A stretch of DNA of 64,000 bases, taken from positions 32,001 to 96,000 of the IMG/VR virus record IMGVR_UViG_3300045988_125846; one strand, written 5' to 3'. The notes beneath the pieces are model-generated. The model was not told the DNA's origin and ran no database searches. It worked only from the letters and a program-made list of their open reading frames with translations. This DNA comes from a virus. Each line of letters begins with the position of its first letter. Position 1 is the first letter of the stretch. A program made the translations under genes and the position numbers. Positions 1 to 64,000 of the stretch are shown in pieces.

Positions 1-145
1 ACGGCTTATGGAATCCTCTTGTAAATGTGTGAAACGCCTTTCCGTCAATTCTGATAGCAACTGGGCATCTTCTCATTAATTTTGTCTTAGGAATCTACTC
101 ATAAAATGTCTTCATCCTAACGCCTAAATCATCATGTACTGGCAT
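1..145 (-). CDS. Thg1-like protein (tRNA 3'-5' nucleotidyltransferase family), N-terminal 48 codons; gene runs off the window start; in-frame TAG at 95-97
   Basis: Own translation from ATG 143-145 (SD GAGAGG upstream): MPVHDDLGVRMKTFYE*IPKTKLMRRCPVAIRIDGKAFHTFTRGFHKP. RMKxYE followed by RIDGKAFHxFT matches the conserved Thg1/TLP N-terminus. Confidence 0.6.
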
Positions 146-178
146 ATATGTACCTCTCTTTCATTATGTTATGCTCTC

Positions 179-1072
179 TTAACCATTCTTTGAAACATCC
201 TCTAAAACAGGCTTTTCGTTGATAATCTCATGTAAGACCACAATAACAAGACCGTCATGGAATTCAACTTCATATTTGTCATAGATATTAGTATCAATAA
301 GTAAATGAACATCAATATCATTCTCAAATCCAATATCTTCAACTTTATGTTCACCTTTGATATTCAAATAAGTTTCCTTGGTTCTATTGACAAACTCTGT
401 CTCATATTTAATATTCTCCTTTGGAATACCAATCGCATTATAAATATACATCTTATCTGTTCCTACCTGTGCAACTCTAAAAGCTGCTGTGTAAATATTA
501 AACATATTTTTATTCTCCTTCTTAAATAAACCCAATTCTTTGCTGACTGTTATTGTTTTTCTTAATGCTTCGTCATATCGTCTCATTTCTAAGGAATCCA
601 TTTTGCTATGGTAATAGACAGGTGCCTTTATAAATTGAGCTAATTCTGATTCCTTAATATCTTCGCATTTAATATCTACAACAAATACTCTTTCTTCAAC
701 ATTGCCAAAATTTTCTATTCGTTTATCTTCGATATCGTATGTAATAGTTGTTAAATATGGCATAATTGAATAATTAGCAACATCTCTATCTATTTCACCA
801 TCAATTACTACACCATTAAATTTATGTCCTCGCACATAATCACTAACTTGAAGAACCGTAATACAACTTCCGTTCTCCCACCAAAATCTTGTCTCATGAC
901 TACTGACTCTGTGCTGAACTTGTACAGAAGATGACAATAAATTGGAAATACATTTCGCTGCAATCTCACGTTGAATTTGTGTTCTTACGAATACTCCACA
1001 TTTATATCTCTCATATTGTTCACAGAACCTAATCTGCTTTTCTAATGCTTGTACTAAATTCGTATATATCAA
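179..1072 (-). CDS. hypothetical protein (297 aa)
   Basis: Long ORF in the co-directional array. The track start TTG abuts SD AAGGAGG; an in-frame ATA at 1067-1069 is better spaced. No family recognised. Confidence 0.5.
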   Translation of the reverse strand: MIYTNLVQALEKQIRFCEQYERYKCGVFVRTQIQREIAAKCISNLLSSSVQVQHRVSSHETRFWWENGSCITVLQVSDYVRGHKFNGVVIDGEIDRDVANYSIMPYLTTITYDIEDKRIENFGNVEERVFVVDIKCEDIKESELAQFIKAPVYYHSKMDSLEMRRYDEALRKTITVSKELGLFKKENKNMFNIYTAAFRVAQVGTDKMYIYNAIGIPKENIKYETEFVNRTKETYLNIKGEHKVEDIGFENDIDVHLLIDTNIYDKYEVEFHDGLVIVVLHEIINEKPVLEDVSKNG

Positions 1073-1142
1073 TCCTCCTTATGTATATTCTCCAAAAGAA
1101 ATCGAAAATTACTGTGCTTTTTCACTCACAGAAAGCCTTATT

Positions 1143-1796
1143 TTATAGGTTTTTTGAAAAGTCAACATAAATGATTTCATGCTCACCTTTGATTTTTGAC
1201 TCAATTTCTTCAAATGAATATTCATATTTATTACCAACAACAATAATGTCAGCTTCAATGGTGTCTAACTCTTCATGAGCGTCTGTCTCATATACTGTTT
1301 TTGCTCGATCTGAATTAGCAATAATTCCTGCAATATAGCTCTTACCTAATCCACTATCACCTTTGAAAATCCAAACAGGTCTTTTATCCATTGCACGATT
1401 TGTTTCTGTAAATAATTCTTCCGTAATTCCAGCATCGCCATTTGGATACCAGTAGTCATCGCCATCGCCATCTACATGAAAAATATCATTCTCGGCATTA
1501 TAGATAGTATCTTCAAAGTCTCCTTCTTTTGTTCCAATTTCAAAAGATAAATCTTTGATTGGTTTATGTGTTGAGCCAATAAACGAATCTACAAGTTTGA
1601 CTTCGCAATGTCCCCATGATGCACTACACCAACCACTAGGACAATCACCGTATTCAGTCCAAAGCGATACTTCATATTTTAAATTATTCTCCGAAATACA
1701 ATTTAAGATATATTTAGAATTGTCTTCAAAATCATCATCTCTATTGTTGTATGTACGAATATGTTCTATTCTTAATGAATGTACTTTTAATTTCAT
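1143..1796 (-). CDS. hypothetical protein with C-terminal P-loop NTPase-like motif
   Basis: Track ORF 1143-1883 trimmed to ATG 1794-1796, which is preceded by AGAGAGG. Walker A-like VWIFKGDSGLGKSY, then DIIVVG. Confidence 0.5.
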   Translation of the reverse strand: MKLKVHSLRIEHIRTYNNRDDDFEDNSKYILNCISENNLKYEVSLWTEYGDCPSGWCSASWGHCEVKLVDSFIGSTHKPIKDLSFEIGTKEGDFEDTIYNAENDIFHVDGDGDDYWYPNGDAGITEELFTETNRAMDKRPVWIFKGDSGLGKSYIAGIIANSDRAKTVYETDAHEELDTIEADIIVVGNKYEYSFEEIESKIKGEHEIIYVDFSKNL

Positions 1797-1850
1797 ATCT
1801 ACCTCTCTTTCTAATCTCCAAGGAAACCGATATTTCTTGTCCTTTTTATC

Positions 1851-1893
1851 ACTATATATAGTAGTTTTAATTTGCCTAACCACTATATATAGT
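1851..1893. promoter_or_regulatory. pair of ACTATATATAGT palindromic boxes, 31 bp centre to centre
   Basis: Exact 12-bp palindrome at 1851-1862 and 1882-1893, 55-97 nt upstream of the ATG at 1796. The same paired architecture occurs at 22796-22838 and 30834-30877. Confidence 0.5.
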
Positions 1894-1937
1894 ATGTGTT
1901 TTTATGAAATATACTACCTATTGTATTATTCTCTCTT

Positions 1938-2345
1938 TTATTTCAATAAAGCAGCAATCTCATCAATTTCCAGCTCTGTTTTCTTATCATCAGAAAGCAA
2001 CTTGTCCAACTTGCTCTCCATTTTCTTCAAATCAGACTCTTCTTTCTTCAGACCAGATACCTCTAACTTACTCTTAATATCTTTAATCCATGCTGTCACA
2101 CTGTATCCTGAAATTTCAAAATCAGCCATATTAAGATCCTTGGCAGACATTAAATATGAATTCAATCTAATCAAAAGTAACAACAACGCATCATCTGAAC
2201 ACACGTTGAGATTAATTGTCATCCCATCCATATTAAGAACACAATTTGTTTCAGGAATAAATCTGATTTTCTTCTCAGAAATTGATTTCTTTTTTGTCTC
2301 AATCTGTTTCTTTAATTCTAAAATTCTGTCATCGTTTTTACTCAT
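1938..2345 (-). CDS. hypothetical protein (135 aa, Lys/Glu-rich, probably coiled coil)
   Basis: ORF in array; its start overlaps the stop of the upstream gene (ATGA). No family recognised. Confidence 0.5.
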   Translation of the reverse strand: MSKNDDRILELKKQIETKKKSISEKKIRFIPETNCVLNMDGMTINLNVCSDDALLLLLIRLNSYLMSAKDLNMADFEISGYSVTAWIKDIKSKLEVSGLKKEESDLKKMESKLDKLLSDDKKTELEIDEIAALLK

Positions 2346-3535
2346 TTAATTTCATACTCCTTTTTATATTCTCTACCATTTGCTAAATATTTTTGAATAT
2401 ACATCGGCTTCATCACTTCAAAAATCTTTTCTAACGTAACTGGAATCATATGTTTTTCTTCTATGTCTTTATATGGATAACGGTTTGATTTAACCATTTT
2501 AGATGTAGTCGGAAAAATATCGGTTACTTCAACATATTCTGTATAAGAACCCCAATAAGTATTATTTGATATGTTCTCCTTTTGACGAACAATAAATAGA
2601 TCTTTACCTTTTTCTATTGGCTGAACATCAAACTCATATTTACAACCATTGTAATATTCGCTTATAAAATTCCCTCTTCTCCAATAGTCTGTGTTTGGCG
2701 TTTTCTTAAATTCATCAAAGGTGAAATATTTATATTCATTTTTTGAACTGTCGTATGGAGAATACTCACAGTTTATTTCTAAATTATTGTAGATATTTGC
2801 ATATTTTTCACTGCATTTGTTATCAATACATTTGATAAGTTTATTCTTTGGTAAAGATTTATAATGTTCAAAAATACCATTATGCCAAAACCAAAAATGT
2901 TTACCTTTATTTGTTCCCTCCCAATAGTCAAAAGCTTCAAATTTACCCATATAAATCCAGTTCTCATCATCTTTTGTAAGATATGTAGCACCGATAATTA
3001 AATCTTTTGCTTTAATGGTTTCATTGTTATGAATAATTTTATTAAACTCACTAATTTGCTTATAGTCAGGTGACTCGACTGGCATAAGAACTAAATCCTT
3101 ACCATCCCATCCATATATAAATTCTCCTTCAAGTCCCTTACCCTTGATACAATTCGCATTTTCGAGAATGTATAACAAATTTTCAATAGTAATTTCAAAT
3201 TCAAATCCTCTTGGATCATATACTCTACAATAAGCATGTCTGTGATCCCAACCTGTAGAATAATCACCTGCTTTTTTATTAAGTACAAATCCTTCAGTTG
3301 GAACATTATCATATTCATCATTTGGAATATTCTTATCTCGCCAACCATTCCACGAAGTCTCTTTTCGCAACTTACCCTTCTCATCATAGTAGATTATATA
3401 AGCAAGTTTTCCTGTGTATGTTCCTGAACGATTCTGATAACCAACATTAATCGTTTTTGGAATAAAAATACTACTGTTCAATCTATTGCTTTCTCCTTTC
3501 TTTTCGTAAACCTTATGTATATAAGCTATTAACAT
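2342..3535 (-). CDS. hypothetical protein (397 aa)
   Basis: Long ORF in array; weak SD at the annotated ATG. No family recognised. Confidence 0.5.
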   Translation of the reverse strand: MLIAYIHKVYEKKGESNRLNSSIFIPKTINVGYQNRSGTYTGKLAYIIYYDEKGKLRKETSWNGWRDKNIPNDEYDNVPTEGFVLNKKAGDYSTGWDHRHAYCRVYDPRGFEFEITIENLLYILENANCIKGKGLEGEFIYGWDGKDLVLMPVESPDYKQISEFNKIIHNNETIKAKDLIIGATYLTKDDENWIYMGKFEAFDYWEGTNKGKHFWFWHNGIFEHYKSLPKNKLIKCIDNKCSEKYANIYNNLEINCEYSPYDSSKNEYKYFTFDEFKKTPNTDYWRRGNFISEYYNGCKYEFDVQPIEKGKDLFIVRQKENISNNTYWGSYTEYVEVTDIFPTTSKMVKSNRYPYKDIEEKHMIPVTLEKIFEVMKPMYIQKYLANGREYKKEYEIK

Positions 3536-3584
3536 ATAGTAACTATCTGATTGATTACTCTTTCAGAATACTTTCTATATATTG

Positions 3585-4004
3585 TTATTCATCAGCCTTC
3601 TCATTCTCACCTTTCTGTAATAATGTAACACTAATTTTTACGATAATATCTGTTCCTGATAAATAGCATCCAGATAAATACACAATCGGCATATTGGCAT
3701 CATCATAAGATCTGTTGTATAATTCTTCTTTTATAATATTCTCCATAAAATCATACACTATTTTATATGTACAGTTATTTGTTGGAAGAGTATATCTTTT
3801 TCTATTTTTCCATAAATCTATTCTCTCTTTTGTATACGGATTGTATGCTTCATCAGAATCGCCTAACCACGCATATCTACATTCCAAGTGTGCAATTAAA
3901 TTCTTATCAATTTCTTCCAAGGCATTTTGAATTGCTTCCTGTACAACATATTCAATCAAATTGGCTCTTGAACCTTTATCGAAAATTATATTCCTGCTAT
4001 CCAT
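3585..4004 (-). CDS. hypothetical protein (139 aa)
   Basis: ORF with SD AAAGGAG and the recurrent upstream element at 4024-4049. Confidence 0.5.
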   Translation of the reverse strand: MDSRNIIFDKGSRANLIEYVVQEAIQNALEEIDKNLIAHLECRYAWLGDSDEAYNPYTKERIDLWKNRKRYTLPTNNCTYKIVYDFMENIIKEELYNRSYDDANMPIVYLSGCYLSGTDIIVKISVTLLQKGENEKADE

Positions 4005-4049
4005 TTAATCTCCTTTCAAATTTCCACAAGAAACGAATCTTTCTTGTCC

Positions 4050-5141
4050 TCAGTTCACATCATTATGTGTTTCGCCATCTGAGTAATAAATGTTCCAATC
4101 CTTGAATAACTCAATCAACTTATCGTTATCCCAATCATATTCATTACAATGCGTAATGGCGATTGATTTTTTATCTCCGAAATCTTTTACATCATTAGAA
4201 CATCTACTATATAATTCTCCTAAATCCAATGTTCCATATCTCAATGTATCCTGGAATGGGTTTGGTATATTTGTTTTGTCAAACATATATTCATTGATAA
4301 ATCTCTTATTACATTCAGATGGAAATTTACCAGCACCATGTCTTGTTAAATAAGTACGAGATACATAACAAGTTTCAATATTTATCTCATCATTCCATTC
4401 AACATTTTCAATTATTCTCTTGGGATTTTTAATACCTGTATTAGACGGTGTTAAATGTGGAAAATATTCTGTGTTGTTCTGATCAAGCAATAAACCTTGT
4501 GCAGCTTCAAATACAATATTGTCAAACTGATTTAAGAAATAATTATCTGATATAGCCAATGAGTGATTATTCATAAAATCCCAATCATCTAAAAAGTGTT
4601 CAAATATACCATTATCAAAGAATATTCTTGACCATTCATCTGTTAATATGATATTCTCTCTTTCAAATTGTTCTAAGTAATATTCCCTGATATGATAATC
4701 CACATCAGTTATGCCAACTTTATATCTTTTAATCGTTTCAAAGATTCCTAAGCCACAACTACCGTGTTTATTTTTTCCACGATTTTCTTCAATAATCTGA
4801 TTTGCCATCATATCAAAAGGTGTTGTCAGCATACAATTTTGATTGATATAAACATTCGGAATATATCCTAATTTCATCAATTCATCATATTCCTGCTTAA
4901 AAATAATTGGATTAACAATAAAATCCTCAGATAAATATGTACTTGCATGATTGAATGTTCCAGATCCAAAATGATGAAAGACATGTCTGATTCCATCAGG
5001 CGTTGTTACGGTATGTCCTCTCTGAGCACCACCATTTGAACAAACAACAATACTATTAGGTTTCTGTGAGAAATAATCTGTCATTAATCCTTTTCCACAA
5101 TCTCCAAAGTTAGCACCTATCACAATCTTAATGTCTTTCAT
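4050..5141 (-). CDS. short-form adenylosuccinate synthetase-like protein (PurA/PurZ family candidate)
   Basis: N-terminal GANFGDCGKG (compare PurA GDEGKGK P-loop), NGGAQRGHT (compare GGHNAGHT) and HGSCGLGI (compare TTGRGIG). 363 aa, like archaeal/PurZ-type enzymes rather than the ~430-aa bacterial PurA. Confidence 0.7.
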   Translation of the reverse strand: MKDIKIVIGANFGDCGKGLMTDYFSQKPNSIVVCSNGGAQRGHTVTTPDGIRHVFHHFGSGTFNHASTYLSEDFIVNPIIFKQEYDELMKLGYIPNVYINQNCMLTTPFDMMANQIIEENRGKNKHGSCGLGIFETIKRYKVGITDVDYHIREYYLEQFERENIILTDEWSRIFFDNGIFEHFLDDWDFMNNHSLAISDNYFLNQFDNIVFEAAQGLLLDQNNTEYFPHLTPSNTGIKNPKRIIENVEWNDEINIETCYVSRTYLTRHGAGKFPSECNKRFINEYMFDKTNIPNPFQDTLRYGTLDLGELYSRCSNDVKDFGDKKSIAITHCNEYDWDNDKLIELFKDWNIYYSDGETHNDVN

Positions 5142-5158
5142 CTCTTAAATCTCCTATC

Positions 5159-6037
5159 CTACCAAGTAATTCCTTCTGAGTTAGAAGGTGTAGTAACTGT
5201 ATCTGTAACATTATTCTCTGCTTCACTAACAATAATATCTACAATCTCATTTGTAATACTATCCATAGTTACTCTTCTAAAGTGTGTATCATCAAGATAC
5301 TTCTTGTAAGACTTCTCAATTTCTTCTTCATCCCATCTGTAACCATGATTTACATCTAAATGATAAATGTTAAACTTCTGAGAAGCCTCTTCGTATAAAT
5401 CCTTAGTTTCTACGTCAGACTGAAGATTATCCCCTGTAACCTCTGATAAACCATGACCTCTACCCTTAAATGGAAGATATGGATTTAACTGCTCATCACC
5501 CATCGTAATAATAATTCCTTTTCTTCCACGATTTAGACAATCAAGCTTTGTATGGCGAGAACCGAAATACCATGCTGCTGTGTAGGATTCATAGCTGTTT
5601 CCACCACCGCCAAATTCAAAATAAATCTTGTCAAGCTGTTCAGCAATACGAATATCTGACTCAAACTGTGAAGCCTGAATTGGACAGCTATCACAAGCTA
5701 AGTCACCAATACCCATGATAAGGAATTCAACATCTGTAACCTTTTCATATAACTTAGTCATAATTACATTCAACTTCTTTGCTACCTCAACAGCAGCCTG
5801 TCCCATAGAACCAGTTACATCAAGTGCAAGAATAACTGGAATTGTGTTTGGATGTTCCTCTGTATCGCAACACTCTCTAATAACATTCTTAGGATCAAGT
5901 GCAGAATCAATATTTCTTGCCTTAAACATATCCTGATTAGAATAAGAACCTCTAATCATACCATCCGTTGAAACACTCATACCCTTTGTTGTTGAATAAC
6001 TTACATAACTATCTCTTGTCCATGAACCGCATCCCAT
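5159..6037 (-). CDS. von Willebrand factor A (vWA) domain protein, TerY-like
   Basis: MIDAS-like VILALDVTGSMG, then later IIITMGDEQ. Ends in TAG, followed by the SD of the next gene. Confidence 0.65.
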   Translation of the reverse strand: MGCGSWTRDSYVSYSTTKGMSVSTDGMIRGSYSNQDMFKARNIDSALDPKNVIRECCDTEEHPNTIPVILALDVTGSMGQAAVEVAKKLNVIMTKLYEKVTDVEFLIMGIGDLACDSCPIQASQFESDIRIAEQLDKIYFEFGGGGNSYESYTAAWYFGSRHTKLDCLNRGRKGIIITMGDEQLNPYLPFKGRGHGLSEVTGDNLQSDVETKDLYEEASQKFNIYHLDVNHGYRWDEEEIEKSYKKYLDDTHFRRVTMDSITNEIVDIIVSEAENNVTDTVTTPSNSEGITW

Positions 6038-6038
6038 A

Positions 6039-6656
6039 TTATGCTTCCTCCTCTTCGTCTACTTCTGTATCATCGTCATCATTACCACTCATATCAAAGT
6101 CGAACATTCCGTCAAACATGTCCCCCATATTTCCACCCATCATCATAAATGGTAACATAGAACTCATTCCACCATTTCCATTCATCATGCCAGTAGAGCC
6201 ATTGTCACCTTTCATCATCTGAGAAAGCATCATATACTTTAAGATATTGTTTGTGCCTTTCTTACCATTGATAATGTCACTACCAAACATTGAAACAATC
6301 TTGCCATAAAAATATGTATTGCCCATAAATACATGTCTTTCAGGAAGTACGGTTTCGATTGTTGAGTCCTCATAATTAATGACCGTAATCTTTGTCTTAT
6401 CAGCTTCAATAACACATCTAGGCTTGCCATTTACAAGAATAATGTCACCCTTCTCTACCTTATTAGTTGGAATAATAAAGAAGAATTCCTCTCCAATATC
6501 AAATACAAAATTACTACAGTTTGTGAGCTTGCCAGTCTTGATGTTATATGTCTTGTAACCACCATTTGTCTTAACTGCAATACCACCATTCATAGAAAGT
6601 CTACACATTCCACTTCCTACTTTGCCAAACATACCATTTAAAAAATTGTTCATCAT
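6039..6656 (-). CDS. hypothetical protein with Met/Gly-rich segment and acidic C-terminal tail
   Basis: ORF in array, 1-nt gap to the vWA gene. C-terminus MMMGGNMGDMFDGMFDFDMSGNDDDDTEVDEEEEA. Confidence 0.5.
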   Translation of the reverse strand: MMNNFLNGMFGKVGSGMCRLSMNGGIAVKTNGGYKTYNIKTGKLTNCSNFVFDIGEEFFFIIPTNKVEKGDIILVNGKPRCVIEADKTKITVINYEDSTIETVLPERHVFMGNTYFYGKIVSMFGSDIINGKKGTNNILKYMMLSQMMKGDNGSTGMMNGNGGMSSMLPFMMMGGNMGDMFDGMFDFDMSGNDDDDTEVDEEEEA

Positions 6657-6709
6657 ATTTATTTCCTCCTATAATATAAAAATTATTGTTTACAAATATT
6701 TATTCTCTA

Positions 6710-7441
6710 TTATTCCTCTGAATATTTACTCCAATCAATCTCTACATACTGCTTATAACATGGATAATATGTAGTAGCTCCTGTCTGATCTTTACACCAG
6801 ATATCTAACAAATTTTGCAGACCACCAATATCACATTGTTCATAAGCGTCTTCATGTAACTCTTCGCAAGCATTGTCAACTACATTATCAGCATCAATAT
6901 GAATATTTTCTACACTGCATACCCATAATCTCTCAGGTTTTGTATATACTTCTTCGTCCAAATAATTCACTGCATAATCATCAAAGAAATCATCAACTGT
7001 GTCGTAATACTTGTCAAACTCTTCACAGTAAAGCATTGTGTCTACATCTTTTTCTTCAACTGGAACTGCTTTAGAAACTTTCTCATTCCACTTCTTTATT
7101 CTCTCTTCTTCGTCAGATTTCTTCTGTCCTTCGCAGTCACAATGCATATATCCTTGATTCTTATATGGTTGTCCACAATAAGGGCACAAACTTTGTACTC
7201 CATTAAAACAACTCTGGCAGAATGAAAGTGCTTGATGCTTATATGGAAAATGATATTTTCTGCCAGCTTCAGAGTTGTCACCTTCAATCCCATAAACATT
7301 ATCTGAAATTCTCATTCCAAGACCATTGCAAACAGGACAAATTCTTTCATGTTCTGTTAGATCCTTGATAAGAATTTTAGGAAAAGATTTCTGAATTGCT
7401 TCATGAAGATTTACTTCTTCTCTACGTGTTAAATTATCCAT
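6710..7441 (-). CDS. Cys-rich zinc-finger protein (DnaJ-type CxxCxGxG-like motif)
   Basis: Track ORF trimmed to ATG 7439-7441, which follows SD GTGGAG. Motifs CPVCNGLGMR, CQSCFNG and CPYCGQ. Confidence 0.5.
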   Translation of the reverse strand: MDNLTRREEVNLHEAIQKSFPKILIKDLTEHERICPVCNGLGMRISDNVYGIEGDNSEAGRKYHFPYKHQALSFCQSCFNGVQSLCPYCGQPYKNQGYMHCDCEGQKKSDEEERIKKWNEKVSKAVPVEEKDVDTMLYCEEFDKYYDTVDDFFDDYAVNYLDEEVYTKPERLWVCSVENIHIDADNVVDNACEELHEDAYEQCDIGGLQNLLDIWCKDQTGATTYYPCYKQYVEIDWSKYSEE

Positions 7442-7445
7442 AATG

Positions 7446-7634
7446 TTATTCTCCACTATTCCTGTTCAATCTATCAATTTTATCTTTTTCGCTATCAGCT
7501 CTATTGAATGGAATAACTCTTCCGTCCTCAATGCAAGTAATCATTACGACATTTGCTTTATTGTCTATTGCGTCAAATTGTTCTTTGTGAACTCTAACTG
7601 TTCTTATTGAACTAAAATCTACTGTAAAAGACAT
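7446..7634 (-). CDS. small conserved hypothetical protein, paralog A (62 aa)
   Basis: About 85 percent amino-acid identity to the ORF at 18149-18334 (MSFxVDFSSIRTVRVHKxQFDxIDNKANVVM). Confidence 0.6.
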   Translation of the reverse strand: MSFTVDFSSIRTVRVHKEQFDAIDNKANVVMITCIEDGRVIPFNRADSEKDKIDRLNRNSGE

Positions 7635-7773
7635 ATAATACCTCCAATCTGTCCAAATGAAAGAAAAATTTCTTCCTATCTACTTATACATCTCATAAGT
7701 TTGTCATAATGCATGTCAATACAATCTTTAAATTCTTTTGTACACATACCATCTCTATAATTCAGTTCATTAT

Positions 7774-8103
7774 CTATAACAATATCAGAACCATAATATC
7801 CATTAGCTTACCCTTATGGATATAAATTTCATCCTTGTTGCTATCGAGGCAATAACAGATATATGGATCATATTTATATGTAGGTTCTATACCAAATAAA
7901 ATCCTAAATCCATCTTTTCGTAAACTCATGCTAAAATCAAAGCCACCAATTTCCTCAAAATCTTTTACTGATTTTAATATATCGTCAAAGAATGCTTTTA
8001 CAGCATTATTAAACTTATCATTATCTGTCCATTCATTGTTAAATATTTCAGGTGATGAATTTCCTAGTCCTGTGTGTACATTACCATTTAATCTTCGTCT
8101 CAA
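7774..8103 (-). CDS. hypothetical protein
   Basis: Track ORF 7774-8151. The probable start is TTG at 8101-8103, 8 nt after AAAGGAG. The start is uncertain. Confidence 0.4.
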   Translation of the reverse strand: MRRRLNGNVHTGLGNSSPEIFNNEWTDNDKFNNAVKAFFDDILKSVKDFEEIGGFDFSMSLRKDGFRILFGIEPTYKYDPYICYCLDSNKDEIYIHKGKLMDIMVLILL

Positions 8104-8175
8104 TATATTCTCTCCTTTCAAAATCAAAATCCACCTTGAAGACCACTCCAATCAGTGTTACATCTGTTAAATTCT

Positions 8176-8511
8176 TCATGCTCTACCTTCGTAATAACCT
8201 CGTTCACGAAGTTCTTTTTCAAAATATTCTACAAATGCCCAATTACAATCTATGCCATCTCCATCCGTAGAGCATTTATTTCCACATTCTTCACAAATGT
8301 TACAATCATATCCATAAGGATAATTTTTATTAACTATTGGAGATGTTCTGATAATATCTGCAATTTGCCACAAAATATCATGATGCCACGGAGTTGTATC
8401 AAGAATAAAATATTTTGGATTTTCTATATTATCTTGCTTCAATACCTTATTTATAACTGATAGTTTATACTCTAAATTTTCTTTTTCTTTTAATAATTGT
8501 TTCCTTGTCAT
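8176..8511 (-). CDS. hypothetical protein (111 aa, Cys-rich centre)
   Basis: ORF with SD GAGGAGA. No family recognised. Confidence 0.5.
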   Translation of the reverse strand: MTRKQLLKEKENLEYKLSVINKVLKQDNIENPKYFILDTTPWHHDILWQIADIIRTSPIVNKNYPYGYDCNICEECGNKCSTDGDGIDCNWAFVEYFEKELRERGYYEGRA

Positions 8512-8534
8512 TGTCTCCTCTAATTATTTATTCT

Positions 8535-9545
8535 CTACTTTTTATTCATTTTCTTTACAAATTCACGATACTTCCTTGTATATTCGTAAGAATCTCCGAA
8601 AATATTATTAACAGCCTTATAAAGTTTTGGTTCATATTTTTGAATTACTTCTAATTCGTATTCAAAATCTCTACCAAATGGACAGCCTGCACAACCAGTT
8701 CTTTTCAGTCCGTATTCTGTATAACACTTGCTGTGTTCAATATCATAAGCATTTTCATAGTCTATTTTGTCTGAGTCTTTATACCAAAATAAAGGTCTAT
8801 AATTATCACAACCAGAATCATTTTCATCAAAACAACTTTTATATGCAGTTGCTCTTGCTCCACCTTCGGCTTTTCTTACACCTACAATATTTAGGTCAAA
8901 TGGTATTTTACCATCGCCATATACACCTTCTCTTAAAATCTTATGTGAGACATCTTTCTTCGCATATTGACAGCATTTGTTAGAAATTTTAAATGTTGGT
9001 GGGTTTTCAATCATAAATTCTTTTAGCCATTTATTATGAGTAATATTAAATTGACTACCATTACCTTTTATTTCACACCACCATTCCAATGCAGATTTGC
9101 ACTTAGGATATTTCTTATATAGCGTATCAAAATCCTCGTCTTCCCATTGGAAGTTATGTTTTTGTAATCTTTGGATAAATTCACTGACTTGCTTAGATAG
9201 AAATGGTTGTCCATATCGTTTACACGATAGTGAGATTGGCTTAATTGCTTTATATGAATTAATTGTTATATCATATTTATTTTCTAAATATTCGAGATGT
9301 TCTTTTGTTGCAGAATATTCTAATCCAGTATCAAACCAGACATACTTCACTTTATTACTTTTATCGCATCTATAAACAATATCCAACATATCATCACTAT
9401 CTGATCCGCCTGAAATAGAACATAGTATATATAAATATTTGTGGCTGTTAATTTTTGACCACGCTCTTATTAAATTGTCTCCTATTATTGAGTTTACAGG
9501 ACAATCCTGTAATAATTCTTCAATTGTATTAGCTTTCTGTACCAA
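8535..9545 (-). CDS. PAPS reductase/PP-loop ATP pyrophosphatase family protein (IbrA/DndC-like phage type)
   Basis: PP-loop SISGGSDSDD near the N-terminus and a C-terminal Cys cluster CYTEYGLKRTGCAGCPFG. TTG start after GAGGAAAG. Confidence 0.65.
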   Translation of the reverse strand: MVQKANTIEELLQDCPVNSIIGDNLIRAWSKINSHKYLYILCSISGGSDSDDMLDIVYRCDKSNKVKYVWFDTGLEYSATKEHLEYLENKYDITINSYKAIKPISLSCKRYGQPFLSKQVSEFIQRLQKHNFQWEDEDFDTLYKKYPKCKSALEWWCEIKGNGSQFNITHNKWLKEFMIENPPTFKISNKCCQYAKKDVSHKILREGVYGDGKIPFDLNIVGVRKAEGGARATAYKSCFDENDSGCDNYRPLFWYKDSDKIDYENAYDIEHSKCYTEYGLKRTGCAGCPFGRDFEYELEVIQKYEPKLYKAVNNIFGDSYEYTRKYREFVKKMNKK

Positions 9546-9555
9546 TATGTACTTT

Positions 9556-9586
9556 CCTCACTGAAATTTATTTCATTTCAATGAGG
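9556..9586 (-). promoter_or_regulatory. 12-bp-stem hairpin whose 3' arm contains the SD of the PAPS-reductase-like gene
   Basis: Arms 9556-9567 and 9575-9586 are complementary at 11 of 12 positions. The SD GAGGA lies at 9555-9559, inside the arm. Confidence 0.4.
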
Positions 9587-9722
9587 TAAAGCCATACTTA
9601 GTGAGTGCCTTTTTACGTCACTATCACATTACTTTTTCGATTCATATAAACCAATGATCCGTTTTATGAATCATTGTGACAACCTTTGCTAATCAAAGGC
9701 ATTAAATACATATGGTGAAAAG

Positions 9723-10079
9723 CTAACCAAGTGGTAGCACAGCCTCGCAGATTCGTTCAATACTGTTGACTTCACATTTTGTCATTTTATGATTTGGATT
9801 ATCTTTGTTATAATCCTGAATAAACATATCTATCCAAAAATCTACATACTCATCATCTGACTCCGAATCCATTACAGTATATCTATCAACTGTCTTGTAA
9901 TTTCCTTTTCCTGTCACATAGGATAGATTTATCTTATAAACAGGTAATGTGATTTTTGTTTTTAAGAAATTTTTAGGATGAATATTTTTTAATTTTTGCT
10001 TCAAATCTTCATCAAAAATTTCAAATGTATCAATTCCAGTCCTCAATGAGCAATTTTCAAAAAAATCACTTGGATGCAC
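9723..10079 (-). CDS. hypothetical protein (118 aa)
   Basis: GTG start after GAAAGGTGG. No family recognised. Confidence 0.5.
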   Translation of the reverse strand: MHPSDFFENCSLRTGIDTFEIFDEDLKQKLKNIHPKNFLKTKITLPVYKINLSYVTGKGNYKTVDRYTVMDSESDDEYVDFWIDMFIQDYNKDNPNHKMTKCEVNSIERICEAVLPLG

Positions 10080-10194
10080 TACTTTTCACCACCTTTCTGA
10101 TATTTTGTTCTCTTGTTTGTTGGGATTCCAATAGCCGAATGGCTTAGATATGATTAAAAATTTCCGAATGAAAGATTGGTTTACTGCGAAACCA

Positions 10195-10506
10195 TTACTT
10201 ACTCTTCTTTACGGAAGTATTATTAACTGACTTCTGAATGTTCTTCAAAAGCTGAATATTATCGTTAATCATAAGTGCTAATGCCTGATCCTCTGTAAAA
10301 CCAACACTTACATATGCATCAAACATATTCTTCTTGATTCTCGCCTGAATTGCAGGATATTCAGTATTCTCAGAATAATCCTTTGCAATAATCATAAGTT
10401 CCTTCAGAACATCATATACAGGCTCTTTATACTTTGTAATGTATGTCTTTACTACCTCTCCTAAACTTTCTGGGTTCTCTGCTAATAATCTTAAAATTGT
10501 TTCCAT
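10195..10506 (-). CDS. hypothetical protein (103 aa)
   Basis: ATG after AAGGAG. No family recognised. Confidence 0.5.
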   Translation of the reverse strand: METILRLLAENPESLGEVVKTYITKYKEPVYDVLKELMIIAKDYSENTEYPAIQARIKKNMFDAYVSVGFTEDQALALMINDNIQLLKNIQKSVNNTSVKKSK

Positions 10507-10534
10507 GTTTAATATTCTCCTTTATAATTTTTTG

Positions 10535-10828
10535 TTATTCTCCAAACTCACAAGTATCACATGTTGAAAAGCATTTATCATGGTCTATGCAACATTGTGC
10601 TCTGTTGTCATCTTCAAATTCTTCTTTCTTAAAATTTATACAAAATGATTCACATCTACAAGTCAACATAGACGCAATAACCATTCCGTGAATGATAGCT
10701 AATTTGCACTGATTATCGTCTCTAAATACAGTAGAATCAACCATTTTATTAAATTCTGCTGAAGCAATATAATCCAATACTTTTTGCTGCAATTCTGTTG
10801 AATCAATAAACCTCTTATAATTATTCAC
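10535..10828 (-). CDS. hypothetical Cys-rich protein (97 aa)
   Basis: GTG start after AGAGG. No family recognised. Confidence 0.45.
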   Translation of the reverse strand: MNNYKRFIDSTELQQKVLDYIASAEFNKMVDSTVFRDDNQCKLAIIHGMVIASMLTCRCESFCINFKKEEFEDDNRAQCCIDHDKCFSTCDTCEFGE

Positions 10829-10886
10829 TTAATTACCTCTTTTCTAAAATCCAAAGATATGTTGCATTCTTGTGAAGTTACCACAA

Positions 10887-11507
10887 CTAATTACAATATT
10901 TTTCAATACCTTGTGTCATGATATCTCTTAATTCATCTTCTTCATATGTAGAGCCAAACTGCGACCAACTACATTCTGTATCATTGTGTACTAACGCAAG
11001 TTTAAATACACTGCCACCATAATTCTTATATGCATCTAATTTGATAGCTTTAATATGATGAATTTCTAAATACCAATTATGCTCTTTATATTCAAACTGG
11101 ATATTAGTAGCTTGACCAAAATTATAATCAATGAATTTAACGTTATTCATATACTCAATATCAAGAAGTTTTTTAATATAATCAATATACCAATCATACA
11201 TTTCCTTTTCTTTATACTTCTTTCTTTTATCAAGTTTGTTACCATCAGTATCCTGATTCTTTGATAACATATTTAACCATTCTCTACACATTTTAATTGT
11301 AGACGGCTGATCGAGTAGCATATACTGAATGTTCTCTTTATAAGTGCGAAATGCCTGTTGTTCAATAAGATCATATTCATTTTTTACATCATCCAATGCT
11401 TGTTTCTTTGCTGACAATCTTCTTTCTGCTTGTGCAAACTTATTTAATGAACCCATTTCATATTCGCCATTATAGCTATATGTATCATTTTTATATACTA
11501 AAGACAT
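10887..11507 (-). CDS. hypothetical protein (206 aa)
   Basis: ORF in array. No family recognised. Confidence 0.5.
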   Translation of the reverse strand: MSLVYKNDTYSYNGEYEMGSLNKFAQAERRLSAKKQALDDVKNEYDLIEQQAFRTYKENIQYMLLDQPSTIKMCREWLNMLSKNQDTDGNKLDKRKKYKEKEMYDWYIDYIKKLLDIEYMNNVKFIDYNFGQATNIQFEYKEHNWYLEIHHIKAIKLDAYKNYGGSVFKLALVHNDTECSWSQFGSTYEEDELRDIMTQGIEKYCN

Positions 11508-11574
11508 TAATTCACCTCTTTTATTTTTTCTAACTCCTATCCTCTCTTTGCGTCCAAAGAAAACCTGAATTTAC

Positions 11575-11781
11575 TTACCAATAGTTACTAGAATTATTAT
11601 CATTATGTTCAAAATCATCTGCTGTTTCTGAACACTCTCTTGATAATTTCATTGTATCTTCATCATTCCAACCATATTCTGAATCAAGTCTATTAAGTCC
11701 TAAATGTTTCTTAATGTCATCCTGATTGGCTAAAATCTGACTCAATGCCTGAAATAACAATCTTGTTTCTTCGTCTCTCAT
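11575..11781 (-). CDS. hypothetical protein (68 aa)
   Basis: ORF in array. Confidence 0.4.
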   Translation of the reverse strand: MRDEETRLLFQALSQILANQDDIKKHLGLNRLDSEYGWNDEDTMKLSRECSETADDFEHNDNNSSNYW

Positions 11782-11790
11782 ATATCAAAC

Positions 11791-12066
11791 CTACTTTCTG
11801 TTTACCCATTCCTTAAACTCATTAAAATCATCCTTTGTAAGCACAATATCAGAATAATAGAAATCTTTATTTCTAATAATCGCCCAAATCTTCTTCAACT
11901 TCTCAAAAAATGGTCTTTGCTGTGTATAAAAATTACTGTTTGTATATGTTAAAAAAGCATATTCGCCATCTCCACAATCATGAATCTTAAAGTGGATACC
12001 TTCATCGCAGCCACATTTGCAACTTACAATCAACTCATCATCTTTGAAATTTTTAAATACTGCCAT
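11791..12066 (-). CDS. hypothetical protein (91 aa)
   Basis: ATG after AAAGGAG. Confidence 0.5.
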   Translation of the reverse strand: MAVFKNFKDDELIVSCKCGCDEGIHFKIHDCGDGEYAFLTYTNSNFYTQQRPFFEKLKKIWAIIRNKDFYYSDIVLTKDDFNEFKEWVNRK

Positions 12067-12117
12067 CTTAATCTCCTTTACTTACAATTTCCAAGTCCAA
12101 CCTTGTAATAGTCTTTT

Positions 12118-12471
12118 TTAAATATTTCCATAACAATCTTCTCTACTTAAAATTTCCAAAATATCATCTTTCATATCAATAGTAACTTCTTTTTTAAATC
12201 TCCCTATAGTATCATATAGAGATAGATAATATTTATTTCCACGCTGCTCTAAGTCAAGATTCTCATTCTCGAATAATAATACTCGTCTCTGTTTCTGCAT
12301 TGGTTCATTCTCTACCTTCAAGTTATTTAATGCGTCTTTTGAACCTACAAAGACTGGTGATTTTAATTCTTCAAGAATACAGCTAATATCATCATCTAAA
12401 TGATTATCGTCATTCGTATGACTATCAACTGCTCTAATAACATCTTTCTCAAATAATAATCTGTTCTCCAT
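12118..12471 (-). CDS. hypothetical protein (117 aa)
   Basis: ATG after AAGGAGAATAA. Confidence 0.5.
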   Translation of the reverse strand: MENRLLFEKDVIRAVDSHTNDDNHLDDDISCILEELKSPVFVGSKDALNNLKVENEPMQKQRRVLLFENENLDLEQRGNKYYLSLYDTIGRFKKEVTIDMKDDILEILSREDCYGNI

Positions 12472-12504
12472 TTATTATTCTCCTTTCCTAAAGAAATGCT
12501 TCTT

Positions 12505-12783
12505 TCATCTTATCGCATAACAATCACTTTTATTGTCGCAGAACTCAATTACATCGATCATAGCAACATATCTATAATAAGAATTCTTACATTTAACTTT
12601 AAAATATGTATTATCTTCACCACAAACTTCTATGACTTTTCCATGCAAAATATGTGTCATTCCTTCCTGCCAAAATGCAACCCACTTACCAATCAACATT
12701 GAATAATCTTTATATACTTTGTATCCATGATGTTTTAATAAGTCTATGGCTGCATATATCTGTTGATCTTTTGTCAACCCCAT
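12505..12783 (-). CDS. hypothetical protein (92 aa)
   Basis: ATG after GGGAGAATAA. Confidence 0.5.
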   Translation of the reverse strand: MGLTKDQQIYAAIDLLKHHGYKVYKDYSMLIGKWVAFWQEGMTHILHGKVIEVCGEDNTYFKVKCKNSYYRYVAMIDVIEFCDNKSDCYAIR

Positions 12784-12787
12784 AGTT

Positions 12788-13069
12788 TTATTCTCCCATC
12801 TGATCTACAATACTCTGTAACTTGTCAACAAAGACTTGTGCTGATTCTTTACCACCATATATATGTCTAATATCTGACGGAATAATAGTAAGTTTAGCTT
12901 CTCCAAAAATCTTATTATCTTCATATACTCTCAAAAAATCACACATAGTTCCCAAGTCAACATAATCAAAATTAGGCTGAAAACAAATCACATCACCCTT
13001 CTGTGGATGCAGTTTTCTAACCTTAATAAGTGTCTGTTTAAATGATTTCTTTCTCTGTCTCTTATTCAT
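12788..13069 (-). CDS. hypothetical protein (93 aa)
   Basis: Track ORF trimmed to the ATG preceded by AGGTGAG. Confidence 0.45.
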   Translation of the reverse strand: MNKRQRKKSFKQTLIKVRKLHPQKGDVICFQPNFDYVDLGTMCDFLRVYEDNKIFGEAKLTIIPSDIRHIYGGKESAQVFVDKLQSIVDQMGE

Positions 13070-13078
13070 ATTTCTCAC

Positions 13079-13378
13079 CTACCTAAAATATTGATACATG
13101 CATTCGTTTCTATATTTTTGTATTAAACTCTGTTCGATCATCTTTTTATCAAACTCATCCAATGAATTATACATATCCATAATATGTTTGCTTGGATTAT
13201 TAAGACAGTCAGTATACTCTTTGTCGTTTTCTACTTGCAATTTTATATAATCAAATGCATCACATTGATCACCAAATCCGACATTAAGCTCATTACCATT
13301 TTCATCTTTTATAAATATTACTTCACCAGATGCATGAGTTTCTGGATTAGGACTTCTGGTTAATTTGTATCTTTTCAT
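13079..13378 (-). CDS. hypothetical protein (99 aa)
   Basis: ATG after AAGGAGAATAA. Confidence 0.5.
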   Translation of the reverse strand: MKRYKLTRSPNPETHASGEVIFIKDENGNELNVGFGDQCDAFDYIKLQVENDKEYTDCLNNPSKHIMDMYNSLDEFDKKMIEQSLIQKYRNECMYQYFR

Positions 13379-13382
13379 ACTG

Positions 13383-13634
13383 TTATTCTCCTTCGAATAT
13401 TACTCTTATTGGCTTTATAGTTTCGTCATTTGTTGGTATAAGAATCACTTTGTCAGCTCCAACCTGATCTTTAAATATTTTTGGAGCTTCAACAAATGTA
13501 ACTCTTTTTGATCTATCACTATCCAGCCACTCTTTAAACTTTTCAAGATTTTCTTTTTCAGAAATTGCAGCACATGGACTTACTTTATCTATTAACTCTA
13601 AAAATCTTTGTCTTTCATCTTGTGATAACTCCAT
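13383..13634 (-). CDS. hypothetical protein (83 aa)
   Basis: ATG after AGGAGAATAA. Confidence 0.5.
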   Translation of the reverse strand: MELSQDERQRFLELIDKVSPCAAISEKENLEKFKEWLDSDRSKRVTFVEAPKIFKDQVGADKVILIPTNDETIKPIRVIFEGE

Positions 13635-13659
13635 ACTGTTATTCTCCTATTCGCTCACT

Positions 13660-14130
13660 CTAAAACACCTTCGCATCACCAACTGCCAAATCTTTTACTT
13701 CTACAAAAGAATTAAAAAGATAATCAAATTCACCATTTTTAAATTTATTTTCTAATATTTCAGAAGTAATATCATCTAACAATCCAAAGAATTTTACAGA
13801 AGGATGAAATACTGGATATATCTTTGAGCGATATTTATTAACATCGCCTCTTAACGCATGTAATCCATGTCTTCTACGCTTATTATTATTCCAATGAATA
13901 GGATTAGCATAGAAAGCATTTTTGTTTCTTTCATACTCCTCTTTTTCTTCCTTCGCCAATCTGTCAAGTTCTTTTTCTCGTTCAGTTCTTGGATGAGGTT
14001 TCATAATTTCTTTAACATTTTCTCGAATTTTATCATTCGCTTTTGCTTTTTCTGAATCGCTCATCTTATCAAAGTTCTGAGCTACATCTGATAGTGTGTT
14101 TTTCAATTTATCACCTACTTTCACAACCAC
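13660..14130 (-). CDS. hypothetical protein (about 150 aa)
   Basis: The track start GTG lies inside the recurrent upstream element. A TTG at 14104-14106 after AGGTGA is a likelier start. Confidence 0.45.
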   Translation of the reverse strand: MVVKVGDKLKNTLSDVAQNFDKMSDSEKAKANDKIRENVKEIMKPHPRTEREKELDRLAKEEKEEYERNKNAFYANPIHWNNNKRRRHGLHALRGDVNKYRSKIYPVFHPSVKFFGLLDDITSEILENKFKNGEFDYLFNSFVEVKDLAVGDAKVF

Positions 14131-14177
14131 AAGAAACGTGGTTTTACTTGGCTTTTCAACCTCTGAAAACCTTGATT

Positions 14178-14495
14178 TTAGGACATTTCAGATTGTGTTC
14201 TAAACCGATAACAGAGATTGCTTACAAATCCTTCTATCTCGTTATGAATATTTGCTGTATCATCTTCCATATACTCAACGTACAAATAAGACAATGTATC
14301 TTCTTTATCCAGTAAGAACTCTTCAAAGTCATCTGATATAATATTCTCTGAAAAATAATTAATAATCTCTTCTTTGATACAATACTCATATGAGTATCGT
14401 TTTAATAATTTCTCGCTTGATAAGTCGGAGTTGGTGACTAAATCACCAATCCAACTATTCATCTCTTCATTTAATCTTTGCGTTAGTTTATCCAT
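14178..14495 (-). CDS. hypothetical protein (105 aa)
   Basis: ATG after GGTGAAAG. Confidence 0.5.
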   Translation of the reverse strand: MDKLTQRLNEEMNSWIGDLVTNSDLSSEKLLKRYSYEYCIKEEIINYFSENIISDDFEEFLLDKEDTLSYLYVEYMEDDTANIHNEIEGFVSNLCYRFRTQSEMS

Positions 14496-15103
14496 TTTAA
14501 TTTACTTTCACCTGTATAACCCTTTTCAAACTCGTACCATGCATAAGCGACTGCACTACCACCACCTGCTCTCATCTCATCAAAAAGAGCATTTTTTGCA
14601 CATAAAATACGACTACTTGAAACATAAACACATTTTGGTGGATACTTCTTAAATAATTCTTTACGAGCTTTTCCTTCAAGGAACTGAACTTTAAGAAACA
14701 TAAATACTCTGCAACCATTAGGAATTAATGTCATTGCATGTTCGATAAATTCTTTTGCATATTTGTATGGGGGATTTGTTAAGATATCGCCATTCCAAGG
14801 CTGATTATATGTAAGAAAATCAATTCCACCTTCGCCATAACCTCTATCAATTAGATCGGTGGAACGAACTTCATAGCCGAAGCTCTTTAATCTTTCAGAT
14901 AAATGTCCCTCGCCACAGGAACATTCCCAGATAGGTTTGTCAAATGTAACACCACCATCTTTTAATAAGACATCAATTGCAATAGGATCTGTCGCATAAT
15001 AATCCTCATTCTGTCTCTCCTTGTCAGTGTGATTACTTGCACCTAAAGTCTTAAAAATACTATTTTTATTACCTGTCCAATCTTTTTCTGTATTATTTTT
15101 CAA
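14483..15103 (-). CDS. SAM-dependent DNA N6-adenine methyltransferase (NPPY type)
   Basis: Catalytic motif DILTNPPYKYAKEF. TTG start. The leader shares a GC palindrome with the two other methyltransferase leaders. Confidence 0.65.
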   Translation of the reverse strand: MKNNTEKDWTGNKNSIFKTLGASNHTDKERQNEDYYATDPIAIDVLLKDGGVTFDKPIWECSCGEGHLSERLKSFGYEVRSTDLIDRGYGEGGIDFLTYNQPWNGDILTNPPYKYAKEFIEHAMTLIPNGCRVFMFLKVQFLEGKARKELFKKYPPKCVYVSSSRILCAKNALFDEMRAGGGSAVAYAWYEFEKGYTGESKLKWIN

Positions 15104-15254
15104 ATTTGTTCACCAATAGTAGCTGCGCAGCTTTACTCACATGTGAACGTTTTTCCTTTCCTTGTTTTGTAATTATATTGTTATATTCTCTTGTTTGTCC
15201 TGAATATTGTATAGTTTTCGTGACAAGCCAAGAAACCAAAATTTCATTATAGCT

Positions 15255-15731
15255 TTATTTTTTCAAAAACGGATTTTCCACAATATAATGGTCAATCATA
15301 CCTCTAAACGCAAATGGAGAATCTACAACTCTATCTGAATACTTAAAATGTTTCAGAAAATCCAATACATCTCGTGTGTCTTTATGCGACAATGGAATAA
15401 ATTTCACATATTCTGGATGACCTTTAATACATACAACCGCCCACGAATGCTCATTAGAAAGAAATCCTACATCTGTTCCAACATCCATCATAGAATTCAT
15501 AAGCTGATGACAATCATCAACCATCTTAAACGACCAGCTATATTCATCCTTTGCGGCATTTAGATACCCTCTTGCCCTATTATATAAGTCTTCTGCATCT
15601 TTATAATTCTGTTCTGCCGATTCAAATTTTAATAACTCTTCTGAAAATAACCACTGTCTTAATTTATCTCGTATTTTATCTTTAATTTTCACTGCCTCAT
15701 CTCCTACAACCAAAAGAAATATCGCTTTCAA
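15255..15731 (-). CDS. hypothetical protein (158 aa)
   Basis: ORF in array with a TTG start. Confidence 0.45.
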   Translation of the reverse strand: MKAIFLLVVGDEAVKIKDKIRDKLRQWLFSEELLKFESAEQNYKDAEDLYNRARGYLNAAKDEYSWSFKMVDDCHQLMNSMMDVGTDVGFLSNEHSWAVVCIKGHPEYVKFIPLSHKDTRDVLDFLKHFKYSDRVVDSPFAFRGMIDHYIVENPFLKK

Positions 15732-15849
15732 TTCTCATCTTCATCATCTGGCAATTCTCCATTTTCATCCCAATCAGGAACTACATCGTTCCAACAAATA
15801 TCATCCCAGTACATATCTGTGTTATCCATAATCGTTACCTCTCAGTTAC

Positions 15850-16356
15850 TTATTCTCCACTCAAAATCTCTTTAGGACAATAAATAATATTCTTACCAGC
15901 TTTCTGAGCTTTACGAATTGTTGACCATACACCACCTGATTTATCACCATCCCAAATTGCAAGTAAAATATCACAATGGTCAACCATATACTGATCTCTT
16001 ACATTATCACAGCCTTTATAAAATTCATCTGATAATTCAATCCATTCATCTGCTTCGTTTCTGAGCTTGCTATAATATTTATTTGATGAGTTATAATCCC
16101 TACAAGGTAAAATGCAATGCAATTTTAAATCTCTATTCTTTTCAAATTCTTCAGAAATACTCCTATAACTCTCTTTGATAACACAAGTATTTAGACCAAT
16201 TAAAATATCTGAGCCATTAGCCATTCCACAATAAACATCAGAAGCATCTAAAATCTGATTCATAATCCAATGTCCAATCTTGCTCCACTTAATATCTAAT
16301 TCATCTTCTGGCAATCCTAATCTCTGAGGTCTATGACCTGTTAATGCTATTTTCAT
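15850..16356 (-). CDS. SLOG-superfamily protein, YpsA/DUF1273-like
   Basis: MKIALTGHRPQRL N-terminus, GMANGSD, and LLAIWDGDKSGGVWSTI, matching the DUF1273 pattern. Confidence 0.6.
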   Translation of the reverse strand: MKIALTGHRPQRLGLPEDELDIKWSKIGHWIMNQILDASDVYCGMANGSDILIGLNTCVIKESYRSISEEFEKNRDLKLHCILPCRDYNSSNKYYSKLRNEADEWIELSDEFYKGCDNVRDQYMVDHCDILLAIWDGDKSGGVWSTIRKAQKAGKNIIYCPKEILSGE

Positions 16357-16624
16357 CGGTTTCTCCTTTCACTCTCTGATTCCATTTGTCGATTGCGGTA
16401 TACATACAAACAAGTTCTTCAGTAGGATCACAAGCGACACTAGGATTGTAACGAATAGACTTTGAAGTTGTCTTCATGTGCCCAGAAGTTCCACCTCTCG
16501 CATGGCAACAATTACACCTAACAGAATAAGTGATTCTTCCATTTCTTGTTTGTTTATCAATTTTTAACTTAGTAGCACCGCAAAATGGACATGGTCTTAA
16601 AATTTTATCTACCACATTTTCCAT
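16331..16624 (-). CDS. lar: Lar-family restriction alleviation protein
   Basis: RPCPFCGATKLKI ... CNCCHARG ... AIDKWNQR, typical of the Lar family. Start trimmed to the ATG after GGAGAATAA. The 3' end overlaps the SLOG gene start. Confidence 0.6.
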   Translation of the reverse strand: MENVVDKILRPCPFCGATKLKIDKQTRNGRITYSVRCNCCHARGGTSGHMKTTSKSIRYNPSVACDPTEELVCMYTAIDKWNQRVKGETDENSINRS

Positions 16625-16628
16625 ATAA

Positions 16629-16946
16629 TTATTCTCCATTATTTCGACTTGCTTTCCACAAACATGTTAAAATATTATCTCGATCCTTATTCAATGAAAA
16701 ATCTAAATCATAATCTTCAAATGTAATGGTCACTTTCTTTTTTGTAATTATCTCACCTGTAATTGTTCTTTCATGCCATACATCTATATCCAACATTGGA
16801 TGTTTTATTTTTGAAAAATCAATGTCAACATTAACGTTTTTATATTCACAAGAAGAATTTTTACATGCGACACTACCAACAGCTTCAATATGTAAACTAT
16901 TCATATTTTCAAGCACAATATCACTTAATGAAATTTCTTTATTCAT
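16629..16946 (-). CDS. hypothetical protein (105 aa)
   Basis: Start trimmed to the ATG after GAAAGGAG. Confidence 0.45.
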   Translation of the reverse strand: MNKEISLSDIVLENMNSLHIEAVGSVACKNSSCEYKNVNVDIDFSKIKHPMLDIDVWHERTITGEIITKKKVTITFEDYDLDFSLNKDRDNILTCLWKASRNNGE

Positions 16947-17277
16947 ATTTCTCCTTTCCAATGAAAGACAGGATTCTTGTCAATTTTTTATTATTCTCAT
17001 ATGCTGTCATTTCTATAAACTTATCATCCAAATCAAATACGATAGATGCTTGACAATAAGTACCACCAATAATCAATTCTTTTATATTAGGATTCCATGT
17101 TTTTTCTTCGTACTTAACATGCCATTGATCTAACCAGTTCTTCCATTGAATGTAATCAGATACACATTTTTGGTTGCAAAGAACTTGCATTACATCAGAC
17201 TTTCTTACAAAACCCATTTCAGATTGTAGCTCGGATAATTCTTTTCGTAATACTGTTTTATCAATTAACTGTCCCAT
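16939..17277 (-). CDS. hypothetical protein (112 aa)
   Basis: ATG after GGAGAATAA. Confidence 0.5.
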   Translation of the reverse strand: MGQLIDKTVLRKELSELQSEMGFVRKSDVMQVLCNQKCVSDYIQWKNWLDQWHVKYEEKTWNPNIKELIIGGTYCQASIVFDLDDKFIEMTAYENNKKLTRILSFIGKEKYE

Positions 17278-17281
17278 ATGA

Positions 17282-17644
17282 TTATTCTCCTTTTACTTTC
17301 GGATTTTTAATAACCGCAATGCTCAATTTGTCTGTATACATATTTCTACCAACTCTTGTCTCATATCCAAGTTCGTTTAATTTCTTATCAATTTCATATA
17401 ACTCATCTTCATCTGCACAATAAAGTTTGCAGCCTGCACAAATTTCTGTAACTCGAACATAATTATTATCTTTCTGAATCGGCGCAGTCATATATAGATG
17501 ATTGTCACGTAATCTATAGCATTCTTCAGCAGATACATACTGTTTTAATGCGTTTCCAATTTCAACACTATTGAGATTACATTTGTCAACTGGATCTATA
17601 ATTAAATTACATTCAGCTCTATATCCTCGTTTATAATCTGACAT
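17282..17644 (-). CDS. hypothetical protein (120 aa)
   Basis: ATG after AGGAGAATAA. Confidence 0.5.
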   Translation of the reverse strand: MSDYKRGYRAECNLIIDPVDKCNLNSVEIGNALKQYVSAEECYRLRDNHLYMTAPIQKDNNYVRVTEICAGCKLYCADEDELYEIDKKLNELGYETRVGRNMYTDKLSIAVIKNPKVKGE

Positions 17645-17656
17645 ACTGTTATTCTC

Positions 17657-17869
17657 CTAATCAATTTCTTCAAATGCAACACTATTGAATTCCACATCTG
17701 GAAACTCTTCTATATATACAATCGTGTGCCAAGAATGAACTATAATATCTTCCAATGTATATTCTTTACCAACTTCTAATAAGTGATGATTTTCACCGCC
17801 TCCACCCCATACGTCATCATCGTTTCTAACACATTTAATTTTTCTTCGTTTTGTATTATAAATATCCAT
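17657..17869 (-). CDS. hypothetical protein (70 aa)
   Basis: ATG directly after the upstream stop; SD GAGGAG. Confidence 0.45.
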   Translation of the reverse strand: MDIYNTKRRKIKCVRNDDDVWGGGGENHHLLEVGKEYTLEDIIVHSWHTIVYIEEFPDVEFNSVAFEEID

Positions 17870-18112
17870 TTAATTTCCACTCCTCTTCCAAACGCCCATA
17901 TATTCCTGTGACTCCTGTTTGAATCTTTTTAACATATCAATTAATGCATCTACTTCTGTCAAATCATCAAAAACAATCTCAACTGGATCTTTTTCTTTTA
18001 AATCCAATCTTTCTGCGTAAGGAAATGGTTTGATAAAACATTCAAATTTAATATCTCTGCCCTTATGTTTGAGTGTGATTTCATTAACATTTTCTTTGTC
18101 ACCAATCTTCAA
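17870..18112 (-). CDS. hypothetical protein (80 aa)
   Basis: TTG start after AAGGAGG. Confidence 0.45.
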   Translation of the reverse strand: MKIGDKENVNEITLKHKGRDIKFECFIKPFPYAERLDLKEKDPVEIVFDDLTEVDALIDMLKRFKQESQEYMGVWKRSGN

Positions 18113-18148
18113 TAGTTTGCCTCCTTGTGAAATGCGAGTTTCAATACT

Positions 18149-18334
18149 TCACTTTCTATTCCTCTCAAGACGCTCAATTTTATCCTTTTCACTGTCTGCT
18201 CTGTTAAATGGAATAACTCTACCATCTTCAATGCAAGTCAACATCACAACATTTGCCTTGTTGTCTATTGTATCAAATTGTTGTTTATGCACTCTTACAG
18301 TTCTAATAGAACTAAAATCTACATTAAAACTCAT
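18149..18334 (-). CDS. small conserved hypothetical protein, paralog B (61 aa)
   Basis: Paralog of 7446-7634. Confidence 0.6.
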   Translation of the reverse strand: MSFNVDFSSIRTVRVHKQQFDTIDNKANVVMLTCIEDGRVIPFNRADSEKDKIERLERNRK

Positions 18335-18337
18335 AAT

Positions 18338-18736
18338 TTACACCCACTCTTCCAACTTATATTCTTTTTCATTCAGCGACTTAATAGCGGCTTCTTTTGA
18401 AAAGAATACGGTCTTTCCAATACTGTTCTTCGTGAAAGTTCCACAATAACAATGTCTACCTCTCACAGAAAACGTATACCTTGCTCTAATCTGTTTCTTA
18501 TGTACATGACATTCTTTAATTGAATATATATCGTGGTAATCTCTGCTAATAACCCATACTGTCTGTCCAATTTCTACATCTGGAATAGTATTCTTCTTAT
18601 ACTCATCAAATACTTCTCTTAAAGACATTTCGTGTTTATTCCAAACTCCATCATCAATATCAAATCCGTTATCTGATAAAAACTGCAATAATTCGTCAAT
18701 GTCTACCAATTGCTTATTGATTAATTTATCAGCCAT
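18338..18736 (-). CDS. hypothetical protein (132 aa)
   Basis: ATG after GAGGAGG. Confidence 0.5.
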   Translation of the reverse strand: MADKLINKQLVDIDELLQFLSDNGFDIDDGVWNKHEMSLREVFDEYKKNTIPDVEIGQTVWVISRDYHDIYSIKECHVHKKQIRARYTFSVRGRHCYCGTFTKNSIGKTVFFSKEAAIKSLNEKEYKLEEWV

Positions 18737-19474
18737 TTATTCGCCTCCTCTTATCTCAAACAACTTCTCTACAGTTTTCTCACCTGTAACTCTATCTGAC
18801 TTCTGCAATACCTTTCGTTCTTTCTGCCAAATACACTTAAAATCATCAGGCATATTATATTCACTTACTAACACTATATTATTCTCTGAAAGTTTACGAA
18901 GAAAATCGTAGAATTCGTCATAGTCGATTGACTGTTTAGAATACTGTTTTGTATTACGATATGGTGGATCGAAATAAAAGAGACAATTCTTATAATCTGC
19001 AAAGTCCTTATAATCACAACATCTAAATTCAATGTCATTTAAATCAGGAATTTGTGTTCTAAAATTCTTCAATCTTTCATTGTAAATACTTCTACCGCCC
19101 TTAGAATCTCTGCCATATCCACCATCAAAATACCTACCGCCATAAGATGCACAATATCCAATAAGTGCTATATACTCTTTTGAATATTTATGTGTTCCAA
19201 GTTTTCTATCTTCTCTTACATCGGAATAATGTTCAAATGTGCATACATCTGGTGCAATAGATAAATCATTATCAGACTGAGCATATTTCAATAAAGCAAT
19301 TAGTTCTTCATTAATGTCAGCTCCTATCTTCTTATCACATTTAATCTTATCAATTAAATTCGCTCCACCCACCATAGGTTCTATGTAAGTTTTAATATTA
19401 TTGTCATCAATATACTTCTGAATAATTGGCACTAAAAATTTTGCCAATCTATTTTTACTTCCTTGATATACCAT
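18737..19474 (-). CDS. dam: Dam-family (D12 class) DNA N6-adenine methyltransferase
   Basis: N-terminal YQGSKNRL and catalytic FYFDPPYRNT. No SD near the ATG; GAAAGGAG lies about 47 nt upstream. Confidence 0.7.
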   Translation of the reverse strand: MVYQGSKNRLAKFLVPIIQKYIDDNNIKTYIEPMVGGANLIDKIKCDKKIGADINEELIALLKYAQSDNDLSIAPDVCTFEHYSDVREDRKLGTHKYSKEYIALIGYCASYGGRYFDGGYGRDSKGGRSIYNERLKNFRTQIPDLNDIEFRCCDYKDFADYKNCLFYFDPPYRNTKQYSKQSIDYDEFYDFLRKLSENNIVLVSEYNMPDDFKCIWQKERKVLQKSDRVTGEKTVEKLFEIRGGE

Positions 19475-19577
19475 TTTAATCTACTCAGAGCGAAATTTCT
19501 TTAAGGCTGCCACTCACTCCTTTCGTATTAATATTCTCTTAACTCAAATCTTTCAAAGAAAGATTTCTTTCAATGTA

Positions 19578-19775
19578 TTATTTGAACTCTATCTTGTTCC
19601 TTTTTAATACTTTAACTGCCTTATCATAATCAGTTTCAGCTACTTTGATATTTTTCATCTTAGTTGGTTTTGGCTTAATCCAATGACGGCATCCAGTAAT
19701 GTTTTCGTCATACCACATCAAACCGCTTTCACAATATTTATGCCATTGGCAGTCATTATTACCACATTTACTCAT
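19578..19775 (-). CDS. hypothetical Cys-containing protein (65 aa)
   Basis: ORF in array. Confidence 0.4.
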   Translation of the reverse strand: MSKCGNNDCQWHKYCESGLMWYDENITGCRHWIKPKPTKMKNIKVAETDYDKAVKVLKRNKIEFK

Positions 19776-20057
19776 TTATGTATTCTTCCAATCTAATGCC
19801 TGACCACATTGATCACAATATTTAATGTCGGTATCTTTATATCCATCATCACACAATAGTTCACCACAAGCAGGACAATACCATTCAAACGGAATTCTCT
19901 CTCCGCTATTTTTCACTTTCTTTGGAATTTGTTTTTCTATTGCTGATATTGCAAATCTAATTGCTTCTAAAACGTTGTAATCAGGGTATGGCTTCCATGA
20001 TTTTTTCAAATATTCAAAATGTATTAAAAGAAACTTTTTAGCTTTATATGATGTCAT
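19776..20057 (-). CDS. zinc-ribbon protein (93 aa)
   Basis: CPACGELLC ... CDQCGQ. Confidence 0.45.
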   Translation of the reverse strand: MTSYKAKKFLLIHFEYLKKSWKPYPDYNVLEAIRFAISAIEKQIPKKVKNSGERIPFEWYCPACGELLCDDGYKDTDIKYCDQCGQALDWKNT

Positions 20058-20914
20058 CCTATTTCTCCTTTATATTCAGCTACTCTCTTACTTCCAACCT
20101 CAAAAATATTCTTATCTTTCTCAAAACATATGTAATTTCTACCTGTATTCAAAGCTGCGGCTGCCGTTGTACAACTTCCTGCACATGAATCAAGAACTAA
20201 ATCTCCTGGGTTGGTGTAGGTCTTAATGAAATACTCACACGCTTCAACAGGCTTTTGACATTGATGTAAGCTACTTTTCTGAGTATCCCACTTAAATTGC
20301 AAAACATCTCTTGGGTATCTTTGTGTGCTACCACCACCTGAAATACCAGTTTTTGTAGCACCATAACAATTACCATCTGTTGTATGTTTCGTATAAGAAT
20401 GTACAGGTGTATGCCCTTCTGTCATTTGGGGATTGTAAGTAGGGAGTTTCTTATAGAAAATCAAGACATTTTCGTGTGCCTTCATCGGCATTTTCTTTGC
20501 GTTTAGATGACCCGTTGCTTTGGTCTTTTCGATAATCCATTCATAGCGATATAGTTTTTCATTACTACAAGCGAGTCTCTTATCAAATGGTGATTGCGCC
20601 CATAATGCTATACAACCATTATCTTTGATAATTCGATTGTAATGAGTCCATAAACCATCTTTTTTGTTCTCATAAAACCAATCTCTTGTATATTCAAGAC
20701 TACTATTTGTTACTTGAGCTAACTTAAATAAATCTGTTTCATAAAAATATTGACCTGATAACTCCACATAATCATTTAACGGCATTTCACATTCCCAAGA
20801 ATTATTAGTCGTATTATAAGGTGGATCTGTGAAGATGAAATCAATTGACTTATCATCAATCTTTTTCATACCTTCAAGGCAATCTTCATTGTATATTTTG
20901 TTAATCTCTAACAT
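20054..20914 (-). CDS. DNA methyltransferase, N4-cytosine/N6-adenine (DPPY) family
   Basis: IDFIFTDPPYN near the N-terminus and a C-terminal SAM-binding DSCAGSCTTAAAA. This motif order is typical of the N6_N4_Mtase family. Confidence 0.7.
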   Translation of the reverse strand: MLEINKIYNEDCLEGMKKIDDKSIDFIFTDPPYNTTNNSWECEMPLNDYVELSGQYFYETDLFKLAQVTNSSLEYTRDWFYENKKDGLWTHYNRIIKDNGCIALWAQSPFDKRLACSNEKLYRYEWIIEKTKATGHLNAKKMPMKAHENVLIFYKKLPTYNPQMTEGHTPVHSYTKHTTDGNCYGATKTGISGGGSTQRYPRDVLQFKWDTQKSSLHQCQKPVEACEYFIKTYTNPGDLVLDSCAGSCTTAAAALNTGRNYICFEKDKNIFEVGSKRVAEYKGEIG

Positions 20915-20983
20915 TTCTTACTCAGAGCAAATCCAGATTTAATGCTGCAGCAAATCTCATGCTCCTTTCAATGTATTATTCTC

Positions 20984-21184
20984 TTATTTGTGATAGATTA
21001 CATCAATATGTTCCATGCACCATTTCCAACATGGAATTACTTTAATACCACCAGCTTCATTCCAATCTTTCTTTAACTGCATTTGTGTATCTTTATCTAA
21101 ACAAGAAACTAAATACAAAGAACACTCCATTGGTGCTGTTTTTCTGTATTCTTCACTAAAATCTTCTAAATTTAAATTCGCCAT
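20984..21184 (-). CDS. hypothetical protein (66 aa)
   Basis: ATG after AGGAGG. Confidence 0.45.
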   Translation of the reverse strand: MANLNLEDFSEEYRKTAPMECSLYLVSCLDKDTQMQLKKDWNEAGGIKVIPCWKWCMEHIDVIYHK

Positions 21185-21246
21185 TTTTACCTCCTAACTC
21201 CAAAGAAACTTCGGTTTACTGCGTTTTTTGTAATATCATTTATTTA

Positions 21247-21606
21247 CTATGGTAAGTCAACAATATTGTATCTAACAGTACCATCGTCATATTTCTTGGT
21301 TTCTAATATTCCATCAGCATATTCTCCAATTTTGTCTGAATATTTGTTATATGTATTACTACCAGAAATATTATATTCTACACCGTTATATTCAACAGTA
21401 ATTCTATAAACTGCTGGATGCGATTGTGGTAACATCGTTTTAGTCGCAGGACTATAATACATTGTTGTATAAGCAGCCATGTGATATTCATCTATTATTT
21501 TTACTTGAACTGTAGATGTTTCGGTACTAATGCATTTTGCACAGCCAGTTAATATAAATATAAATGCTAATAGTAAAGCCAAACTATATAAAATTTTCTT
21601 CTTCAT
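21247..21606 (-). CDS. putative lipoprotein (119 aa)
   Basis: Signal peptide with lipobox: MKKKILYSLALLLAFIFILTGC. Confidence 0.6.
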   Translation of the reverse strand: MKKKILYSLALLLAFIFILTGCAKCISTETSTVQVKIIDEYHMAAYTTMYYSPATKTMLPQSHPAVYRITVEYNGVEYNISGSNTYNKYSDKIGEYADGILETKKYDDGTVRYNIVDLP

Positions 21607-21611
21607 ATGAT

Positions 21612-21761
21612 TTACTCATCCTCCTTCAACACAAGAATTGCTTTATAATATTTACTATTGCATGAACTGGATTCTACTTTGTATCCATCATCCAAATAAT
21701 CATTCATAGCATTCTCAAAATCATTGCTATTTTCCATTTCTAAAATTACACATTTCTTCAT
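21612..21761 (-). CDS. hypothetical small protein (49 aa)
   Basis: Own translation MKKCVILEMENSNDFENAMNDYLDDGYKVESSSCNSKYYKAILVLKEDE; SD GGAGAATAA. Below the track length cutoff. Confidence 0.4.
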   Translation of the reverse strand: MKKCVILEMENSNDFENAMNDYLDDGYKVESSSCNSKYYKAILVLKEDE

Positions 21762-21766
21762 ATGAT

Positions 21767-22027
21767 TTATTCTCCTTTGCTATATCCAGTCTCTTTAAGG
21801 AACTTATTAAATTCCTCTTTTGTCATATTGTTTGGATAATACATATCCATCACCATATCAAACGGCTTTAAATAATTATCTAACACATCTTCGGCATCTT
21901 CCCTTGCTTCTTGCATTTTCATATTGATATAATCTTCTCGTGTCATATTCCATGCAGTAGGACAATCCGTGACAGAAGAAAATCTACAATATAATCCATT
22001 TGGTTGCTTTGATACAAATCCTGCTAT
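21767..22027 (-). CDS. hypothetical protein (86 codons), probably initiated at ATA
   Basis: Open frame from ATA 22025-22027, placed 6 nt after GGAG. The first ATG is 27 codons in and has no SD. Confidence 0.35.
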   Translation of the reverse strand: MAGFVSKQPNGLYCRFSSVTDCPTAWNMTREDYINMKMQEAREDAEDVLDNYLKPFDMVMDMYYPNNMTKEEFNKFLKETGYSKGE

Positions 22028-22028
22028 A

Positions 22029-22565
22029 TTATTCTCCTAACTGTTCTAAGAACTCATTGCCACAATCACAAAATTCTCTAATCATAGACTTCATTAATCC
22101 CCATGACATACCAGAATGTCCCTGATTTTTCATAATTTCAATTCCATCTTGGATAGATTTTTCTTTAACAGTTTTGATAATATCTAAGCACTGACCAAGT
22201 TCCATTCCTCTGTATAGATCATTAAGTCGAATAGGAACACATTTATCCCACATATTCCATTTCTCTTTAGATAAAACCTTATGACCTTCTTCTATCCAAT
22301 ATTTTGATAATTCAGGAATTTTTCTTTTATGTTCTTCCTCTTCACGAATTAATCTTTGACGACTTTCTTCTTGCTCTTTATTAAATTCGTCAAAAGTTTT
22401 ACCTATACAAAGCATATAAGCATCATCTAAAGACATATCAGATGTTAGTTTATTCCCATTGAATTCACCACAATATTTATTGCCATCCTGTGCTCTTTCG
22501 TGCAATTCCTTTACAGCTCGTTCAATAGTCCAACCGCAAAGAAAATCAATCTTTCTGTATTCCAT
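22029..22565 (-). CDS. hypothetical protein (178 aa)
   Basis: ATG after AGGAGG. Confidence 0.5.
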   Translation of the reverse strand: MEYRKIDFLCGWTIERAVKELHERAQDGNKYCGEFNGNKLTSDMSLDDAYMLCIGKTFDEFNKEQEESRQRLIREEEEHKRKIPELSKYWIEEGHKVLSKEKWNMWDKCVPIRLNDLYRGMELGQCLDIIKTVKEKSIQDGIEIMKNQGHSGMSWGLMKSMIREFCDCGNEFLEQLGE

Positions 22566-22592
22566 ATTATTTACCTCCTGCTATATTATTCT

Positions 22593-22745
22593 CTATTGTT
22601 TCTGCCACCAATGTTTCTTTTTATTTTCTTTATAAACATTACAAACATTTGGATAATTACAACTTTTGGTTTCTTCATTGTAATATTCGCAAAAATATCC
22701 ATCTTCACAACCAATATCGCATTCCATTTCAGTATATATTCTCAT
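22593..22745 (-). CDS. hypothetical Cys-rich small protein (50 aa)
   Basis: Own translation MRIYTEMECDIGCEDGYFCEYYNEETKSCNYPNVCNVYKENKKKHWWQKQ; SD AGGAGGG. Confidence 0.4.
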   Translation of the reverse strand: MRIYTEMECDIGCEDGYFCEYYNEETKSCNYPNVCNVYKENKKKHWWQKQ

Positions 22746-22795
22746 AAAACCCTCCTAAATTCCTCAAGAAATCTATGTTTCTTGGTAAAAATATT

Positions 22796-22838
22796 ACTAT
22801 ATATAGTGTCTATATTTTCTATAAACACTATATATAGT
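22796..22838. promoter_or_regulatory. pair of ACTATATATAGT palindromic boxes, 31 bp centre to centre
   Basis: Exact boxes at 22796-22807 and 22827-22838. With flanks they form a perfect 15-bp inverted repeat, TACTATATATAGTGT / ACACTATATATAGTA. Confidence 0.5.
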
Positions 22839-22845
22839 ATTTCAT

Positions 22846-23586
22846 TTACGCCTGATACATAAAACTTGGCATTGGCTGTAATTTAAACAGATTTTTCTCA
22901 TGCATTGAATCAATCTTAGCTTTTACTTCCTCACTTGGCTCAATTCCATCTCTGATGTATGCATCTAATTCAGCATAAGTAAATCCAAGGTTATCTTCAT
23001 CTGTCTTTCCACAAAGACCGTCAGTAGGTGTCTTATCAACTAATTCTGATGGAAGTCCTAACTCACGACCAATAGCCTTAACCTCTGTTACTGTAAGCTG
23101 AGATAACGGTGCAAACGAACCAAATCCGTCACCTCCGAAGGTCGCATAACCAACCCAATCCTCGGAAAGATTACAATTACAACTTGGTATACCGTTATTA
23201 CACTGAGCATAGAAATACAATTCTGTCATTCTAACTCTTGCAGGAACATTTACTTTAGCCTGTTCTGTAACAACTACTCCATTTGATTCCATTTCAGAAA
23301 TAATAGAATCAACGGTTGAACCGATATTAATAATTTTGTATTCAATCCCAAGATGATTTGCACATAAAATACTACAGTCAATATCTGACTGTTCATACTG
23401 TGGTAGCATAATACCTTTCACTCTATCAGCTCCTAGAGCAGAGACACATAAGGCTGCGACAACAGACGAGTCTTTACCGCCAGATAAAGCAACACAACAG
23501 TTCTTATCTGGGAATTTTTCTTCAAACAAATTTTTAATCCATTCGATACAATCATTTGTTACTTTCTTAACATCAAAATTATACAT
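22846..23586 (-). CDS. nadE: NH3-dependent NAD+ synthetase
   Basis: PP-loop CVALSGGKDSSVVAAL and C-terminal TDEDNLGFTYAELDAYI; about 246 aa. Confidence 0.8.
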   Translation of the reverse strand: MYNFDVKKVTNDCIEWIKNLFEEKFPDKNCCVALSGGKDSSVVAALCVSALGADRVKGIMLPQYEQSDIDCSILCANHLGIEYKIINIGSTVDSIISEMESNGVVVTEQAKVNVPARVRMTELYFYAQCNNGIPSCNCNLSEDWVGYATFGGDGFGSFAPLSQLTVTEVKAIGRELGLPSELVDKTPTDGLCGKTDEDNLGFTYAELDAYIRDGIEPSEEVKAKIDSMHEKNLFKLQPMPSFMYQA

Positions 23587-23608
23587 AGGTTCTCCTTCAT
23601 TTATAGGT

Positions 23609-24412
23609 TTAATCAGTTATTTCCACTTTATAGTTATACAATGCCCTATATACAACTATAGGAAAATTATCATATTTGTTTTTATAATAGTCTGCAATTT
23701 CTTTTATATAGTTTTCTTTCTCTTTTTTATATGCACAAAATGCTTCTTCTGGTGTGTTAAATACACCGATATGTACTTGTTGTTTTGTATTTTTCGTATT
23801 ATTATTTAATTTTGAAACTTGTGCAATAAATTTTCCAAGTCTTTTATTAAAAGATACTCCTATTGGGTATTCCCCTCTTTTTGCGTCAGTTTTCGTGAAA
23901 AGAATATTAATACGTTCAGGAACGAAGATACATGTATCTTTTGAATATACTGTATTATTTTTATATAATATGTCTTTATCCAAACACATTTTCTCTTCTC
24001 CACATTCGTAAAAATTATCATTAAACCACTTTGAAAAGTTCGACAAATAAAACCACTCATCATCTACTTCGCATTTTTTGTAAGTCGGATATCGTGATAA
24101 ATCTATTTTATTATAACAACGCTTTAACATACCAACCCAGTATAAATATTCTTTTGTAAATGAATCATCTTGTTTTATTATTTCATTTCCTACTATACCG
24201 TGATTAAATACAGTAGGTAAAAATGTATCAAATGTAGTACCTTTAATAAAATTGCTATATGCCTGATGATATACAATGTTGTTCGTATCTAAGAATTGAA
24301 TATCAATATCTGTAGCATTTTTATATTTAATTATTTTCATTCTTTCGCCCTGTTTATTAACTACTATTTCCCAAAGTCTTTCCTTTGCTTGTGATTCAGA
24401 TATTTTAAACAT
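23609..24412 (-). CDS. AP2-domain protein, homing-endonuclease-like
   Basis: GVSFNKRLGKFIAQV ... HIGVFNTPEEAFCAYKK (AP2/ERF-like DNA-binding domain) and LDKD...YSKDTCIFVPERIN (degenerate HNH-like). No SD at the ATG. In-frame ATA codons at 24443-24448 sit 5-8 nt after GGAG. Confidence 0.55.
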   Translation of the reverse strand: MFKISESQAKERLWEIVVNKQGERMKIIKYKNATDIDIQFLDTNNIVYHQAYSNFIKGTTFDTFLPTVFNHGIVGNEIIKQDDSFTKEYLYWVGMLKRCYNKIDLSRYPTYKKCEVDDEWFYLSNFSKWFNDNFYECGEEKMCLDKDILYKNNTVYSKDTCIFVPERINILFTKTDAKRGEYPIGVSFNKRLGKFIAQVSKLNNNTKNTKQQVHIGVFNTPEEAFCAYKKEKENYIKEIADYYKNKYDNFPIVVYRALYNYKVEITD

Positions 24413-24460
24413 AGGGTTATCTGTTTTTAAATGTGTTTCTTTTATTATATATTCTCCTTC

Positions 24461-25087
24461 CTACATTCGATTCATCACATCATAAAACCGAATTAAATAC
24501 TCATATACATTTCTAGGAACTAACTCTTTTACTTTTTCAAATTCACCTTTCTCACATAAATCTCTAACCAAACTTGAAGAAGTATGATTTTCTGGTATCT
24601 GAATTTCTGTGAAATGTTCTTTGTATTCCATAAGATTTGCTTCTCTCAAAGCATTCTCAAGGTTCTGACCTTCTCTCACACATGCTACAAAATTATATTC
24701 CTCAACAAACGGTTTCCAATTATACCAAGTTGTAAGTGTTTCAATATTATCCATTCCTAAACAAATATAGTATTCGTTGAAGATATAATCTTTTTCATTC
24801 ATATCTCTTATCTGAGTAATAGTATTGTATGTCCTCTGTGGAAAGAAGCTGGTTGTTTCAACTTCGGATGCCCACATATTATTTTCATCACAATTTGGCA
24901 TTGAATTAATCAGCGATACTCGACAATATCCAGGTATTAAAGTCTTTTTCTTCGCAACATATGTATCATGTGCAGGAATAAACAATATAGCATCGGCATT
25001 AACCGCTTTTTTAGCAGTCAATGCCATATCAACATGAGCGTTTGTAATCGGATTAAAACTTCCTGGTATAAGTAAAATTTTATTCAT
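24461..25087 (-). CDS. nadD: nicotinate/nicotinamide mononucleotide adenylyltransferase
   Basis: IPGSFNPITNAH (GxFxPxHxGH-type motif) and C-terminal TSSSLVRD (ISSTxIR-type). Overlaps the pncB stop by 8 nt. Confidence 0.7.
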   Translation of the reverse strand: MNKILLIPGSFNPITNAHVDMALTAKKAVNADAILFIPAHDTYVAKKKTLIPGYCRVSLINSMPNCDENNMWASEVETTSFFPQRTYNTITQIRDMNEKDYIFNEYYICLGMDNIETLTTWYNWKPFVEEYNFVACVREGQNLENALREANLMEYKEHFTEIQIPENHTSSSLVRDLCEKGEFEKVKELVPRNVYEYLIRFYDVMNRM

Positions 25088-26288
25088 GATCCATTCTCCA
25101 ATTAATACATCTCTTTAGATAATCAACATAATCAGGGTTTTTACACATGCCTTTTCCTTCTACGTCAGAAACTTTTGCAACATCCATACCGTTACATTTA
25201 GTAGTTTTCATTACAATATTTAAAGCAGGAACATCTGTATCATTACTCAAATAAGTACCAATTCCAAATGCAACATTTACTCTATCATGGAAGTGTCTGA
25301 ATAACTTATCAGCTCTTTCAAAATCAAGACTGTCACTAAACAGAAGTGTCTTTGTCTTAGGATTTATACCAAGTGACTCATAATGATTAATCATCTTTTC
25401 ACCCCATTCAATCGGATCGCCACTATCATGTCTTACACCACTGAATAATGTTGCATATGTCAACTGAAAATCTTTCAAGAAACAATCAGTTGTAATTGTA
25501 TCTGTGAGCGCAATACCATTTAACACACCATACTCTCTAACCCATGCGTCTAGGGCATACCAGTTTGAATATGCTGGATTGTGCTTGTGATTGCCCTGAC
25601 CAGAACACATAATCCATTCATGAGCCATAGTTCCAACAGGCGTGAGATTATATTTCTTTGCGAGATATACATTAGATGTACCAACAAATTTAGATGGACT
25701 GTGTAATGTATCATTCAAATGTGAAAACTTCTTAACAGCTAACTCCTGTGCTTCAGCAGAAAGTCTTCTTCTAAGACCAAATTCAGAAAATGTACCAGCA
25801 TACCAATGACCGCTTCTGAGATTTTCATACTTTTCATCTAATCTCTTTTTGAAACTATTAAGCAATTCTTCATAGTTATATGCCATTCTGAAATATACTT
25901 CGTTTACAATCGCAAGTGTAGGAATCTCATACATAGATGTATTAAGCCATGTACCAAATGTTTCGATAGAAAGACCGCAATCTGAATCTGTTGTAATCTC
26001 AAAATCCTCATATCTTGGCTGCCACAATCTCAGAAAATCAACATACGAACCCTTCATCCATTTGATATTATCAATATAAGTAAGTTCATCTTCTGTGAAT
26101 CTCAAACCACAATATAATTTAATCTGTCTGCGAATCTCTTCTACCATTTCTGGTGTAAAATGAACATCCTTATTACGACACTTAAAACTCCAAGTGGTTT
26201 TATAATCACTAAACTGATGATAAATAGCCTGTCCCATTGACAATTTGTAGGCATCTGTCTCAAATAAACTTGTAATAATCTGCTCCAT
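25080..26288 (-). CDS. pncB: nicotinate phosphoribosyltransferase
   Basis: Collinear with E. coli PncB: TDAYKLSMGQA, GTSNVYLAKKYNLTPVGTMAHEW, GIALTDTITTD, GVRHDSGDPIEWGEK, FGIGT and LNIVMKTTKCNG. Start trimmed to Met32 of the track ORF. Confidence 0.85.
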   Translation of the reverse strand: MEQIITSLFETDAYKLSMGQAIYHQFSDYKTTWSFKCRNKDVHFTPEMVEEIRRQIKLYCGLRFTEDELTYIDNIKWMKGSYVDFLRLWQPRYEDFEITTDSDCGLSIETFGTWLNTSMYEIPTLAIVNEVYFRMAYNYEELLNSFKKRLDEKYENLRSGHWYAGTFSEFGLRRRLSAEAQELAVKKFSHLNDTLHSPSKFVGTSNVYLAKKYNLTPVGTMAHEWIMCSGQGNHKHNPAYSNWYALDAWVREYGVLNGIALTDTITTDCFLKDFQLTYATLFSGVRHDSGDPIEWGEKMINHYESLGINPKTKTLLFSDSLDFERADKLFRHFHDRVNVAFGIGTYLSNDTDVPALNIVMKTTKCNGMDVAKVSDVEGKGMCKNPDYVDYLKRCINWRMDHE

Positions 26289-26289
26289 A

Positions 26290-26844
26290 TTATTTACCTT
26301 CTTTCTTGATTTGATTAAATATTGTTCTAATATCATATTCTCTGTTTTCGTACTCATAAAACAGATTAATATACTTATCAATAAAAGCTATATCATTTGG
26401 ATGCATTGCAATTGGTTTACTTTTCTTAGATTTCCACCATTTTAATTCCTTCTCAAAATTAAATGATTTACCATGATATGCTCTACCTGCTCCAAGATAA
26501 TCACAAAGCATTTCTTTTTTATACTTCATTGGCATTTCAATAGGATTTCCACCATTATCAAAATTGTCTTCCCAATACTCGTAGTGGTGCTTGTTTCTTC
26601 CTTTATGGTGCATCCAAGCAGCCGACCAACCATTCTCTTTCTTACAAGCGTCTATTGGACTTGAAGTACCTTGATAATACTTAACACTCTCCCAAAATTC
26701 CGTTGGAGAAAATTTAGATAAATCATGTACTAACCCTTGAAATGGAATTCCCACTTTACAGCAATAGTAGAACACCCAACGTTTATGAGTACAGACTTTC
26801 TTAAAATGTCTAAAAGTATTAATGATATAATTCTTATACTTCAT
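26290..26844 (-). CDS. hypothetical His-rich protein embedded in the NAD operon (possible HD-type phosphohydrolase, DUF5662-like)
   Basis: LVHDLSKF and WMHHKGRNKHHYEYW. Overlaps the pncA 3' end by 11 nt and ends 1 nt before the pncB start. The family call is tentative. Confidence 0.35.
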   Translation of the reverse strand: MKYKNYIINTFRHFKKVCTHKRWVFYYCCKVGIPFQGLVHDLSKFSPTEFWESVKYYQGTSSPIDACKKENGWSAAWMHHKGRNKHHYEYWEDNFDNGGNPIEMPMKYKKEMLCDYLGAGRAYHGKSFNFEKELKWWKSKKSKPIAMHPNDIAFIDKYINLFYEYENREYDIRTIFNQIKKEGK

Positions 26845-27358
26845 TATTTTCTCCAATCACTTCAATCTGACAACTTTTCATAACTTCCATAGCAGCTTTA
26901 TGTTTATCAGGTGTGACACCTGCACAGCAACTAGCATCTACTGTAATATCAATCTCAGGATAATTTGCTCTAATAATAAGTGCATTTGAAATTACGCAGA
27001 TACTTGTGCATAATCCGCAGATTTCAACACTTTTAAATTTAAAATCATCCCAATGTGCCCATCCAAAAGTAATTTTGTCAATCAGAATGTCATTATCAAT
27101 ATCAAGATCTAACTTATCTGAAATCTGCCAACCAACAGTATTCTTTACACAGTGAGTAACAGGAAGATGTACACCTTCATATGTCTCTAAATAATTCTCA
27201 GAGTGTGTGTCTCTTGTAAAGATTACCTGTTTACCAGCATCCTTGTACTCCTTAATTTTCTTTGCTACATTTGATACAATCGCCTGTGCTTCCTTTGTAC
27301 CAAGCGTTCCATCAATAAAATCATTCTGCATATCTACAACAATTAATGTTTCTCTCAT
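26834..27358 (-). CDS. pncA: nicotinamidase (isochorismatase family)
   Basis: LIVVDMQNDFIDG, FTRDTH, and the catalytic Cys context ICGLCTSICV. Confidence 0.75.
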   Translation of the reverse strand: MRETLIVVDMQNDFIDGTLGTKEAQAIVSNVAKKIKEYKDAGKQVIFTRDTHSENYLETYEGVHLPVTHCVKNTVGWQISDKLDLDIDNDILIDKITFGWAHWDDFKFKSVEICGLCTSICVISNALIIRANYPEIDITVDASCCAGVTPDKHKAAMEVMKSCQIEVIGENNEV

Positions 27359-27450
27359 TTTGTTACCTCTTTTCTTTGTTCTTATATGTATTTATTCTCT
27401 GAAAACTCAGAAGAAAAAAAAATATTTCTTGTTACTTTTATTTGGAAAAT

Positions 27451-27466
27451 TTGGCTGAATCGCCAA
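27451..27466 (-). promoter_or_regulatory. GATTCA-loop hairpin (TTGGC/GCCAA stem) upstream of the NAD operon
   Basis: Seen in sequence. Related copies at 27808-27819 and 36437-36452 share the flanking AATTTGG. Confidence 0.4.
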
Positions 27467-27487
27467 GATAGAAATTTCTATATATGA

Positions 27488-27787
27488 TTATTCTTCGTCT
27501 TGAAATGATTTAATTCGATTTTCTAAATAATCAATCTCATCATTCCAATGATCTATTAGCATATCTTCGATCTGATGCTTTGCATCTTCTATACTGTCTG
27601 CAAACAATGTTTCATATTCAACATTTAGTTCTTTTGATACATATATAAATACGTTTTCGTCTACCTCATCTTGTACAAAACCAGCTATTACATTTTCATC
27701 ATCTTCTTCATAAAATTGACTAAAATGTAATTTATAACATTCCTTACCAAATTCATTCTTTTCACCTGTTTCCCAATATTTCTTCAC
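27488..27787 (-). CDS. hypothetical acidic protein (99 aa)
   Basis: GTG start after GCGAGG. Confidence 0.45.
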   Translation of the reverse strand: MKKYWETGEKNEFGKECYKLHFSQFYEEDDENVIAGFVQDEVDENVFIYVSKELNVEYETLFADSIEDAKHQIEDMLIDHWNDEIDYLENRIKSFQDEE

Positions 27788-27807
27788 TTTATTACCTCGC
27801 TTAATTT

Positions 27808-27819
27808 GGCTGATCAGCC
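27808..27819 (-). promoter_or_regulatory. GGCTGATCAGCC palindrome, a variant of the GATTCA-loop hairpin
   Basis: Seen in sequence; preceded by TAATTTGG as in the other copies. Confidence 0.35.
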
Positions 27820-27856
27820 GTGAATAGAATTGTTTCTATATTAGATTATTCTCTAC

Positions 27857-28093
27857 TTATTTGATTTCAGAACAAAGTCCTATAATGTCTTCTTGGCTTA
27901 TATATCCTATACAACCTGTGCTACCTAATTTTTTATCAAACTTATCTGATTCAAACCAAATTTTATATCTAATTCCGTCTGTTTCATCTACGAGTTCTAT
28001 ACCACGAATGAAAGCATCTACTTCTTTTCTATTATCATTTTCATAATGAATTTTTGTCCTTACTTTATCGCATAAATTATATTTATTTACCAT
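27857..28093 (-). CDS. hypothetical protein (78 aa)
   Basis: ATG after GTGAGG. Confidence 0.45.
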   Translation of the reverse strand: MVNKYNLCDKVRTKIHYENDNRKEVDAFIRGIELVDETDGIRYKIWFESDKFDKKLGSTGCIGYISQEDIIGLCSEIK

Positions 28094-28103
28094 TCATCTT
28101 ACC

Positions 28104-28355
28104 TCACTCTATAATTTCAACTTTAATTCTAAATTTTGTTGTTTCTGTATGTTCATTTTCTTGATAAGGACGATTATAATCAAAATGCTGATGACGGACA
28201 GTTGCAATCAAATGAGTGTCATTACCAGAAATAAATTCCGTATCTGTCTCATAAGTATCTTCTGAACCATCACCAAGTTTAGAATCTGCACAATATATCT
28301 GATTTGCGTCTAATGCATCTTGAATAATTCTGTAAATGTCTCCTGTATTATACAT
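28104..28355 (-). CDS. hypothetical protein (83 aa)
   Basis: Start trimmed to the ATG after AAAGGAG. Confidence 0.45.
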   Translation of the reverse strand: MYNTGDIYRIIQDALDANQIYCADSKLGDGSEDTYETDTEFISGNDTHLIATVRHQHFDYNRPYQENEHTETTKFRIKVEIIE

Positions 28356-28365
28356 AGTCACTCCT

Positions 28366-29757
28366 TTAATATTTAATCCAACCATCTGTAATACCAGTCA
28401 TCCAATAAATAAGATCTTCTCTATCATTTTTTAATCTTCCATCTATTACACGAGTTAAGATTTCATTGAGCCAGTAGCCAACTTCTTTTCCACTTTTAAT
28501 GAGCATTGTATCCATTACATCCTTACCATTAACTGCTAAATCCTTTAGAGAAAAACATTCATCATCCTGTAAGACTTCTTCTAAAATATATCCAATGTTA
28601 TCAATCTTCTGTAATCTTGTTTCCTGATTAATGTCTGCTTGTGCTTTAATATCAGCTCTACGAACATTTAATAACCTTCTGAACTGTTCTTCTCCAATTT
28701 TATTAAGCCATCTCTTGACATATTTCTTTCCAACCTCAAAAGTAGCATCATGATAATAAACAAGCTGTACAACCTTTTCTCTTGTATCATTATCAAAACG
28801 AAGTCTTTTCATAATTGTATCAGTCATATCAGCACTGACTTTTCCATGTCCTTTGAAATGTCTGATACCATCTTCTCCATCCTGATAACAATGTGGTTTT
28901 CCTATGTCATGAAAGAATACCGCTAATGATGTAATTAAATCTATTGGATTTAAGTCTTCTTCACAATCACAAGAATATGCTTCTACAGCATGAATTGTAT
29001 GTTCCCATACATCATAGATGTGATATGGATTATTCTGTGGAAAATCAAACATATCTTTTATTTCAGGAATAAACAATGATAATACATCGCTATATAAAAC
29101 CATCTGTACACAGAAATCACTTGATGCAGCGATTTTACAGAACTCACTATTTATCCTTTCAACTGATATATTCTTCAAATTCTGATACACCTTATGTAAA
29201 ACATAATCTGTATTTGGTTCAAGAACAAAATCCAACTGAGAAGCAAATCTGATAGCTCGTAAAATTCTCAAAGCATCTTCATCGAATCTATCTTCTGGTT
29301 TACCAACACACTGAATTTTGTGATACTTTATATCTTCCATGCCATTAAACGGATCTACAAGACCAACTTCATCATTGTATGCCATCGCATTGATTGTAAA
29401 ATCTCTACGCTTTAAATCTTCTTCAAGACTTTTTGTAAAAGTTACTTTATCTGGTCTACGGCTATCAGAATAATTACCATCAATTCTGTATGTTGTTACT
29501 TCATATGGTTCTCCATCAATGACAATCGTTATTGTTCCATGCTGTAAGCCAGTTTCAATAATTCTTTTATCCTTGAATACTTCCATCATCTCATCAGGTG
29601 TAGCAGATGTTGTAATGTCATAATCGTGAATTGGTCTTTCCAGAATGCTATCACGAACACAGCCACCAACTAAATATGCTTCGTATCCTTTATCTTGGAG
29701 TATATGAATAATCTCATTTGCACCAGATGGGATTTTAATTTTTAATTTAGATTTCAC
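28366..29757 (-). CDS. cca: CCA-adding enzyme (tRNA nucleotidyltransferase) with HD domain
   Basis: GGCVRDSILERPIHDYDITT, RRDFTINAMA, and HD motif FFHDIGKP. Confidence 0.8.
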   Translation of the reverse strand: MKSKLKIKIPSGANEIIHILQDKGYEAYLVGGCVRDSILERPIHDYDITTSATPDEMMEVFKDKRIIETGLQHGTITIVIDGEPYEVTTYRIDGNYSDSRRPDKVTFTKSLEEDLKRRDFTINAMAYNDEVGLVDPFNGMEDIKYHKIQCVGKPEDRFDEDALRILRAIRFASQLDFVLEPNTDYVLHKVYQNLKNISVERINSEFCKIAASSDFCVQMVLYSDVLSLFIPEIKDMFDFPQNNPYHIYDVWEHTIHAVEAYSCDCEEDLNPIDLITSLAVFFHDIGKPHCYQDGEDGIRHFKGHGKVSADMTDTIMKRLRFDNDTREKVVQLVYYHDATFEVGKKYVKRWLNKIGEEQFRRLLNVRRADIKAQADINQETRLQKIDNIGYILEEVLQDDECFSLKDLAVNGKDVMDTMLIKSGKEVGYWLNEILTRVIDGRLKNDREDLIYWMTGITDGWIKY

Positions 29758-30775
29758 CCTTAACCACCCTTTCGTTTACACTTGCAACAAACTCATTGAT
29801 TTTCTTGTAGTCTGGATTTTCAGGAAGATTAGTATTTTTCTTTGCATAATCCAATCTCTTCTCATAGTCATTTACCATTTCAAAGAACTCAGGAATTGGC
29901 TGATCGTTGCTGTCGAGATATTTACCATTACGAATATCCATAAGCAAATCATGTTCATCTTCTCTATATGTGATTATTCTCTCTTTCTCAAGAATATCTA
30001 AACACATCATATAAAGTCGAATAAGATGCATTGAATGTTTTGCAATTTTACCATGCTCAATAGCTTTCTCATTTCTTTTACCAATCTTTCCATACTGACG
30101 AACTGTGTTCTGAAGTTCATTCCACATAGAGCAATAATCTCTTAATGGATAATGAGTAAGGTTTACATCCATAAAAATCTCTGTGTCATATCCTTCCTGC
30201 ACAGCCTTATCAATATATAACTTCATTGAATCATCTGAATATGGTGTGTATTTCTTTGTAAAATCTGTCTGCATAAATTCAAGCGTCTTTAAAATGTGTT
30301 TCTCCAATTCTGACTGAGACATCTGATGTGCTGCTTTCTGGTTCAATCTATAGAGCTGCTGATTCGCATATCCTCCAAACGAATGACAAGCTCTCTTTGA
30401 TAAAAATAAATGTGCATTATCAATTAGTTCCTGACCAATAGATGATACATAAAAGTAATGTTCAGGTTTATTTCCAAGCATTTCTATTGTATTAGGATTC
30501 GTATTACTTAACAATGCTACTAACTTATTAAAGGCATAAATAGTTGTGTCTGTCTCATTGTTTACAAACTGCTCAAAATTCTCATTTGTGAGGATCTGCA
30601 TCTTGCTATTCAAAGCACAACCACGAATATCTAAATCACTGCCTTCATTGTTTGTTCCATATGCATGACTTCCACCAAGAGTTAAGATAATGATATTGTT
30701 ACCTAAATTCTTATCTGTTCTCAGGAAGTCATACTCTTTTGATTTTAATTTGTCCTTAATCTGTTCAATTGTCAT
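29747..30775 (-). CDS. Pol-beta-fold nucleotidyltransferase, RlaP-like (RNA-repair-associated)
   Basis: LGGSHAYGTNNEGSDLDIRG nucleotidyltransferase motif; about 340 aa. The 3' end overlaps the cca start by 11 nt. Start trimmed to the ATG after TTGGAGG. Confidence 0.55.
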   Translation of the reverse strand: MTIEQIKDKLKSKEYDFLRTDKNLGNNIIILTLGGSHAYGTNNEGSDLDIRGCALNSKMQILTNENFEQFVNNETDTTIYAFNKLVALLSNTNPNTIEMLGNKPEHYFYVSSIGQELIDNAHLFLSKRACHSFGGYANQQLYRLNQKAAHQMSQSELEKHILKTLEFMQTDFTKKYTPYSDDSMKLYIDKAVQEGYDTEIFMDVNLTHYPLRDYCSMWNELQNTVRQYGKIGKRNEKAIEHGKIAKHSMHLIRLYMMCLDILEKERIITYREDEHDLLMDIRNGKYLDSNDQPIPEFFEMVNDYEKRLDYAKKNTNLPENPDYKKINEFVASVNERVVKGEI

Positions 30776-30833
30776 TGTCTTAACCTCCAAAATTTCGCAA
30801 GAAATGTGCGTTTCTTTCTAATGTAAAATATAT

Positions 30834-30877
30834 ACCATATATAGTATATATTGTTTATTTTTAATACTATATACGGT
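30834..30877. promoter_or_regulatory. pair of degenerate ACTATATATAGT-type boxes forming an 18-bp inverted repeat
   Basis: ACCATATATAGT at 30834-30845 and ACTATATACGGT at 30866-30877. The arms ATATACCATATATAGTAT and ATACTATATACGGTATAT match at 17 of 18 positions. Confidence 0.45.
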
Positions 30878-30921
30878 ATATTGATAGAGTCAGTAGGCTA
30901 TGACACCTACTAACTCTTGAA

Positions 30922-31014
30922 TTATTTATTCTTCTTACGTTTTCCTACAATAAAACCTGCTCCAAAGCATACACCGAGACAGATTACGAAAACTCCAATG
31001 TTTAATACAATCAT
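30922..31014 (-). CDS. small hydrophobic peptide (30 aa)
   Basis: Own translation MIVLNIGVFVICLGVCFGAGFIVGKRKKNK. The ATG shares one nucleotide with the upstream stop (TAATG). Confidence 0.35.
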   Translation of the reverse strand: MIVLNIGVFVICLGVCFGAGFIVGKRKKNK

Positions 31015-31763
31015 TACTTATTACCTCTCTGTCTCTTCATATCATCAAGGATCTGGCGAGCATTGCGCTCTCTTTCAGAATTAGCAAGTCTTCTCTCATT
31101 AGCCTGTGCGCTAGAATCATATGCAATTCTACTTCCTTCTGCACGTTCTCTTGTCTTTCTTGCTCCTTCACGAACTCTTTCAAGCATTCTATCACTCTCA
31201 TTATTTGTATTAAGATTATCCATACTCTGATGAAGTTCGATAATCTGACTATCGGCTTCCATCTGAAAAAGAACCTGTTCCTTTTCCTCTTTAAGTTTCT
31301 GCAATTCTTCGGCTGCCTGATCACGAATGTCTTTTTGGTGAGCCTGTGCTTCTCTCATCTCTTCAATTGTATCTTTTAGTACATTAATCTTATTCTCCAA
31401 AGTAGACTTCTTCATTGCATACTGCATTGCTTCATTTTCTTTGTTTTCATCAAGACAAGCGTTAATCTGCTGTGTAACACGCATAATATCTTTATTTGCC
31501 TGATATAAGTCTTTTTCTGCTGTATCACGCTTTCCTGAAATTTCAGCATATGTAGCAGATGCCTTGTTATAAAAATCTTCCTTTTCTCTAATGGCTGCGT
31601 TATAATAATCTCTAGCACCTTCTGGTGTCTGTGCATCCTGACGCATTACTTCATCTGTTCTTCCTTTAAACTTTACTCGAAGCTGTTTACCAAAAGGAGT
31701 AAAGAAAAGAATCAGTGCAATTAATACAATCGCCACAATTATAATAAACATAAAATTTGTCAT
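31014..31763 (-). CDS. membrane-anchored coiled-coil protein, PspA/IM30- or TelA-like
   Basis: N-terminal TM helix FMFIIIVAIVLIALILFF, then about 220 aa of heptad-like Glu/Lys/Arg/Gln-rich sequence. The family call is tentative. Confidence 0.4.
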   Translation of the reverse strand: MTNFMFIIIVAIVLIALILFFTPFGKQLRVKFKGRTDEVMRQDAQTPEGARDYYNAAIREKEDFYNKASATYAEISGKRDTAEKDLYQANKDIMRVTQQINACLDENKENEAMQYAMKKSTLENKINVLKDTIEEMREAQAHQKDIRDQAAEELQKLKEEKEQVLFQMEADSQIIELHQSMDNLNTNNESDRMLERVREGARKTRERAEGSRIAYDSSAQANERRLANSERERNARQILDDMKRQRGNK

Positions 31764-31772
31764 ACAATCCTC

Positions 31773-32354
31773 CTACTCTGCATCAATTCCATACTGATTA
31801 CATAATGCCTTTAATCCACCATTATAGCCACTTCCTACAGCCTTAAACTTCCATTCGCCATTATGTTTATATATTTCAGATACGACTAACGCAGTCTCGG
31901 TAGAGAAGTCTTCACTTAAATCAAAACGAATAAGCTCCTCGCCTGTCTCTTCGTCTACTACACGCACATATGCATTTCCAACCATACCGAAGTTCTGAAG
32001 TCTACTCTCAGCATCATAAATTGTGACCGTCACAGCAAGAGTCTCATAGTCTGATGGGATTTTATCAAGTTTAATCTTAATAACCTCATCATCTCCATCT
32101 CCCTCACCTGTACGGTTATCTCCCATATGCTTTACACTTTTTGAACTATGTTCAAGATTACCATAGAAAATAAAATCCTCATCCTTGCCAACCTTGCCAT
32201 TCTCTTTTGTCATAAACACAGAGGCATCGAGATCAAAATCTGCTTCTCCGTCATAATGATTAATATCCCATCCAAGTCCAACAAGAATGTTTTTTAATGA
32301 CGGTCTACCCTTTGTTAAATCTACTCTCTGTCCTTTACTTAACGAAACTGACAT
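31773..32354 (-). CDS. terD: TerD-domain protein
   Basis: LSKGQRVDL, GLGWD, DFDLDASVF, GDNRTGEGDGDDE, FGMVGNAYVRV and GEWKFKAVGSGY. Confidence 0.85.
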   Translation of the reverse strand: MSVSLSKGQRVDLTKGRPSLKNILVGLGWDINHYDGEADFDLDASVFMTKENGKVGKDEDFIFYGNLEHSSKSVKHMGDNRTGEGDGDDEVIKIKLDKIPSDYETLAVTVTIYDAESRLQNFGMVGNAYVRVVDEETGEELIRFDLSEDFSTETALVVSEIYKHNGEWKFKAVGSGYNGGLKALCNQYGIDAE

Positions 32355-32366
32355 AATTAAATCCTC

Positions 32367-32942
32367 CTACTTGTATCTTCTTGTTAATTCGCTAACACTT
32401 GAATCATTTGTTCCCTGACCGATAGCGTTAAATTTCCACTCTCCGTCTTTCTTATAAACTTCTGCAAATACCATTGCTGTCTTGCCAGCATAATCATCTG
32501 AAAGATTGTATTTACAAATTTCCTTACCAGTTGACTCATCAACAAGTCTAATGTACGCATTCTTGATAAGTCCAAAATCCTGCTTTCTTGAAATACAATC
32601 ATAGATATTTACTACAAATACAATCTTCTCAACCTTATTTGTAATATTCGCAAGATCAACGGTAATCTGCTCATCATCACCGTCTCCATCTCCTGTGAGG
32701 TTGTCACCATGATGATACACACATCTGTCTTCCGCTGATCTGTCACCATAATAAACACATGTACGATACTTATCATCTTTTCCTAAAATAATTGCTGAAG
32801 CATCGCAATCAATGTTTGGCTTAGAACCAAATAATCCTTTCTTAGCAGCATCCCATCCAAGTCCTACCATAATCTTTGTAAGACCACCTGCTACTTCCTT
32901 AGATAAATTAATTTTCTGTCCTTTTACTAAATTTACTGACAT
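32367..32942 (-). CDS. terD: TerD-domain protein
   Basis: LVKGQKINL, GLGWD, DCDASA, GDNLTGDGDGDDE and GEWKFNAIGQG. Confidence 0.85.
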   Translation of the reverse strand: MSVNLVKGQKINLSKEVAGGLTKIMVGLGWDAAKKGLFGSKPNIDCDASAIILGKDDKYRTCVYYGDRSAEDRCVYHHGDNLTGDGDGDDEQITVDLANITNKVEKIVFVVNIYDCISRKQDFGLIKNAYIRLVDESTGKEICKYNLSDDYAGKTAMVFAEVYKKDGEWKFNAIGQGTNDSSVSELTRRYK

Positions 32943-32960
32943 ATATATTCTCCTTCCATT

Positions 32961-33539
32961 TTATAAATCAAGACCAAAATTTCTACCAATAGCAGCTAAA
33001 CCACCATTGTAACCTGAACCAACTGCATTAAACTTCCATTCACCGTTCTTACGATACAACTCACCTGCAATAACACCTGTCTCTAATGAGAAATCCTCAT
33101 TAAGTTCATATTTGAAAAGTTCCTCATTTGTATCAGCGTTGTATGCTCTAATGTACGAATTATCAACCATTCCGAAATTCTGTAAACGATTTTCTGCATC
33201 ATAAATTGTCGCTGAGAAGCTAATCTTTGTAATATTAGATGGAATCTTATTTAACTCAACAATCATTGTCTCGTCATCGCCATCACCTACACCTGTTCTA
33301 TTATCACCAGAATAAATCAATGCTCCGCTTGGATGCTGTGGCTGACCATAAAATACAAAATCCTGTTCGCCTGTTACCTTTCCTGAATCATCAGTAAAAA
33401 ATGCTGATACATCCAAATCGAAATCTGCATTACCATCGTATCTATTTGTATCCCATCCAAGACCAAATACGACTTTGTTTAAACCTGCATTGCCTTTTGT
33501 AAGGTCAATCTTCTGACCTTTAACTAAACTAATTGACAT
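32961..33539 (-). CDS. terD: TerD-domain protein
   Basis: Start trimmed to MSISLVKGQKIDL (SD AAGGAGG). GLGWD, DFDLDVSAF, GDNRTGVGDGDDE and GEWKFNAVGSGY. Confidence 0.85.
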   Translation of the reverse strand: MSISLVKGQKIDLTKGNAGLNKVVFGLGWDTNRYDGNADFDLDVSAFFTDDSGKVTGEQDFVFYGQPQHPSGALIYSGDNRTGVGDGDDETMIVELNKIPSNITKISFSATIYDAENRLQNFGMVDNSYIRAYNADTNEELFKYELNEDFSLETGVIAGELYRKNGEWKFNAVGSGYNGGLAAIGRNFGLDL

Positions 33540-33732
33540 ATTGTTTGTCCTCCTTATTCTTGGGAAGGCTGTCAACCTTCCCTTTTAATAATTTAAAAGA
33601 AATTGGGAATGTGAGTAACGTCAGAAAAATAAATGGAATAAAGCGTGTAATACATGCTACAACAACACTAATTGAAAAACATATAAGAGTAATAATCTCT
33701 ACTTTTTTATAACTTTTATCTCTCCTTATCAT
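33529..33732 (-). CDS. small membrane protein (67 aa, two predicted TM helices)
   Basis: Hydrophobic stretches IITLICFSISVVVACI and IPFIFLTLLTF. Lies between the ATPase and the terD genes. Confidence 0.45.
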   Translation of the reverse strand: MIRRDKSYKKVEIITLICFSISVVVACITRFIPFIFLTLLTFPISFKLLKGKVDSLPKNKEDKQYVN

Positions 33733-33748
33733 GTTCTCATCTCCTCAA

Positions 33749-36349
33749 TTACTTATTCTCTCTTTTCTTCTCAATAATCTTTCTAATAAGATCAATTGGA
33801 ATAACCATAAAGGCTAAAATTACAACTACTACCCAATGTTTGAAATCTAAAGCTGTGACCTTAATAAGATTTTCTGCAAAGTTGCAAAGAGCAAATGTCA
33901 TTGCAAAAATTCCGATTGCAATGGCTGAAAATAACTTATTCTTTCCAATGCCATTGAATAAATTAATATGCTCTGTACGAATATTAAATCCATTAAATAC
34001 TGCCATAAAGCATAACAATGCGAATCTCGCTGTCATAGCTTCTGTTTCAGATGCAAACATATTTGCAATTGGGCTAAATGTAATAATTCCATAGAGTACA
34101 ATAAATGCTACTGTACTAATCGCAATACGTTTCTTTGCTCCTCTAATGAATAAGCCAGAACCTTTCTTAATAGGTTTCTCTGTCATATACTCATCTTTTG
34201 GTGGTTCACCACCGAATGATAGTGAATTAAGGGAATCCATAATGATATTTACAATCAGAATCTGAACTGAAGCGAGTAATGCACCTGTTGCAATCATTGG
34301 ATAGATAACACTGAGAATCAGAAGTGAAATATTAATAGGTAACTGGAATTCAAGGAACATCATAATATTGTGCATAAATGTTCTTCCAAGTTCTACTGCC
34401 TTTACTACGCTTGCAAAATTATCATCTGTCAATACAATGTCTGAAGCTTCTTTTGCAACATCTGATCCACCTTGCATACCAAAACCAACATCAGCTCTCT
34501 TTAAAGCAGGACTATCATTTACTCCATCACCTGTCATTGCAACTGATTTTCCAATCTCTTGTGCTAATGTGACAAGTCTGAGTTTTGTGTTTGGTGAGCA
34601 TCTTGAAATAACTCTCAATCGAGGAATTATACTCTTTACTTCATCATCTGACATCGCTTCAAATTCATCATTTGTAAGTGCTAAATCTCCATCTTTGTAA
34701 ATTCCACACTCTGTAGCAACTGCAACTGCTGTCTCAATACAATCGCCTGTAATTTCAATAACTTGGATACCAGCCTTATGTGCTATTTTTACTGCACTCG
34801 GTACTTCATCTCTTACAGGATCTACAACACCGATAATTCCAAGGAATGTCATGTCATTTGGTATTTCATTCTCTACTAAATCACCATCTGCCATTGTAAC
34901 TGCAATACATCTCATCGCATTACTTGTCATCGCTGTAATTGCATTACTTAATGTATCATTGTCGTTATTCTCTACAATTTCACCACTTGAGTCCATTACT
35001 TTTGTACAATGCTCAATCAATTTCTCAGGTGCGCCCTTATAGTATGTAACTCCATCCTTTGTCGTAAAAGCTGAATACTTATTACTACTATTAAATACCT
35101 GCTTTAACTTAACTGGATATTTTTTCTGAATGTCAGCATGTGTTTCAGGATTTACAAGGCTAAGAACTGCTCTATCAATTGAATTACCACCTGTAATATT
35201 GTTTTCTGAATCAAATGTTGCACTATTATTTAAAGAAATGTTTGCCTCGATATTATTCCAAAGAACCGAATCCTTATTTACATCATTACCAAAGCCATCA
35301 ATAATCTTCTTTGGAGTCATAATACCTGTCGTAAGAGTACCTGTCTTATCAGTACAGATAATATCAACATATGCTAACTCTGGAATTTTACCAGGATTCT
35401 TAGCAAGAATATTGAATTTCTCCATTGTCTTTACATTCTGTTTTGTTACAAGTTTTACAATAAGAGGCAATCCTTCGGGAACAGCAGCTACAATAATTGT
35501 TAATGCTACTGAGAAGTTCTGTGCGATTTTCTGAATAATATTCAGAACGCCACCGCTAAAATATTCTCCAAATCCAACCTGTACAATTCCTGAAATTGTA
35601 AGCACCGCAAATGTAATAACGGCTGCGATTGTTCCCCACTTAGAAATGAAGTCGCTCAGATTATCAAGTGCAATATCAAGTGCTGTCTTTGGTGCTTCAA
35701 GTGTTTGCATTTTAACAAGCGTATCGCCATTTACTGTATTCACACCTACATCAGTAACAATCATTTTTCCTTCGCCTGACATTACTGTTGTGCCAGCAAA
35801 TAAGCAATTCTGATTCGTATAAGCATCTGTTGAAGTAGTTTTCTTATGAACGTATCCTTCAATTGGTGTTTTCTTACACTCTTTTGTTTCTCCATTAATA
35901 GCTGCATTGTTTACAGAAATCTTACCTTCAATGAGATATCCATCTGCAAAAATCTCTTGTCCCATTCCTACACAAACAAGATCACCAACTACCAATTCAT
36001 CCTTATTAATTGTTTGAACTTTGCCATCACGAATTACGTCACAATACCTGACTGATGTTTTGGCTCTCAACTCTGCTGCTGATTTTTGAACACCAAGTCC
36101 AGTCTTAACAGCAATACATGTTACAATTGCTAATACAACAAGAATCATAATTGGATCTGATAAATCCATTACTCCCATGACTCCAAGGAATAACTGCAAT
36201 ACTGCAATTGCAATAAGAATCATTGTGATTTTCTCACTTAATGCCTCCTTTGCGAAGTCATACCACTTGTCCAACTTTGGTTCAGGAAGCTTATTACTTC
36301 CATGAAGCTCTCTACTTTTGAGAACTTCTTTACTACTCAATCCATTCAT
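33749..36349 (-). CDS. P-type (P2, Ca2+-transporting type) cation ATPase
   Basis: Cation_ATPase_N-like LSSKEVLKSRELHGSNKL, phosphorylation site ICTDKTGTLT, and hinge MTGDGVNDSPALKRADVGFGM. 866 aa with multiple TM segments. Confidence 0.85.
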   Translation of the reverse strand: MNGLSSKEVLKSRELHGSNKLPEPKLDKWYDFAKEALSEKITMILIAIAVLQLFLGVMGVMDLSDPIMILVVLAIVTCIAVKTGLGVQKSAAELRAKTSVRYCDVIRDGKVQTINKDELVVGDLVCVGMGQEIFADGYLIEGKISVNNAAINGETKECKKTPIEGYVHKKTTSTDAYTNQNCLFAGTTVMSGEGKMIVTDVGVNTVNGDTLVKMQTLEAPKTALDIALDNLSDFISKWGTIAAVITFAVLTISGIVQVGFGEYFSGGVLNIIQKIAQNFSVALTIIVAAVPEGLPLIVKLVTKQNVKTMEKFNILAKNPGKIPELAYVDIICTDKTGTLTTGIMTPKKIIDGFGNDVNKDSVLWNNIEANISLNNSATFDSENNITGGNSIDRAVLSLVNPETHADIQKKYPVKLKQVFNSSNKYSAFTTKDGVTYYKGAPEKLIEHCTKVMDSSGEIVENNDNDTLSNAITAMTSNAMRCIAVTMADGDLVENEIPNDMTFLGIIGVVDPVRDEVPSAVKIAHKAGIQVIEITGDCIETAVAVATECGIYKDGDLALTNDEFEAMSDDEVKSIIPRLRVISRCSPNTKLRLVTLAQEIGKSVAMTGDGVNDSPALKRADVGFGMQGGSDVAKEASDIVLTDDNFASVVKAVELGRTFMHNIMMFLEFQLPINISLLILSVIYPMIATGALLASVQILIVNIIMDSLNSLSFGGEPPKDEYMTEKPIKKGSGLFIRGAKKRIAISTVAFIVLYGIITFSPIANMFASETEAMTARFALLCFMAVFNGFNIRTEHINLFNGIGKNKLFSAIAIGIFAMTFALCNFAENLIKVTALDFKHWVVVVILAFMVIPIDLIRKIIEKKRENK

Positions 36350-36436
36350 CTGTTTTACTCTCCTTTTCTATAATTTTTATATATGAATGTTAATTAGTTA
36401 CATATCTATATTCTCTTTTTAATTTGGGAATTTTAT

Positions 36437-36452
36437 TGAGCTGAATCGCTCA
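36437..36452 (-). promoter_or_regulatory. GATTCA-loop hairpin (TGAGC/GCTCA stem) upstream of the ATPase-TerD operon
   Basis: Seen in sequence; same loop and flanks as 27451-27466. Confidence 0.4.
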
Positions 36453-36478
36453 GAAATTTTTTACAATGAAACGAAGTT

Positions 36479-36979
36479 TTACTTTGATTTTTTATTTAAA
36501 ATTTTTATAGCTAACTCTTTTAATTCTTCTGTCAACCCATGCTTATATGTTGTTTTAATAAAGTGGTCAGTATTTAAAAACTCACACATATCTGAATCAT
36601 CATCTAATATAATAAAATTATCAACTGGATTCTTTGACAACCATTCTCTAATTTCATCCCCACGTTGAGTATCGCCACTCAAAGATGGAGTAATATCATA
36701 CACCTCTATATCATAATCAGATAATCTACTAATTAGTTTTGTGTACAATTTATTTCCAAAAATACTTTCTTTACCACTTCTATCACAACCAATTCGCCAA
36801 GAGGATGACACAACAATTTTTGCGTTTGTTTTGTCAATTATTTCTTTTAATAATTTTAGAGGTCTATCCTCCACTTCCGCATATAATATACATCCCGTAA
36901 TATTATTCTTTGCTCTATAAATCAGCAAGTCATCCTCAGAATTGAGTACACCATCTACATCTAAAAATATAACCTTCAT
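36479..36979 (-). CDS. HAD-superfamily phosphatase (the type found in RNA-repair 'Swiss army knife' proteins)
   Basis: VIFLDVDGVLN (DxDG motif I), VVSSSWR, and IILDDDSD. Confidence 0.55.
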   Translation of the reverse strand: MKVIFLDVDGVLNSEDDLLIYRAKNNITGCILYAEVEDRPLKLLKEIIDKTNAKIVVSSSWRIGCDRSGKESIFGNKLYTKLISRLSDYDIEVYDITPSLSGDTQRGDEIREWLSKNPVDNFIILDDDSDMCEFLNTDHFIKTTYKHGLTEELKELAIKILNKKSK

Positions 36980-37016
36980 TCTTTCACCTCTCTTCCCAAG
37001 AAATCGAACTTTACTG

Positions 37017-37331
37017 TTATTTATCTACAACAACTATCTCTTTGCCACAATAAGGACAATATTTTAAATTTGCCATATTTTCAGGTATCCTCCAATATGG
37101 ATCATCAGCATCGTCATGTTCTTTCGGGCAAATCGTTCTATAATCGTATTTTATCCATTTACAAGTTTGTATTTCCTCGTATCTTCGGAGTACAACATTT
37201 CCTCCGTCAATAAATATTTCCATTGGCTCACCAATTGCGTCTGCTTTTCCAAACACCAGTCTTCTAATTTCCTTTGGAATTACTATTCTACCTAAGTCGT
37301 CAAATCTACGAATTGTTCCCATAATTTTCAT
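37017..37331 (-). CDS. AbrB/MazE/SpoVT-fold DNA-binding protein with C-terminal zinc ribbon
   Basis: IRRFDDLGRIVIPKEIRR at the N-terminus; CPKEHDD...CPYCGKE at the C-terminus. Confidence 0.6.
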   Translation of the reverse strand: MKIMGTIRRFDDLGRIVIPKEIRRLVFGKADAIGEPMEIFIDGGNVVLRRYEEIQTCKWIKYDYRTICPKEHDDADDPYWRIPENMANLKYCPYCGKEIVVVDK

Positions 37332-37597
37332 CTTTCACCTCTCTTCTAAAGAAACGAACTTTATTTTGATATTTCTATTTTAATTTCTGTTCATTTACCA
37401 TTTTTAATAATGGAATAATCCAACTCAGAACGAGAAGAATGTCATTTGGATATTGATTCAGCCATAGAAATGAGATACTATATATGTATATCGACTTCTG
37501 GATTATTCCTAGTTGATATGCGAGATGGGCAACAGCAACTTCACGACATATCGTTGCCCATCTTTTATGTAAAAGCTATTGCTTATTACCAAATTGA

Positions 37598-39805
37598 TTA
37601 CGCATTTGCTATAAAATTATCAAAGCTGCGTTTCATATATGTATAATTAACTTTCTGTGATGAACTAAAATCAGATTTATTTCTGTAATTCTCAATCCAT
37701 TTTTCAAAATCCTGATCCTTATCATTTTGACAAGCATATGCCATGAGTGCTACTAATGCCATTCCACACTCTTTATAAACTGGATCGTCAATCTTAACAC
37801 AATCTTCTACCATGTCTGTGTAAAGGTTTATATCTTCGTCTGTCACATTTGGATTTGCATTTTCTTGAACAAAGGAAAGAACACTTTCTTCCGTATTTTC
37901 TTCAGCACTTTCTTTCGTATTGTTATTCTCCAATTCTGTGTTATTTACTTCTCTTGTACCAATATGTAAAAATTCATTCATCAGTTTTATAAGTAAATCA
38001 ATTTTACCTGTAATAGTTGCCTTTTTCTTTGTCTGTTGGTCTTTAAAATCTGCCATAGATACACCATCAACTTCTTTATCTTTAAGTTCTGTATTATATG
38101 CTCTTAAGAAATCAATGAATCTTGAATCTTCAATATTATATGTAGTAAATTTATCAAATACTGCAATCCACATTGGCATTGTAGTTGGAGTAAGTAATGA
38201 CTTCAAGTCTTTATTGTCATCGCCTAATGCTAATTCCAATCTATTAAAATGTGAATTAAGTTTTAAGAACTGCTGTTCTGTTGCATTTTCATCAACATAT
38301 TTGTAAATTGTATCAAGTTTTGCTTTCCATGAATCACGGAAGAACATTAACATTATTGATTCTGCAACAACACGTTCCAACTTTCCCTTAATAACATTAT
38401 TATCTGTAAACTTCCCACAATTTTTAAAGAATGTGTTTTTCTGTGAAATATTTTTAATATATCCCGCTGTCTGTGCAGATACATTAAGAAAACCACCCTG
38501 TTCCTTATTCATACTCGCATGATTGTTATAATCACGAATATGATCTGCAATCTGCTCATCTGTACAATCAAAGAATTTTGTTACGTTTATATTGAAATTA
38601 TTGAATCGTTTCTTTAACTCATCAGGAAGATCTTTATAATATTTCCCTATAACATCAAATATTTTCATCTCATATTCTGGTAAGCCATCTTCATCAAGTA
38701 CACGATTTCCATTATCATCTAAGACATAATCTCTATACTGAATTAAATGTCTCTCTGCTCCTGCTGAACCAATCTTAATACGATTTTCCTTGAATGCCTC
38801 AGCATATGAAAGTCTCTGCAATCCGTCAATTAAATGAGAGATTGTCAATCCCTTTTTCTTCTGTTCACAAAGAATAATTTCTGGAATAGGAAGATTACTA
38901 AGAATACGACAAAAATATCTATTCGCTTCTTCTGTAGTCCACTGAAAAGGTTCACGTTGCAAGATGTAGTTGCAGTTCACGTCTCCATTTTTCTTATCCT
39001 GTAACAACGAATACATGCTATACTTGTCCGTCCTGTAATTTTCAGATTCGCTAATTTCAATAATTCTGTCTTCCATATTATTTACCTCCACATCATAATT
39101 CCCATCATTTTTATTCTTTGAAAATACTGAAAGTCCTTTATTTATCTTAATTGACTTCATAGCACTACTATATTCTCTGTCTGATATATTCAATTTTTGT
39201 TTTATATTATCAGCAGGAACATTCTCCATCCGCATCAGCAAAATATTTTTTTGTATCCTCGGCAAAGAATCAATAAAATTATCAACTTTTTCATCGGCAC
39301 TAAAATCGAACTCACTCTTGTCTTCTACGTTAAAGTCAGATGCAATTTTTTCTACTAAATCATTATCTTCTTCAGTAGGTGCATCAAATGAAGTATCTGG
39401 AATAATAACTGGTTTTCCTTTATCGTCATCTGTTACATTTCCATTTTTATCAACCTTTACTATCTTTCCATTTTTATCAGTTAATAGATTTTTTCTTTTA
39501 CATCTCTGATAGTTGTCTCTATACCAGTCAATAACAGATTTTTTAATATTATTAATAAGGTAAGTTTTAAAACTCGCACCTTGAGATGAATCAAAGTTGA
39601 TAACACTTTCCATCAGAACATTCATTGCATCATCGTACAATTCGTCATGTTCATGTGCTGGAATCCCATACCTGAAAAATGCATTGTAACTAATTTTCTT
39701 CAATTTTGACATATCATTTACACAGTATTCAGTAATCCATTCCAACTGTTGTGATGAAAGATTATTTAATTTTTCACGCAATATTTCGTCTTTCACTTCA
39801 TGCAC
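37598..39805 (-). CDS. fusion protein: sigma-70-family (regions 2 and 4) N-terminus plus a DUF262 (ParB/Srx-fold) domain
   Basis: Region-2-like YDDAMNVLMESVINFDSSQGASFKTYLINNIKKSVIDWYRD. Region-4-like LPRIQKNILLMRMENVPADNIKQKLNISDREY. DUF262-like QREPFQW ... LIDGLQRLSY. GTG start. Confidence 0.6.
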   Translation of the reverse strand: MHEVKDEILREKLNNLSSQQLEWITEYCVNDMSKLKKISYNAFFRYGIPAHEHDELYDDAMNVLMESVINFDSSQGASFKTYLINNIKKSVIDWYRDNYQRCKRKNLLTDKNGKIVKVDKNGNVTDDDKGKPVIIPDTSFDAPTEEDNDLVEKIASDFNVEDKSEFDFSADEKVDNFIDSLPRIQKNILLMRMENVPADNIKQKLNISDREYSSAMKSIKINKGLSVFSKNKNDGNYDVEVNNMEDRIIEISESENYRTDKYSMYSLLQDKKNGDVNCNYILQREPFQWTTEEANRYFCRILSNLPIPEIILCEQKKKGLTISHLIDGLQRLSYAEAFKENRIKIGSAGAERHLIQYRDYVLDDNGNRVLDEDGLPEYEMKIFDVIGKYYKDLPDELKKRFNNFNINVTKFFDCTDEQIADHIRDYNNHASMNKEQGGFLNVSAQTAGYIKNISQKNTFFKNCGKFTDNNVIKGKLERVVAESIMLMFFRDSWKAKLDTIYKYVDENATEQQFLKLNSHFNRLELALGDDNKDLKSLLTPTTMPMWIAVFDKFTTYNIEDSRFIDFLRAYNTELKDKEVDGVSMADFKDQQTKKKATITGKIDLLIKLMNEFLHIGTREVNNTELENNNTKESAEENTEESVLSFVQENANPNVTDEDINLYTDMVEDCVKIDDPVYKECGMALVALMAYACQNDKDQDFEKWIENYRNKSDFSSSQKVNYTYMKRSFDNFIANA

Positions 39806-39815
39806 CTGCCTTACT

Positions 39816-39998
39816 TCATTTCCTTTTTCTGTCTAACTCTCTATACAAATATTCTCCAAAACTCAACTCATTATCATTGATTTTTATATGTCGTGTCTCT
39901 GAACAACATTTCGGACAACGACAGAATTTCTCATGCTTGTCCTTTGAGAACGACATAACTCCAATCATCGGAATATAACAATTTTTACAAATCACCAT
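39816..39998 (-). CDS. zinc-ribbon protein (60 aa)
   Basis: Start trimmed to the ATG after AAGGAAGG. CKNC ... CRCPKCC. Confidence 0.45.
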   Translation of the reverse strand: MVICKNCYIPMIGVMSFSKDKHEKFCRCPKCCSETRHIKINDNELSFGEYLYRELDRKRK

Positions 39999-40011
39999 AT
40001 ATATCCTTCCT

Positions 40012-40629
40012 TTACAAATCAAACAGCTCGTTCATTACTCGTGGTTCATATGTACGCTTATCCATTTTCGACATGGATTCCAAAATCTCATTTGTAACTG
40101 TGTCAGAAATCTTTTTATCAAGAATAATGTTAAGAATTTGTATCTCATTTTTAATACTTCTTCTTTTTATTCTCCGTTCCTTTATCATCTTATATGCTTT
40201 CCATCCTTGTGCTGCATTAAGATTGCAAAATTCTATATAATGATTGATATCGGATAATTCCCTATCTACAAAGCTAAGTTCTTCACACAACTCTTCTTTT
40301 CTATGTAATGCATCTGTTGCTAATCCGTTAAGATCAGTTATTTTGTCAATCCATTTCTGGATATTTTCAGCAACCATAACTTTTTCAGTATTATTTTCCA
40401 CTTCTGATTGTGTAATCTGTTTTACATTATCGGGTGGGGTATCAATTTTCTGGATATGAAATACTGATTTCAAGGCTTTGGGTAGCGAGTTATTATATAG
40501 ATTATTGGCTGCTTTATTTGAAAATGTATCAGCCAATGCCTCGCAAGATGTTGGAACATATTTACCATTACGATTTCTCATAATCCAACGAGAACCGTCT
40601 GTAATTACATATTGTGCCAACGTAATCAT
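40012..40629 (-). CDS. hypothetical protein (about 205 aa)
   Basis: The ATG abuts the SD; a TTG 9 nt downstream of GGAG is an alternative start. Confidence 0.5.
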   Translation of the reverse strand: MITLAQYVITDGSRWIMRNRNGKYVPTSCEALADTFSNKAANNLYNNSLPKALKSVFHIQKIDTPPDNVKQITQSEVENNTEKVMVAENIQKWIDKITDLNGLATDALHRKEELCEELSFVDRELSDINHYIEFCNLNAAQGWKAYKMIKERRIKRRSIKNEIQILNIILDKKISDTVTNEILESMSKMDKRTYEPRVMNELFDL

Positions 40630-40654
40630 CTCCTCTCTTTGTTTGATTTAGCAA

Positions 40655-40728
40655 TGGATCATCAGAGACTTGAACTCTGAGCCTTTCGGTTATGAGCCGA
40701 ATGCACTAACCAATTGTGCTAATGATCC
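40655..40728 (-). tRNA. tRNA-Met: tRNA-Met (anticodon CAT; elongator type, or Ile2 if lysidinylated), no encoded CCA
   Basis: Hand-folded cloverleaf: acceptor GGATCAT/ATGATCC, D stem GCAC/GTGC, anticodon stem TTCGG/CCGAA with loop CTCATAA, T arm CAGAG-TTCAAGT-CTCTG, discriminator A. Confidence 0.85.
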
Positions 40729-40760
40729 AAGTCGCTGACACTATCGCAAGTTTATCAGGA

Positions 40761-40813
40761 AGTTCTATAGTATCAGCTTGTAATCCGTTAGTGGATCAGG
40801 CTATGGTAGAACT
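40761..40813 (-). other. 53-nt structured spacer between the two tRNAs (7-bp terminal stem, 6-bp inner stem with loop ACTAAC)
   Basis: AGTTCTA...TAGAACT terminal pairing. The inner stem TGATCC/GGATTA contains a G-U pair only in the minus-strand sense. There are no D or T arms, so this is not a canonical tRNA. Confidence 0.3.
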
Positions 40814-40892
40814 ATAGCAACTACACATTTTGCTCTTACAATGATTAATTCTTGCGTTCTGCGATAGAACCCGGTCTGGAAGTATCGCATAG

Positions 40893-40964
40893 CAGGGCAT
40901 ATCAGATTCGAACTGACAAATTTCGCAGTCAAAGTGCGATGCCTTACCGCTTGGCGAATGCCCT
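40893..40964 (-). tRNA. tRNA-Gln: tRNA-Gln (anticodon TTG), no encoded CCA
   Basis: Hand-folded: acceptor AGGGCAT/ATGCCCT, anticodon stem TCGCA/TGCGA with loop CTTTGAC, T arm GTCAG-TTCGAAT-CTGAT, discriminator G. Confidence 0.8.
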
Positions 40965-41194
40965 ATAATATTATTTCCATATTTAATTGTGTAACTTAGG
41001 AATTTTAATTGCAGAAAACGCTTGAAGCTTGACTTTCTTTCGAAATATATGTAAAATAAATTCAAGCGATATTTCGCTTCTGCAATGGCTTAATGCTGTT
41101 GTATGTATTTGGTTTGATAGAGTCAAGTAGAAAGCTGTTGGCGCAGCGTTTGAATCGCTTGGCTCTATCTTTTTTTTTATTATTTACGAAAATT

Positions 41195-41223
41195 ATAATA
41201 CTCCAAACATTTGTTCTTGTCAA
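41195..41223 (-). promoter_or_regulatory. sigma-A-type promoter (TTGACA-17-TATTAT) reading toward the tRNA genes
   Basis: -35 at 41218-41223 and -10 at 41195-41200, on the minus strand. Confidence 0.55.
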
Positions 41224-41295
41224 CGCATTTCCAGAACATTCGTTCGAGATTTGTTCGTTTAATATTTTTATTATATAATACTTCAAGTCCTATAA

Positions 41296-41547
41296 TCAGG
41301 ACACTATTTGGGGAAACTTAATATTATGCACAATAAATTCCTGCACTCCATCCAGCGAAAGCAACCCAAAAAAGTCATTATCTTGATAATTAATTGTGTT
41401 TGCCCTATTTATTATTCGCTTTCCTTCATCAACAGTTATCTGTCTTGGTCTTGTATGGATAAAAGTCATACCGTTGAAGGAATCAACCCATATTTTGCCA
41501 GGTGTTTCATCAATCATTTTTTTTGCTATTTCTTTATCTACATACAT
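41296..41547 (-). CDS. hypothetical protein (83 aa), translationally coupled to the MazF-like gene
   Basis: The ATG shares one nucleotide with the mazF-like stop (TAATG). No family recognised. Confidence 0.5.
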   Translation of the reverse strand: MYVDKEIAKKMIDETPGKIWVDSFNGMTFIHTRPRQITVDEGKRIINRANTINYQDNDFFGLLSLDGVQEFIVHNIKFPQIVS

Positions 41548-41927
41548 TATGCCATTACCTCCTCAAGCTTGTAGTCTGTTCCAAAAAATAAAGAATTAAA
41601 GCATACTTTATCTACCATTCTTTTATTTTTATCATCAGTAATAGTTCCAATTTTTGAGATCACTTCATCTTTTGAGATTGTTGTGATCTGCTCACCTAAC
41701 GCCATAGAATATAATGTTAATCCATTATTTTCATTTGCTTGAATACATCCATGACAAGGCATGTTTGTCTTTTTAATCTTACTTGTCAAAGGCATCACTG
41801 TTATAATCGGAGCATATTTCGTACCCAATGGATTACTTACTATTACATAAGGTCTTTCATTCGCTTGTACCGAATTTCCTTCATAATTGATTTTTGCCTT
41901 TATTATGTCGTATCTCTGTAAATCCAT
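41547..41927 (-). CDS. mazF: MazF/PemK/EndoA-family endoribonuclease toxin
   Basis: Aligns by eye with B. subtilis EndoA: RYDIIKAKI...ERPYVIVSN...IITVMPLTSKI...LGEQITTISKDEVISKIGTI. Confidence 0.75.
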   Translation of the reverse strand: MDLQRYDIIKAKINYEGNSVQANERPYVIVSNPLGTKYAPIITVMPLTSKIKKTNMPCHGCIQANENNGLTLYSMALGEQITTISKDEVISKIGTITDDKNKRMVDKVCFNSLFFGTDYKLEEVMA

Positions 41928-41984
41928 ATGTACTCCTCCTCTCTTTTGTGTTTATGTACTTGTGGATTACCTTTGATACTTCGC

Positions 41985-42013
41985 ATTATAGCAAGTTGTC
42001 ATCAACTTGTCAA
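41985..42013 (-). promoter_or_regulatory. consensus sigma-A promoter (TTGACA-17-TATAAT) for the mazF-like operon
   Basis: -35 at 42008-42013 and -10 at 41985-41990. The spacer contains the palindrome CAAGTTGtcatCAACTTG (41992-42009). Confidence 0.65.
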
Positions 42014-42040
42014 TGGGTTTATGTCAGTTTTTTAAAATAA

Positions 42041-42069
42041 TTGACATATAGTTTGCAACAACTTATAAT
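42041..42069 (+). promoter_or_regulatory. consensus sigma-A promoter (TTGACA-17-TATAAT) for the RHH gene
   Basis: -35 at 42041-42046 and -10 at 42064-42069. The spacer contains AGTTtgcaacAACTT, related to the palindrome in the divergent promoter. Confidence 0.65.
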
Positions 42070-42099
42070 CAACTTATATTAATAAAGGAGATATTTACT

Positions 42100-42270
42100 A
42101 TGCCACAAGGAAAAATCAAAGATGAAAACACAAGGGTTATGGTGCTTCTTTCTAAAGATATAAAAGAAAAGGCAGCCAGAATTGCAACAGCAGATGGACG
42201 CTCGTTATCTGGTTGGATTCGTAACCTCGTAACAAATGAAGTTAATAAGTTTGACGACACTAAGAAATAG
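42100..42270 (+). CDS. ribbon-helix-helix (CopG/Arc/Mnt-like) DNA-binding protein (56 aa)
   Basis: Own translation MPQGKIKDENTRVMVLLSKDIKEKAARIATADGRSLSGWIRNLVTNEVNKFDDTKK; SD AAAGGAG 9 nt upstream. Below the track length cutoff. Confidence 0.7.
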   Translation: MPQGKIKDENTRVMVLLSKDIKEKAARIATADGRSLSGWIRNLVTNEVNKFDDTKK

Positions 42271-42283
42271 TGTCGTTTACATA

Positions 42284-42484
42284 TTACACAAACTTTACAA
42301 GATCAAATGGTTTAACTTCCATCACATTTGCTACAAGTTCTAATACTGCCAGATCTGGAACTGCACTTCCATTTTCCCATTTACTAATTGTACTTGGTGC
42401 AATATCAGCCATTTTCGCAAGTCCTCTTACTGTTATTCTTTTTTCGGTTCTGATTTTCTTTCCAATATATTCAACCATAATCAC
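42284..42484 (-). CDS. XRE-family helix-turn-helix regulator (66 aa)
   Basis: ITVRGLAKMADIAPSTISKWENG. The start overlaps the integrase stop (ATGA). Confidence 0.7.
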   Translation of the reverse strand: MIMVEYIGKKIRTEKRITVRGLAKMADIAPSTISKWENGSAVPDLAVLELVANVMEVKPFDLVKFV

Positions 42485-43461
42485 ATCTCCATCAATTTCT
42501 CTTTCATTCCCACTGCACCATTCGCATAGTTATTAACTGTTGTATTTACACTACTATGTCCAAGCTGTTGCTGCACGAATGCAAGATTTCCATTCTGATT
42601 CATTACACTGGCATAATAATGTCTCATCATATGTGGAGTAATACCATTTCCATAATTCTCAAATATCTGTTTGATATTTCTTTCTGTTGTACGTGTACCA
42701 TTTTTATTTACGAACACAGCTTCTTTGTCTACAATATTATTCAATGTATTTCTGTACTCTAGCCATTCTTTTATAGCTTTTAAAGCAGATCCGCTAAGAT
42801 ATACCGTTCTATTTTGCATTTCTCTGTACACACCTTTACCAAGAATAGTAATATATGGCATTTCTTCTTCTAAATGCAAATCAGATAAATCCAAGCCAGC
42901 AAGTTCAGACTCTCTTATTCCAGTCCCTCTTAAGACACGAAAAATAGCAATATTTCTATTTCTTACAGGAATATCCTTTTTCCACATTATCTTTTCTTCC
43001 ATATCATTAAGCTGTTTTTCTGTTGGAAGTTTTTTAGTTAAATTGTTTCCAGATGGAATTCCTTTATATGTTACATCTTTAAAGAATCCATCTTTAATTT
43101 CGGTTCCCTTCACTCTACTCATATAATCCCAAAAACTGCTTATAATATGTTTCCTGGTTTCCAATGTAGTTGGTGACATACCATTCTGTTCTTTAGTTTT
43201 CAAATATAATGTAATATCCTCTGCCATAATATCAGTAAAATCCGATGGCTCAATATCTGAAATATTTGTTTTATCAATAAGTTTCTCTTCAATAAACCAA
43301 TTGAGCAAATCTACAATAACTCCAAGATAATTCAATGCACCTGCTTTACTCTCTATTTTAACAGTGAAATATTTTCTCATATATATAGGAAGATTTAACT
43401 CATCTAACTTCCTATTGAGTTTTTCTGCGTTTTTATTTTGAACTTCAATTTTATAACACAT
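42481..43461 (-). CDS. int: tyrosine recombinase / phage integrase family
   Basis: LRGTGIRESELAGL, HMMRHYYAS and LGHSSVNTTVNNYA (R..HxxR..Y catalytic pattern). Start trimmed to the ATG after GGGAG. Confidence 0.8.
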   Translation of the reverse strand: MCYKIEVQNKNAEKLNRKLDELNLPIYMRKYFTVKIESKAGALNYLGVIVDLLNWFIEEKLIDKTNISDIEPSDFTDIMAEDITLYLKTKEQNGMSPTTLETRKHIISSFWDYMSRVKGTEIKDGFFKDVTYKGIPSGNNLTKKLPTEKQLNDMEEKIMWKKDIPVRNRNIAIFRVLRGTGIRESELAGLDLSDLHLEEEMPYITILGKGVYREMQNRTVYLSGSALKAIKEWLEYRNTLNNIVDKEAVFVNKNGTRTTERNIKQIFENYGNGITPHMMRHYYASVMNQNGNLAFVQQQLGHSSVNTTVNNYANGAVGMKEKLMEM

Positions 43462-43466
43462 AATTA

Positions 43467-43736
43467 TCACTCCCTTGTGTAATCTGCTATCGCTTTTGCA
43501 ATAGCTTTAGCTGCTCTTTTACTTTTTAATGATTTCTGAATCGATTCTGTATTCCAAAAGACATCACTAAACTCAGCTAACTCACCACCGCAATTCCAAT
43601 TCGGAATACTAAAGAATCCTCCATTTACATATTCTCCGAAAATCACACTATAATAATTTCCATTATACTCAACACCTATATGGTGAATATTTTCAACATA
43701 AGTATCACCATTATAACTGATTTTATAATTTTCCAT
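43467..43736 (-). CDS. hypothetical protein (89 aa)
   Basis: Start trimmed to the ATG after GGAAGGTGG. Confidence 0.45.
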   Translation of the reverse strand: MENYKISYNGDTYVENIHHIGVEYNGNYYSVIFGEYVNGGFFSIPNWNCGGELAEFSDVFWNTESIQKSLKSKRAAKAIAKAIADYTRE

Positions 43737-43752
43737 ACTATATTCCACCTTC

Positions 43753-44019
43753 CTACATATTATTCTCTACTTTATCCGTATAATAACGTGATCTAATTCG
43801 TTGAGCATAATCCAACATTTCCAGATAATCGTCACACCAACGAATTTCTACGTTTTTCGTGATTTCTCCATTACAGCCTTCATTAAAACATGTTAAGTCT
43901 TTGATATGTTTCTTTTTACGCTGATTTCCATTTCTCTGTATACCACTTCCTAACTGATTAATTTTCATACAGTGAAGACATAAAAATCTTGAAGCTCTTT
44001 TTGGATTTCCCATATTCAT
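43753..44019 (-). CDS. zinc-ribbon protein (88 aa)
   Basis: CLHC ... CFNEGC. Start trimmed to the ATG after GAGGTG. Confidence 0.45.
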   Translation of the reverse strand: MNMGNPKRASRFLCLHCMKINQLGSGIQRNGNQRKKKHIKDLTCFNEGCNGEITKNVEIRWCDDYLEMLDYAQRIRSRYYTDKVENNM

Positions 44020-44042
44020 TATTATCACCTCGTTTTCTGTAT

Positions 44043-44069
44043 TAAAAAAGAAGCAGTTTATTCTGCTTC
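44043..44069 (-). terminator. rho-independent terminator
   Basis: Perfect 7-bp stem GAAGCAG/CTGCTTC with a 6-nt loop, followed by TTTTTT on the minus strand. Confidence 0.65.
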
Positions 44070-44078
44070 TACTTTCAT

Positions 44079-44345
44079 TTATTCCAAATATTTATATTTT
44101 CCAGTTTCAACCAACTTATTTATAAGTGTTTCAAGAAAATTAACACAGGATTCATATGTATTTCCTTCGAAAATAACTTCGTTAATAGCTGTATTTTTTA
44201 CATACCATTCTATCTTATTATCGGTGGAGATGACTGCCATTATCCAATAGCTGAATTGATGTTCCTCCTCTCCGTACATTCGGATTTTATCCCAAACAAT
44301 CTCCATTGTAGATAGTTTATTTTTTAACAAGTCCAAATTTATCAT
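44079..44345 (-). CDS. hypothetical protein (88 aa)
   Basis: ATG after GAGGGG. Confidence 0.5.
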   Translation of the reverse strand: MINLDLLKNKLSTMEIVWDKIRMYGEEEHQFSYWIMAVISTDNKIEWYVKNTAINEVIFEGNTYESCVNFLETLINKLVETGKYKYLE

Positions 44346-44372
44346 AATTTTCCCCTCTAAATGTCTGTTTCA

Positions 44373-44531
44373 TCAGGTTTTCAAATCATCAAATTTATGT
44401 TTTCTAGCCACAGCTCTGCATACTTCTTTAATAACATTTCTCTGTCTTTCTGTTTCTGCTTTTTTAAGCAACTCTTGTTTTACTTCCTCAATAACAGATT
44501 TTTGCGCATTATATAAGACACGTTCATTCAT
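44373..44531 (-). CDS. hypothetical small protein (52 aa)
   Basis: Own translation MNERVLYNAQKSVIEEVKQELLKKAETERQRNVIKEVCRAVARKHKFDDLKT; SD GAGAGGTG. Confidence 0.4.
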   Translation of the reverse strand: MNERVLYNAQKSVIEEVKQELLKKAETERQRNVIKEVCRAVARKHKFDDLKT

Positions 44532-44575
44532 TATTATTCACCTCTCTTATATGAAAACAATCTTTCAACAACAAA

Positions 44576-44761
44576 TTATATATTCTGTTGAGCCATTGGA
44601 CATCCAAAACATACTGCACAACCTTTTAGATCCTGTAAATGCCGCTCATTAATCCAGTTTTTATCACTTGCTTGTTCATTGGATATACACACGCCACACT
44701 CCTGCATATTTTTAACTTCGTCTTCTGCATAAAGCTTACCAGAATACTTTCCTAGCCTCAT
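44576..44761 (-). CDS. hypothetical Cys-containing protein (61 aa)
   Basis: ATG after AAAGGAG. Confidence 0.45.
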   Translation of the reverse strand: MRLGKYSGKLYAEDEVKNMQECGVCISNEQASDKNWINERHLQDLKGCAVCFGCPMAQQNI

Positions 44762-44794
44762 ATAAATTATCTCCTTTCATATGAAAGCAATTTT

Positions 44795-45172
44795 TCATTT
44801 GATTAATGTATCTACATCAATGTCTGTTTTAAAAACAACGAATGATCCTGGTCTCATTAATTCCTCAGTTTTCTTAGCGGCTTCTCCCCAATCTAATCCT
44901 TCGTAATCTCTCTTTGGAATTTCGATAAAATCAGTTTCGTAAATTTTCTTATGAGTCTTATCTATGTCAACACATCCACTACTATTCAGTTCAGGTCTTC
45001 GTATTTTTACAACATACAGATCATATTTTGTTTCGATTATAAGTATACTTGCCATTTCACATATTCTTCTATCTGGCAACCTACTTATAAGTTTGTTTTT
45101 TATATCATCCATATCTTCTTTATAAAGATGTGATTCATAAACGCAATCTATAAAACTTCCAACTATCTTCAT
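44795..45172 (-). CDS. hypothetical protein (125 aa)
   Basis: Start trimmed to the ATG after GAAAGGAG. Confidence 0.45.
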   Translation of the reverse strand: MKIVGSFIDCVYESHLYKEDMDDIKNKLISRLPDRRICEMASILIIETKYDLYVVKIRRPELNSSGCVDIDKTHKKIYETDFIEIPKRDYEGLDWGEAAKKTEELMRPGSFVVFKTDIDVDTLIK

Positions 45173-45211
45173 ATTAGTTGTCTCCTTTCGCATGAAGGCA
45201 TTTCTTTGGAT

Positions 45212-45490
45212 TTAATACCCAAATTTTTGCATTTTTTCTATATTGAATTTCCAATAAACCATTACCGATGAACCATATTTATTTATAGCATCTTGTCTTA
45301 ATCCTTCACTTGTGAAAATTAATTCAAGCTTTTTTAAATCATTAAATAACTTCTTACTCATTATAGGATAATGACTATCAAATCCTTTACGAACATTTTG
45401 TGTAACAATTTGATAACAAGCTCCATTATCTAAAATTAAATCTTTGTGATCAAGCTCAATTATATCTCTGCCAACTTTTAATTTTACCAT
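45212..45490 (-). CDS. hypothetical protein (92 aa)
   Basis: ATG after ATGGAG. Confidence 0.45.
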   Translation of the reverse strand: MVKLKVGRDIIELDHKDLILDNGACYQIVTQNVRKGFDSHYPIMSKKLFNDLKKLELIFTSEGLRQDAINKYGSSVMVYWKFNIEKMQKFGY

Positions 45491-45536
45491 TTTATTATCA
45501 TCTCCATTCTATTTTCAAAAGAAATCGTCATTTCTT

Positions 45537-45773
45537 TTAACAATAGTTATCCATTGCTGGTATGTTTTGACTTGCAACAATATGTTCATCTTTTATTTGT
45601 GGAGCTGAATCAATAAACTCACCATTGAAATTAACTAGAGCTATTGTATCACTTTCAATACAAATAATTTGTGCTTCAGGATTATATACCTGAATTCTTT
45701 TTAGAATATATTCCATTTTATCAAAGCATTTTTGCATATCACGAATGTCTTTCTCTTTAATACCATTAGTCAT
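45537..45773 (-). CDS. hypothetical protein (78 aa)
   Basis: ATG after AGAGGTG. Confidence 0.45.
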   Translation of the reverse strand: MTNGIKEKDIRDMQKCFDKMEYILKRIQVYNPEAQIICIESDTIALVNFNGEFIDSAPQIKDEHIVASQNIPAMDNYC

Positions 45774-45774
45774 T

Positions 45775-45972
45775 TTATATCACCTCTTCCAATCTTCCAA
45801 GTAAATCATTCTTTACTTCGATTATAGCATTTAACCTGCCTTTGATCTGTAAATCATATGGACTATCAGTACTTTTTAACAAATTCTCAAGTCTGTCAAT
45901 TTCTGTATTAAGCTCATTAATATATTCTCTTATCTTTTCTCTAATATCAGGATGATTCTCATACTGATACAA
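45775..45972 (-). CDS. hypothetical protein (65 aa)
   Basis: TTG start with a weak SD. Confidence 0.35.
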   Translation of the reverse strand: MYQYENHPDIREKIREYINELNTEIDRLENLLKSTDSPYDLQIKGRLNAIIEVKNDLLGRLEEVI

Positions 45973-46081
45973 CTTTTCTAATGTTTATTGCATAGACTTA
46001 TTTGCTTCAAAATCAGCCTCACCGTACATATACATTTCTGTATTTGATCCGTCTAAATTCCATTTTACCTTCTGAACTAGC

Positions 46082-46261
46082 TTACTCATTATCATCACCA
46101 TTCTTATATGATTTCAGAATGATATTTTTATCATTATCATAGAAAATTTCCATAGGCATTCCATACACATCCCTTTTACCAAATGCTTTCTCCCTAATTT
46201 CTTTTGGAATAACAATTCTACCTAAATCGTCAAAACGTCTTACAATTCCTGTTGTTATCAC
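46082..46261 (-). CDS. AbrB/MazE/SpoVT-fold DNA-binding protein (59 aa, GTG start)
   Basis: Own codon-by-codon translation (V)ITTGIVRRFDDLGRIVIPKEIREKAFGKRDVYGMPMEIFYDNDKNIILKSYKNGDDNE. Paralogous to the N-terminus of 37017-37331. Confidence 0.55.
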   Translation of the reverse strand: MITTGIVRRFDDLGRIVIPKEIREKAFGKRDVYGMPMEIFYDNDKNIILKSYKNGDDNE

Positions 46262-46311
46262 TCATATCACTACCTTTCTTTTATTTTACATTATAATATT
46301 CTCTCTTACAA

Positions 46312-46345
46312 TAAAAAATAACTGCTAGTAGAAATACTAGCAGTT
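46312..46345 (-). terminator. rho-independent terminator
   Basis: Perfect 11-bp stem AACTGCTAGTA/TACTAGCAGTT with a 4-nt loop, followed by ATTTTTTATT on the minus strand. Confidence 0.75.
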
Positions 46346-46353
46346 AATATTCA

Positions 46354-46623
46354 TCAATGTACATTTTTGATAAATTCTTCAACAAAATCATAGTCTAACA
46401 TTTGTTCATGGTTGACTGGATTCGTTTCAACTGCACATCTGTAGTGGTGACAAAATCCTTGTGTCGCACCACAATCAGGACATTTTCCTTCATCGCCTGC
46501 ATACAAATCAAATTCTTCACCAACTCGAATTCTGTTATAAACTTTTCCTTTATACTTAAATTTTGTGCAATCGCAACCATTAGATGTTCCCATATCTTTT
46601 CCACATAATTCACAAATTACCAT
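46354..46623 (-). CDS. zinc-ribbon protein (89 aa)
   Basis: CELCGK ... CDC ... CPDCG ... CHH. ATG after AAAGGAG. Confidence 0.5.
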   Translation of the reverse strand: MVICELCGKDMGTSNGCDCTKFKYKGKVYNRIRVGEEFDLYAGDEGKCPDCGATQGFCHHYRCAVETNPVNHEQMLDYDFVEEFIKNVH

Positions 46624-47029
46624 ATCTTTTTTCTCCTTTTGAATTTTATTATTATAGATTGATTTATAATATCACCCAATTTTCCAAGAAAGTTTCTATT
46701 CTGGAGTAAGGGCAAGATAATTTATTATTATCAGTTTTAACGACTATAACATCGCCTACACACTGACTATTTATAGTGTATTGTTCCATGTTTAAAACCC
46801 ATAGAATTGTTAATTCCTATAAATTTCGCTCTGAACATATAATACCTCCTGAAATAATTCTTTCATCTCTAATGTAAGCAAACATCACTATCTTCTTTAT
46901 ATTGAGGATGGTTACGATTCATACACATCTATCCAGGGCAAGCCCATGTACAATACAAACACTCTTTACATTTCATATATTACTTCTCCTACAACATTAC
47001 CAAATGAAAGTTAAATTTACTTGGTATTT

Positions 47030-47302
47030 TTATATTATATAGCCTGTAAACCCACCGCAAGTAATATCTGTTAATTCTGGATTTATTTGTGCAAAGCTAA
47101 TATTATCATCTATGCAAATATATAAATAATTTTCATCTACTGAAATGTGTTGTACTTCATATTTTCCATAGGGAATTAACGGGAATTTAATATCGTCAAC
47201 TTTTCCATATGCTAACTGAACAATTTCGTCTTTTTCTGTTGTTCCTTGAATATAAAATCTTGTATTTCCACCTGTTATTGTTAAAATATCTTTTACCGTC
47301 AT
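47030..47302 (-). CDS. hypothetical protein (90 aa)
   Basis: ATG after AGGAGG. Confidence 0.5.
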   Translation of the reverse strand: MTVKDILTITGGNTRFYIQGTTEKDEIVQLAYGKVDDIKFPLIPYGKYEVQHISVDENYLYICIDDNISFAQINPELTDITCGGFTGYII

Positions 47303-47335
47303 AATAATACCTCCTAAAACTTAGATTTCTTAGTA

Positions 47336-47524
47336 TTAAAACTGCGACCGAATTGTTATCTTTAATACACCATCTGCAATATCCCAGCTCTTAACTGTGA
47401 AATATCCATAGGAAGAAATTGCTTCCTGTACATGATTATATCTATGTGTGCTAAAATCATAACTATCGTAAATTTTAATATGATTATCTCCATTAAAATT
47501 TTCAAGAAAATCTTTAATTTTCAT
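47336..47524 (-). CDS. hypothetical protein (62 aa)
   Basis: ATG after AAAGGAG. Confidence 0.45.
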   Translation of the reverse strand: MKIKDFLENFNGDNHIKIYDSYDFSTHRYNHVQEAISSYGYFTVKSWDIADGVLKITIRSQF

Positions 47525-47573
47525 ACACTATTATTCTCCTTTCCATTCCACAAGAAAACTTGGTTTCATTGAC

Positions 47574-47831
47574 TTATTTTATATAGATACTTGGTTCACT
47601 CTTTATTAATAAACTAACTAGATTCCCAAATTTTTCATGAGCTGCATTAAGAATAAGTTCTTCCAGATCTCTTAATTCCCAATACTGTAAATTTTCTGCT
47701 AGATGATTTAATGTACAATCTGGTTTAAGTTTCCCGGATTTATATTTCCATTCATTTATATCATTGCACAAATTTAATAAACCATTTGCATCCATATGAT
47801 CTATATAATATTTCACTTCATCTCTACTCAT
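47574..47831 (-). CDS. hypothetical protein (85 aa)
   Basis: Start trimmed to the ATG after TTGGAGG. Confidence 0.45.
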   Translation of the reverse strand: MSRDEVKYYIDHMDANGLLNLCNDINEWKYKSGKLKPDCTLNHLAENLQYWELRDLEELILNAAHEKFGNLVSLLIKSEPSIYIK

Positions 47832-47859
47832 AATCAACCTCCAATTTTCCAATTGAAAA

Positions 47860-48057
47860 CTATTTAATTCCAACTTCCTTACACAATTCTAAAAACTCAT
47901 CCTGGCTAATTTGCATTTCTGGTTTAATAGTTGTCTCATAATAATGAATTGTATCTGCCGCAAGATTATAATTCTTATCAGACTTTGCAAGATCAACCAT
48001 TGATTCCAATGTAAATTTTACGATTCCTATGTATGTCTTCTTATCTATTTTATCCAT
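47860..48057 (-). CDS. hypothetical protein (65 aa)
   Basis: Start trimmed to the ATG after TTGGAG. Confidence 0.45.
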   Translation of the reverse strand: MDKIDKKTYIGIVKFTLESMVDLAKSDKNYNLAADTIHYYETTIKPEMQISQDEFLELCKEVGIK

Positions 48058-48091
48058 ATTATTCACTCCAATCTTCCAATGAATCTATTAT

Positions 48092-48283
48092 TTAAACGCC
48101 AAATACTTTCTGATTAAATCCAAATAAATTGATCCATTTATCGTGACAAAAATTAATTGTCATCCTATACCCACATTTTGTAAAATGCCTTATAATTATA
48201 CAAAATGGTTTGTTACCAGTTGTATCACCAATCTGAATATACCAATCATGATTGCCAATATGTTTCAACTTTTTAAACTTCAT
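48092..48283 (-). CDS. hypothetical protein (63 aa)
   Basis: ATG after TTGGAGG. Confidence 0.45.
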   Translation of the reverse strand: MKFKKLKHIGNHDWYIQIGDTTGNKPFCIIIRHFTKCGYRMTINFCHDKWINLFGFNQKVFGV

Positions 48284-48307
48284 AATCTACCTCCAACATT
48301 TTCTCTT

Positions 48308-48556
48308 TCATACTATATCATTCAATAGCTCAATTACTTCATCAAGTTTGTCACTTGCTTCTTCCATACTATCAATTGCATCTTCAGAACACATTCCTCT
48401 GTAACTGCTTTGTAATCCTTCTGGCATATTATCAAATGCGTCCTGTTCTTCATTAAGTATGGAAGATAACTCACTTGATATCTGTTTTAATTCAGTTTGT
48501 GTACTCTGAATCCTTGCTTTAAGTTTACCTATTTTTTCTCTTCTTTGTTTATTCAT
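48308..48556 (-). CDS. hypothetical coiled-coil protein (82 aa)
   Basis: The ATG is coupled to the upstream stop. Confidence 0.45.
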   Translation of the reverse strand: MNKQRREKIGKLKARIQSTQTELKQISSELSSILNEEQDAFDNMPEGLQSSYRGMCSEDAIDSMEEASDKLDEVIELLNDIV

Positions 48557-49185
48557 TACCTATCACCCCATAATGCATGGACTACATCATAATCACTTGG
48601 CATACATGTACATGTCAAAGCTCCAAATTTCAACTTATTAAATTCTTCTTTTGTAATTTCAATTCCCATATCGCCATCAACAGTAGTATTGTAATCAAGC
48701 TTTCCTTGACATTCTGGACGGAAATACCATACTCTATAGAACTCTTTACCAGTCTTACTATTTTTACCGCTAAACAAACAGGTAATTGTTCTGCCTGAAC
48801 TAATTTCAGTTGTAACAGTTTTTCCGAAATATGGATTGTATTGACTATATACATTTTTCCCGTATTTTAGATTTTCCTGTTTATCATGTTCACTCATTTC
48901 GAATAACTGCTGTGTACCTCTTCCGTAAGAAGTGTCATACACTTTACTGCTATTCACACCAACTGTAGAATACAACTTAACTCCATTTCTATCAGTTGTT
49001 TCAACTTTCTTTACTCTTTCTCCGTTGATGTACTCATTGCATAATCTATCTGCATAATGCACATTTCCATTTTCATCAACTGTACGAGTAATTTTCTTCA
49101 TATCATAATTATCATAAGCTGCCTTTGCAGCACTTCCTGCATAAATTCCTAAGAATGCCAATAGTCCTCCGAACATATTCATCAA
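48556..49185 (-). CDS. hypothetical protein with N-terminal hydrophobic segment (about 209 aa)
   Basis: MFGGLLAFLGIYAGSAAKAA N-terminus. Which of the three closely spaced start codons is used is uncertain. Confidence 0.5.
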   Translation of the reverse strand: MMNMFGGLLAFLGIYAGSAAKAAYDNYDMKKITRTVDENGNVHYADRLCNEYINGERVKKVETTDRNGVKLYSTVGVNSSKVYDTSYGRGTQQLFEMSEHDKQENLKYGKNVYSQYNPYFGKTVTTEISSGRTITCLFSGKNSKTGKEFYRVWYFRPECQGKLDYNTTVDGDMGIEITKEEFNKLKFGALTCTCMPSDYDVVHALWGDR

Positions 49186-49207
49186 CCACCTTCCTTATTT
49201 TATATTA

Positions 49208-49360
49208 CTATTTTCTCCACTTTTCCATTTCATCAACCGACTTCTTGTTTAAGTTATTATACATATCTTGTCTCTTACGAGATTCTTCCTTTTTGTTCGC
49301 TCTCCATGGAAGATATATACATAAGTATCCTGCAATTAAAAATCCGATTAACTGTGACAT
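49208..49360 (-). CDS. small membrane protein (50 aa)
   Basis: Own translation MSQLIGFLIAGYLCIYLPWRANKKEESRKRQDMYNNLNKKSVDEMEKWRK; SD GGAGG. Confidence 0.4.
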   Translation of the reverse strand: MSQLIGFLIAGYLCIYLPWRANKKEESRKRQDMYNNLNKKSVDEMEKWRK

Positions 49361-49410
49361 AATAATTACCTCCGTTTTTCCAACTGTTGAATATCATTAC
49401 TATAATTTTA

Positions 49411-49635
49411 TCACATGACTTTAAATTTTGCACTATATATCCAAGTATTAAAATGATCCATATTTAGTAACTTCAATACATCCTCAAAACCTTTAATGAT
49501 ATCCGTTGCAAACAAAAATCCTTTATTGTATCCTTCGTAATTATTATTAGGAATAATTATAAGATACTTTCCATTCTTATGTACTTCATGTCCTCTTTTA
49601 GACATTTCCTTTTTAAATTCTTTGTAATCAAACAT
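49411..49635 (-). CDS. hypothetical protein (74 aa)
   Basis: Start trimmed to the ATG after GGAAAGGAATGG. Confidence 0.45.
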   Translation of the reverse strand: MFDYKEFKKEMSKRGHEVHKNGKYLIIIPNNNYEGYNKGFLFATDIIKGFEDVLKLLNMDHFNTWIYSAKFKVM

Positions 49636-49655
49636 AATTTTCACCATTCCTTTCC

Positions 49656-49689
49656 AAAAAAATAAGAGATTGAATATTCCAACCTCTTA
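49656..49689 (-). terminator. rho-independent terminator
   Basis: Long imperfect hairpin TAAGAGGTTGGAATATTCAATCTCTTA followed by TTTTTTT on the minus strand. Confidence 0.6.
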
Positions 49690-49722
49690 CATATTCTCCA
49701 AGTAAATTTCCGATTCATTGAA

Positions 49723-49983
49723 TTATTTCCCTTTGTATTTTAATGGATATTTTGATAAATCCAAATATTCTGGGCAGTAAATACATGGTACATATTCTCT
49801 AAAATCATCATAATACCATGCTTTCCACAAAGTTGTACCTTTCTTTGCTAATTCCCTTGTTGCTTCCTGAAATGAATCTGCTAAATCCATATGATACACT
49901 TCCATATTTTCTCTTGTACGTTCCAAAATCTTTTTTGGTACTCGTTTTATAAAATCATTCTCATCAAATACTGTTTGGCTCAT
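49723..49983 (-). CDS. hypothetical protein (86 aa)
   Basis: Start trimmed to the ATG after ATGGAGG. Confidence 0.45.
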   Translation of the reverse strand: MSQTVFDENDFIKRVPKKILERTRENMEVYHMDLADSFQEATRELAKKGTTLWKAWYYDDFREYVPCIYCPEYLDLSKYPLKYKGK

Positions 49984-50030
49984 AATTATTTCCTCCATTT
50001 CTAAAACAAGAAATCATCCTTTCATTCGAC

Positions 50031-50201
50031 TTAGATACTATTCCATATCCAAGTCAAACATTCTTCAAATGTACCCGTATATAAGTCTTTTGCTTCTTTT
50101 GTATCATCGCCACAATCATACACTTCATATCCGTTTAGTCCTTGTGTGATAAAATACTCATCATTAACAATCCAATTTTCCATTTCTAATACAATATTCA
50201 T
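50031..50201 (-). CDS. hypothetical small protein (56 aa)
   Basis: Own translation MNIVLEMENWIVNDEYFITQGLNGYEVYDCGDDTKEAKDLYTGTFEECLTWIWNSI; SD AAGGTGG. Confidence 0.4.
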   Translation of the reverse strand: MNIVLEMENWIVNDEYFITQGLNGYEVYDCGDDTKEAKDLYTGTFEECLTWIWNSI

Positions 50202-50241
50202 GTAGCCACCTTACTTTCCAATAAATATTTTTCTATTTATT

Positions 50242-50433
50242 TCACTCATCCAGAACACCTATCATAGATGGTATCTGACACACTTTTAGTTCGCCATCAA
50301 ATAATTCTCTATGTTCTCTTGATTCAAAATATCTTTTTGCTTTATTATAAGCATCTTTTTTTGAATCTGCTTTTACTTCAATCATTCTATCGTGGAATAT
50401 TGCTATATAATTTCCATCTTTAATTCTTACCAT
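50242..50433 (-). CDS. hypothetical protein (63 aa)
   Basis: Start trimmed to the ATG after AAAGGAG. Confidence 0.45.
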   Translation of the reverse strand: MVRIKDGNYIAIFHDRMIEVKADSKKDAYNKAKRYFESREHRELFDGELKVCQIPSMIGVLDE

Positions 50434-50480
50434 AATACATCTCTCCTTTATAACAAATCCTGAGCATTGTAAATTATCTT

Positions 50481-50711
50481 TCATTTGCTTTTATTATTTA
50501 AAGCATCTATAAGACCTTTCCCGTTCTCTATACTAGATAATTTTAATTCTACATCAGCTATCGTACTAGCAGAAACCATTTTAACAAACTCAAATGATAC
50601 TTGCCCATTATTATTCTCTGCTACTACTTCAAGTCCATGAATTAATGCTTCTAATCCAGCTTTCATACCACCTAAGAAAGCTAACTGAATATTATTATCA
50701 ATTTTTTCCAT
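50481..50711 (-). CDS. hypothetical protein (76 aa)
   Basis: Start trimmed to the ATG after ATGGAGG. Confidence 0.4.
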   Translation of the reverse strand: MEKIDNNIQLAFLGGMKAGLEALIHGLEVVAENNNGQVSFEFVKMVSASTIADVELKLSSIENGKGLIDALNNKSK

Positions 50712-50754
50712 GTCTGCCTCCATTCTTCTAAAGAAACTCTTGTTTACTTGCCTA

Positions 50755-51015
50755 TTAAATAACAAATCTAATAATTCCGTTTCCATTAGGTAAATTCATA
50801 AATTCACCTATACCACCATGATATAATTTCCGTGCTTCTGTTCTTGTATAACCACATCCATCACACCAATCTGAACAAAAATCTTCCCAACCTGAATACC
50901 ATGCACATATTTCTGCTCTGATATTGTATCTATTTGCATGGGATTCTATCTTCTGTTTGATTTTATTAGTAAGTTTTATATACTGACTTAAATATTCTTC
51001 ACTTTTCTTGTCCAT
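50755..51015 (-). CDS. hypothetical protein (86 aa)
   Basis: ATG after TTGGAG. Confidence 0.45.
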   Translation of the reverse strand: MDKKSEEYLSQYIKLTNKIKQKIESHANRYNIRAEICAWYSGWEDFCSDWCDGCGYTRTEARKLYHGGIGEFMNLPNGNGIIRFVI

Positions 51016-51178
51016 AAAATCACTCCAATCTTAAAATGAAATTGCTATTTCTTACTAACAACATTCCATATTTCCATACCAAAACCATCGCACACCATCA
51101 TAGCTTGCATATATATCATTATCTTTACTCTTAAAATATATTGGATAATCATTGTTTTTTCATTTTCATCACTCCAAT

Positions 51179-51532
51179 CTATACCAAATTCCATGTTTTA
51201 ATAGGTGTACTTACTGAAATATCAAAGTGTTCATCATTCCGTAAATCTTCAACCTCTTTTCTAAGTACAATACACTCAAATTTATTCTCTTTAATTGCCT
51301 TGCAAATCACTCTCATTGAACCTGCTTTTGATTTGTAATTTCTGTTAAAAGTAGCCATCTTATTTTTATCCGCAAAGCCAACCACCTTATAATAAATTCT
51401 GTCAGTTGCCTTCCAGAAATTTTCTGCAATCGGAATGAGAACATAATGTTCACACATCCATTTGAAATCCTTTTCCGTTTTGCTGATATAAGGATTACTA
51501 CCATCAACAAATTCTATATGCTGATATTTCAT
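51179..51532 (-). CDS. hypothetical protein (117 aa)
   Basis: Start trimmed to the ATG after AGGAGG. Confidence 0.5.
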   Translation of the reverse strand: MKYQHIEFVDGSNPYISKTEKDFKWMCEHYVLIPIAENFWKATDRIYYKVVGFADKNKMATFNRNYKSKAGSMRVICKAIKENKFECIVLRKEVEDLRNDEHFDISVSTPIKTWNLV

Positions 51533-51534
51533 AC

Positions 51535-51756
51535 TCACACCTCCTTGTAATCTTCCAATAGTTCATTTAAGTTGTCTTTTCTCCACCGATGAAGTTTTCC
51601 ATCGCCAGTGTAATTCCTAACAACTCCAACCTTACGACCCGCAACTTTCTGATCGTGCTGTATATACTGACGAACAGAATTGTGATGATGCCCGTCACTA
51701 TGTACCTCAATGTATTTCTGCTTGTTTCGTTTATTTTGATATGTTTTTACTCTCAT
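51535..51756 (-). CDS. hypothetical basic protein (73 aa)
   Basis: Start trimmed to the ATG after TTGGAGGG. Confidence 0.45.
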   Translation of the reverse strand: MRVKTYQNKRNKQKYIEVHSDGHHHNSVRQYIQHDQKVAGRKVGVVRNYTGDGKLHRWRKDNLNELLEDYKEV

Positions 51757-51757
51757 T

Positions 51758-51946
51758 TTAATATCCCTCCAATCGTTTCCACTCACCATCAATCCGTTTC
51801 CATGCAGTAGGATTTAAGCTATATAATTCTCTTTGAAATAACTCATCATATCTTTTATCCATCTGCTCTTTAGCATCGAACAGTTCCTCATGGTCTAAGT
51901 TTCCTTTATCTAAACCAGACAGTTTATATATTCGCAACTTATACAT
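51758..51946 (-). CDS. hypothetical protein (62 aa)
   Basis: Start trimmed to the ATG after AAGGAG. Confidence 0.45.
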   Translation of the reverse strand: MYKLRIYKLSGLDKGNLDHEELFDAKEQMDKRYDELFQRELYSLNPTAWKRIDGEWKRLEGY

Positions 51947-51951
51947 ATTAA

Positions 51952-52149
51952 TCACTCCTTAACTATTTTTAAATTTCCATAACATTTTCCGCACATTGAG
52001 TAATTCCTATCACACGACACACAAGAATCCCAATATCTATTATCTTTCTTGTATCCTTTTGGAAAAATAACTTCTCCTATTTCATTTAATTTTGGTATTT
52101 CTCTTTTACATTCATTCCCGTCATAATGACAAAAATAAGCTAATCTCAT
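51952..52149 (-). CDS. hypothetical Cys-rich protein (65 aa)
   Basis: Start trimmed to the ATG after AAGGAGAG. Confidence 0.45.
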   Translation of the reverse strand: MRLAYFCHYDGNECKREIPKLNEIGEVIFPKGYKKDNRYWDSCVSCDRNYSMCGKCYGNLKIVKE

Positions 52150-52150
52150 A

Positions 52151-52327
52151 CTAATCACTCTCCTTCAAATTAGGACACAAACCAAGACCACCATCAATTT
52201 CAGGTACTCTTCTGTATGCGTCTCTATGAATACAATCTGCCTTATCACATTCGCTGCAACAACATTTCTTGTATTCCTCATAACTCATTTTGTAATTTGT
52301 CTCTTTAAATCTCTCTTCTGTCATCAT
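52151..52327 (-). CDS. hypothetical Cys-rich small protein (58 aa)
   Basis: Own translation MMTEERFKETNYKMSYEEYKKCCCSECDKADCIHRDAYRRVPEIDGGLGLCPNLKESD. Confidence 0.4.
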   Translation of the reverse strand: MMTEERFKETNYKMSYEEYKKCCCSECDKADCIHRDAYRRVPEIDGGLGLCPNLKESD

Positions 52328-52329
52328 AA

Positions 52330-52653
52330 TTACTGCACCTCCAATGCTTTCTGTACTTTCTCGTTAAACTCACCATATAAAGATTTCCATTTCTCAATCA
52401 TTTCTTCTGTAGGCTCACCAATAAGATTGTATCTTTCTTGCCTATATTCTTCGGGATCTTCACAACATTCTGTTACAAACACAGCAGTTCCAAATTTATC
52501 TGCATCACATCCAAAACCACCAGTTGCAAGTACAATTTGATATTTTGCATCTCTAAATTCTGGTTTAAAAAAATCTGGTTTAATTACTACTAACTTGCCT
52601 TCAATATTGTCACTTAATGGTTTACATTCGCTTCTATCAATTATTGTTTTCAT
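52330..52653 (-). CDS. hypothetical protein (107 aa)
   Basis: ATG after AAGGAGG. Confidence 0.5.
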   Translation of the reverse strand: MKTIIDRSECKPLSDNIEGKLVVIKPDFFKPEFRDAKYQIVLATGGFGCDADKFGTAVFVTECCEDPEEYRQERYNLIGEPTEEMIEKWKSLYGEFNEKVQKALEVQ

Positions 52654-52861
52654 TATCGTTTACCTCCTTCACCCAATCTGGTTCATATCCTCTTGCTCTC
52701 CATTCTATTACAGAAACTTTGTAGCCTTCGTTTTCTGGAAATTTTTCTTTTAATAATTTGTAAACCCGTTTTGCTTCCCAATCGTATGTAAGCTCTCCTT
52801 GTTCTGTTGCGAATAAATATTTGCCATCTTTTGACACATTTATTCTTGTATAATCAACCAT
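52637..52861 (-). CDS. hypothetical protein (74 aa)
   Basis: Start trimmed to the ATG after GTGAGGCAAGTAAA. Confidence 0.4.
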   Translation of the reverse strand: MVDYTRINVSKDGKYLFATEQGELTYDWEAKRVYKLLKEKFPENEGYKVSVIEWRARGYEPDWVKEVNDNENNN

Positions 52862-52905
52862 TTTACTTGCCTCACTTTCTAAATAAACAGTTCTTTCATT
52901 TGGTT

Positions 52906-53544
52906 TTATGCTGCAAAAAATGTACCATCCTCTAAGAATTTCCATTCATTTGCTTCACATGTTTCTTCCATTATTTCATCATCCACCTCATAGAAAAATT
53001 CATAACCATATTTTTCATAATCAGCACATAATCTTTCAATAATTGCAACCACATATTTTTCAAGCTTCTGAAGCAATTCTTTACTTACATTTTTGTAATT
53101 TGCATACCATAAATCATTTTCCCATTCTTCTGCTAGATCAATTCTATCTACACAACAATAGTTATAATGATTATTCATAGGGAGTTTAATATCCATTCCA
53201 CATTCACTTGAATACCTACTGATTGTTCTTAATTCCTTTTCCGTAAAATATTCAATCAAATCATTAAATTCGTCTCCACAGAAATGACTTTTCGGAAGAT
53301 TTAAGACATTGCTTACATTTAACTCTCCATAAATATTCAATCCGTCTCCCTGACAGTAATTTAAAGAATACTGTAATTTCAGTTCGCTGTCTGGAAATAT
53401 ATTCCGTAAATCCTGCTCATAAATTTCAGTAAATTCTGATGGTCTAAAATCGTCATCTAAATACCACTGTTTTGCTTTTTCTTTTGCGTCTTCTGATAAT
53501 TCAGAAAAGTTATATACTTTGTATTCTCTTGTAACAACTTCCAT
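52906..53544 (-). CDS. hypothetical protein (212 aa)
   Basis: Start trimmed to the ATG after GTGAGG. No family confidently recognised. Confidence 0.5.
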   Translation of the reverse strand: MEVVTREYKVYNFSELSEDAKEKAKQWYLDDDFRPSEFTEIYEQDLRNIFPDSELKLQYSLNYCQGDGLNIYGELNVSNVLNLPKSHFCGDEFNDLIEYFTEKELRTISRYSSECGMDIKLPMNNHYNYCCVDRIDLAEEWENDLWYANYKNVSKELLQKLEKYVVAIIERLCADYEKYGYEFFYEVDDEIMEETCEANEWKFLEDGTFFAA

Positions 53545-53562
53545 ATCAATCAACCTCACTTT

Positions 53563-54201
53563 CTATGCTATCTGCCTTGCTATATCTTCAATGTTCCCAT
53601 TCATTACAATCACAGCATCTTTGTTATCAGGATGTTCACTCATAAAATCTCTCAATCCTTCAAACTGCTTATTATCTGCATTTTCAATCATCTGCCTTAC
53701 ATCTTTATTGTGTAGCTTAATCAGATAAACCTTTTCATAATACTGTTTGAATAACAGATTTTTCTTTTCACAATACTGCTTAATTAAATCAATCTGTCTC
53801 TGTTCCTTTTCTCTGATTGCTTCAACCTTTGCTTTCTCATTAGCTTCTGCTTGTTCTTTTCGCTTACGATTTCCAATCAGATGATTAAATAATGAGTTTG
53901 TTTCACACAGATCCCTAATAACTGCATTATCAATGTCATATGCATCAGGATTATCTTTGTCAATCCACCATAAGAAGTTATCAATTGTCCTGTTGAAATT
54001 CTCTTCAAAGATACATCTGTTACCAAGATTTCTGTTGTAGATTTCCTCTCCGTTTCGCTCAATCCGTAATGATGTATATACATTTTCATCTGGTTTATTA
54101 TTGTAGATAGTCCATTCATATCTATCCTGTCTGCCATATACGGTTAATCCGTATGCACTGTATAACTGTTTCTCTTCATTCTTTAAATATAAAAGTCCCA
54201 T
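53563..54201 (-). CDS. hypothetical protein (212 aa)
   Basis: Start trimmed to the ATG after TGGAGGCAAGTAAA. Confidence 0.5.
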   Translation of the reverse strand: MGLLYLKNEEKQLYSAYGLTVYGRQDRYEWTIYNNKPDENVYTSLRIERNGEEIYNRNLGNRCIFEENFNRTIDNFLWWIDKDNPDAYDIDNAVIRDLCETNSLFNHLIGNRKRKEQAEANEKAKVEAIREKEQRQIDLIKQYCEKKNLLFKQYYEKVYLIKLHNKDVRQMIENADNKQFEGLRDFMSEHPDNKDAVIVMNGNIEDIARQIA

Positions 54202-54202
54202 T

Positions 54203-54502
54203 TTACTTGCCTCCATAGTTCAAATCTAAATTTGTATATTTTGCCCATTTTCCTGTATAAACACCATTCATTCTTTCTTCAAAAGTTCTCTTTCTCATTC
54301 CATACATTTCTGTTGCAACTTTATACATGTCATAAACAAGATCCTTTTCCGTATCAATAATCATAAAATCTTTTGGATTTTTCACATTGTCCAATACATA
54401 CTGCATGAAATCTCTGAATGTAATTAGTCTGTTTGTTGTACACCATACAAGAATTTTGTTTTTGTCTTTGGTGTCTCTTGTTACAAATTTCATCAACTGC
54501 AT
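54203..54502 (-). CDS. hypothetical protein (99 aa)
   Basis: Start trimmed to the ATG after GAAGGAG. Confidence 0.45.
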   Translation of the reverse strand: MQLMKFVTRDTKDKNKILVWCTTNRLITFRDFMQYVLDNVKNPKDFMIIDTEKDLVYDMYKVATEMYGMRKRTFEERMNGVYTGKWAKYTNLDLNYGGK

Positions 54503-54572
54503 TTCACATTCTCCTTCATAATAAAATAAGACAGACACAATTATTTGCATCTGCCTTTATTTATTCTCTGTA

Positions 54573-55058
54573 TTAATCTACTTTCTCTTCTTTTGGTGTG
54601 ATTAAACTCATAAGATTCTCTCTAATATAACCACAGAAAGCATCAATACTTCCATTTCCAATAGTCCAACAACTATCTTCATCATAATTCCAATGGATAA
54701 TTACCTCATGCCCTGCTGTGATATTAGGTAAATCAGCATCTTCCTTTCTCGCATATGAACTATTTGAAAGAGCTTTAAGATATACATATCTTCTGATATT
54801 CTCAATATCTCTTTCTGTTTCTGCATTGAAAATCTCTACCAGATGGTCATCAGAACATTCATCATAAATATCATATTCAGAAGCTCCATTTTTCTTATTA
54901 TCAAGTCTCTTTAACTCTTTGCTGATTGCAAACAGTGCTGATTCCTCATACTTTTTACACTCTTCTTCACTTCTAAATACTGTGCCATCTTCTGCGATGT
55001 ACTCTGTTCTTACAAGTTTCTCAATTGTTTCTGTTTTTCTTACTTCGTTTACTCTCAT
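54573..55058 (-). CDS. hypothetical protein (161 aa)
   Basis: ATG after AAAGGAG. Degenerate palindrome pair at 55083-55126 upstream. Confidence 0.5.
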   Translation of the reverse strand: MRVNEVRKTETIEKLVRTEYIAEDGTVFRSEEECKKYEESALFAISKELKRLDNKKNGASEYDIYDECSDDHLVEIFNAETERDIENIRRYVYLKALSNSSYARKEDADLPNITAGHEVIIHWNYDEDSCWTIGNGSIDAFCGYIRENLMSLITPKEEKVD

Positions 55059-55162
55059 AGTTTTAATCTCCTTTTCTCTTATACTATATATCGTGGTTAC
55101 TCGTTTTATGCACCACTATATCTTGTAATTATTTTACCAAGAAATTACAATTTCCTTTGACT

Positions 55163-55396
55163 TTAGAATACAAATACTGCTGTTGTTCTTGATGTAATCG
55201 CATATAATTTTCCAGTCTTATTTCCTTTTAACAGCATTCCATTACATCCATATACACCACTTGAATATCCGACTTGTGTGTAATATCCTTCTGTTTCTTC
55301 GATCTGCCTTCTCGTATCATTATTTCCGTATGTAATATCTTCTGCAAGTCCATCTTTTACCATCTCTTTTAACTGTCTCTGTGTATACTTTGTCAT
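55163..55396 (-). CDS. hypothetical protein (77 aa)
   Basis: ATG after ACGGAGG. Confidence 0.5.
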   Translation of the reverse strand: MTKYTQRQLKEMVKDGLAEDITYGNNDTRRQIEETEGYYTQVGYSSGVYGCNGMLLKGNKTGKLYAITSRTTAVFVF

Positions 55397-55399
55397 ATC

Positions 55400-55915
55400 T
55401 TATTCCTCCGTTTCTGTTTCGTGCCACTGCAATCCTCTTGCTTTATATAATGGAATCCAATGACTTTCATAAAAATCATATCCAGCTCCATCAATTCCAA
55501 AGAAGTAACCAAACTCTTCACTTTCATAAATTCTAAATCCGCACTGTGACATCAGTTCAATTCCGTTATCTTCTTCTAACCACCAATCATCACACCTATC
55601 TCCAAAGCTCCACATTGTTCCCCACATTGGAAGATAATCATCATGATTAACTTCAAAATCGCCATTTTCACATCTGATTTCTTCTCCGTTGTCAAGTGAG
55701 ATAATGTATTCTTCCGTTTCTTCATCAAAGTCTGTGATTTCTCCATAGTCTCCATTATCAAATACATATACTCTGTCATATTTGCTTGGCTTTGTAACTT
55801 CTGTCCAATCATCGGGATGATCCTGAAATAACCGTAAAATCATTCCCTGTGGAATTGCATTCATTTCATGTACCCATGCTTCAGTTGCTTCTTTAATTGT
55901 TTTAAATCTGCTCAT
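55400..55915 (-). CDS. hypothetical acidic protein (171 aa)
   Basis: ATG after GTGAGG. Confidence 0.5.
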   Translation of the reverse strand: MSRFKTIKEATEAWVHEMNAIPQGMILRLFQDHPDDWTEVTKPSKYDRVYVFDNGDYGEITDFDEETEEYIISLDNGEEIRCENGDFEVNHDDYLPMWGTMWSFGDRCDDWWLEEDNGIELMSQCGFRIYESEEFGYFFGIDGAGYDFYESHWIPLYKARGLQWHETETEE

Positions 55916-55986
55916 AATCGTTTCCTCACTTTCTTGTAATAAAATAGGCAGCTAGTAGATTATTCTCCTAACTGCCTTTACGTTTG

Positions 55987-56202
55987 CTATAAATTAATTG
56001 CGTTTCCATCTTCATCATATTCAATTGGTGCAATGTGAACGGCATAACCGATTTCTTTTTCTTTGTCGTAAATCTCCATTGTGCCACCTGCACAAAATTC
56101 AAATGAGAACCGCTTGTCATCCGATTCAAGCAATTTAATCAAATGATCCGTGAGTTCGTTTAAGTTCCGTGCATCTTCTTTTGATTTTTCAATACTTGTC
56201 AT
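55987..56202 (-). CDS. hypothetical protein (71 aa)
   Basis: ATG after AAGGAG. Confidence 0.45.
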   Translation of the reverse strand: MTSIEKSKEDARNLNELTDHLIKLLESDDKRFSFEFCAGGTMEIYDKEKEIGYAVHIAPIEYDEDGNAINL

Positions 56203-56208
56203 TTTGCT

Positions 56209-56400
56209 TCACTCCTTTTCATAAATCTCTAACTTATGTAACAAATCAAACATTGCTACATATCTGCCCTGATTCCGTTCTTTGAGTTTATCATTGTCGT
56301 TCTGCATTGCATTATCATAATCTTTATTTACTTTTCTAAATTCCTCTGCAATAATTTCAAGAATTTCATCCTTTGTCTTGCTGCATTTATATTTTGCCAT
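56209..56400 (-). CDS. hypothetical protein (63 aa)
   Basis: ATG after AGGTGAAG. Confidence 0.45.
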   Translation of the reverse strand: MAKYKCSKTKDEILEIIAEEFRKVNKDYDNAMQNDNDKLKERNQGRYVAMFDLLHKLEIYEKE

Positions 56401-56417
56401 TTCTCTTCACCTGCTTT

Positions 56418-56636
56418 CTACATTTCATCAATAGCATTGTGCATTCGTTCTTTTGCGTCTGCTAACTGTTTATCTAAATCCTCAAAGCATTTCTGTTTTG
56501 CTTCATCAGACAATTCCATATCTTGAATCACCTGTTTATCTCTCTTAATAGAATTTAATTCATCCATTAATCTATCAAAATCATTTGCGTCTCTTTTTGC
56601 ATCGTGGCAATGCATGATTGCTCCTCTATCTGTCAT
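56418..56636 (-). CDS. hypothetical coiled-coil protein (72 aa)
   Basis: ATG after AAGGAG. Confidence 0.45.
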   Translation of the reverse strand: MTDRGAIMHCHDAKRDANDFDRLMDELNSIKRDKQVIQDMELSDEAKQKCFEDLDKQLADAKERMHNAIDEM

Positions 56637-56669
56637 TTTCGCTTCACTCCTTCCTAAGAAATCTTAGAT

Positions 56670-56840
56670 TCAGCCTAGATATATTCTAACTACGAAGTCA
56701 TTTATTTCAACTGCGTTTGGCGTTAGTTGTAAGTTGTGTTCTGTAAGTGGCAACTCTCCCCATATACCAGCTTCGTCTAATAAATGAATCTCTTTGCCTT
56801 TATTTTCTTCTATAATCTGTTTAACCGTTTTTTCTACCAT
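56670..56840 (-). CDS. hypothetical small protein (56 aa)
   Basis: Own translation MVEKTVKQIIEENKGKEIHLLDEAGIWGELPLTEHNLQLTPNAVEINDFVVRIYLG; SD AAAGGAAAA. Confidence 0.4.
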   Translation of the reverse strand: MVEKTVKQIIEENKGKEIHLLDEAGIWGELPLTEHNLQLTPNAVEINDFVVRIYLG

Positions 56841-56872
56841 ATTTTTCCTTTCTAATCTAAAGAAATGCGAAT

Positions 56873-57085
56873 TTACTCTGTTTCTACTTCATATATCTTC
56901 CAATCAATATTGTATGAATCCGTCTGAATGTTCGCATCATATTCATCAATGGACGATTCATTTCCTTCTTCTACTAAATTCTCATATCTGCCTTTCATTT
57001 CATCATAAGCTTCTATATAAGAATCATATGTATCAGGCTCATTTATACTCTGGTTCTCAACCTCTATTAAAATCCATTTACTCAT
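56873..57085 (-). CDS. hypothetical acidic protein (70 aa)
   Basis: Start trimmed to the ATG after TTGGAGG. Confidence 0.45.
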   Translation of the reverse strand: MSKWILIEVENQSINEPDTYDSYIEAYDEMKGRYENLVEEGNESSIDEYDANIQTDSYNIDWKIYEVETE

Positions 57086-57121
57086 TTCTCTTACCTCCAA
57101 TTCCAATGAAACACGCATTTA

Positions 57122-57298
57122 CTATGTTTCTTTAAACTCCTCTTTTGGATCAACAAACTCAATCTTCTGTACCCAGATTGTACACTTGTATTCCTCTTTC
57201 AGATGCTTGTACGCAAGTTTTGCACTCTCTTTATTATCTACAGTGCGAAGACGCTCTAAACTTCCATCTGTGTTATAACAACCTAATCTGTACTTCAT
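57122..57298 (-). CDS. hypothetical small protein (58 aa)
   Basis: Own translation MKYRLGCYNTDGSLERLRTVDNKESAKLAYKHLKEEYKCTIWVQKIEFVDPKEEFKET; SD AAGGAGG. Ends in TAG followed by TAA. Confidence 0.4.
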   Translation of the reverse strand: MKYRLGCYNTDGSLERLRTVDNKESAKLAYKHLKEEYKCTIWVQKIEFVDPKEEFKET

Positions 57299-57582
57299 GA
57301 TCTATCCTCCTTCTTATGAAATATCCATTTACTCCTTTATAATTTCTGTGGAAATAGAAATTCCATCAACAAGGAATCCTTCCAACATTTCCTTCGCAAA
57401 TTTCATCGCTTGCTCATCATTAGCTGCCCCCAATTTCTTTATAGAAAGCTCTAATTTTATTTTCTTTTCGTAATATAATTTGTACTTTAAAAATCATATT
57501 TATCTCCATTCTTTCTTTTGAAATATCTGTTTACTCTGCTATTACATTTATCGAGATAATAAAATCCTTATCTTCCTGCTCA

Positions 57583-57789
57583 TTATCTTTTAGAGACAAT
57601 TAAATTTCCTGTTAATGTAACTTCGATTCCGTTTTCATACTTTCTAAGACTTCCCTTTTCAACCTCAAAATCATTATATTTAAGAAAAATACTATCTCTC
57701 CCATTGTATTCAGCTACAATTTTTCCATCCAACCATACATAGACATTTTCATTTTCGCTTATATATGATAATAAATCATCTAATCGCAT
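57583..57789 (-). CDS. hypothetical protein (68 aa)
   Basis: The start overlaps the upstream gene end. Confidence 0.45.
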   Translation of the reverse strand: MRLDDLLSYISENENVYVWLDGKIVAEYNGRDSIFLKYNDFEVEKGSLRKYENGIEVTLTGNLIVSKR

Positions 57790-58187
57790 AAATTATACCC
57801 TTCGCTTTCTTCTGCCTCTTTCAAACTCTCTTCATCTACAATGCAGTAACAACCAAGTGCATCTCCAACTCTGTCATTATCAACTCCAAGCGATGTAACA
57901 ATTTCGTTGAATGTGCCTTCGCTATAATCTTCCCTGTAAATTTCAAGGTGTTTCTGACCTTTGGTTACATAGTGTTCTTCAGTTTTGCTTCTGAAACAAT
58001 CTAAAGCATTTTGCAAGCAATCGGCTTTTCTCTTTGCATTATTCCAATAAGTAAAATATGTTCCATGCGCCCACTGCTGATCTTCTGGTTGTGTTGGATC
58101 GTAACCACTAACAACCACATACTGAGTATCACTTTCGCTTTGTAGTAAGGCATAATTATCTTTCCGTAATAACTCTGTCCATTTCAT
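57780..58187 (-). CDS. hypothetical protein (135 aa)
   Basis: Start trimmed to the ATG after AGGAGG. Confidence 0.5.
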   Translation of the reverse strand: MKWTELLRKDNYALLQSESDTQYVVVSGYDPTQPEDQQWAHGTYFTYWNNAKRKADCLQNALDCFRSKTEEHYVTKGQKHLEIYREDYSEGTFNEIVTSLGVDNDRVGDALGCYCIVDEESLKEAEESEGYNLCD

Positions 58188-58200
58188 GTTCTTACACCTC

Positions 58201-58371
58201 CTATTCAATCACTTCTACTTCTTCGCTTAATCCTATGAGCATTAAATCTTTCATTGGACAATTTTTATTCAAACAATCTGCCTTAAATATGAATCCATCA
58301 TTTGATGTACAGATCCATTCTTCTTTCATGTGCTTAAATTTTGTTCCAACTTTAATATTTCTTGTCTGCAT
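58201..58371 (-). CDS. hypothetical small protein (56 aa) downstream of hicA-like gene
   Basis: Own translation MQTRNIKVGTKFKHMKEEWICTSNDGFIFKADCLNKNCPMKDLMLIGLSEEVEVIE; SD GGAGG. No HicB features. Confidence 0.4.
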   Translation of the reverse strand: MQTRNIKVGTKFKHMKEEWICTSNDGFIFKADCLNKNCPMKDLMLIGLSEEVEVIE

Positions 58372-58375
58372 AGTT

Positions 58376-58573
58376 TTATACCTCCACCAAATTGTTCTCT
58401 TTTATAAGTCTTTCACGAACCATTCTGTTTAAATCCTTATTGACTGCTATAATTTTATGAGAAGTTCGATTCATGTAAATAAAATGACTTCCCCTACACC
58501 GTGTAAATCTATAACCATTCCGTAACAGAATCGGCTCGAATTCTCTTAATTGTTTTGTCTTTCTATATGCCAT
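58376..58573 (-). CDS. hicA: HicA-family toxin-like protein (65 aa)
   Basis: LLRNGYRFTRCRGSHFIY ... IAVNKDLN fits the HicA/YcfA pattern (GSH motif). Confidence 0.6.
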   Translation of the reverse strand: MAYRKTKQLREFEPILLRNGYRFTRCRGSHFIYMNRTSHKIIAVNKDLNRMVRERLIKENNLVEV

Positions 58574-58690
58574 AATTTATCTATCCTTTCCTTATTATAA
58601 TGTGTTTGCCCGTATAGTCTGATAGCACAGCTTCATTTCACTTTTACCGATGTTTCATATTAATCACTCACTTTCTAATTGTTTATTCTC

Positions 58691-59629
58691 TTAAATTGCC
58701 TTTACCCTTGAAGATTTCTTAGTAGTCTTTGTAGTTCTCTTCTTCTCTGTAAACGGACTTTCCATTTCGTAGCGAACAATTTCGGACAGATAATCAAAAA
58801 TCTGTGCCTGTGTTTTATTCATAATATTCTCTACAAAATATTCAGTTCCCTTACAATGTTCAAGTAAAGCAGCTTCCATTTCGTCTGTTCTTCCGTCTGT
58901 GTAAGCATATAATGCTTTTAAAGCACGAATAATTTTCGCTGTATATGCTTTCCCATTATACGAATCTGCATATCCATTCCATCCGAGATTTCCAAGCAGT
59001 TTCAGCATAGAATCAAGAAGATTTACGTTTGTCTGCACAAGATGAATACCGTCTGAAATTGATGTAAGAGTTCCAACGGTATTTGTTGTATCATCATCTC
59101 CTTTTACTGCAACATTATTCTTATGACAAATTTCCTGTAATTTTACATAATCTCCCTTACCACCTGCAATAGCAGCCTTGTAAATATCCATAGGTTGCAT
59201 TTTTACTCTATCCTGTGACTGGTTAATAAACAAATCAATCGCTTCCTCAAGAGAACATTCCATAATTTCAACAACTACAGAATCCATTTTCGCTTTGAAT
59301 GCTCCATAAATTCTGTGCTGACCATCAATAACCCATAATCTTCCTTTGTAAAATAATACCTTCGGAACATCCCATTTGTACTTGTTATATGCATTACCGA
59401 TTGTGTATGCTCTTGCAAGTTTTAATCTTCTCTGCCATTCAGGAATGTGGATATACATTGGATCTACTACAAGCTGAAGCTTATCTCCAACCATACTGTT
59501 TCGTTTTGCGTCCTTAATCATCCGTGAAATATAATCCGTTTCCATTTTGCCGGTAAATCCTTCTGCGTTCCGTGCTTCCTGCATTTCCATTTCTGCTTCT
59601 TTTGCTGTTAAATAAACTCTCTTACACAT
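58691..59629 (-). CDS. ParB/Srx-fold protein with DGQHR motif (DndB/IbrB-like)
   Basis: RLWVIDGQHRIYGAFKA. ATG after AGGAGG. Confidence 0.6.
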   Translation of the reverse strand: MCKRVYLTAKEAEMEMQEARNAEGFTGKMETDYISRMIKDAKRNSMVGDKLQLVVDPMYIHIPEWQRRLKLARAYTIGNAYNKYKWDVPKVLFYKGRLWVIDGQHRIYGAFKAKMDSVVVEIMECSLEEAIDLFINQSQDRVKMQPMDIYKAAIAGGKGDYVKLQEICHKNNVAVKGDDDTTNTVGTLTSISDGIHLVQTNVNLLDSMLKLLGNLGWNGYADSYNGKAYTAKIIRALKALYAYTDGRTDEMEAALLEHCKGTEYFVENIMNKTQAQIFDYLSEIVRYEMESPFTEKKRTTKTTKKSSRVKAI

Positions 59630-59654
59630 AATTGCGTCCTCCTAGTAGTTTTTT

Positions 59655-59689
59655 GCATTAAAATAGCGACTACTTATTTCGCAGTCGCT
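59655..59689 (-). terminator. rho-independent terminator-like hairpin
   Basis: 7-bp stem AGCGACT/AGTCGCT with an 11-nt loop, followed by ATTTTAAT on the minus strand. Overlaps the end of the 45-aa ORF. Confidence 0.45.
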
Positions 59690-59811
59690 TTGATTTCTCT
59701 TGCCTTTACCATTGCATTATTCATTTCAATACAAATTCCATGACAAATTCTCCTGTCTCCACATCGCTTGCATAGTGAAACGAACAATGTTTCCTTAATT
59801 TCCTTTGCCAT
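59674..59811 (-). CDS. hypothetical small Cys-containing protein (45 aa)
   Basis: Own translation MAKEIKETLFVSLCKRCGDRRICHGICIEMNNAMVKAREIKATAK. Coupled to the upstream stop (TAAATG). Confidence 0.35.
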   Translation of the reverse strand: MAKEIKETLFVSLCKRCGDRRICHGICIEMNNAMVKAREIKATAK

Positions 59812-59925
59812 TTAGACCTCTTCTCTCTCTAAAAGTGTTTCGTAATATTGGCTTTCGCTTTCAAAAAGCTGGTATTTTCCATTGATCCAACCCATATAAC
59901 CATCCGGTACTTCATATCCTTTCAT
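59812..59925 (-). CDS. hypothetical small protein (37 aa)
   Basis: Own translation MKGYEVPDGYMGWINGKYQLFESESQYYETLLEREEV. Confidence 0.3.
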   Translation of the reverse strand: MKGYEVPDGYMGWINGKYQLFESESQYYETLLEREEV

Positions 59926-60084
59926 TTATTTTTTCGCCTCTCTTTCTGTTCTCCTTGCTAAATTATTTTCGCTATCTGGGCAAATTCCCATAGCTAATAA
60001 TGCGTCTTTCGCTGTGCATCCTGTAATAATCGCATAGAATAATGCGTCCCATGGTGCTTGATTATCCCGTAATGTTCTTGCCAT
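59926..60084 (-). CDS. hypothetical protein (52 aa)
   Basis: Track ORF trimmed to the ATG after AGGGAGAG. Confidence 0.4.
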   Translation of the reverse strand: MARTLRDNQAPWDALFYAIITGCTAKDALLAMGICPDSENNLARRTEREAKK

Positions 60085-60101
60085 GATTTTCACTCTCCCT
60101 T

Positions 60102-60278
60102 CTATAACAGTCCACATGCGGCTAATAATTTCTTTGCAAATGGATGCTTGTTTGCTTCCAATTTGCGTTTCAACTCTCTGTTGTAACGCTCCTCAAAATA
60201 ATCACGCTCTGATTGTGCGATTTCTGCTTCTGGACGATTATCAATAACATCATAACCATCCTTAATGATAATTATCAT
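60102..60278 (-). CDS. hypothetical small protein (58 aa)
   Basis: Own translation MIIIIKDGYDVIDNRPEAEIAQSERDYFEERYNRELKRKLEANKHPFAKKLLAACGLL; SD AAGGAGGAG. Confidence 0.4.
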   Translation of the reverse strand: MIIIIKDGYDVIDNRPEAEIAQSERDYFEERYNRELKRKLEANKHPFAKKLLAACGLL

Positions 60279-60303
60279 TTGACTTTTCTCCTCCTTTTGT
60301 GCA

Positions 60304-60477
60304 TTAAAAAAGCGATGCTAACGTCTGCGCTAACATCGCTTTACTCATGTTGTTGGTTTTGATACCATGGTTTCGTTTTACTTCTGCCCGGACTGAATAG
60401 ATCCGTGGTGGTCTGCTTGCTTTTGCAATTTCATAATCACAATAAGCATTGTGAATTTGTTTTGCTTTCTCTGACAT
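60304..60477 (-). CDS. hypothetical small protein (57 aa)
   Basis: Own translation MSEKAKQIHNAYCDYEIAKASRPPRIYSVRAEVKRNHGIKTNNMSKAMLAQTLASLF; SD AGGAGGAATC. Confidence 0.4.
   Translation of the reverse strand: MSEKAKQIHNAYCDYEIAKASRPPRIYSVRAEVKRNHGIKTNNMSKAMLAQTLASLF
60305..60343 (-). terminator. rho-independent terminator overlapping the 3' end of the preceding small ORF
   Basis: AAAGCGATG...CATCGCTTT stem followed by TTTTTTAATG on the minus strand. Confidence 0.5.
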
Positions 60478-60496
60478 GGTGATTCCTCCTTATTAT

Positions 60497-60994
60497 TTAC
60501 CACTCTGCACCGCTATATCTGACCTGTAAGATAATATCATCGGTTATCTTTTCTGTTCCGTTACTATCCATGAGCATAGATACTACATCTTCATCTTCAT
60601 AGTCTTCACAGCCACGAAATTTCCATTTGTTTCCGCTATAATCCTGTACAGTGACAACGTTTTGCTTTTTGTTTGCCCTTATTACTTTCGCTGTCAAAGG
60701 ATATGTTTTGTTTTCATCTAAATCTTTAAGATGCGGAAGTTTCTCACAGATTTTTGAATACGAATATCCATCTGCCTTATTGAACTGCTTTGTTGTATCG
60801 CCAAGCTCAAAGCAGAGATATCCATATTTGTCATAGAAATAACCAGCAATGTCACAGATTGGGATTGCATTTGTTACACTGATCTGCTTTGGAGTTGAGG
60901 CATTGACTGTTTGCGTTTGTTGCATTGTGCCTACTGTGTAGGATGTAAGGATTGTTGCTGTTGTAAGAATGAGTGATAATAATTTCTTTTTCAT
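60497..60994 (-). CDS. secreted protein with signal peptide (165 aa)
   Basis: Start trimmed to MKKKLLSLILTTATILTSYTVG (SD GGAG). No family recognised. Confidence 0.55.
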   Translation of the reverse strand: MKKKLLSLILTTATILTSYTVGTMQQTQTVNASTPKQISVTNAIPICDIAGYFYDKYGYLCFELGDTTKQFNKADGYSYSKICEKLPHLKDLDENKTYPLTAKVIRANKKQNVVTVQDYSGNKWKFRGCEDYEDEDVVSMLMDSNGTEKITDDIILQVRYSGAEW

Positions 60995-61084
60995 ATTTGT
61001 TCTCCTTTTCTGATTGTTTTTGGGTATAAAAAATAGCACCCGGAAATTGGGTGCTTGATTGGTGCTGTGGTTATATTTGACGCA

Positions 61085-61375
61085 TTATTTGCCTTGTAAT
61101 TGCTTTTTCTTTGCCTCAAGTTCTGCTATTTGTTGCTCTATTGAGGCAATTGCTTCGTTTGCCTTGTTATATTTTTCATCTGGTATCCATTCCATAATTT
61201 CCCCTGGTTGGACTTGGAGATATTCGCAGATACGATTTAATGTATCTGTTTTAAATACTTCATTTTTACTTATTTTAGACACAACATTAGTGCTAATTCC
61301 TGTATCTTTACATAGTTGTGTTTTTGTTATTTTGCGTTCGCTTAAAAGTGTATCAAGTTTATAATATACTATCAT
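61085..61375 (-). CDS. XRE-family helix-turn-helix regulator (96 aa) with coiled-coil tail
   Basis: ITKTQLCKDTGISTNVVSKISKNE. ATG after AAAGGAGG. Confidence 0.7.
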   Translation of the reverse strand: MIVYYKLDTLLSERKITKTQLCKDTGISTNVVSKISKNEVFKTDTLNRICEYLQVQPGEIMEWIPDEKYNKANEAIASIEQQIAELEAKKKQLQGK

Positions 61376-61444
61376 ATAATTTTCGCCTCCTTTTATATAT
61401 TCAAAGATAGCATATTATTTGACTTTTTTCAAGTGCTATCATTT

Positions 61445-61612
61445 TTATTTACCATATGTCAATGCATATGGTTTTGCCTTGAACCATTTACGTATATTGT
61501 CAGTAAGTCCCCATGAAGTTTGTGCAAAGTCGTTTTGATCGTTTAGCACTTCTTTCATTGCTTCTTTTTTCGCTTTTGCATGTTTAATTGCCATGCTTCT
61601 ATCTTTTCCCAT
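61445..61612 (-). CDS. hypothetical basic protein (55 aa)
   Basis: Start trimmed to the ATG after AAGGAGG. Confidence 0.4.
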   Translation of the reverse strand: MGKDRSMAIKHAKAKKEAMKEVLNDQNDFAQTSWGLTDNIRKWFKAKPYALTYGK

Positions 61613-61629
61613 GATTTTATCCTCCTTTT

Positions 61630-61857
61630 TTAGAATCTCCAATGATGCTTGAATTTATCAGGTATAGCAGTTGCAGTTACAGTTCTACCCCAGCAGTCGG
61701 AAATTTTCCCTTCCATTAGACAACCAAACTCATTTGCAGAGTTTGACAGTGTTACTAGCTGAGAAGTAACGGAGCAAATTTCATCTCCGAAAAGCTCAGA
61801 GTTGGCTGTGAGCTGATTTGCAAGTGCATGGATTTCATTTTTTCTGAATTTCAACAT
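61630..61857 (-). CDS. hypothetical protein (75 aa)
   Basis: Start trimmed to the ATG after AAGGAGGG. Confidence 0.45.
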   Translation of the reverse strand: MLKFRKNEIHALANQLTANSELFGDEICSVTSQLVTLSNSANEFGCLMEGKISDCWGRTVTATAIPDKFKHHWRF

Positions 61858-61949
61858 GTCAATTCCCTCCTTAATTTTAAAAATGCACACTATAAAAAGG
61901 GCAAAGTATTTGCCTTGCCCTCTCTAACTATGCATTTTATGGTTGCATA

Positions 61950-62618
61950 CTATTTGTTGTTTTTCTTAGATTTTTTTGTGTACTTGTCAGTTAATACGCT
62001 AGGAATATCGGCAGGTTTAATAGTTCCTGCTTCTACCATCCACTCAAAGCCTACACCGTAAAGGTTTTTAAGCGCATTTGTTACGTCATACTTGAGAGCC
62101 TTTGTACCGTTAGACTTTACAACGGTTTTCGTGTCAATCTTCTTACCGATTGATTCCAGAACGGCAGTTTCAAATGTTGTACCTGCTACATCAAGTTTGT
62201 AAACTTTGTAGAAGTTCTCTACTGCTGTCTTGACATCTTCTAAGCACTTAGCATCTTTCATAGCTTTGCGGAATTTTTTGTCGTGTTCGTTGTATTCAAA
62301 AGAAGCTTGTTCTTTGAGCAACTTATCCCACTCAACCTTTAAGCCTTCATTGATAGTTACATAATTAGTACGCATCCGGTTCAGATCCTCAACTGTAATG
62401 TCAAGATTTCCCGAACCTTTTTCGAGCATGTCGTCAATGGCTGCAATACTGTTATTATTAGCATCAATTTTTGAGCCATAGATTGTATTCAGTTCGGCTT
62501 TTTTGATGATGCAACGGAAAAATTCAGAAGTCCGTGTTGATAATGTGCGTGCTGACTGGAAAAAGTCAACTTTAGTGTTGTTTGTTGCTACTGTTGTGTT
62601 AGTTGTTGTTTTACTCAT
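61950..62618 (-). CDS. hypothetical protein (222 aa), first gene downstream of the triple promoter
   Basis: ATG after CGGAGAAAGAG. No family recognised. Confidence 0.55.
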   Translation of the reverse strand: MSKTTTNTTVATNNTKVDFFQSARTLSTRTSEFFRCIIKKAELNTIYGSKIDANNNSIAAIDDMLEKGSGNLDITVEDLNRMRTNYVTINEGLKVEWDKLLKEQASFEYNEHDKKFRKAMKDAKCLEDVKTAVENFYKVYKLDVAGTTFETAVLESIGKKIDTKTVVKSNGTKALKYDVTNALKNLYGVGFEWMVEAGTIKPADIPSVLTDKYTKKSKKNNK

Positions 62619-63199
62619 AATGTTCTCTTTCTCCGACTTGACGCAATCGGTGCTATGTATTTTTATTGTGTACGTTGTTATCCTCAGCTTTTAACAGACT
62701 TGGAACTGTCAATCTTTGCAGACTGGTAGCTTTATAACGTCCTCCTCACCTTACCTAGTGCACCTCACACCGTTGTACTTTCGTACGCCCCTAAAGAGTA
62801 TTCATGCTTAGTCTTGAGCATTCATGACCTCTAACCCCTTTAGGATATAGATACAGACCTCAATATTCAATTCCTACGAGTTGGGGAACGTAGGCACTCT
62901 ATTTTCACCCCGAATTGCAATGCAAATAGTTAGAATACAAGCCGTAACTTATTTTCGTAGTGTGGTTTGTGCCGTAACACTTGCCACCTATCCGCAAAGG
63001 CATTTTTAAAGATATGCAAACTTTTTGTGGAATTTTTGCATGAAATATGCTAAGATATGTAATGCTATGGTGTAGCGTTTCATGCGTTCCACTATGTAAG
63101 GGTGTAAGGTGTGATAGACTTTGCACCCTATTTATAGGTTGCTACCCTATATATAAGCTATAAGTTTGAACATTTAAGTCAATCGCTTGACTTGTTTAA

Positions 63200-63228
63200 A
63201 GTATATCATGTTACTTGTCTGTTGTCAA
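63200..63228 (-). promoter_or_regulatory. sigma-A-type promoter P1 (TTGACA-17-TATACT)
   Basis: -35 at 63223-63228 and -10 at 63200-63205, on the minus strand. AAGTCAAG lies just downstream of the -10. Confidence 0.6.
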
Positions 63229-63301
63229 GTATTATTTTAGGATTGCTTGCAAAGAAGTTTAAAGTCTTGTTACTTCCTAATTATTCACTTGACTTAATAC
63301 A

Positions 63302-63330
63302 AGTATATCAGATATTCTTTTGCTTGTCAA
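63302..63330 (-). promoter_or_regulatory. sigma-A-type promoter P2 (TTGACA-17-TATACT)
   Basis: -35 at 63325-63330 and -10 at 63302-63307. Same cassette as P1. Confidence 0.6.
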
Positions 63331-63380
63331 GAGTCAATCTCTAATTTCTTAAAAATTGTTTGTTCTCTTGACTTGATTAT

Positions 63381-63409
63381 ATACTATCACATGAATTGTC
63401 TAAAGTCAA
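63381..63409 (-). promoter_or_regulatory. sigma-A-type promoter P3 (TTGACT-17-TAGTAT)
   Basis: -35 at 63404-63409 and -10 at 63381-63386. Same cassette as P1 and P2. Confidence 0.5.
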
Positions 63410-64000
63410 GTATTATTTTTCAAAAAATACGATAAATTATAATACAAACATATGTTCTACTTGGATAATCCAGATCTGATTTTATAGAACGTTTGTTCTA
63501 TCCAAAAACAATGTATAATATATATCTATTATCCACTGTTTTTGCCTAACCCGGGGTAGTTAAAACTAATTAGATGGGCTGGAAATGTAGTAAACCTTAT
63601 AGCTGATTCATCCACACACCAACTCAAAAATCTAACCCTTCCCAATATTCAAAATCCCAACAAAATCAAGCAAAATCCAAAATTTCACCCTTCAAACCAC
63701 TTATCGTACCCCATATCGTCAAATTCCACTAAAATCAAGCATTTCAGCCACTTCAACCCCAAAAAATTAAATTCCTATCTCACCAAAAATTCACCCATAA
63801 TTTCAAAATTATCCTTATTTATAAGCACTTTTGCCGATAACGATTTTTCCATCAAAAGTCACACTCAAGAATCTCAACATATGGGGGTATTAAAACCTTC
63901 GCACAAATCACCTTTTAAATAGAGATATCCATATATAAAACAGCAATAAAAAGGACTATAGCCAAAGCCATAGTCCAATAAACAAATATTCAACAATATA

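Follow-up and report, generated by a model that had tools for sequence, protein, structure and literature searches.

A candidate alternative sigma factor paired with a nuclease-less ParB-fold DUF262 module in a family of human-gut phages

Control of sigma factors is usually the task of anti-sigma proteins, of proteolysis or of small fused sensor domains. The ECF41 and ECF42 factors consist of sigma2 and sigma4 with a C-terminal extension that modulates activity in cis, and no separate anti-sigma factor is involved; these extensions are SnoaL-like or TPR domains, are bacterial and are not NTPases. Phages supply sigma factors and co-factors of their own, such as gp28 and gp33/34 of SPO1 and gp55 of T4, which works with gp33 and the gp45 sliding clamp. 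In these phages an early-expressed sigma retargets the host RNA polymerase, and in T4 the late sigma is coupled to a clamp loaded on DNA. ParB-fold proteins, for their part, are only now coming to be seen as NTP switches of general use, outside chromosome segregation as well. KorB, VirB and Noc-like CTP switches employ the fold to regulate transcription, or the occupancy of DNA, at a distance; they belong to the PF02195 branch, repress or counteract silencing by way of a helix-turn-helix of their own and carry no sigma domains.

The closest described systems on the side of the DUF262 domain are NsnA of Menshen, DndB and GmrSD/BrxU/SspE, in which DUF262 with the motifs QR..W and DGxQR is likewise followed by a helical domain termed ParBDB. 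DUF262 and ParBDB have been described as DNA-sensing, DNA-binding NTPase modules, and type II NsnA proteins are known to have an optional N-terminal DNA-binding domain (PMC12065111). In a 2025 preprint, Kaljevic et al. reported a bacterial ParB-CTPase fold of the PF02195 type fused to Sigma70 domains, one representative of which bound ATP in DRaCALA; the survey went by PF02195 only, and DUF262 and GmrSD are unmentioned there (doi 10.1101/2025.10.10.680097). The phage protein described here resembles that fusion in combining a ParB-superfamily NTP-binding fold with sigma-70 domains, and differs from the bacterial example in belonging to the PF03235 branch with a ParBDB, in being phage-borne and in having split and predicted internally initiated forms. 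A previous interpretation of the locus, made from the letters alone (hereafter the sequence-only reading), had known of no characterised sigma-DUF262 fusion; none was found in the searchable literature, although the PF02195-Sigma70 relative is on record.

The window analysed is a stretch of 64,000 nucleotides (positions 32,001 to 96,000 of the IMG/VR viral record IMGVR_UViG_3300045988_125846). The protein is encoded in it by a single, intact ORF with a GTG start codon:

37598..39805, minus strand: complete sigma-DUF262 ORF, 735 aa; stop codon at 37598-37600.

An alternative in-frame GTG at 39796, three codons further in, gives a 732-aa form, the choice of many gene callers. The sequence-only reading had proposed a fusion of a sigma-70-like factor with DUF262 and had allowed that two ORFs might have been joined by a sequencing error. 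Such an error is ruled out, since the protein of 732-737 aa recurs unbroken in hundreds of contigs from independent assemblies and the full architecture was retrieved from 146 IMG/VR viral contigs at 28-100% identity. The join is genuine, and profile, family-level and fold evidence uphold both domain assignments. The motifs quoted for the sigma part (FKTYLINNIKKSVIDWYRD, residues 79-97; LPRIQKNILLMRM, 181-193; ISDREY, 207-212) and for DUF262 (QREPFQW, 283-289; LIDGLQRLSY, 325-334) lie where they had been placed. AlphaFold2, which had also been suggested, gave a high-confidence model of the full-length protein (mean pLDDT 85.5) that bears out the helical C-terminus and whose interdomain geometry is uncertain (pTM 0.60). 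Global Foldseek scores of this model against the PDB were weak because of the flexible multi-domain arrangement; the sigma half was settled by a domain-only model.

The carriers form a diverse clade of human-gut phages of 90-215 kb that occur in Lachnospiraceae genome bins, and their hosts are probably Lachnospiraceae. A scan of GTDB genomes with the single protein as query gave no match, and a 5-sequence alignment as query gave a result. One relative, MT835469, is a tailed phage with DNA polymerase, primase-helicase, portal, tail fibre and endolysin; no RNA polymerase was matched among the ten large ORFs scanned in it.

Residues 1-230 are a sigma-70-family factor, group 3/4-like, comprising sigma2, a region-3.2-like SLDxP linker and sigma4, without sigma3:

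39491..39754, minus strand: sigma region 2 domain, residues about 18-105, three long helices (Pfam, family profile, fold).
39296..39490, minus strand: beta-hairpin insertion followed by the region-3.2-like linker motif, residues about 106-170 (family alignment, model).
39116..39295, minus strand: sigma region 4 helix-turn-helix domain, residues about 171-230 (relatives' profiles, sigma-H alignment, model).

Region 2 carries the signature DELYDDA..VL..FD...FKTYL...R.KR. and, in this sequence alone, scored 28.3 bits with Pfam Sigma70_r2 (PF04542) over residues 43-98, above the gathering cut-off of 24 bits. The same model matched 28 of 60 diverged full-length relatives (E<0.01). PHROG 351 (sigma factor) was matched with an E of 4.8e-12, and NCBIfam TIGR02937 (sigma70-ECF), spanning regions 2 to 4 over residues 43-218, reached 41.5 bits, which is 1.4 bits short of its cut-off of 42.9. 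When a profile of the 60 relatives was compared with the PDB, the best match was sigma-H (3mzy, E 1.1e-9), followed by SigA, FliA and RpoS, and the alignment ran through region 2, the 3.2 linker and region 4, that of 3mzy included. The sequence-only reading had named an N-terminus not sigma-like in profile searches as a possible refutation; the Pfam, PHROG and PDB profile matches gave the opposite outcome. In the linker, the motif SFDAPTE..DL.EKIASDF (family consensus SLDxP........LxDxIxS) aligns in the family profile to PVSLETPIGEE..LGDFI of SigA, with S139 kept in 51 and D141 in 46 of the 60 relatives.

Region 4 was modelled as helices at residues 170-227, and region-4 or ECF-type models matched about 30 of the 60 relatives (Sigma70_r4_2 in 11, Sigma70_ECF in 10, GerE in 8 and Sigma70_r4 in 2). 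An AlphaFold2 model of residues 1-232 had a pLDDT of 87.4, and all 50 of its best 50 PDB fold matches in Foldseek were sigma factors; the N-terminal domain of SigE fits the sigma2 domain with a TM of 0.76 and an rmsd of 2.5 A, and in the best-ranked matches 200-290 columns of whole sigma factors were aligned. Where sigma is encoded as a separate gene, the product is 186-225 aa long, the canonical sigma size. A second sigma-like ORF was found neither in MT835469 nor in the window with the family's sigma-domain profile. Among the counter-points to the sigma reading are two observations: in this sequence alone Sigma70_r4_2 is weak (E 0.085, 13 bits against a cut-off of 25.7), and the sigma half is less conserved, with a mean pairwise identity of 29% versus 38% for the DUF262 half.

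Residues 256-615 form a ParB-DUF262 domain with a helical ParBDB, a module of the type seen in NsnA/DndB/GmrSD, and a further helical domain lies behind it:

38516..39040, minus strand: ParB/Srx-fold DUF262 (GmrSD_N) domain, residues 256-430 (Pfam, fold, motifs).
37961..38515, minus strand: all-helical domain after DUF262, residues 431-615 (NsnA profile, the description in PMC12065111, model helices).
37601..37885, minus strand: C-terminal five-helix domain, residues 641-735 (family alignment, model).

Pfam GmrSD_N (DUF262; PF03235 branch) matched residues 281-422 of this sequence alone with an E of 5.8e-5, under its cut-off, and matched 45 of the 60 relatives (best E 7.7e-18). The nucleotide-pocket motifs QR..W and DGxQR are intact and almost invariant in the family: motif I is LQRepFQW with Q283 and R284 invariant, motif II is IDGlQR with G328 invariant and D327, Q330 and R331 at 97% or more, and motif III is YN..(A/P)MN..Q with N427 invariant. 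BrxU (7p9k) was the top PDB fold match in Foldseek, in which ParB, Noc and SspE were also listed, and BFVD matches to GmrSD_N proteins ranged from 1e-6 to 1e-13. In the defence library of PADLOC the best match was the NsnA profile (E 5.1e-11), of which the MT835469 homologue covers positions 17-383 of 385.

Residues 431-735 are all-helical in the AlphaFold2 model, as the sequence-only reading had claimed of a long helical C-terminus. By profile match and published description, residues 431-615 are the counterpart of the ParBDB, the domain with which NsnA, DndB, GmrSD and SspE bind DNA. The five-helix domain, in which W703 is nearly invariant, is not a nuclease, and no nuclease domain follows DUF262-ParBDB: DUF1524 or HNH was matched neither in the protein nor in any of the 60 relatives, and columns past residue 430 that are invariant or at least 90% conserved contain no His, Asp or Asn. 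The module had been read as the GmrSD/SspE type; its ParB-like DUF262 identity stands, and its nearest kin are the nuclease-less NsnA/DndB-type proteins and not the GmrSD or SspE enzymes as such. DndB itself, which is encoded together with the dndCDE genes of phosphorothioation, was absent from the Pfam matches of the protein and the 60 relatives, and the only PAPS-reductase-like gene (8535..9545) lies 28 kb from the sigma-DUF262 gene, with no dndDE neighbours beside it. In contrast to canonical ParB of ParABS systems, PF02195 (ParBc) was matched in neither the protein nor the 60 relatives, no ParA-like gene was found nearby, and the similarity to ParB and Noc is one of remote fold.

The two halves are joined by a short segment with a predicted second translation start:

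39041..39115, minus strand: unconserved interdomain linker, residues 231-255 (pLDDT, identity, split-gene junctions).
39074..39089, minus strand: internal GGAGG (39085-39089), 8 nt, then in-frame ATG (39074-39076, Met244) (comparison across fused genes).

The linker has a pLDDT <50 at residues 233-253 and a mean pairwise identity of 13%. One clade, making up 17 of the 81 loci compared, has the split form, where the sigma gene, a stop codon, a Shine-Dalgarno (SD) sequence, an ATG and the DUF262 module follow one another with 12-17 nt between the stop codon and the ATG; the boundary falls exactly at the linker position of the fused genes. For two more short DUF262 representatives, too, the gene next upstream encodes a sigma. 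Since sigma and DUF262 are adjacent genes in this clade, the pairing is older than the fusion. The GGAGG before Met244 is the only one within the ORF, and a strong SD stands 5-11 nt ahead of an in-frame ATG in the linker of 55 of 55 distinct fused genes, where 0.065 per window is expected by chance; the flanking amino acids vary from gene to gene. This conservation suggests that a free DUF262-only product of 492 aa is probably also made from Met244. With an internal ribosome-binding site and ATG in every fused gene, the locus is better seen as sigma plus a DUF262 partner than simply as one polypeptide; of the single-polypeptide view, the intact ORF holds. It likewise differs from ECF41/42, with which the analogy is one of principle only, in that the extension is a DUF262-ParBDB of 500 aa that is also encoded, or probably made, separately.

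The same data admit a reading in which neighbouring sigma and DUF262 genes merely lost a stop codon, the separate proteins being the functional products, with sigma acting in the ordinary way and DUF262 in an unrelated job. The existence of the split clade, the internal SD-ATG in all fused genes and the disordered, unconserved linker fit it. Yet the fused state is kept over most of the family's range, which extends from 27 to 100% identity, no stop interrupts any of 55 distinct genes, and the split forms are strictly adjacent, which points to selection for co-expression and physical coupling; an incidental fusion is judged very improbable.

The gene keeps its syntenic place and is apparently present throughout the phage lineage (146 IMG/VR contigs; neighbours in 81 loci). 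Its upstream neighbours in the window are:

39816..40022, minus strand: CxxC...CxxC zinc-ribbon protein of 60-68 aa, directly upstream; in 46 of 81 related loci.
40012..40629, minus strand: 205-aa partner protein, the most conserved neighbour, in 71 of 81 loci at position -1 or -2.
40654..40964, minus strand: tRNA-Met and tRNA-Gln, between the promoters and the partner gene.

The position of the tRNAs makes their co-transcription with the partner gene probable. The partner protein has an invariant D122 and H130 and a basic coiled-coil tail; it matched nothing in Pfam, PHROG or the PDB, and a profile search returned only homologues at 70-100% identity. With the zinc ribbon, a MazF/PemK toxin and an integrase, it makes up the conserved neighbours of the 81 loci. 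A tyrosine integrase and a regulatory switch adjoin the operon.

Such surroundings bear on whether the protein is instead a sensor of a conflict system of the NsnA/GmrSD kind, acting in superinfection exclusion, defence or counter-defence, with the sigma-like N-terminus as an extra DNA-binding or decoy domain; in a variant of this proposal, the sigma-like part may bind host RNA polymerase and shut off host transcription. NsnA proteins, the best defence-library match, often have polymorphic N-terminal DNA-binding domains, sigma-70 region-1.1-like ones included (PMC12065111). The sigma-like part could be such a type II Menshen "sensor" domain, a further counter-point to the sigma reading. The protein is also quick to diverge (two phages that share 83-86% identity in the PurA-like cassette share 27% here), the gene lies near the MazF/PemK toxin in a variable region, and stand-alone DUF262 paralogues are present in the same neighbourhoods. 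However, unlike Menshen and GmrSD, the sigma-DUF262 gene has no NsnB (ABC ATPase plus DUF3696), NsnC effector or nuclease domain within 10 kb on either side or among the conserved neighbours of the 81 loci. The N-terminus is a complete sigma2, RNA-exit-channel-type 3.2 linker and sigma4 in canonical order and size, a type missing from the listed NsnA-N classes, and sigma is also found as a separate gene, which exceeds the needs of a DNA-binding add-on. Whereas NsnA occurs in bacterial defence islands, this is a syntenic core gene of phages, unlike sporadic defence cargo. A conflict sensor is considered unlikely.

Concerning DNA modification, the sequence-only reading had counted three methyltransferases and a PAPS-reductase-like enzyme in the element; the latter and two methyltransferases were confirmed:

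18737..19474: DNA methyltransferase, D12 class.
20054..20914: DNA methyltransferase, N6_N4.

Aminoadenine DNA (a PurZ-dependent Z-genome) was also considered as a cue for DUF262, on account of a 363-aa PurA-like gene (4050..5141). It was dropped because all of the PDB matches listed were named adenylosuccinate synthetase and none PurZ; to our knowledge, the phages with annotated homologues of this gene are not known as Z-genome phages.

Upstream of the operon, promoter-like sites of the sigma-A type were found:

41195..41223, minus strand: sigma-A-type promoter-like site, TTGACA-17-TATTAT, 11 of 12 positions; upstream of the tRNAs and the operon.
41985..42069, one on each strand: two face-to-face consensus promoters, TTGACA-17-TATAAT, 12 of 12 positions each.

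Of this pair, the promoter on the minus strand has an extended TG and reads towards the genes for MazF/PemK, the partner protein and sigma-DUF262 as well as towards the tRNAs; the plus-strand one faces a 56-aa gene that is ribbon-helix-helix-like as read by eye. Lying downstream of consensus sigma-A-type promoters, the sigma-DUF262 gene is probably expressed early.

The recurrent non-sigma-A motifs that the sequence-only reading had offered as candidate targets do not look like sigma targets. The SD-proximal element RGAGAATAAT, with 70 matches against 30 expected, 66 of them on the coding strand, was rejected as a promoter, being a Shine-Dalgarno sequence coupled to the upstream stop codon at gene junctions. 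K-mer enrichment returned only the SD, this element and a TTTCTTTGGAG-like element, whose enrichment is diffuse and which seems to belong to small hairpins in 5'-UTRs (AGAAAC..ATTTCT); it too was set aside as a promoter. A search for bipartite motifs (5-mer dyads, spacing 12-21 nt, 48 upstream regions) found nothing recurrent in the window, which is a counter-point to the sigma reading as well; the structural (late) arm of the phage lies outside the window. Upstream of the late genes of MT835469 only hairpin plus T-rich elements (TATTTTAT) were found, which are indistinguishable from terminators.

The paired-palindrome elements are made up of two copies, 31-32 bp apart, of the 16-bp palindrome ATACNATATATNGTAT; the pairs are conserved ahead of several operons and point to a dimeric regulator rather than to a sigma promoter. 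They raise the question of whether the protein stays apart from RNA polymerase altogether and is a regulator that, like ParB, binds DNA at specific sites and serves prophage or episome maintenance or a KorB-, VirB- or DndB-style repression by spreading or clamping. The palindrome pairs would then be among the sites bound by its region-4 helix-turn-helix and ParBDB, with spreading or release governed by the NTP switch of DUF262. Sites of 16-bp palindromic type are familiar as parS, the pairs are kept throughout the phage family, also in members whose protein retains no more than 27% identity, and the integrase and regulatory switch adjoin the operon. The DUF262-related DndB is an ATP-dependent transcriptional repressor (PMC12065111; doi 10.1101/2025.10.10.680097). 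Against this, the ParA partner and the PF02195 match are missing, as noted above, and the palindrome is invariant while the DNA-binding parts of the protein vary. Other candidate binders are encoded nearby (an HTH_3 protein, the 56-aa protein and an AbrB/MazE-like one), and in relatives a lone copy of the palindrome stands in the switch region beside their genes. We also know of no role for a sigma2 domain with a 3.2 linker outside RNA polymerase. A regulator of this kind is judged improbable.

The explanation we favour, to which we give about an even chance, is a phage-encoded alternative sigma-70-family factor paired with a nuclease-less ParB-fold DUF262 plus ParBDB module. Host RNA polymerase would transcribe the gene early from the consensus sigma-A-type promoters. 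Translation from the first start codon would yield sigma covalently tethered to one DUF262 module, and the conserved internal SD-ATG at Met244 would yield the free module. The sigma part would redirect the core RNA polymerase of the host, probably a Lachnospiraceae bacterium, to middle or late promoters of the phage. DUF262-ParBDB would act as an NTP-binding or NTP-hydrolysing, DNA-binding switch, probably dimerising, as in NsnA, DndB, SspE and GmrSD, and would either tether or license sigma on suitable DNA or keep it inactive until DNA and NTP are bound. The domain identities, the intact pocket motifs, the lack of a nuclease domain, the pairing in fused and split forms, the internal start signal, the sigma-A-like promoters and the phage setting are observed, whereas RNA polymerase binding, NTP binding, dimerisation, the DNA feature sensed, the timing class and the target promoters are inferred. 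As in SPO1 and T4, an early-expressed sigma would retarget the host enzyme, and a sigma with a ParB-like clamp or sensor is a conceptual parallel to the clamp-coupled late sigma of T4; the coupling here differs in being covalent or through an adjacent gene, and in its partner, a ParB-superfamily NTP switch.

That promoter use is gated by nucleotide or by DNA modification, as the sequence-only reading had ventured, is plausible as a candidate. The specific form of an NTP-gated, DNA-tethered sigma is put forward tentatively, as a possibility with the balance tilted against it: the DUF262 module would dimerise with free DUF262, close on or sense DNA in an NTP-dependent manner and deliver or unmask sigma. 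Methylated phage DNA or specific loading sites, for instance the 16-bp palindrome pairs, could serve as the cue, and host RNA polymerase would initiate only on DNA in the right state.

The homologues have been named for one half at a time: one UniProt entry is called only "DUF262 domain-containing protein", and some near-identical copies are called only "sigma-70 family sigma factor" by JGI, so annotation is affected. A sigma factor and a ParB-fold switch are joined in a widespread and abundant group of human-gut phages, and the fused forms, the split forms and the predicted internally initiated second product are natural controls at hand for a testable question, namely whether promoter use by bacterial RNA polymerase can be gated by a nucleotide-dependent DNA clamp or sensor. 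If the NTP-gated form is true, the protein would be a one-protein counterpart of the gp45 clamp, gp33 and gp55 late-transcription device of T4, and the first sigma factor under a ParB-superfamily nucleotide switch. The family also opens a way into the gene regulation of uncultured phages whose hosts are apparently Lachnospiraceae.

The sigma-DUF262 gene, at 37598..39805 (-), was found by ORF analysis of the window to be one uninterrupted ORF of 735 aa, with a start uncertain by three codons (GTG at 39805 or 39796). The sequence-only reading had proposed a sigma factor fused to a DUF262 domain; the motifs that it quoted all lie at the residues claimed, and profile, family alignment and fold evidence show both domain calls to be correct. 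Two ORFs joined by a sequencing error, the artefact it had raised, was ruled out by near-identical proteins of 732-737 aa in hundreds of independent contigs. Since these are joined by full-length relatives of the same architecture in 146 IMG/VR viral contigs (28-100% identity), the ORF is not an assembly artefact, and the fusion is real. A search of 1.8 billion representatives at 50% identity returned 707 relatives at E<1e-3 and 225 at E<1e-30. Both halves are present in about 60 of the best 150 (670-930 aa), and about 63 carry the DUF262 half only (440-610 aa).

As a single sequence, the sigma half (residues 1-230) was matched by Pfam Sigma70_r2 over residues 43-98 (28.3 bits, gathering score 24) and weakly by Sigma70_r4_2. 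NCBIfam TIGR02937 sigma70-ECF scored 41.5 bits over residues 43-218, with a cut-off of 42.9, and PHROG 351 sigma factor matched with an E of 4.8e-12. In an alignment of 60 full-length family members, region 2 shows its typical pattern (DDFYS.A..V....YD....F..YL......NR.KR), the SLDxP...LxDxI segment is conserved, and region 4 has its helix-turn-helix. When the profile of this alignment was compared with the PDB, sigma factors were matched from region 2 through to region 4, the best being sigma-H 3mzy (E 1.1e-9), followed by SigA, FliA, RpoS and SigB; the SLDxP segment aligns with the region-3.2 segment of SigA, PVSLETPIGEE..LGDFI. For residues 1-232, AlphaFold2 gave a confident model (pLDDT 87.4), whose best 50 PDB fold matches are all sigma factors. 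The N-terminal domain of SigE fits with a TM of 0.76 and an rmsd of 2.5 A, the low global TM being as expected from two mobile domains. The sigma3 domain is absent, and residues 106-135 form a beta-hairpin insertion. With region 2, a 3.2-like segment, region 4 and sigma fold matches, the N-terminus is, as judged by profiles and modelling, a complete sigma of group 3/4 size and more than a helix-turn-helix. The family sigma-domain profile, which picks up SigA, SigH and FliA from the PDB as well, found no second sigma-like ORF in the window or in the distantly related phage MT835469.

The other half was matched in the single sequence by Pfam GmrSD_N/DUF262 (residues 281-422, E 5.8e-5), and GmrSD_N matches 45 of the 60 members (best E 7.7e-18). 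In the PADLOC defence library, the best and sole match is NsnA of Menshen (E 5e-11), and the 765-aa relative from MT835469 spans positions 17-383 of the 385 in the NsnA profile. For the full-length AlphaFold2 model (pLDDT 85.5, pTM 0.60), the top PDB fold match is BrxU, followed by sigma factors, ParB, Noc and SspE. The viral structure library gave a 753-aa full-length "DUF262 domain-containing protein" of an uncultured siphovirus as best match (E 1.7e-40), with many GmrSD_N proteins ranking next. Among the nucleotide-pocket residues, Q283, R284, G328 and N427 are each conserved in 60/60 aligned members, D327 in 59, Q330 and R331 in 58 and W289 in 55. The helical C-terminus described from the sequence is borne out by the model, which is all-helical beyond residue 430. 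In that part, no conserved His, Asp or Asn was found across the alignment, and no DUF1524 or HNH match was obtained in any of the 60 members; the protein is thus no GmrSD-type nuclease. The ParBDB DNA-binding domain described for NsnA, DndB, GmrSD and SspE (PMC12065111) has its counterpart in residues 431-615, and residues 641-735 form a five-helix domain at the C-terminal end.

The protein can be likened to sigma factors with a cis regulatory extension, here a member of the NsnA/DndB-type DUF262-ParBDB group. Unlike the GmrSD, BrxU and SspE enzymes it lacks a nuclease; unlike Menshen, its locus lacks NsnB and NsnC, with no similar gene within 10 kb on either side or among the conserved neighbours in 81 related loci; and unlike ParABS, it has no PF02195 domain and its locus no ParA. 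Among the sigma-type N-terminal domains listed in the Menshen survey, only a region-1.1-like one appears. A bacterial PF02195 ParB fold fused to Sigma70 domains binds ATP, according to a 2025 preprint whose survey does not cover DUF262 and assigns no function (doi 10.1101/2025.10.10.680097). A literature search found nothing on sigma-DUF262 proteins, in line with the earlier statement that no characterised fusion of this kind was known.

The sigma is a separate gene of 213-225 aa with its own stop codon in 17 of the 81 loci, where a Shine-Dalgarno (SD) sequence and ATG 12-17 nt past that stop open a DUF262 protein of 478-520 aa. The split point is exactly the disordered linker of the fusion, residues 233-253 (pLDDT below 50, mean identity 13%), and a neighbour-joining tree built on the DUF262 module groups the 17 loci as one clade. 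A sigma gene (186 and 224 aa; E 5e-56 and 4e-39 with the family sigma profile) also immediately precedes each of two short DUF262 representatives taken from the global search; more remote DUF262-ParBDB proteins, such as that of Bacillus phage PJN02, have no sigma neighbour.

The sole GGAGG in the 2.2-kb gene of the window (39085-39089) lies 8 nt ahead of the in-frame ATG of Met244 (39074-39076). Every one of the 55 distinct fused genes (27-100% identity) has, 6-21 codons upstream of its DUF262 domain, an in-frame ATG preceded at 5-11 nt by a strong SD, against an expectation of 0.065 per window. Elsewhere in these genes there are just three such sites, and 54 of 95 GGAGG motifs fall at the internal-start spot. 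The residues encoded at the internal SD differ (VEV, EEE, KED, MED, TED), while the nucleotide signal is kept. This conservation suggests that fused genes probably yield both sigma-DUF262 and a shorter protein of about 490 aa, which has DUF262 only and equals what the split clade encodes as its second gene. Dimerisation that depends on nucleotide is a property of ParB N-domains and of BrxU, and such a second, DUF262-only product would fit a module that oligomerises.

The window resembles a section of a large phage genome. Its look-up-annotated ORFs are all on the minus strand, with many small ORFs, two tRNAs among the genes and auxiliary gene clusters, and related contigs are IMG/VR viral genomes of 90-215 kb. 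MT835469, of 176 kb and from human faeces, carries genes for DNA polymerase, primase-helicase, NrdD, portal, tail fibres and endolysin; no RNA polymerase was found among ten of its large ORFs scanned. GTDB relatives matching most of the protein come from metagenome-assembled genomes of Lachnospira, Roseburia, Hungatella, Eubacterium, Acetatifactor and unclassified Lachnospiraceae, which suggests, without proving, Lachnospiraceae as the host family.

Across the 81 loci the upstream order is kept: DUF6618, tyrosine integrase, HTH_3, a small divergent gene, MazF/PemK, a small ORF, tRNAs, a 205-aa protein (71/81), a 60-aa zinc ribbon (46/81) and the sigma-DUF262 gene. Downstream of it, the loci vary. 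Two perfect consensus promoters (TTGACA-17-TATAAT) stand face to face at 41985-42069, upstream of the operon, as does an 11-of-12 consensus promoter at 41195-41223. From these promoters, the gene is probably read early by the host housekeeping holoenzyme. Several further features surround the gene.
41985-42069, 42100-42270 (+), 42284-42478 (-), 41547-41927 (-): switch-like region; the face-to-face promoters are flanked by a 56-aa gene (ribbon-helix-helix-like, read by eye) and a MazF/PemK-like toxin, with the HTH_3 protein and tyrosine integrase just beyond; the spacer of the minus-strand perfect promoter holds palindrome AAGTTGATGACAACTT
37440-37575 (-): just past the fusion stop, a stem-loop without a T-run (perfect 10-bp stem GATGGGCAAC...GTTGCCCATC, loop of 19 nt), then 11-bp inverted repeats spaced about 80 nt apart (GGAATAATCCA...TGGATTATTCC)
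37017-37331 (-): gene right after the fusion, 104 aa, AbrB/MazE/SpoVT swapped-hairpin DNA-binding domain and C-terminal zinc ribbon
L004 802-1320; L001 2986-3516 (related contigs): stand-alone DUF262 paralogues (172-179 aa, domain only), present in 15/81 loci, with a few genes between them and the integrase downstream, and in one variant contig that carries the identical sigma-DUF262 protein; none in the window
MT835469 154203-155195 (-): 330-aa DUF262-ParBDB paralogue, late arm
L003 3106-4251; L105 1579-2241 (two relatives, one gene each): IS605 OrfB/TnpB gene; GIY-YIG homing-endonuclease-like gene; such mobile-element insertions upstream of the operon set apart otherwise syntenic relatives

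Other cargo was also recorded.
4050-6656 (-); MT835469 49808-52414: PurA-like adenylosuccinate-synthetase homologue (363 aa) and two neighbours, 83-86% identical between the two phages
22846-27358 (-): NAD salvage/synthesis cluster (isochorismatase/PncA-like, DUF5662, NAPRTase, NadD-like cytidylyltransferase, AP2-domain protein, NAD synthase)
28366-30790 (-): RlaP nucleotidyltransferase and CCA-adding enzyme
31014-36349 (-): stress/ion-handling block with a P-type cation ATPase (866 aa), three TerD paralogues and a PspA/IM30-like protein
L007 943-3015 (related contig): RNA ligase and KTI12/AAA_33 kinase-like protein, upstream of the window's PAPS-reductase-like gene, outside or at the window edge
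L004 17255-17881 (variant contig): Thg1
Outside the PurA-like cassette the two phages share almost nothing at 83-86% identity, so the cassette looks recently exchanged. Aminoadenine DNA received no support, since PDB sequence matches of the PurA-like protein were all named adenylosuccinate synthetase and none PurZ. RlaP, the CCA-adding enzyme, RNA ligase, the KTI12/AAA_33 protein and Thg1 suggest a tRNA repair or maintenance toolkit beside the two phage tRNAs.

Recurrent motifs had been put forward as targets of the sigma. One of them, RGAGAATAAT, turned out to be SD and stop-codon coupling. The paired elements are real: each cassette has a pair of 16-bp palindromes, ATACNATATATNGTAT, set 31-32 bp apart and followed by a small 5'-UTR hairpin (AGAAAC-N4-6-ATTTCT) and an SD. 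The pair precedes at least four operons in the window.
1851-1893: palindrome-pair cassette
22796-22838: palindrome-pair cassette
30834-30877: palindrome-pair cassette
55083-55126: palindrome-pair cassette
L102 28838-28880 (related contig): palindrome-pair cassette
It occurs in more than 40 related loci, MT835469 included, and hardly varies even between phages with no more than 27-38% identity in their sigma-DUF262 proteins. Relatives also carry single copies at roughly the regulatory-switch position, in MT835469 between a divergent helix-turn-helix gene and the MazF/PemK gene. Palindromic symmetry and invariance speak for a conserved dimeric regulator and against a sigma-target role, and the pair is probably an operator pair for that regulator. 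The HTH_3 protein and the 56-aa ribbon-helix-helix-like protein are candidate binders, and the AbrB/MazE/SpoVT-type protein (37017-37331) is another candidate regulator; conceivably, the palindromes might instead be ParB-like loading sites for the DUF262 module. No recurrent bipartite non-sigma-A motif was found within the window, and target promoters were not found there; the phage's late arm lies outside it.

Beyond the fusion itself, the analysis brought to light the split clade and the conserved internal start. The favoured mechanism, a plausible one, is that of a phage sigma retargeting host RNAP, coupled to an NTP-dependent DNA-binding or sensing module. Genes for D12 and N6_N4 methyltransferases and for a PAPS-reductase-like protein are present in the phage, and the DUF262 module may read a DNA feature. 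The sigma half would retarget the polymerase, and the module, coupled covalently in fused forms and via the adjacent gene in the split clade, would tether, license or mask the sigma.
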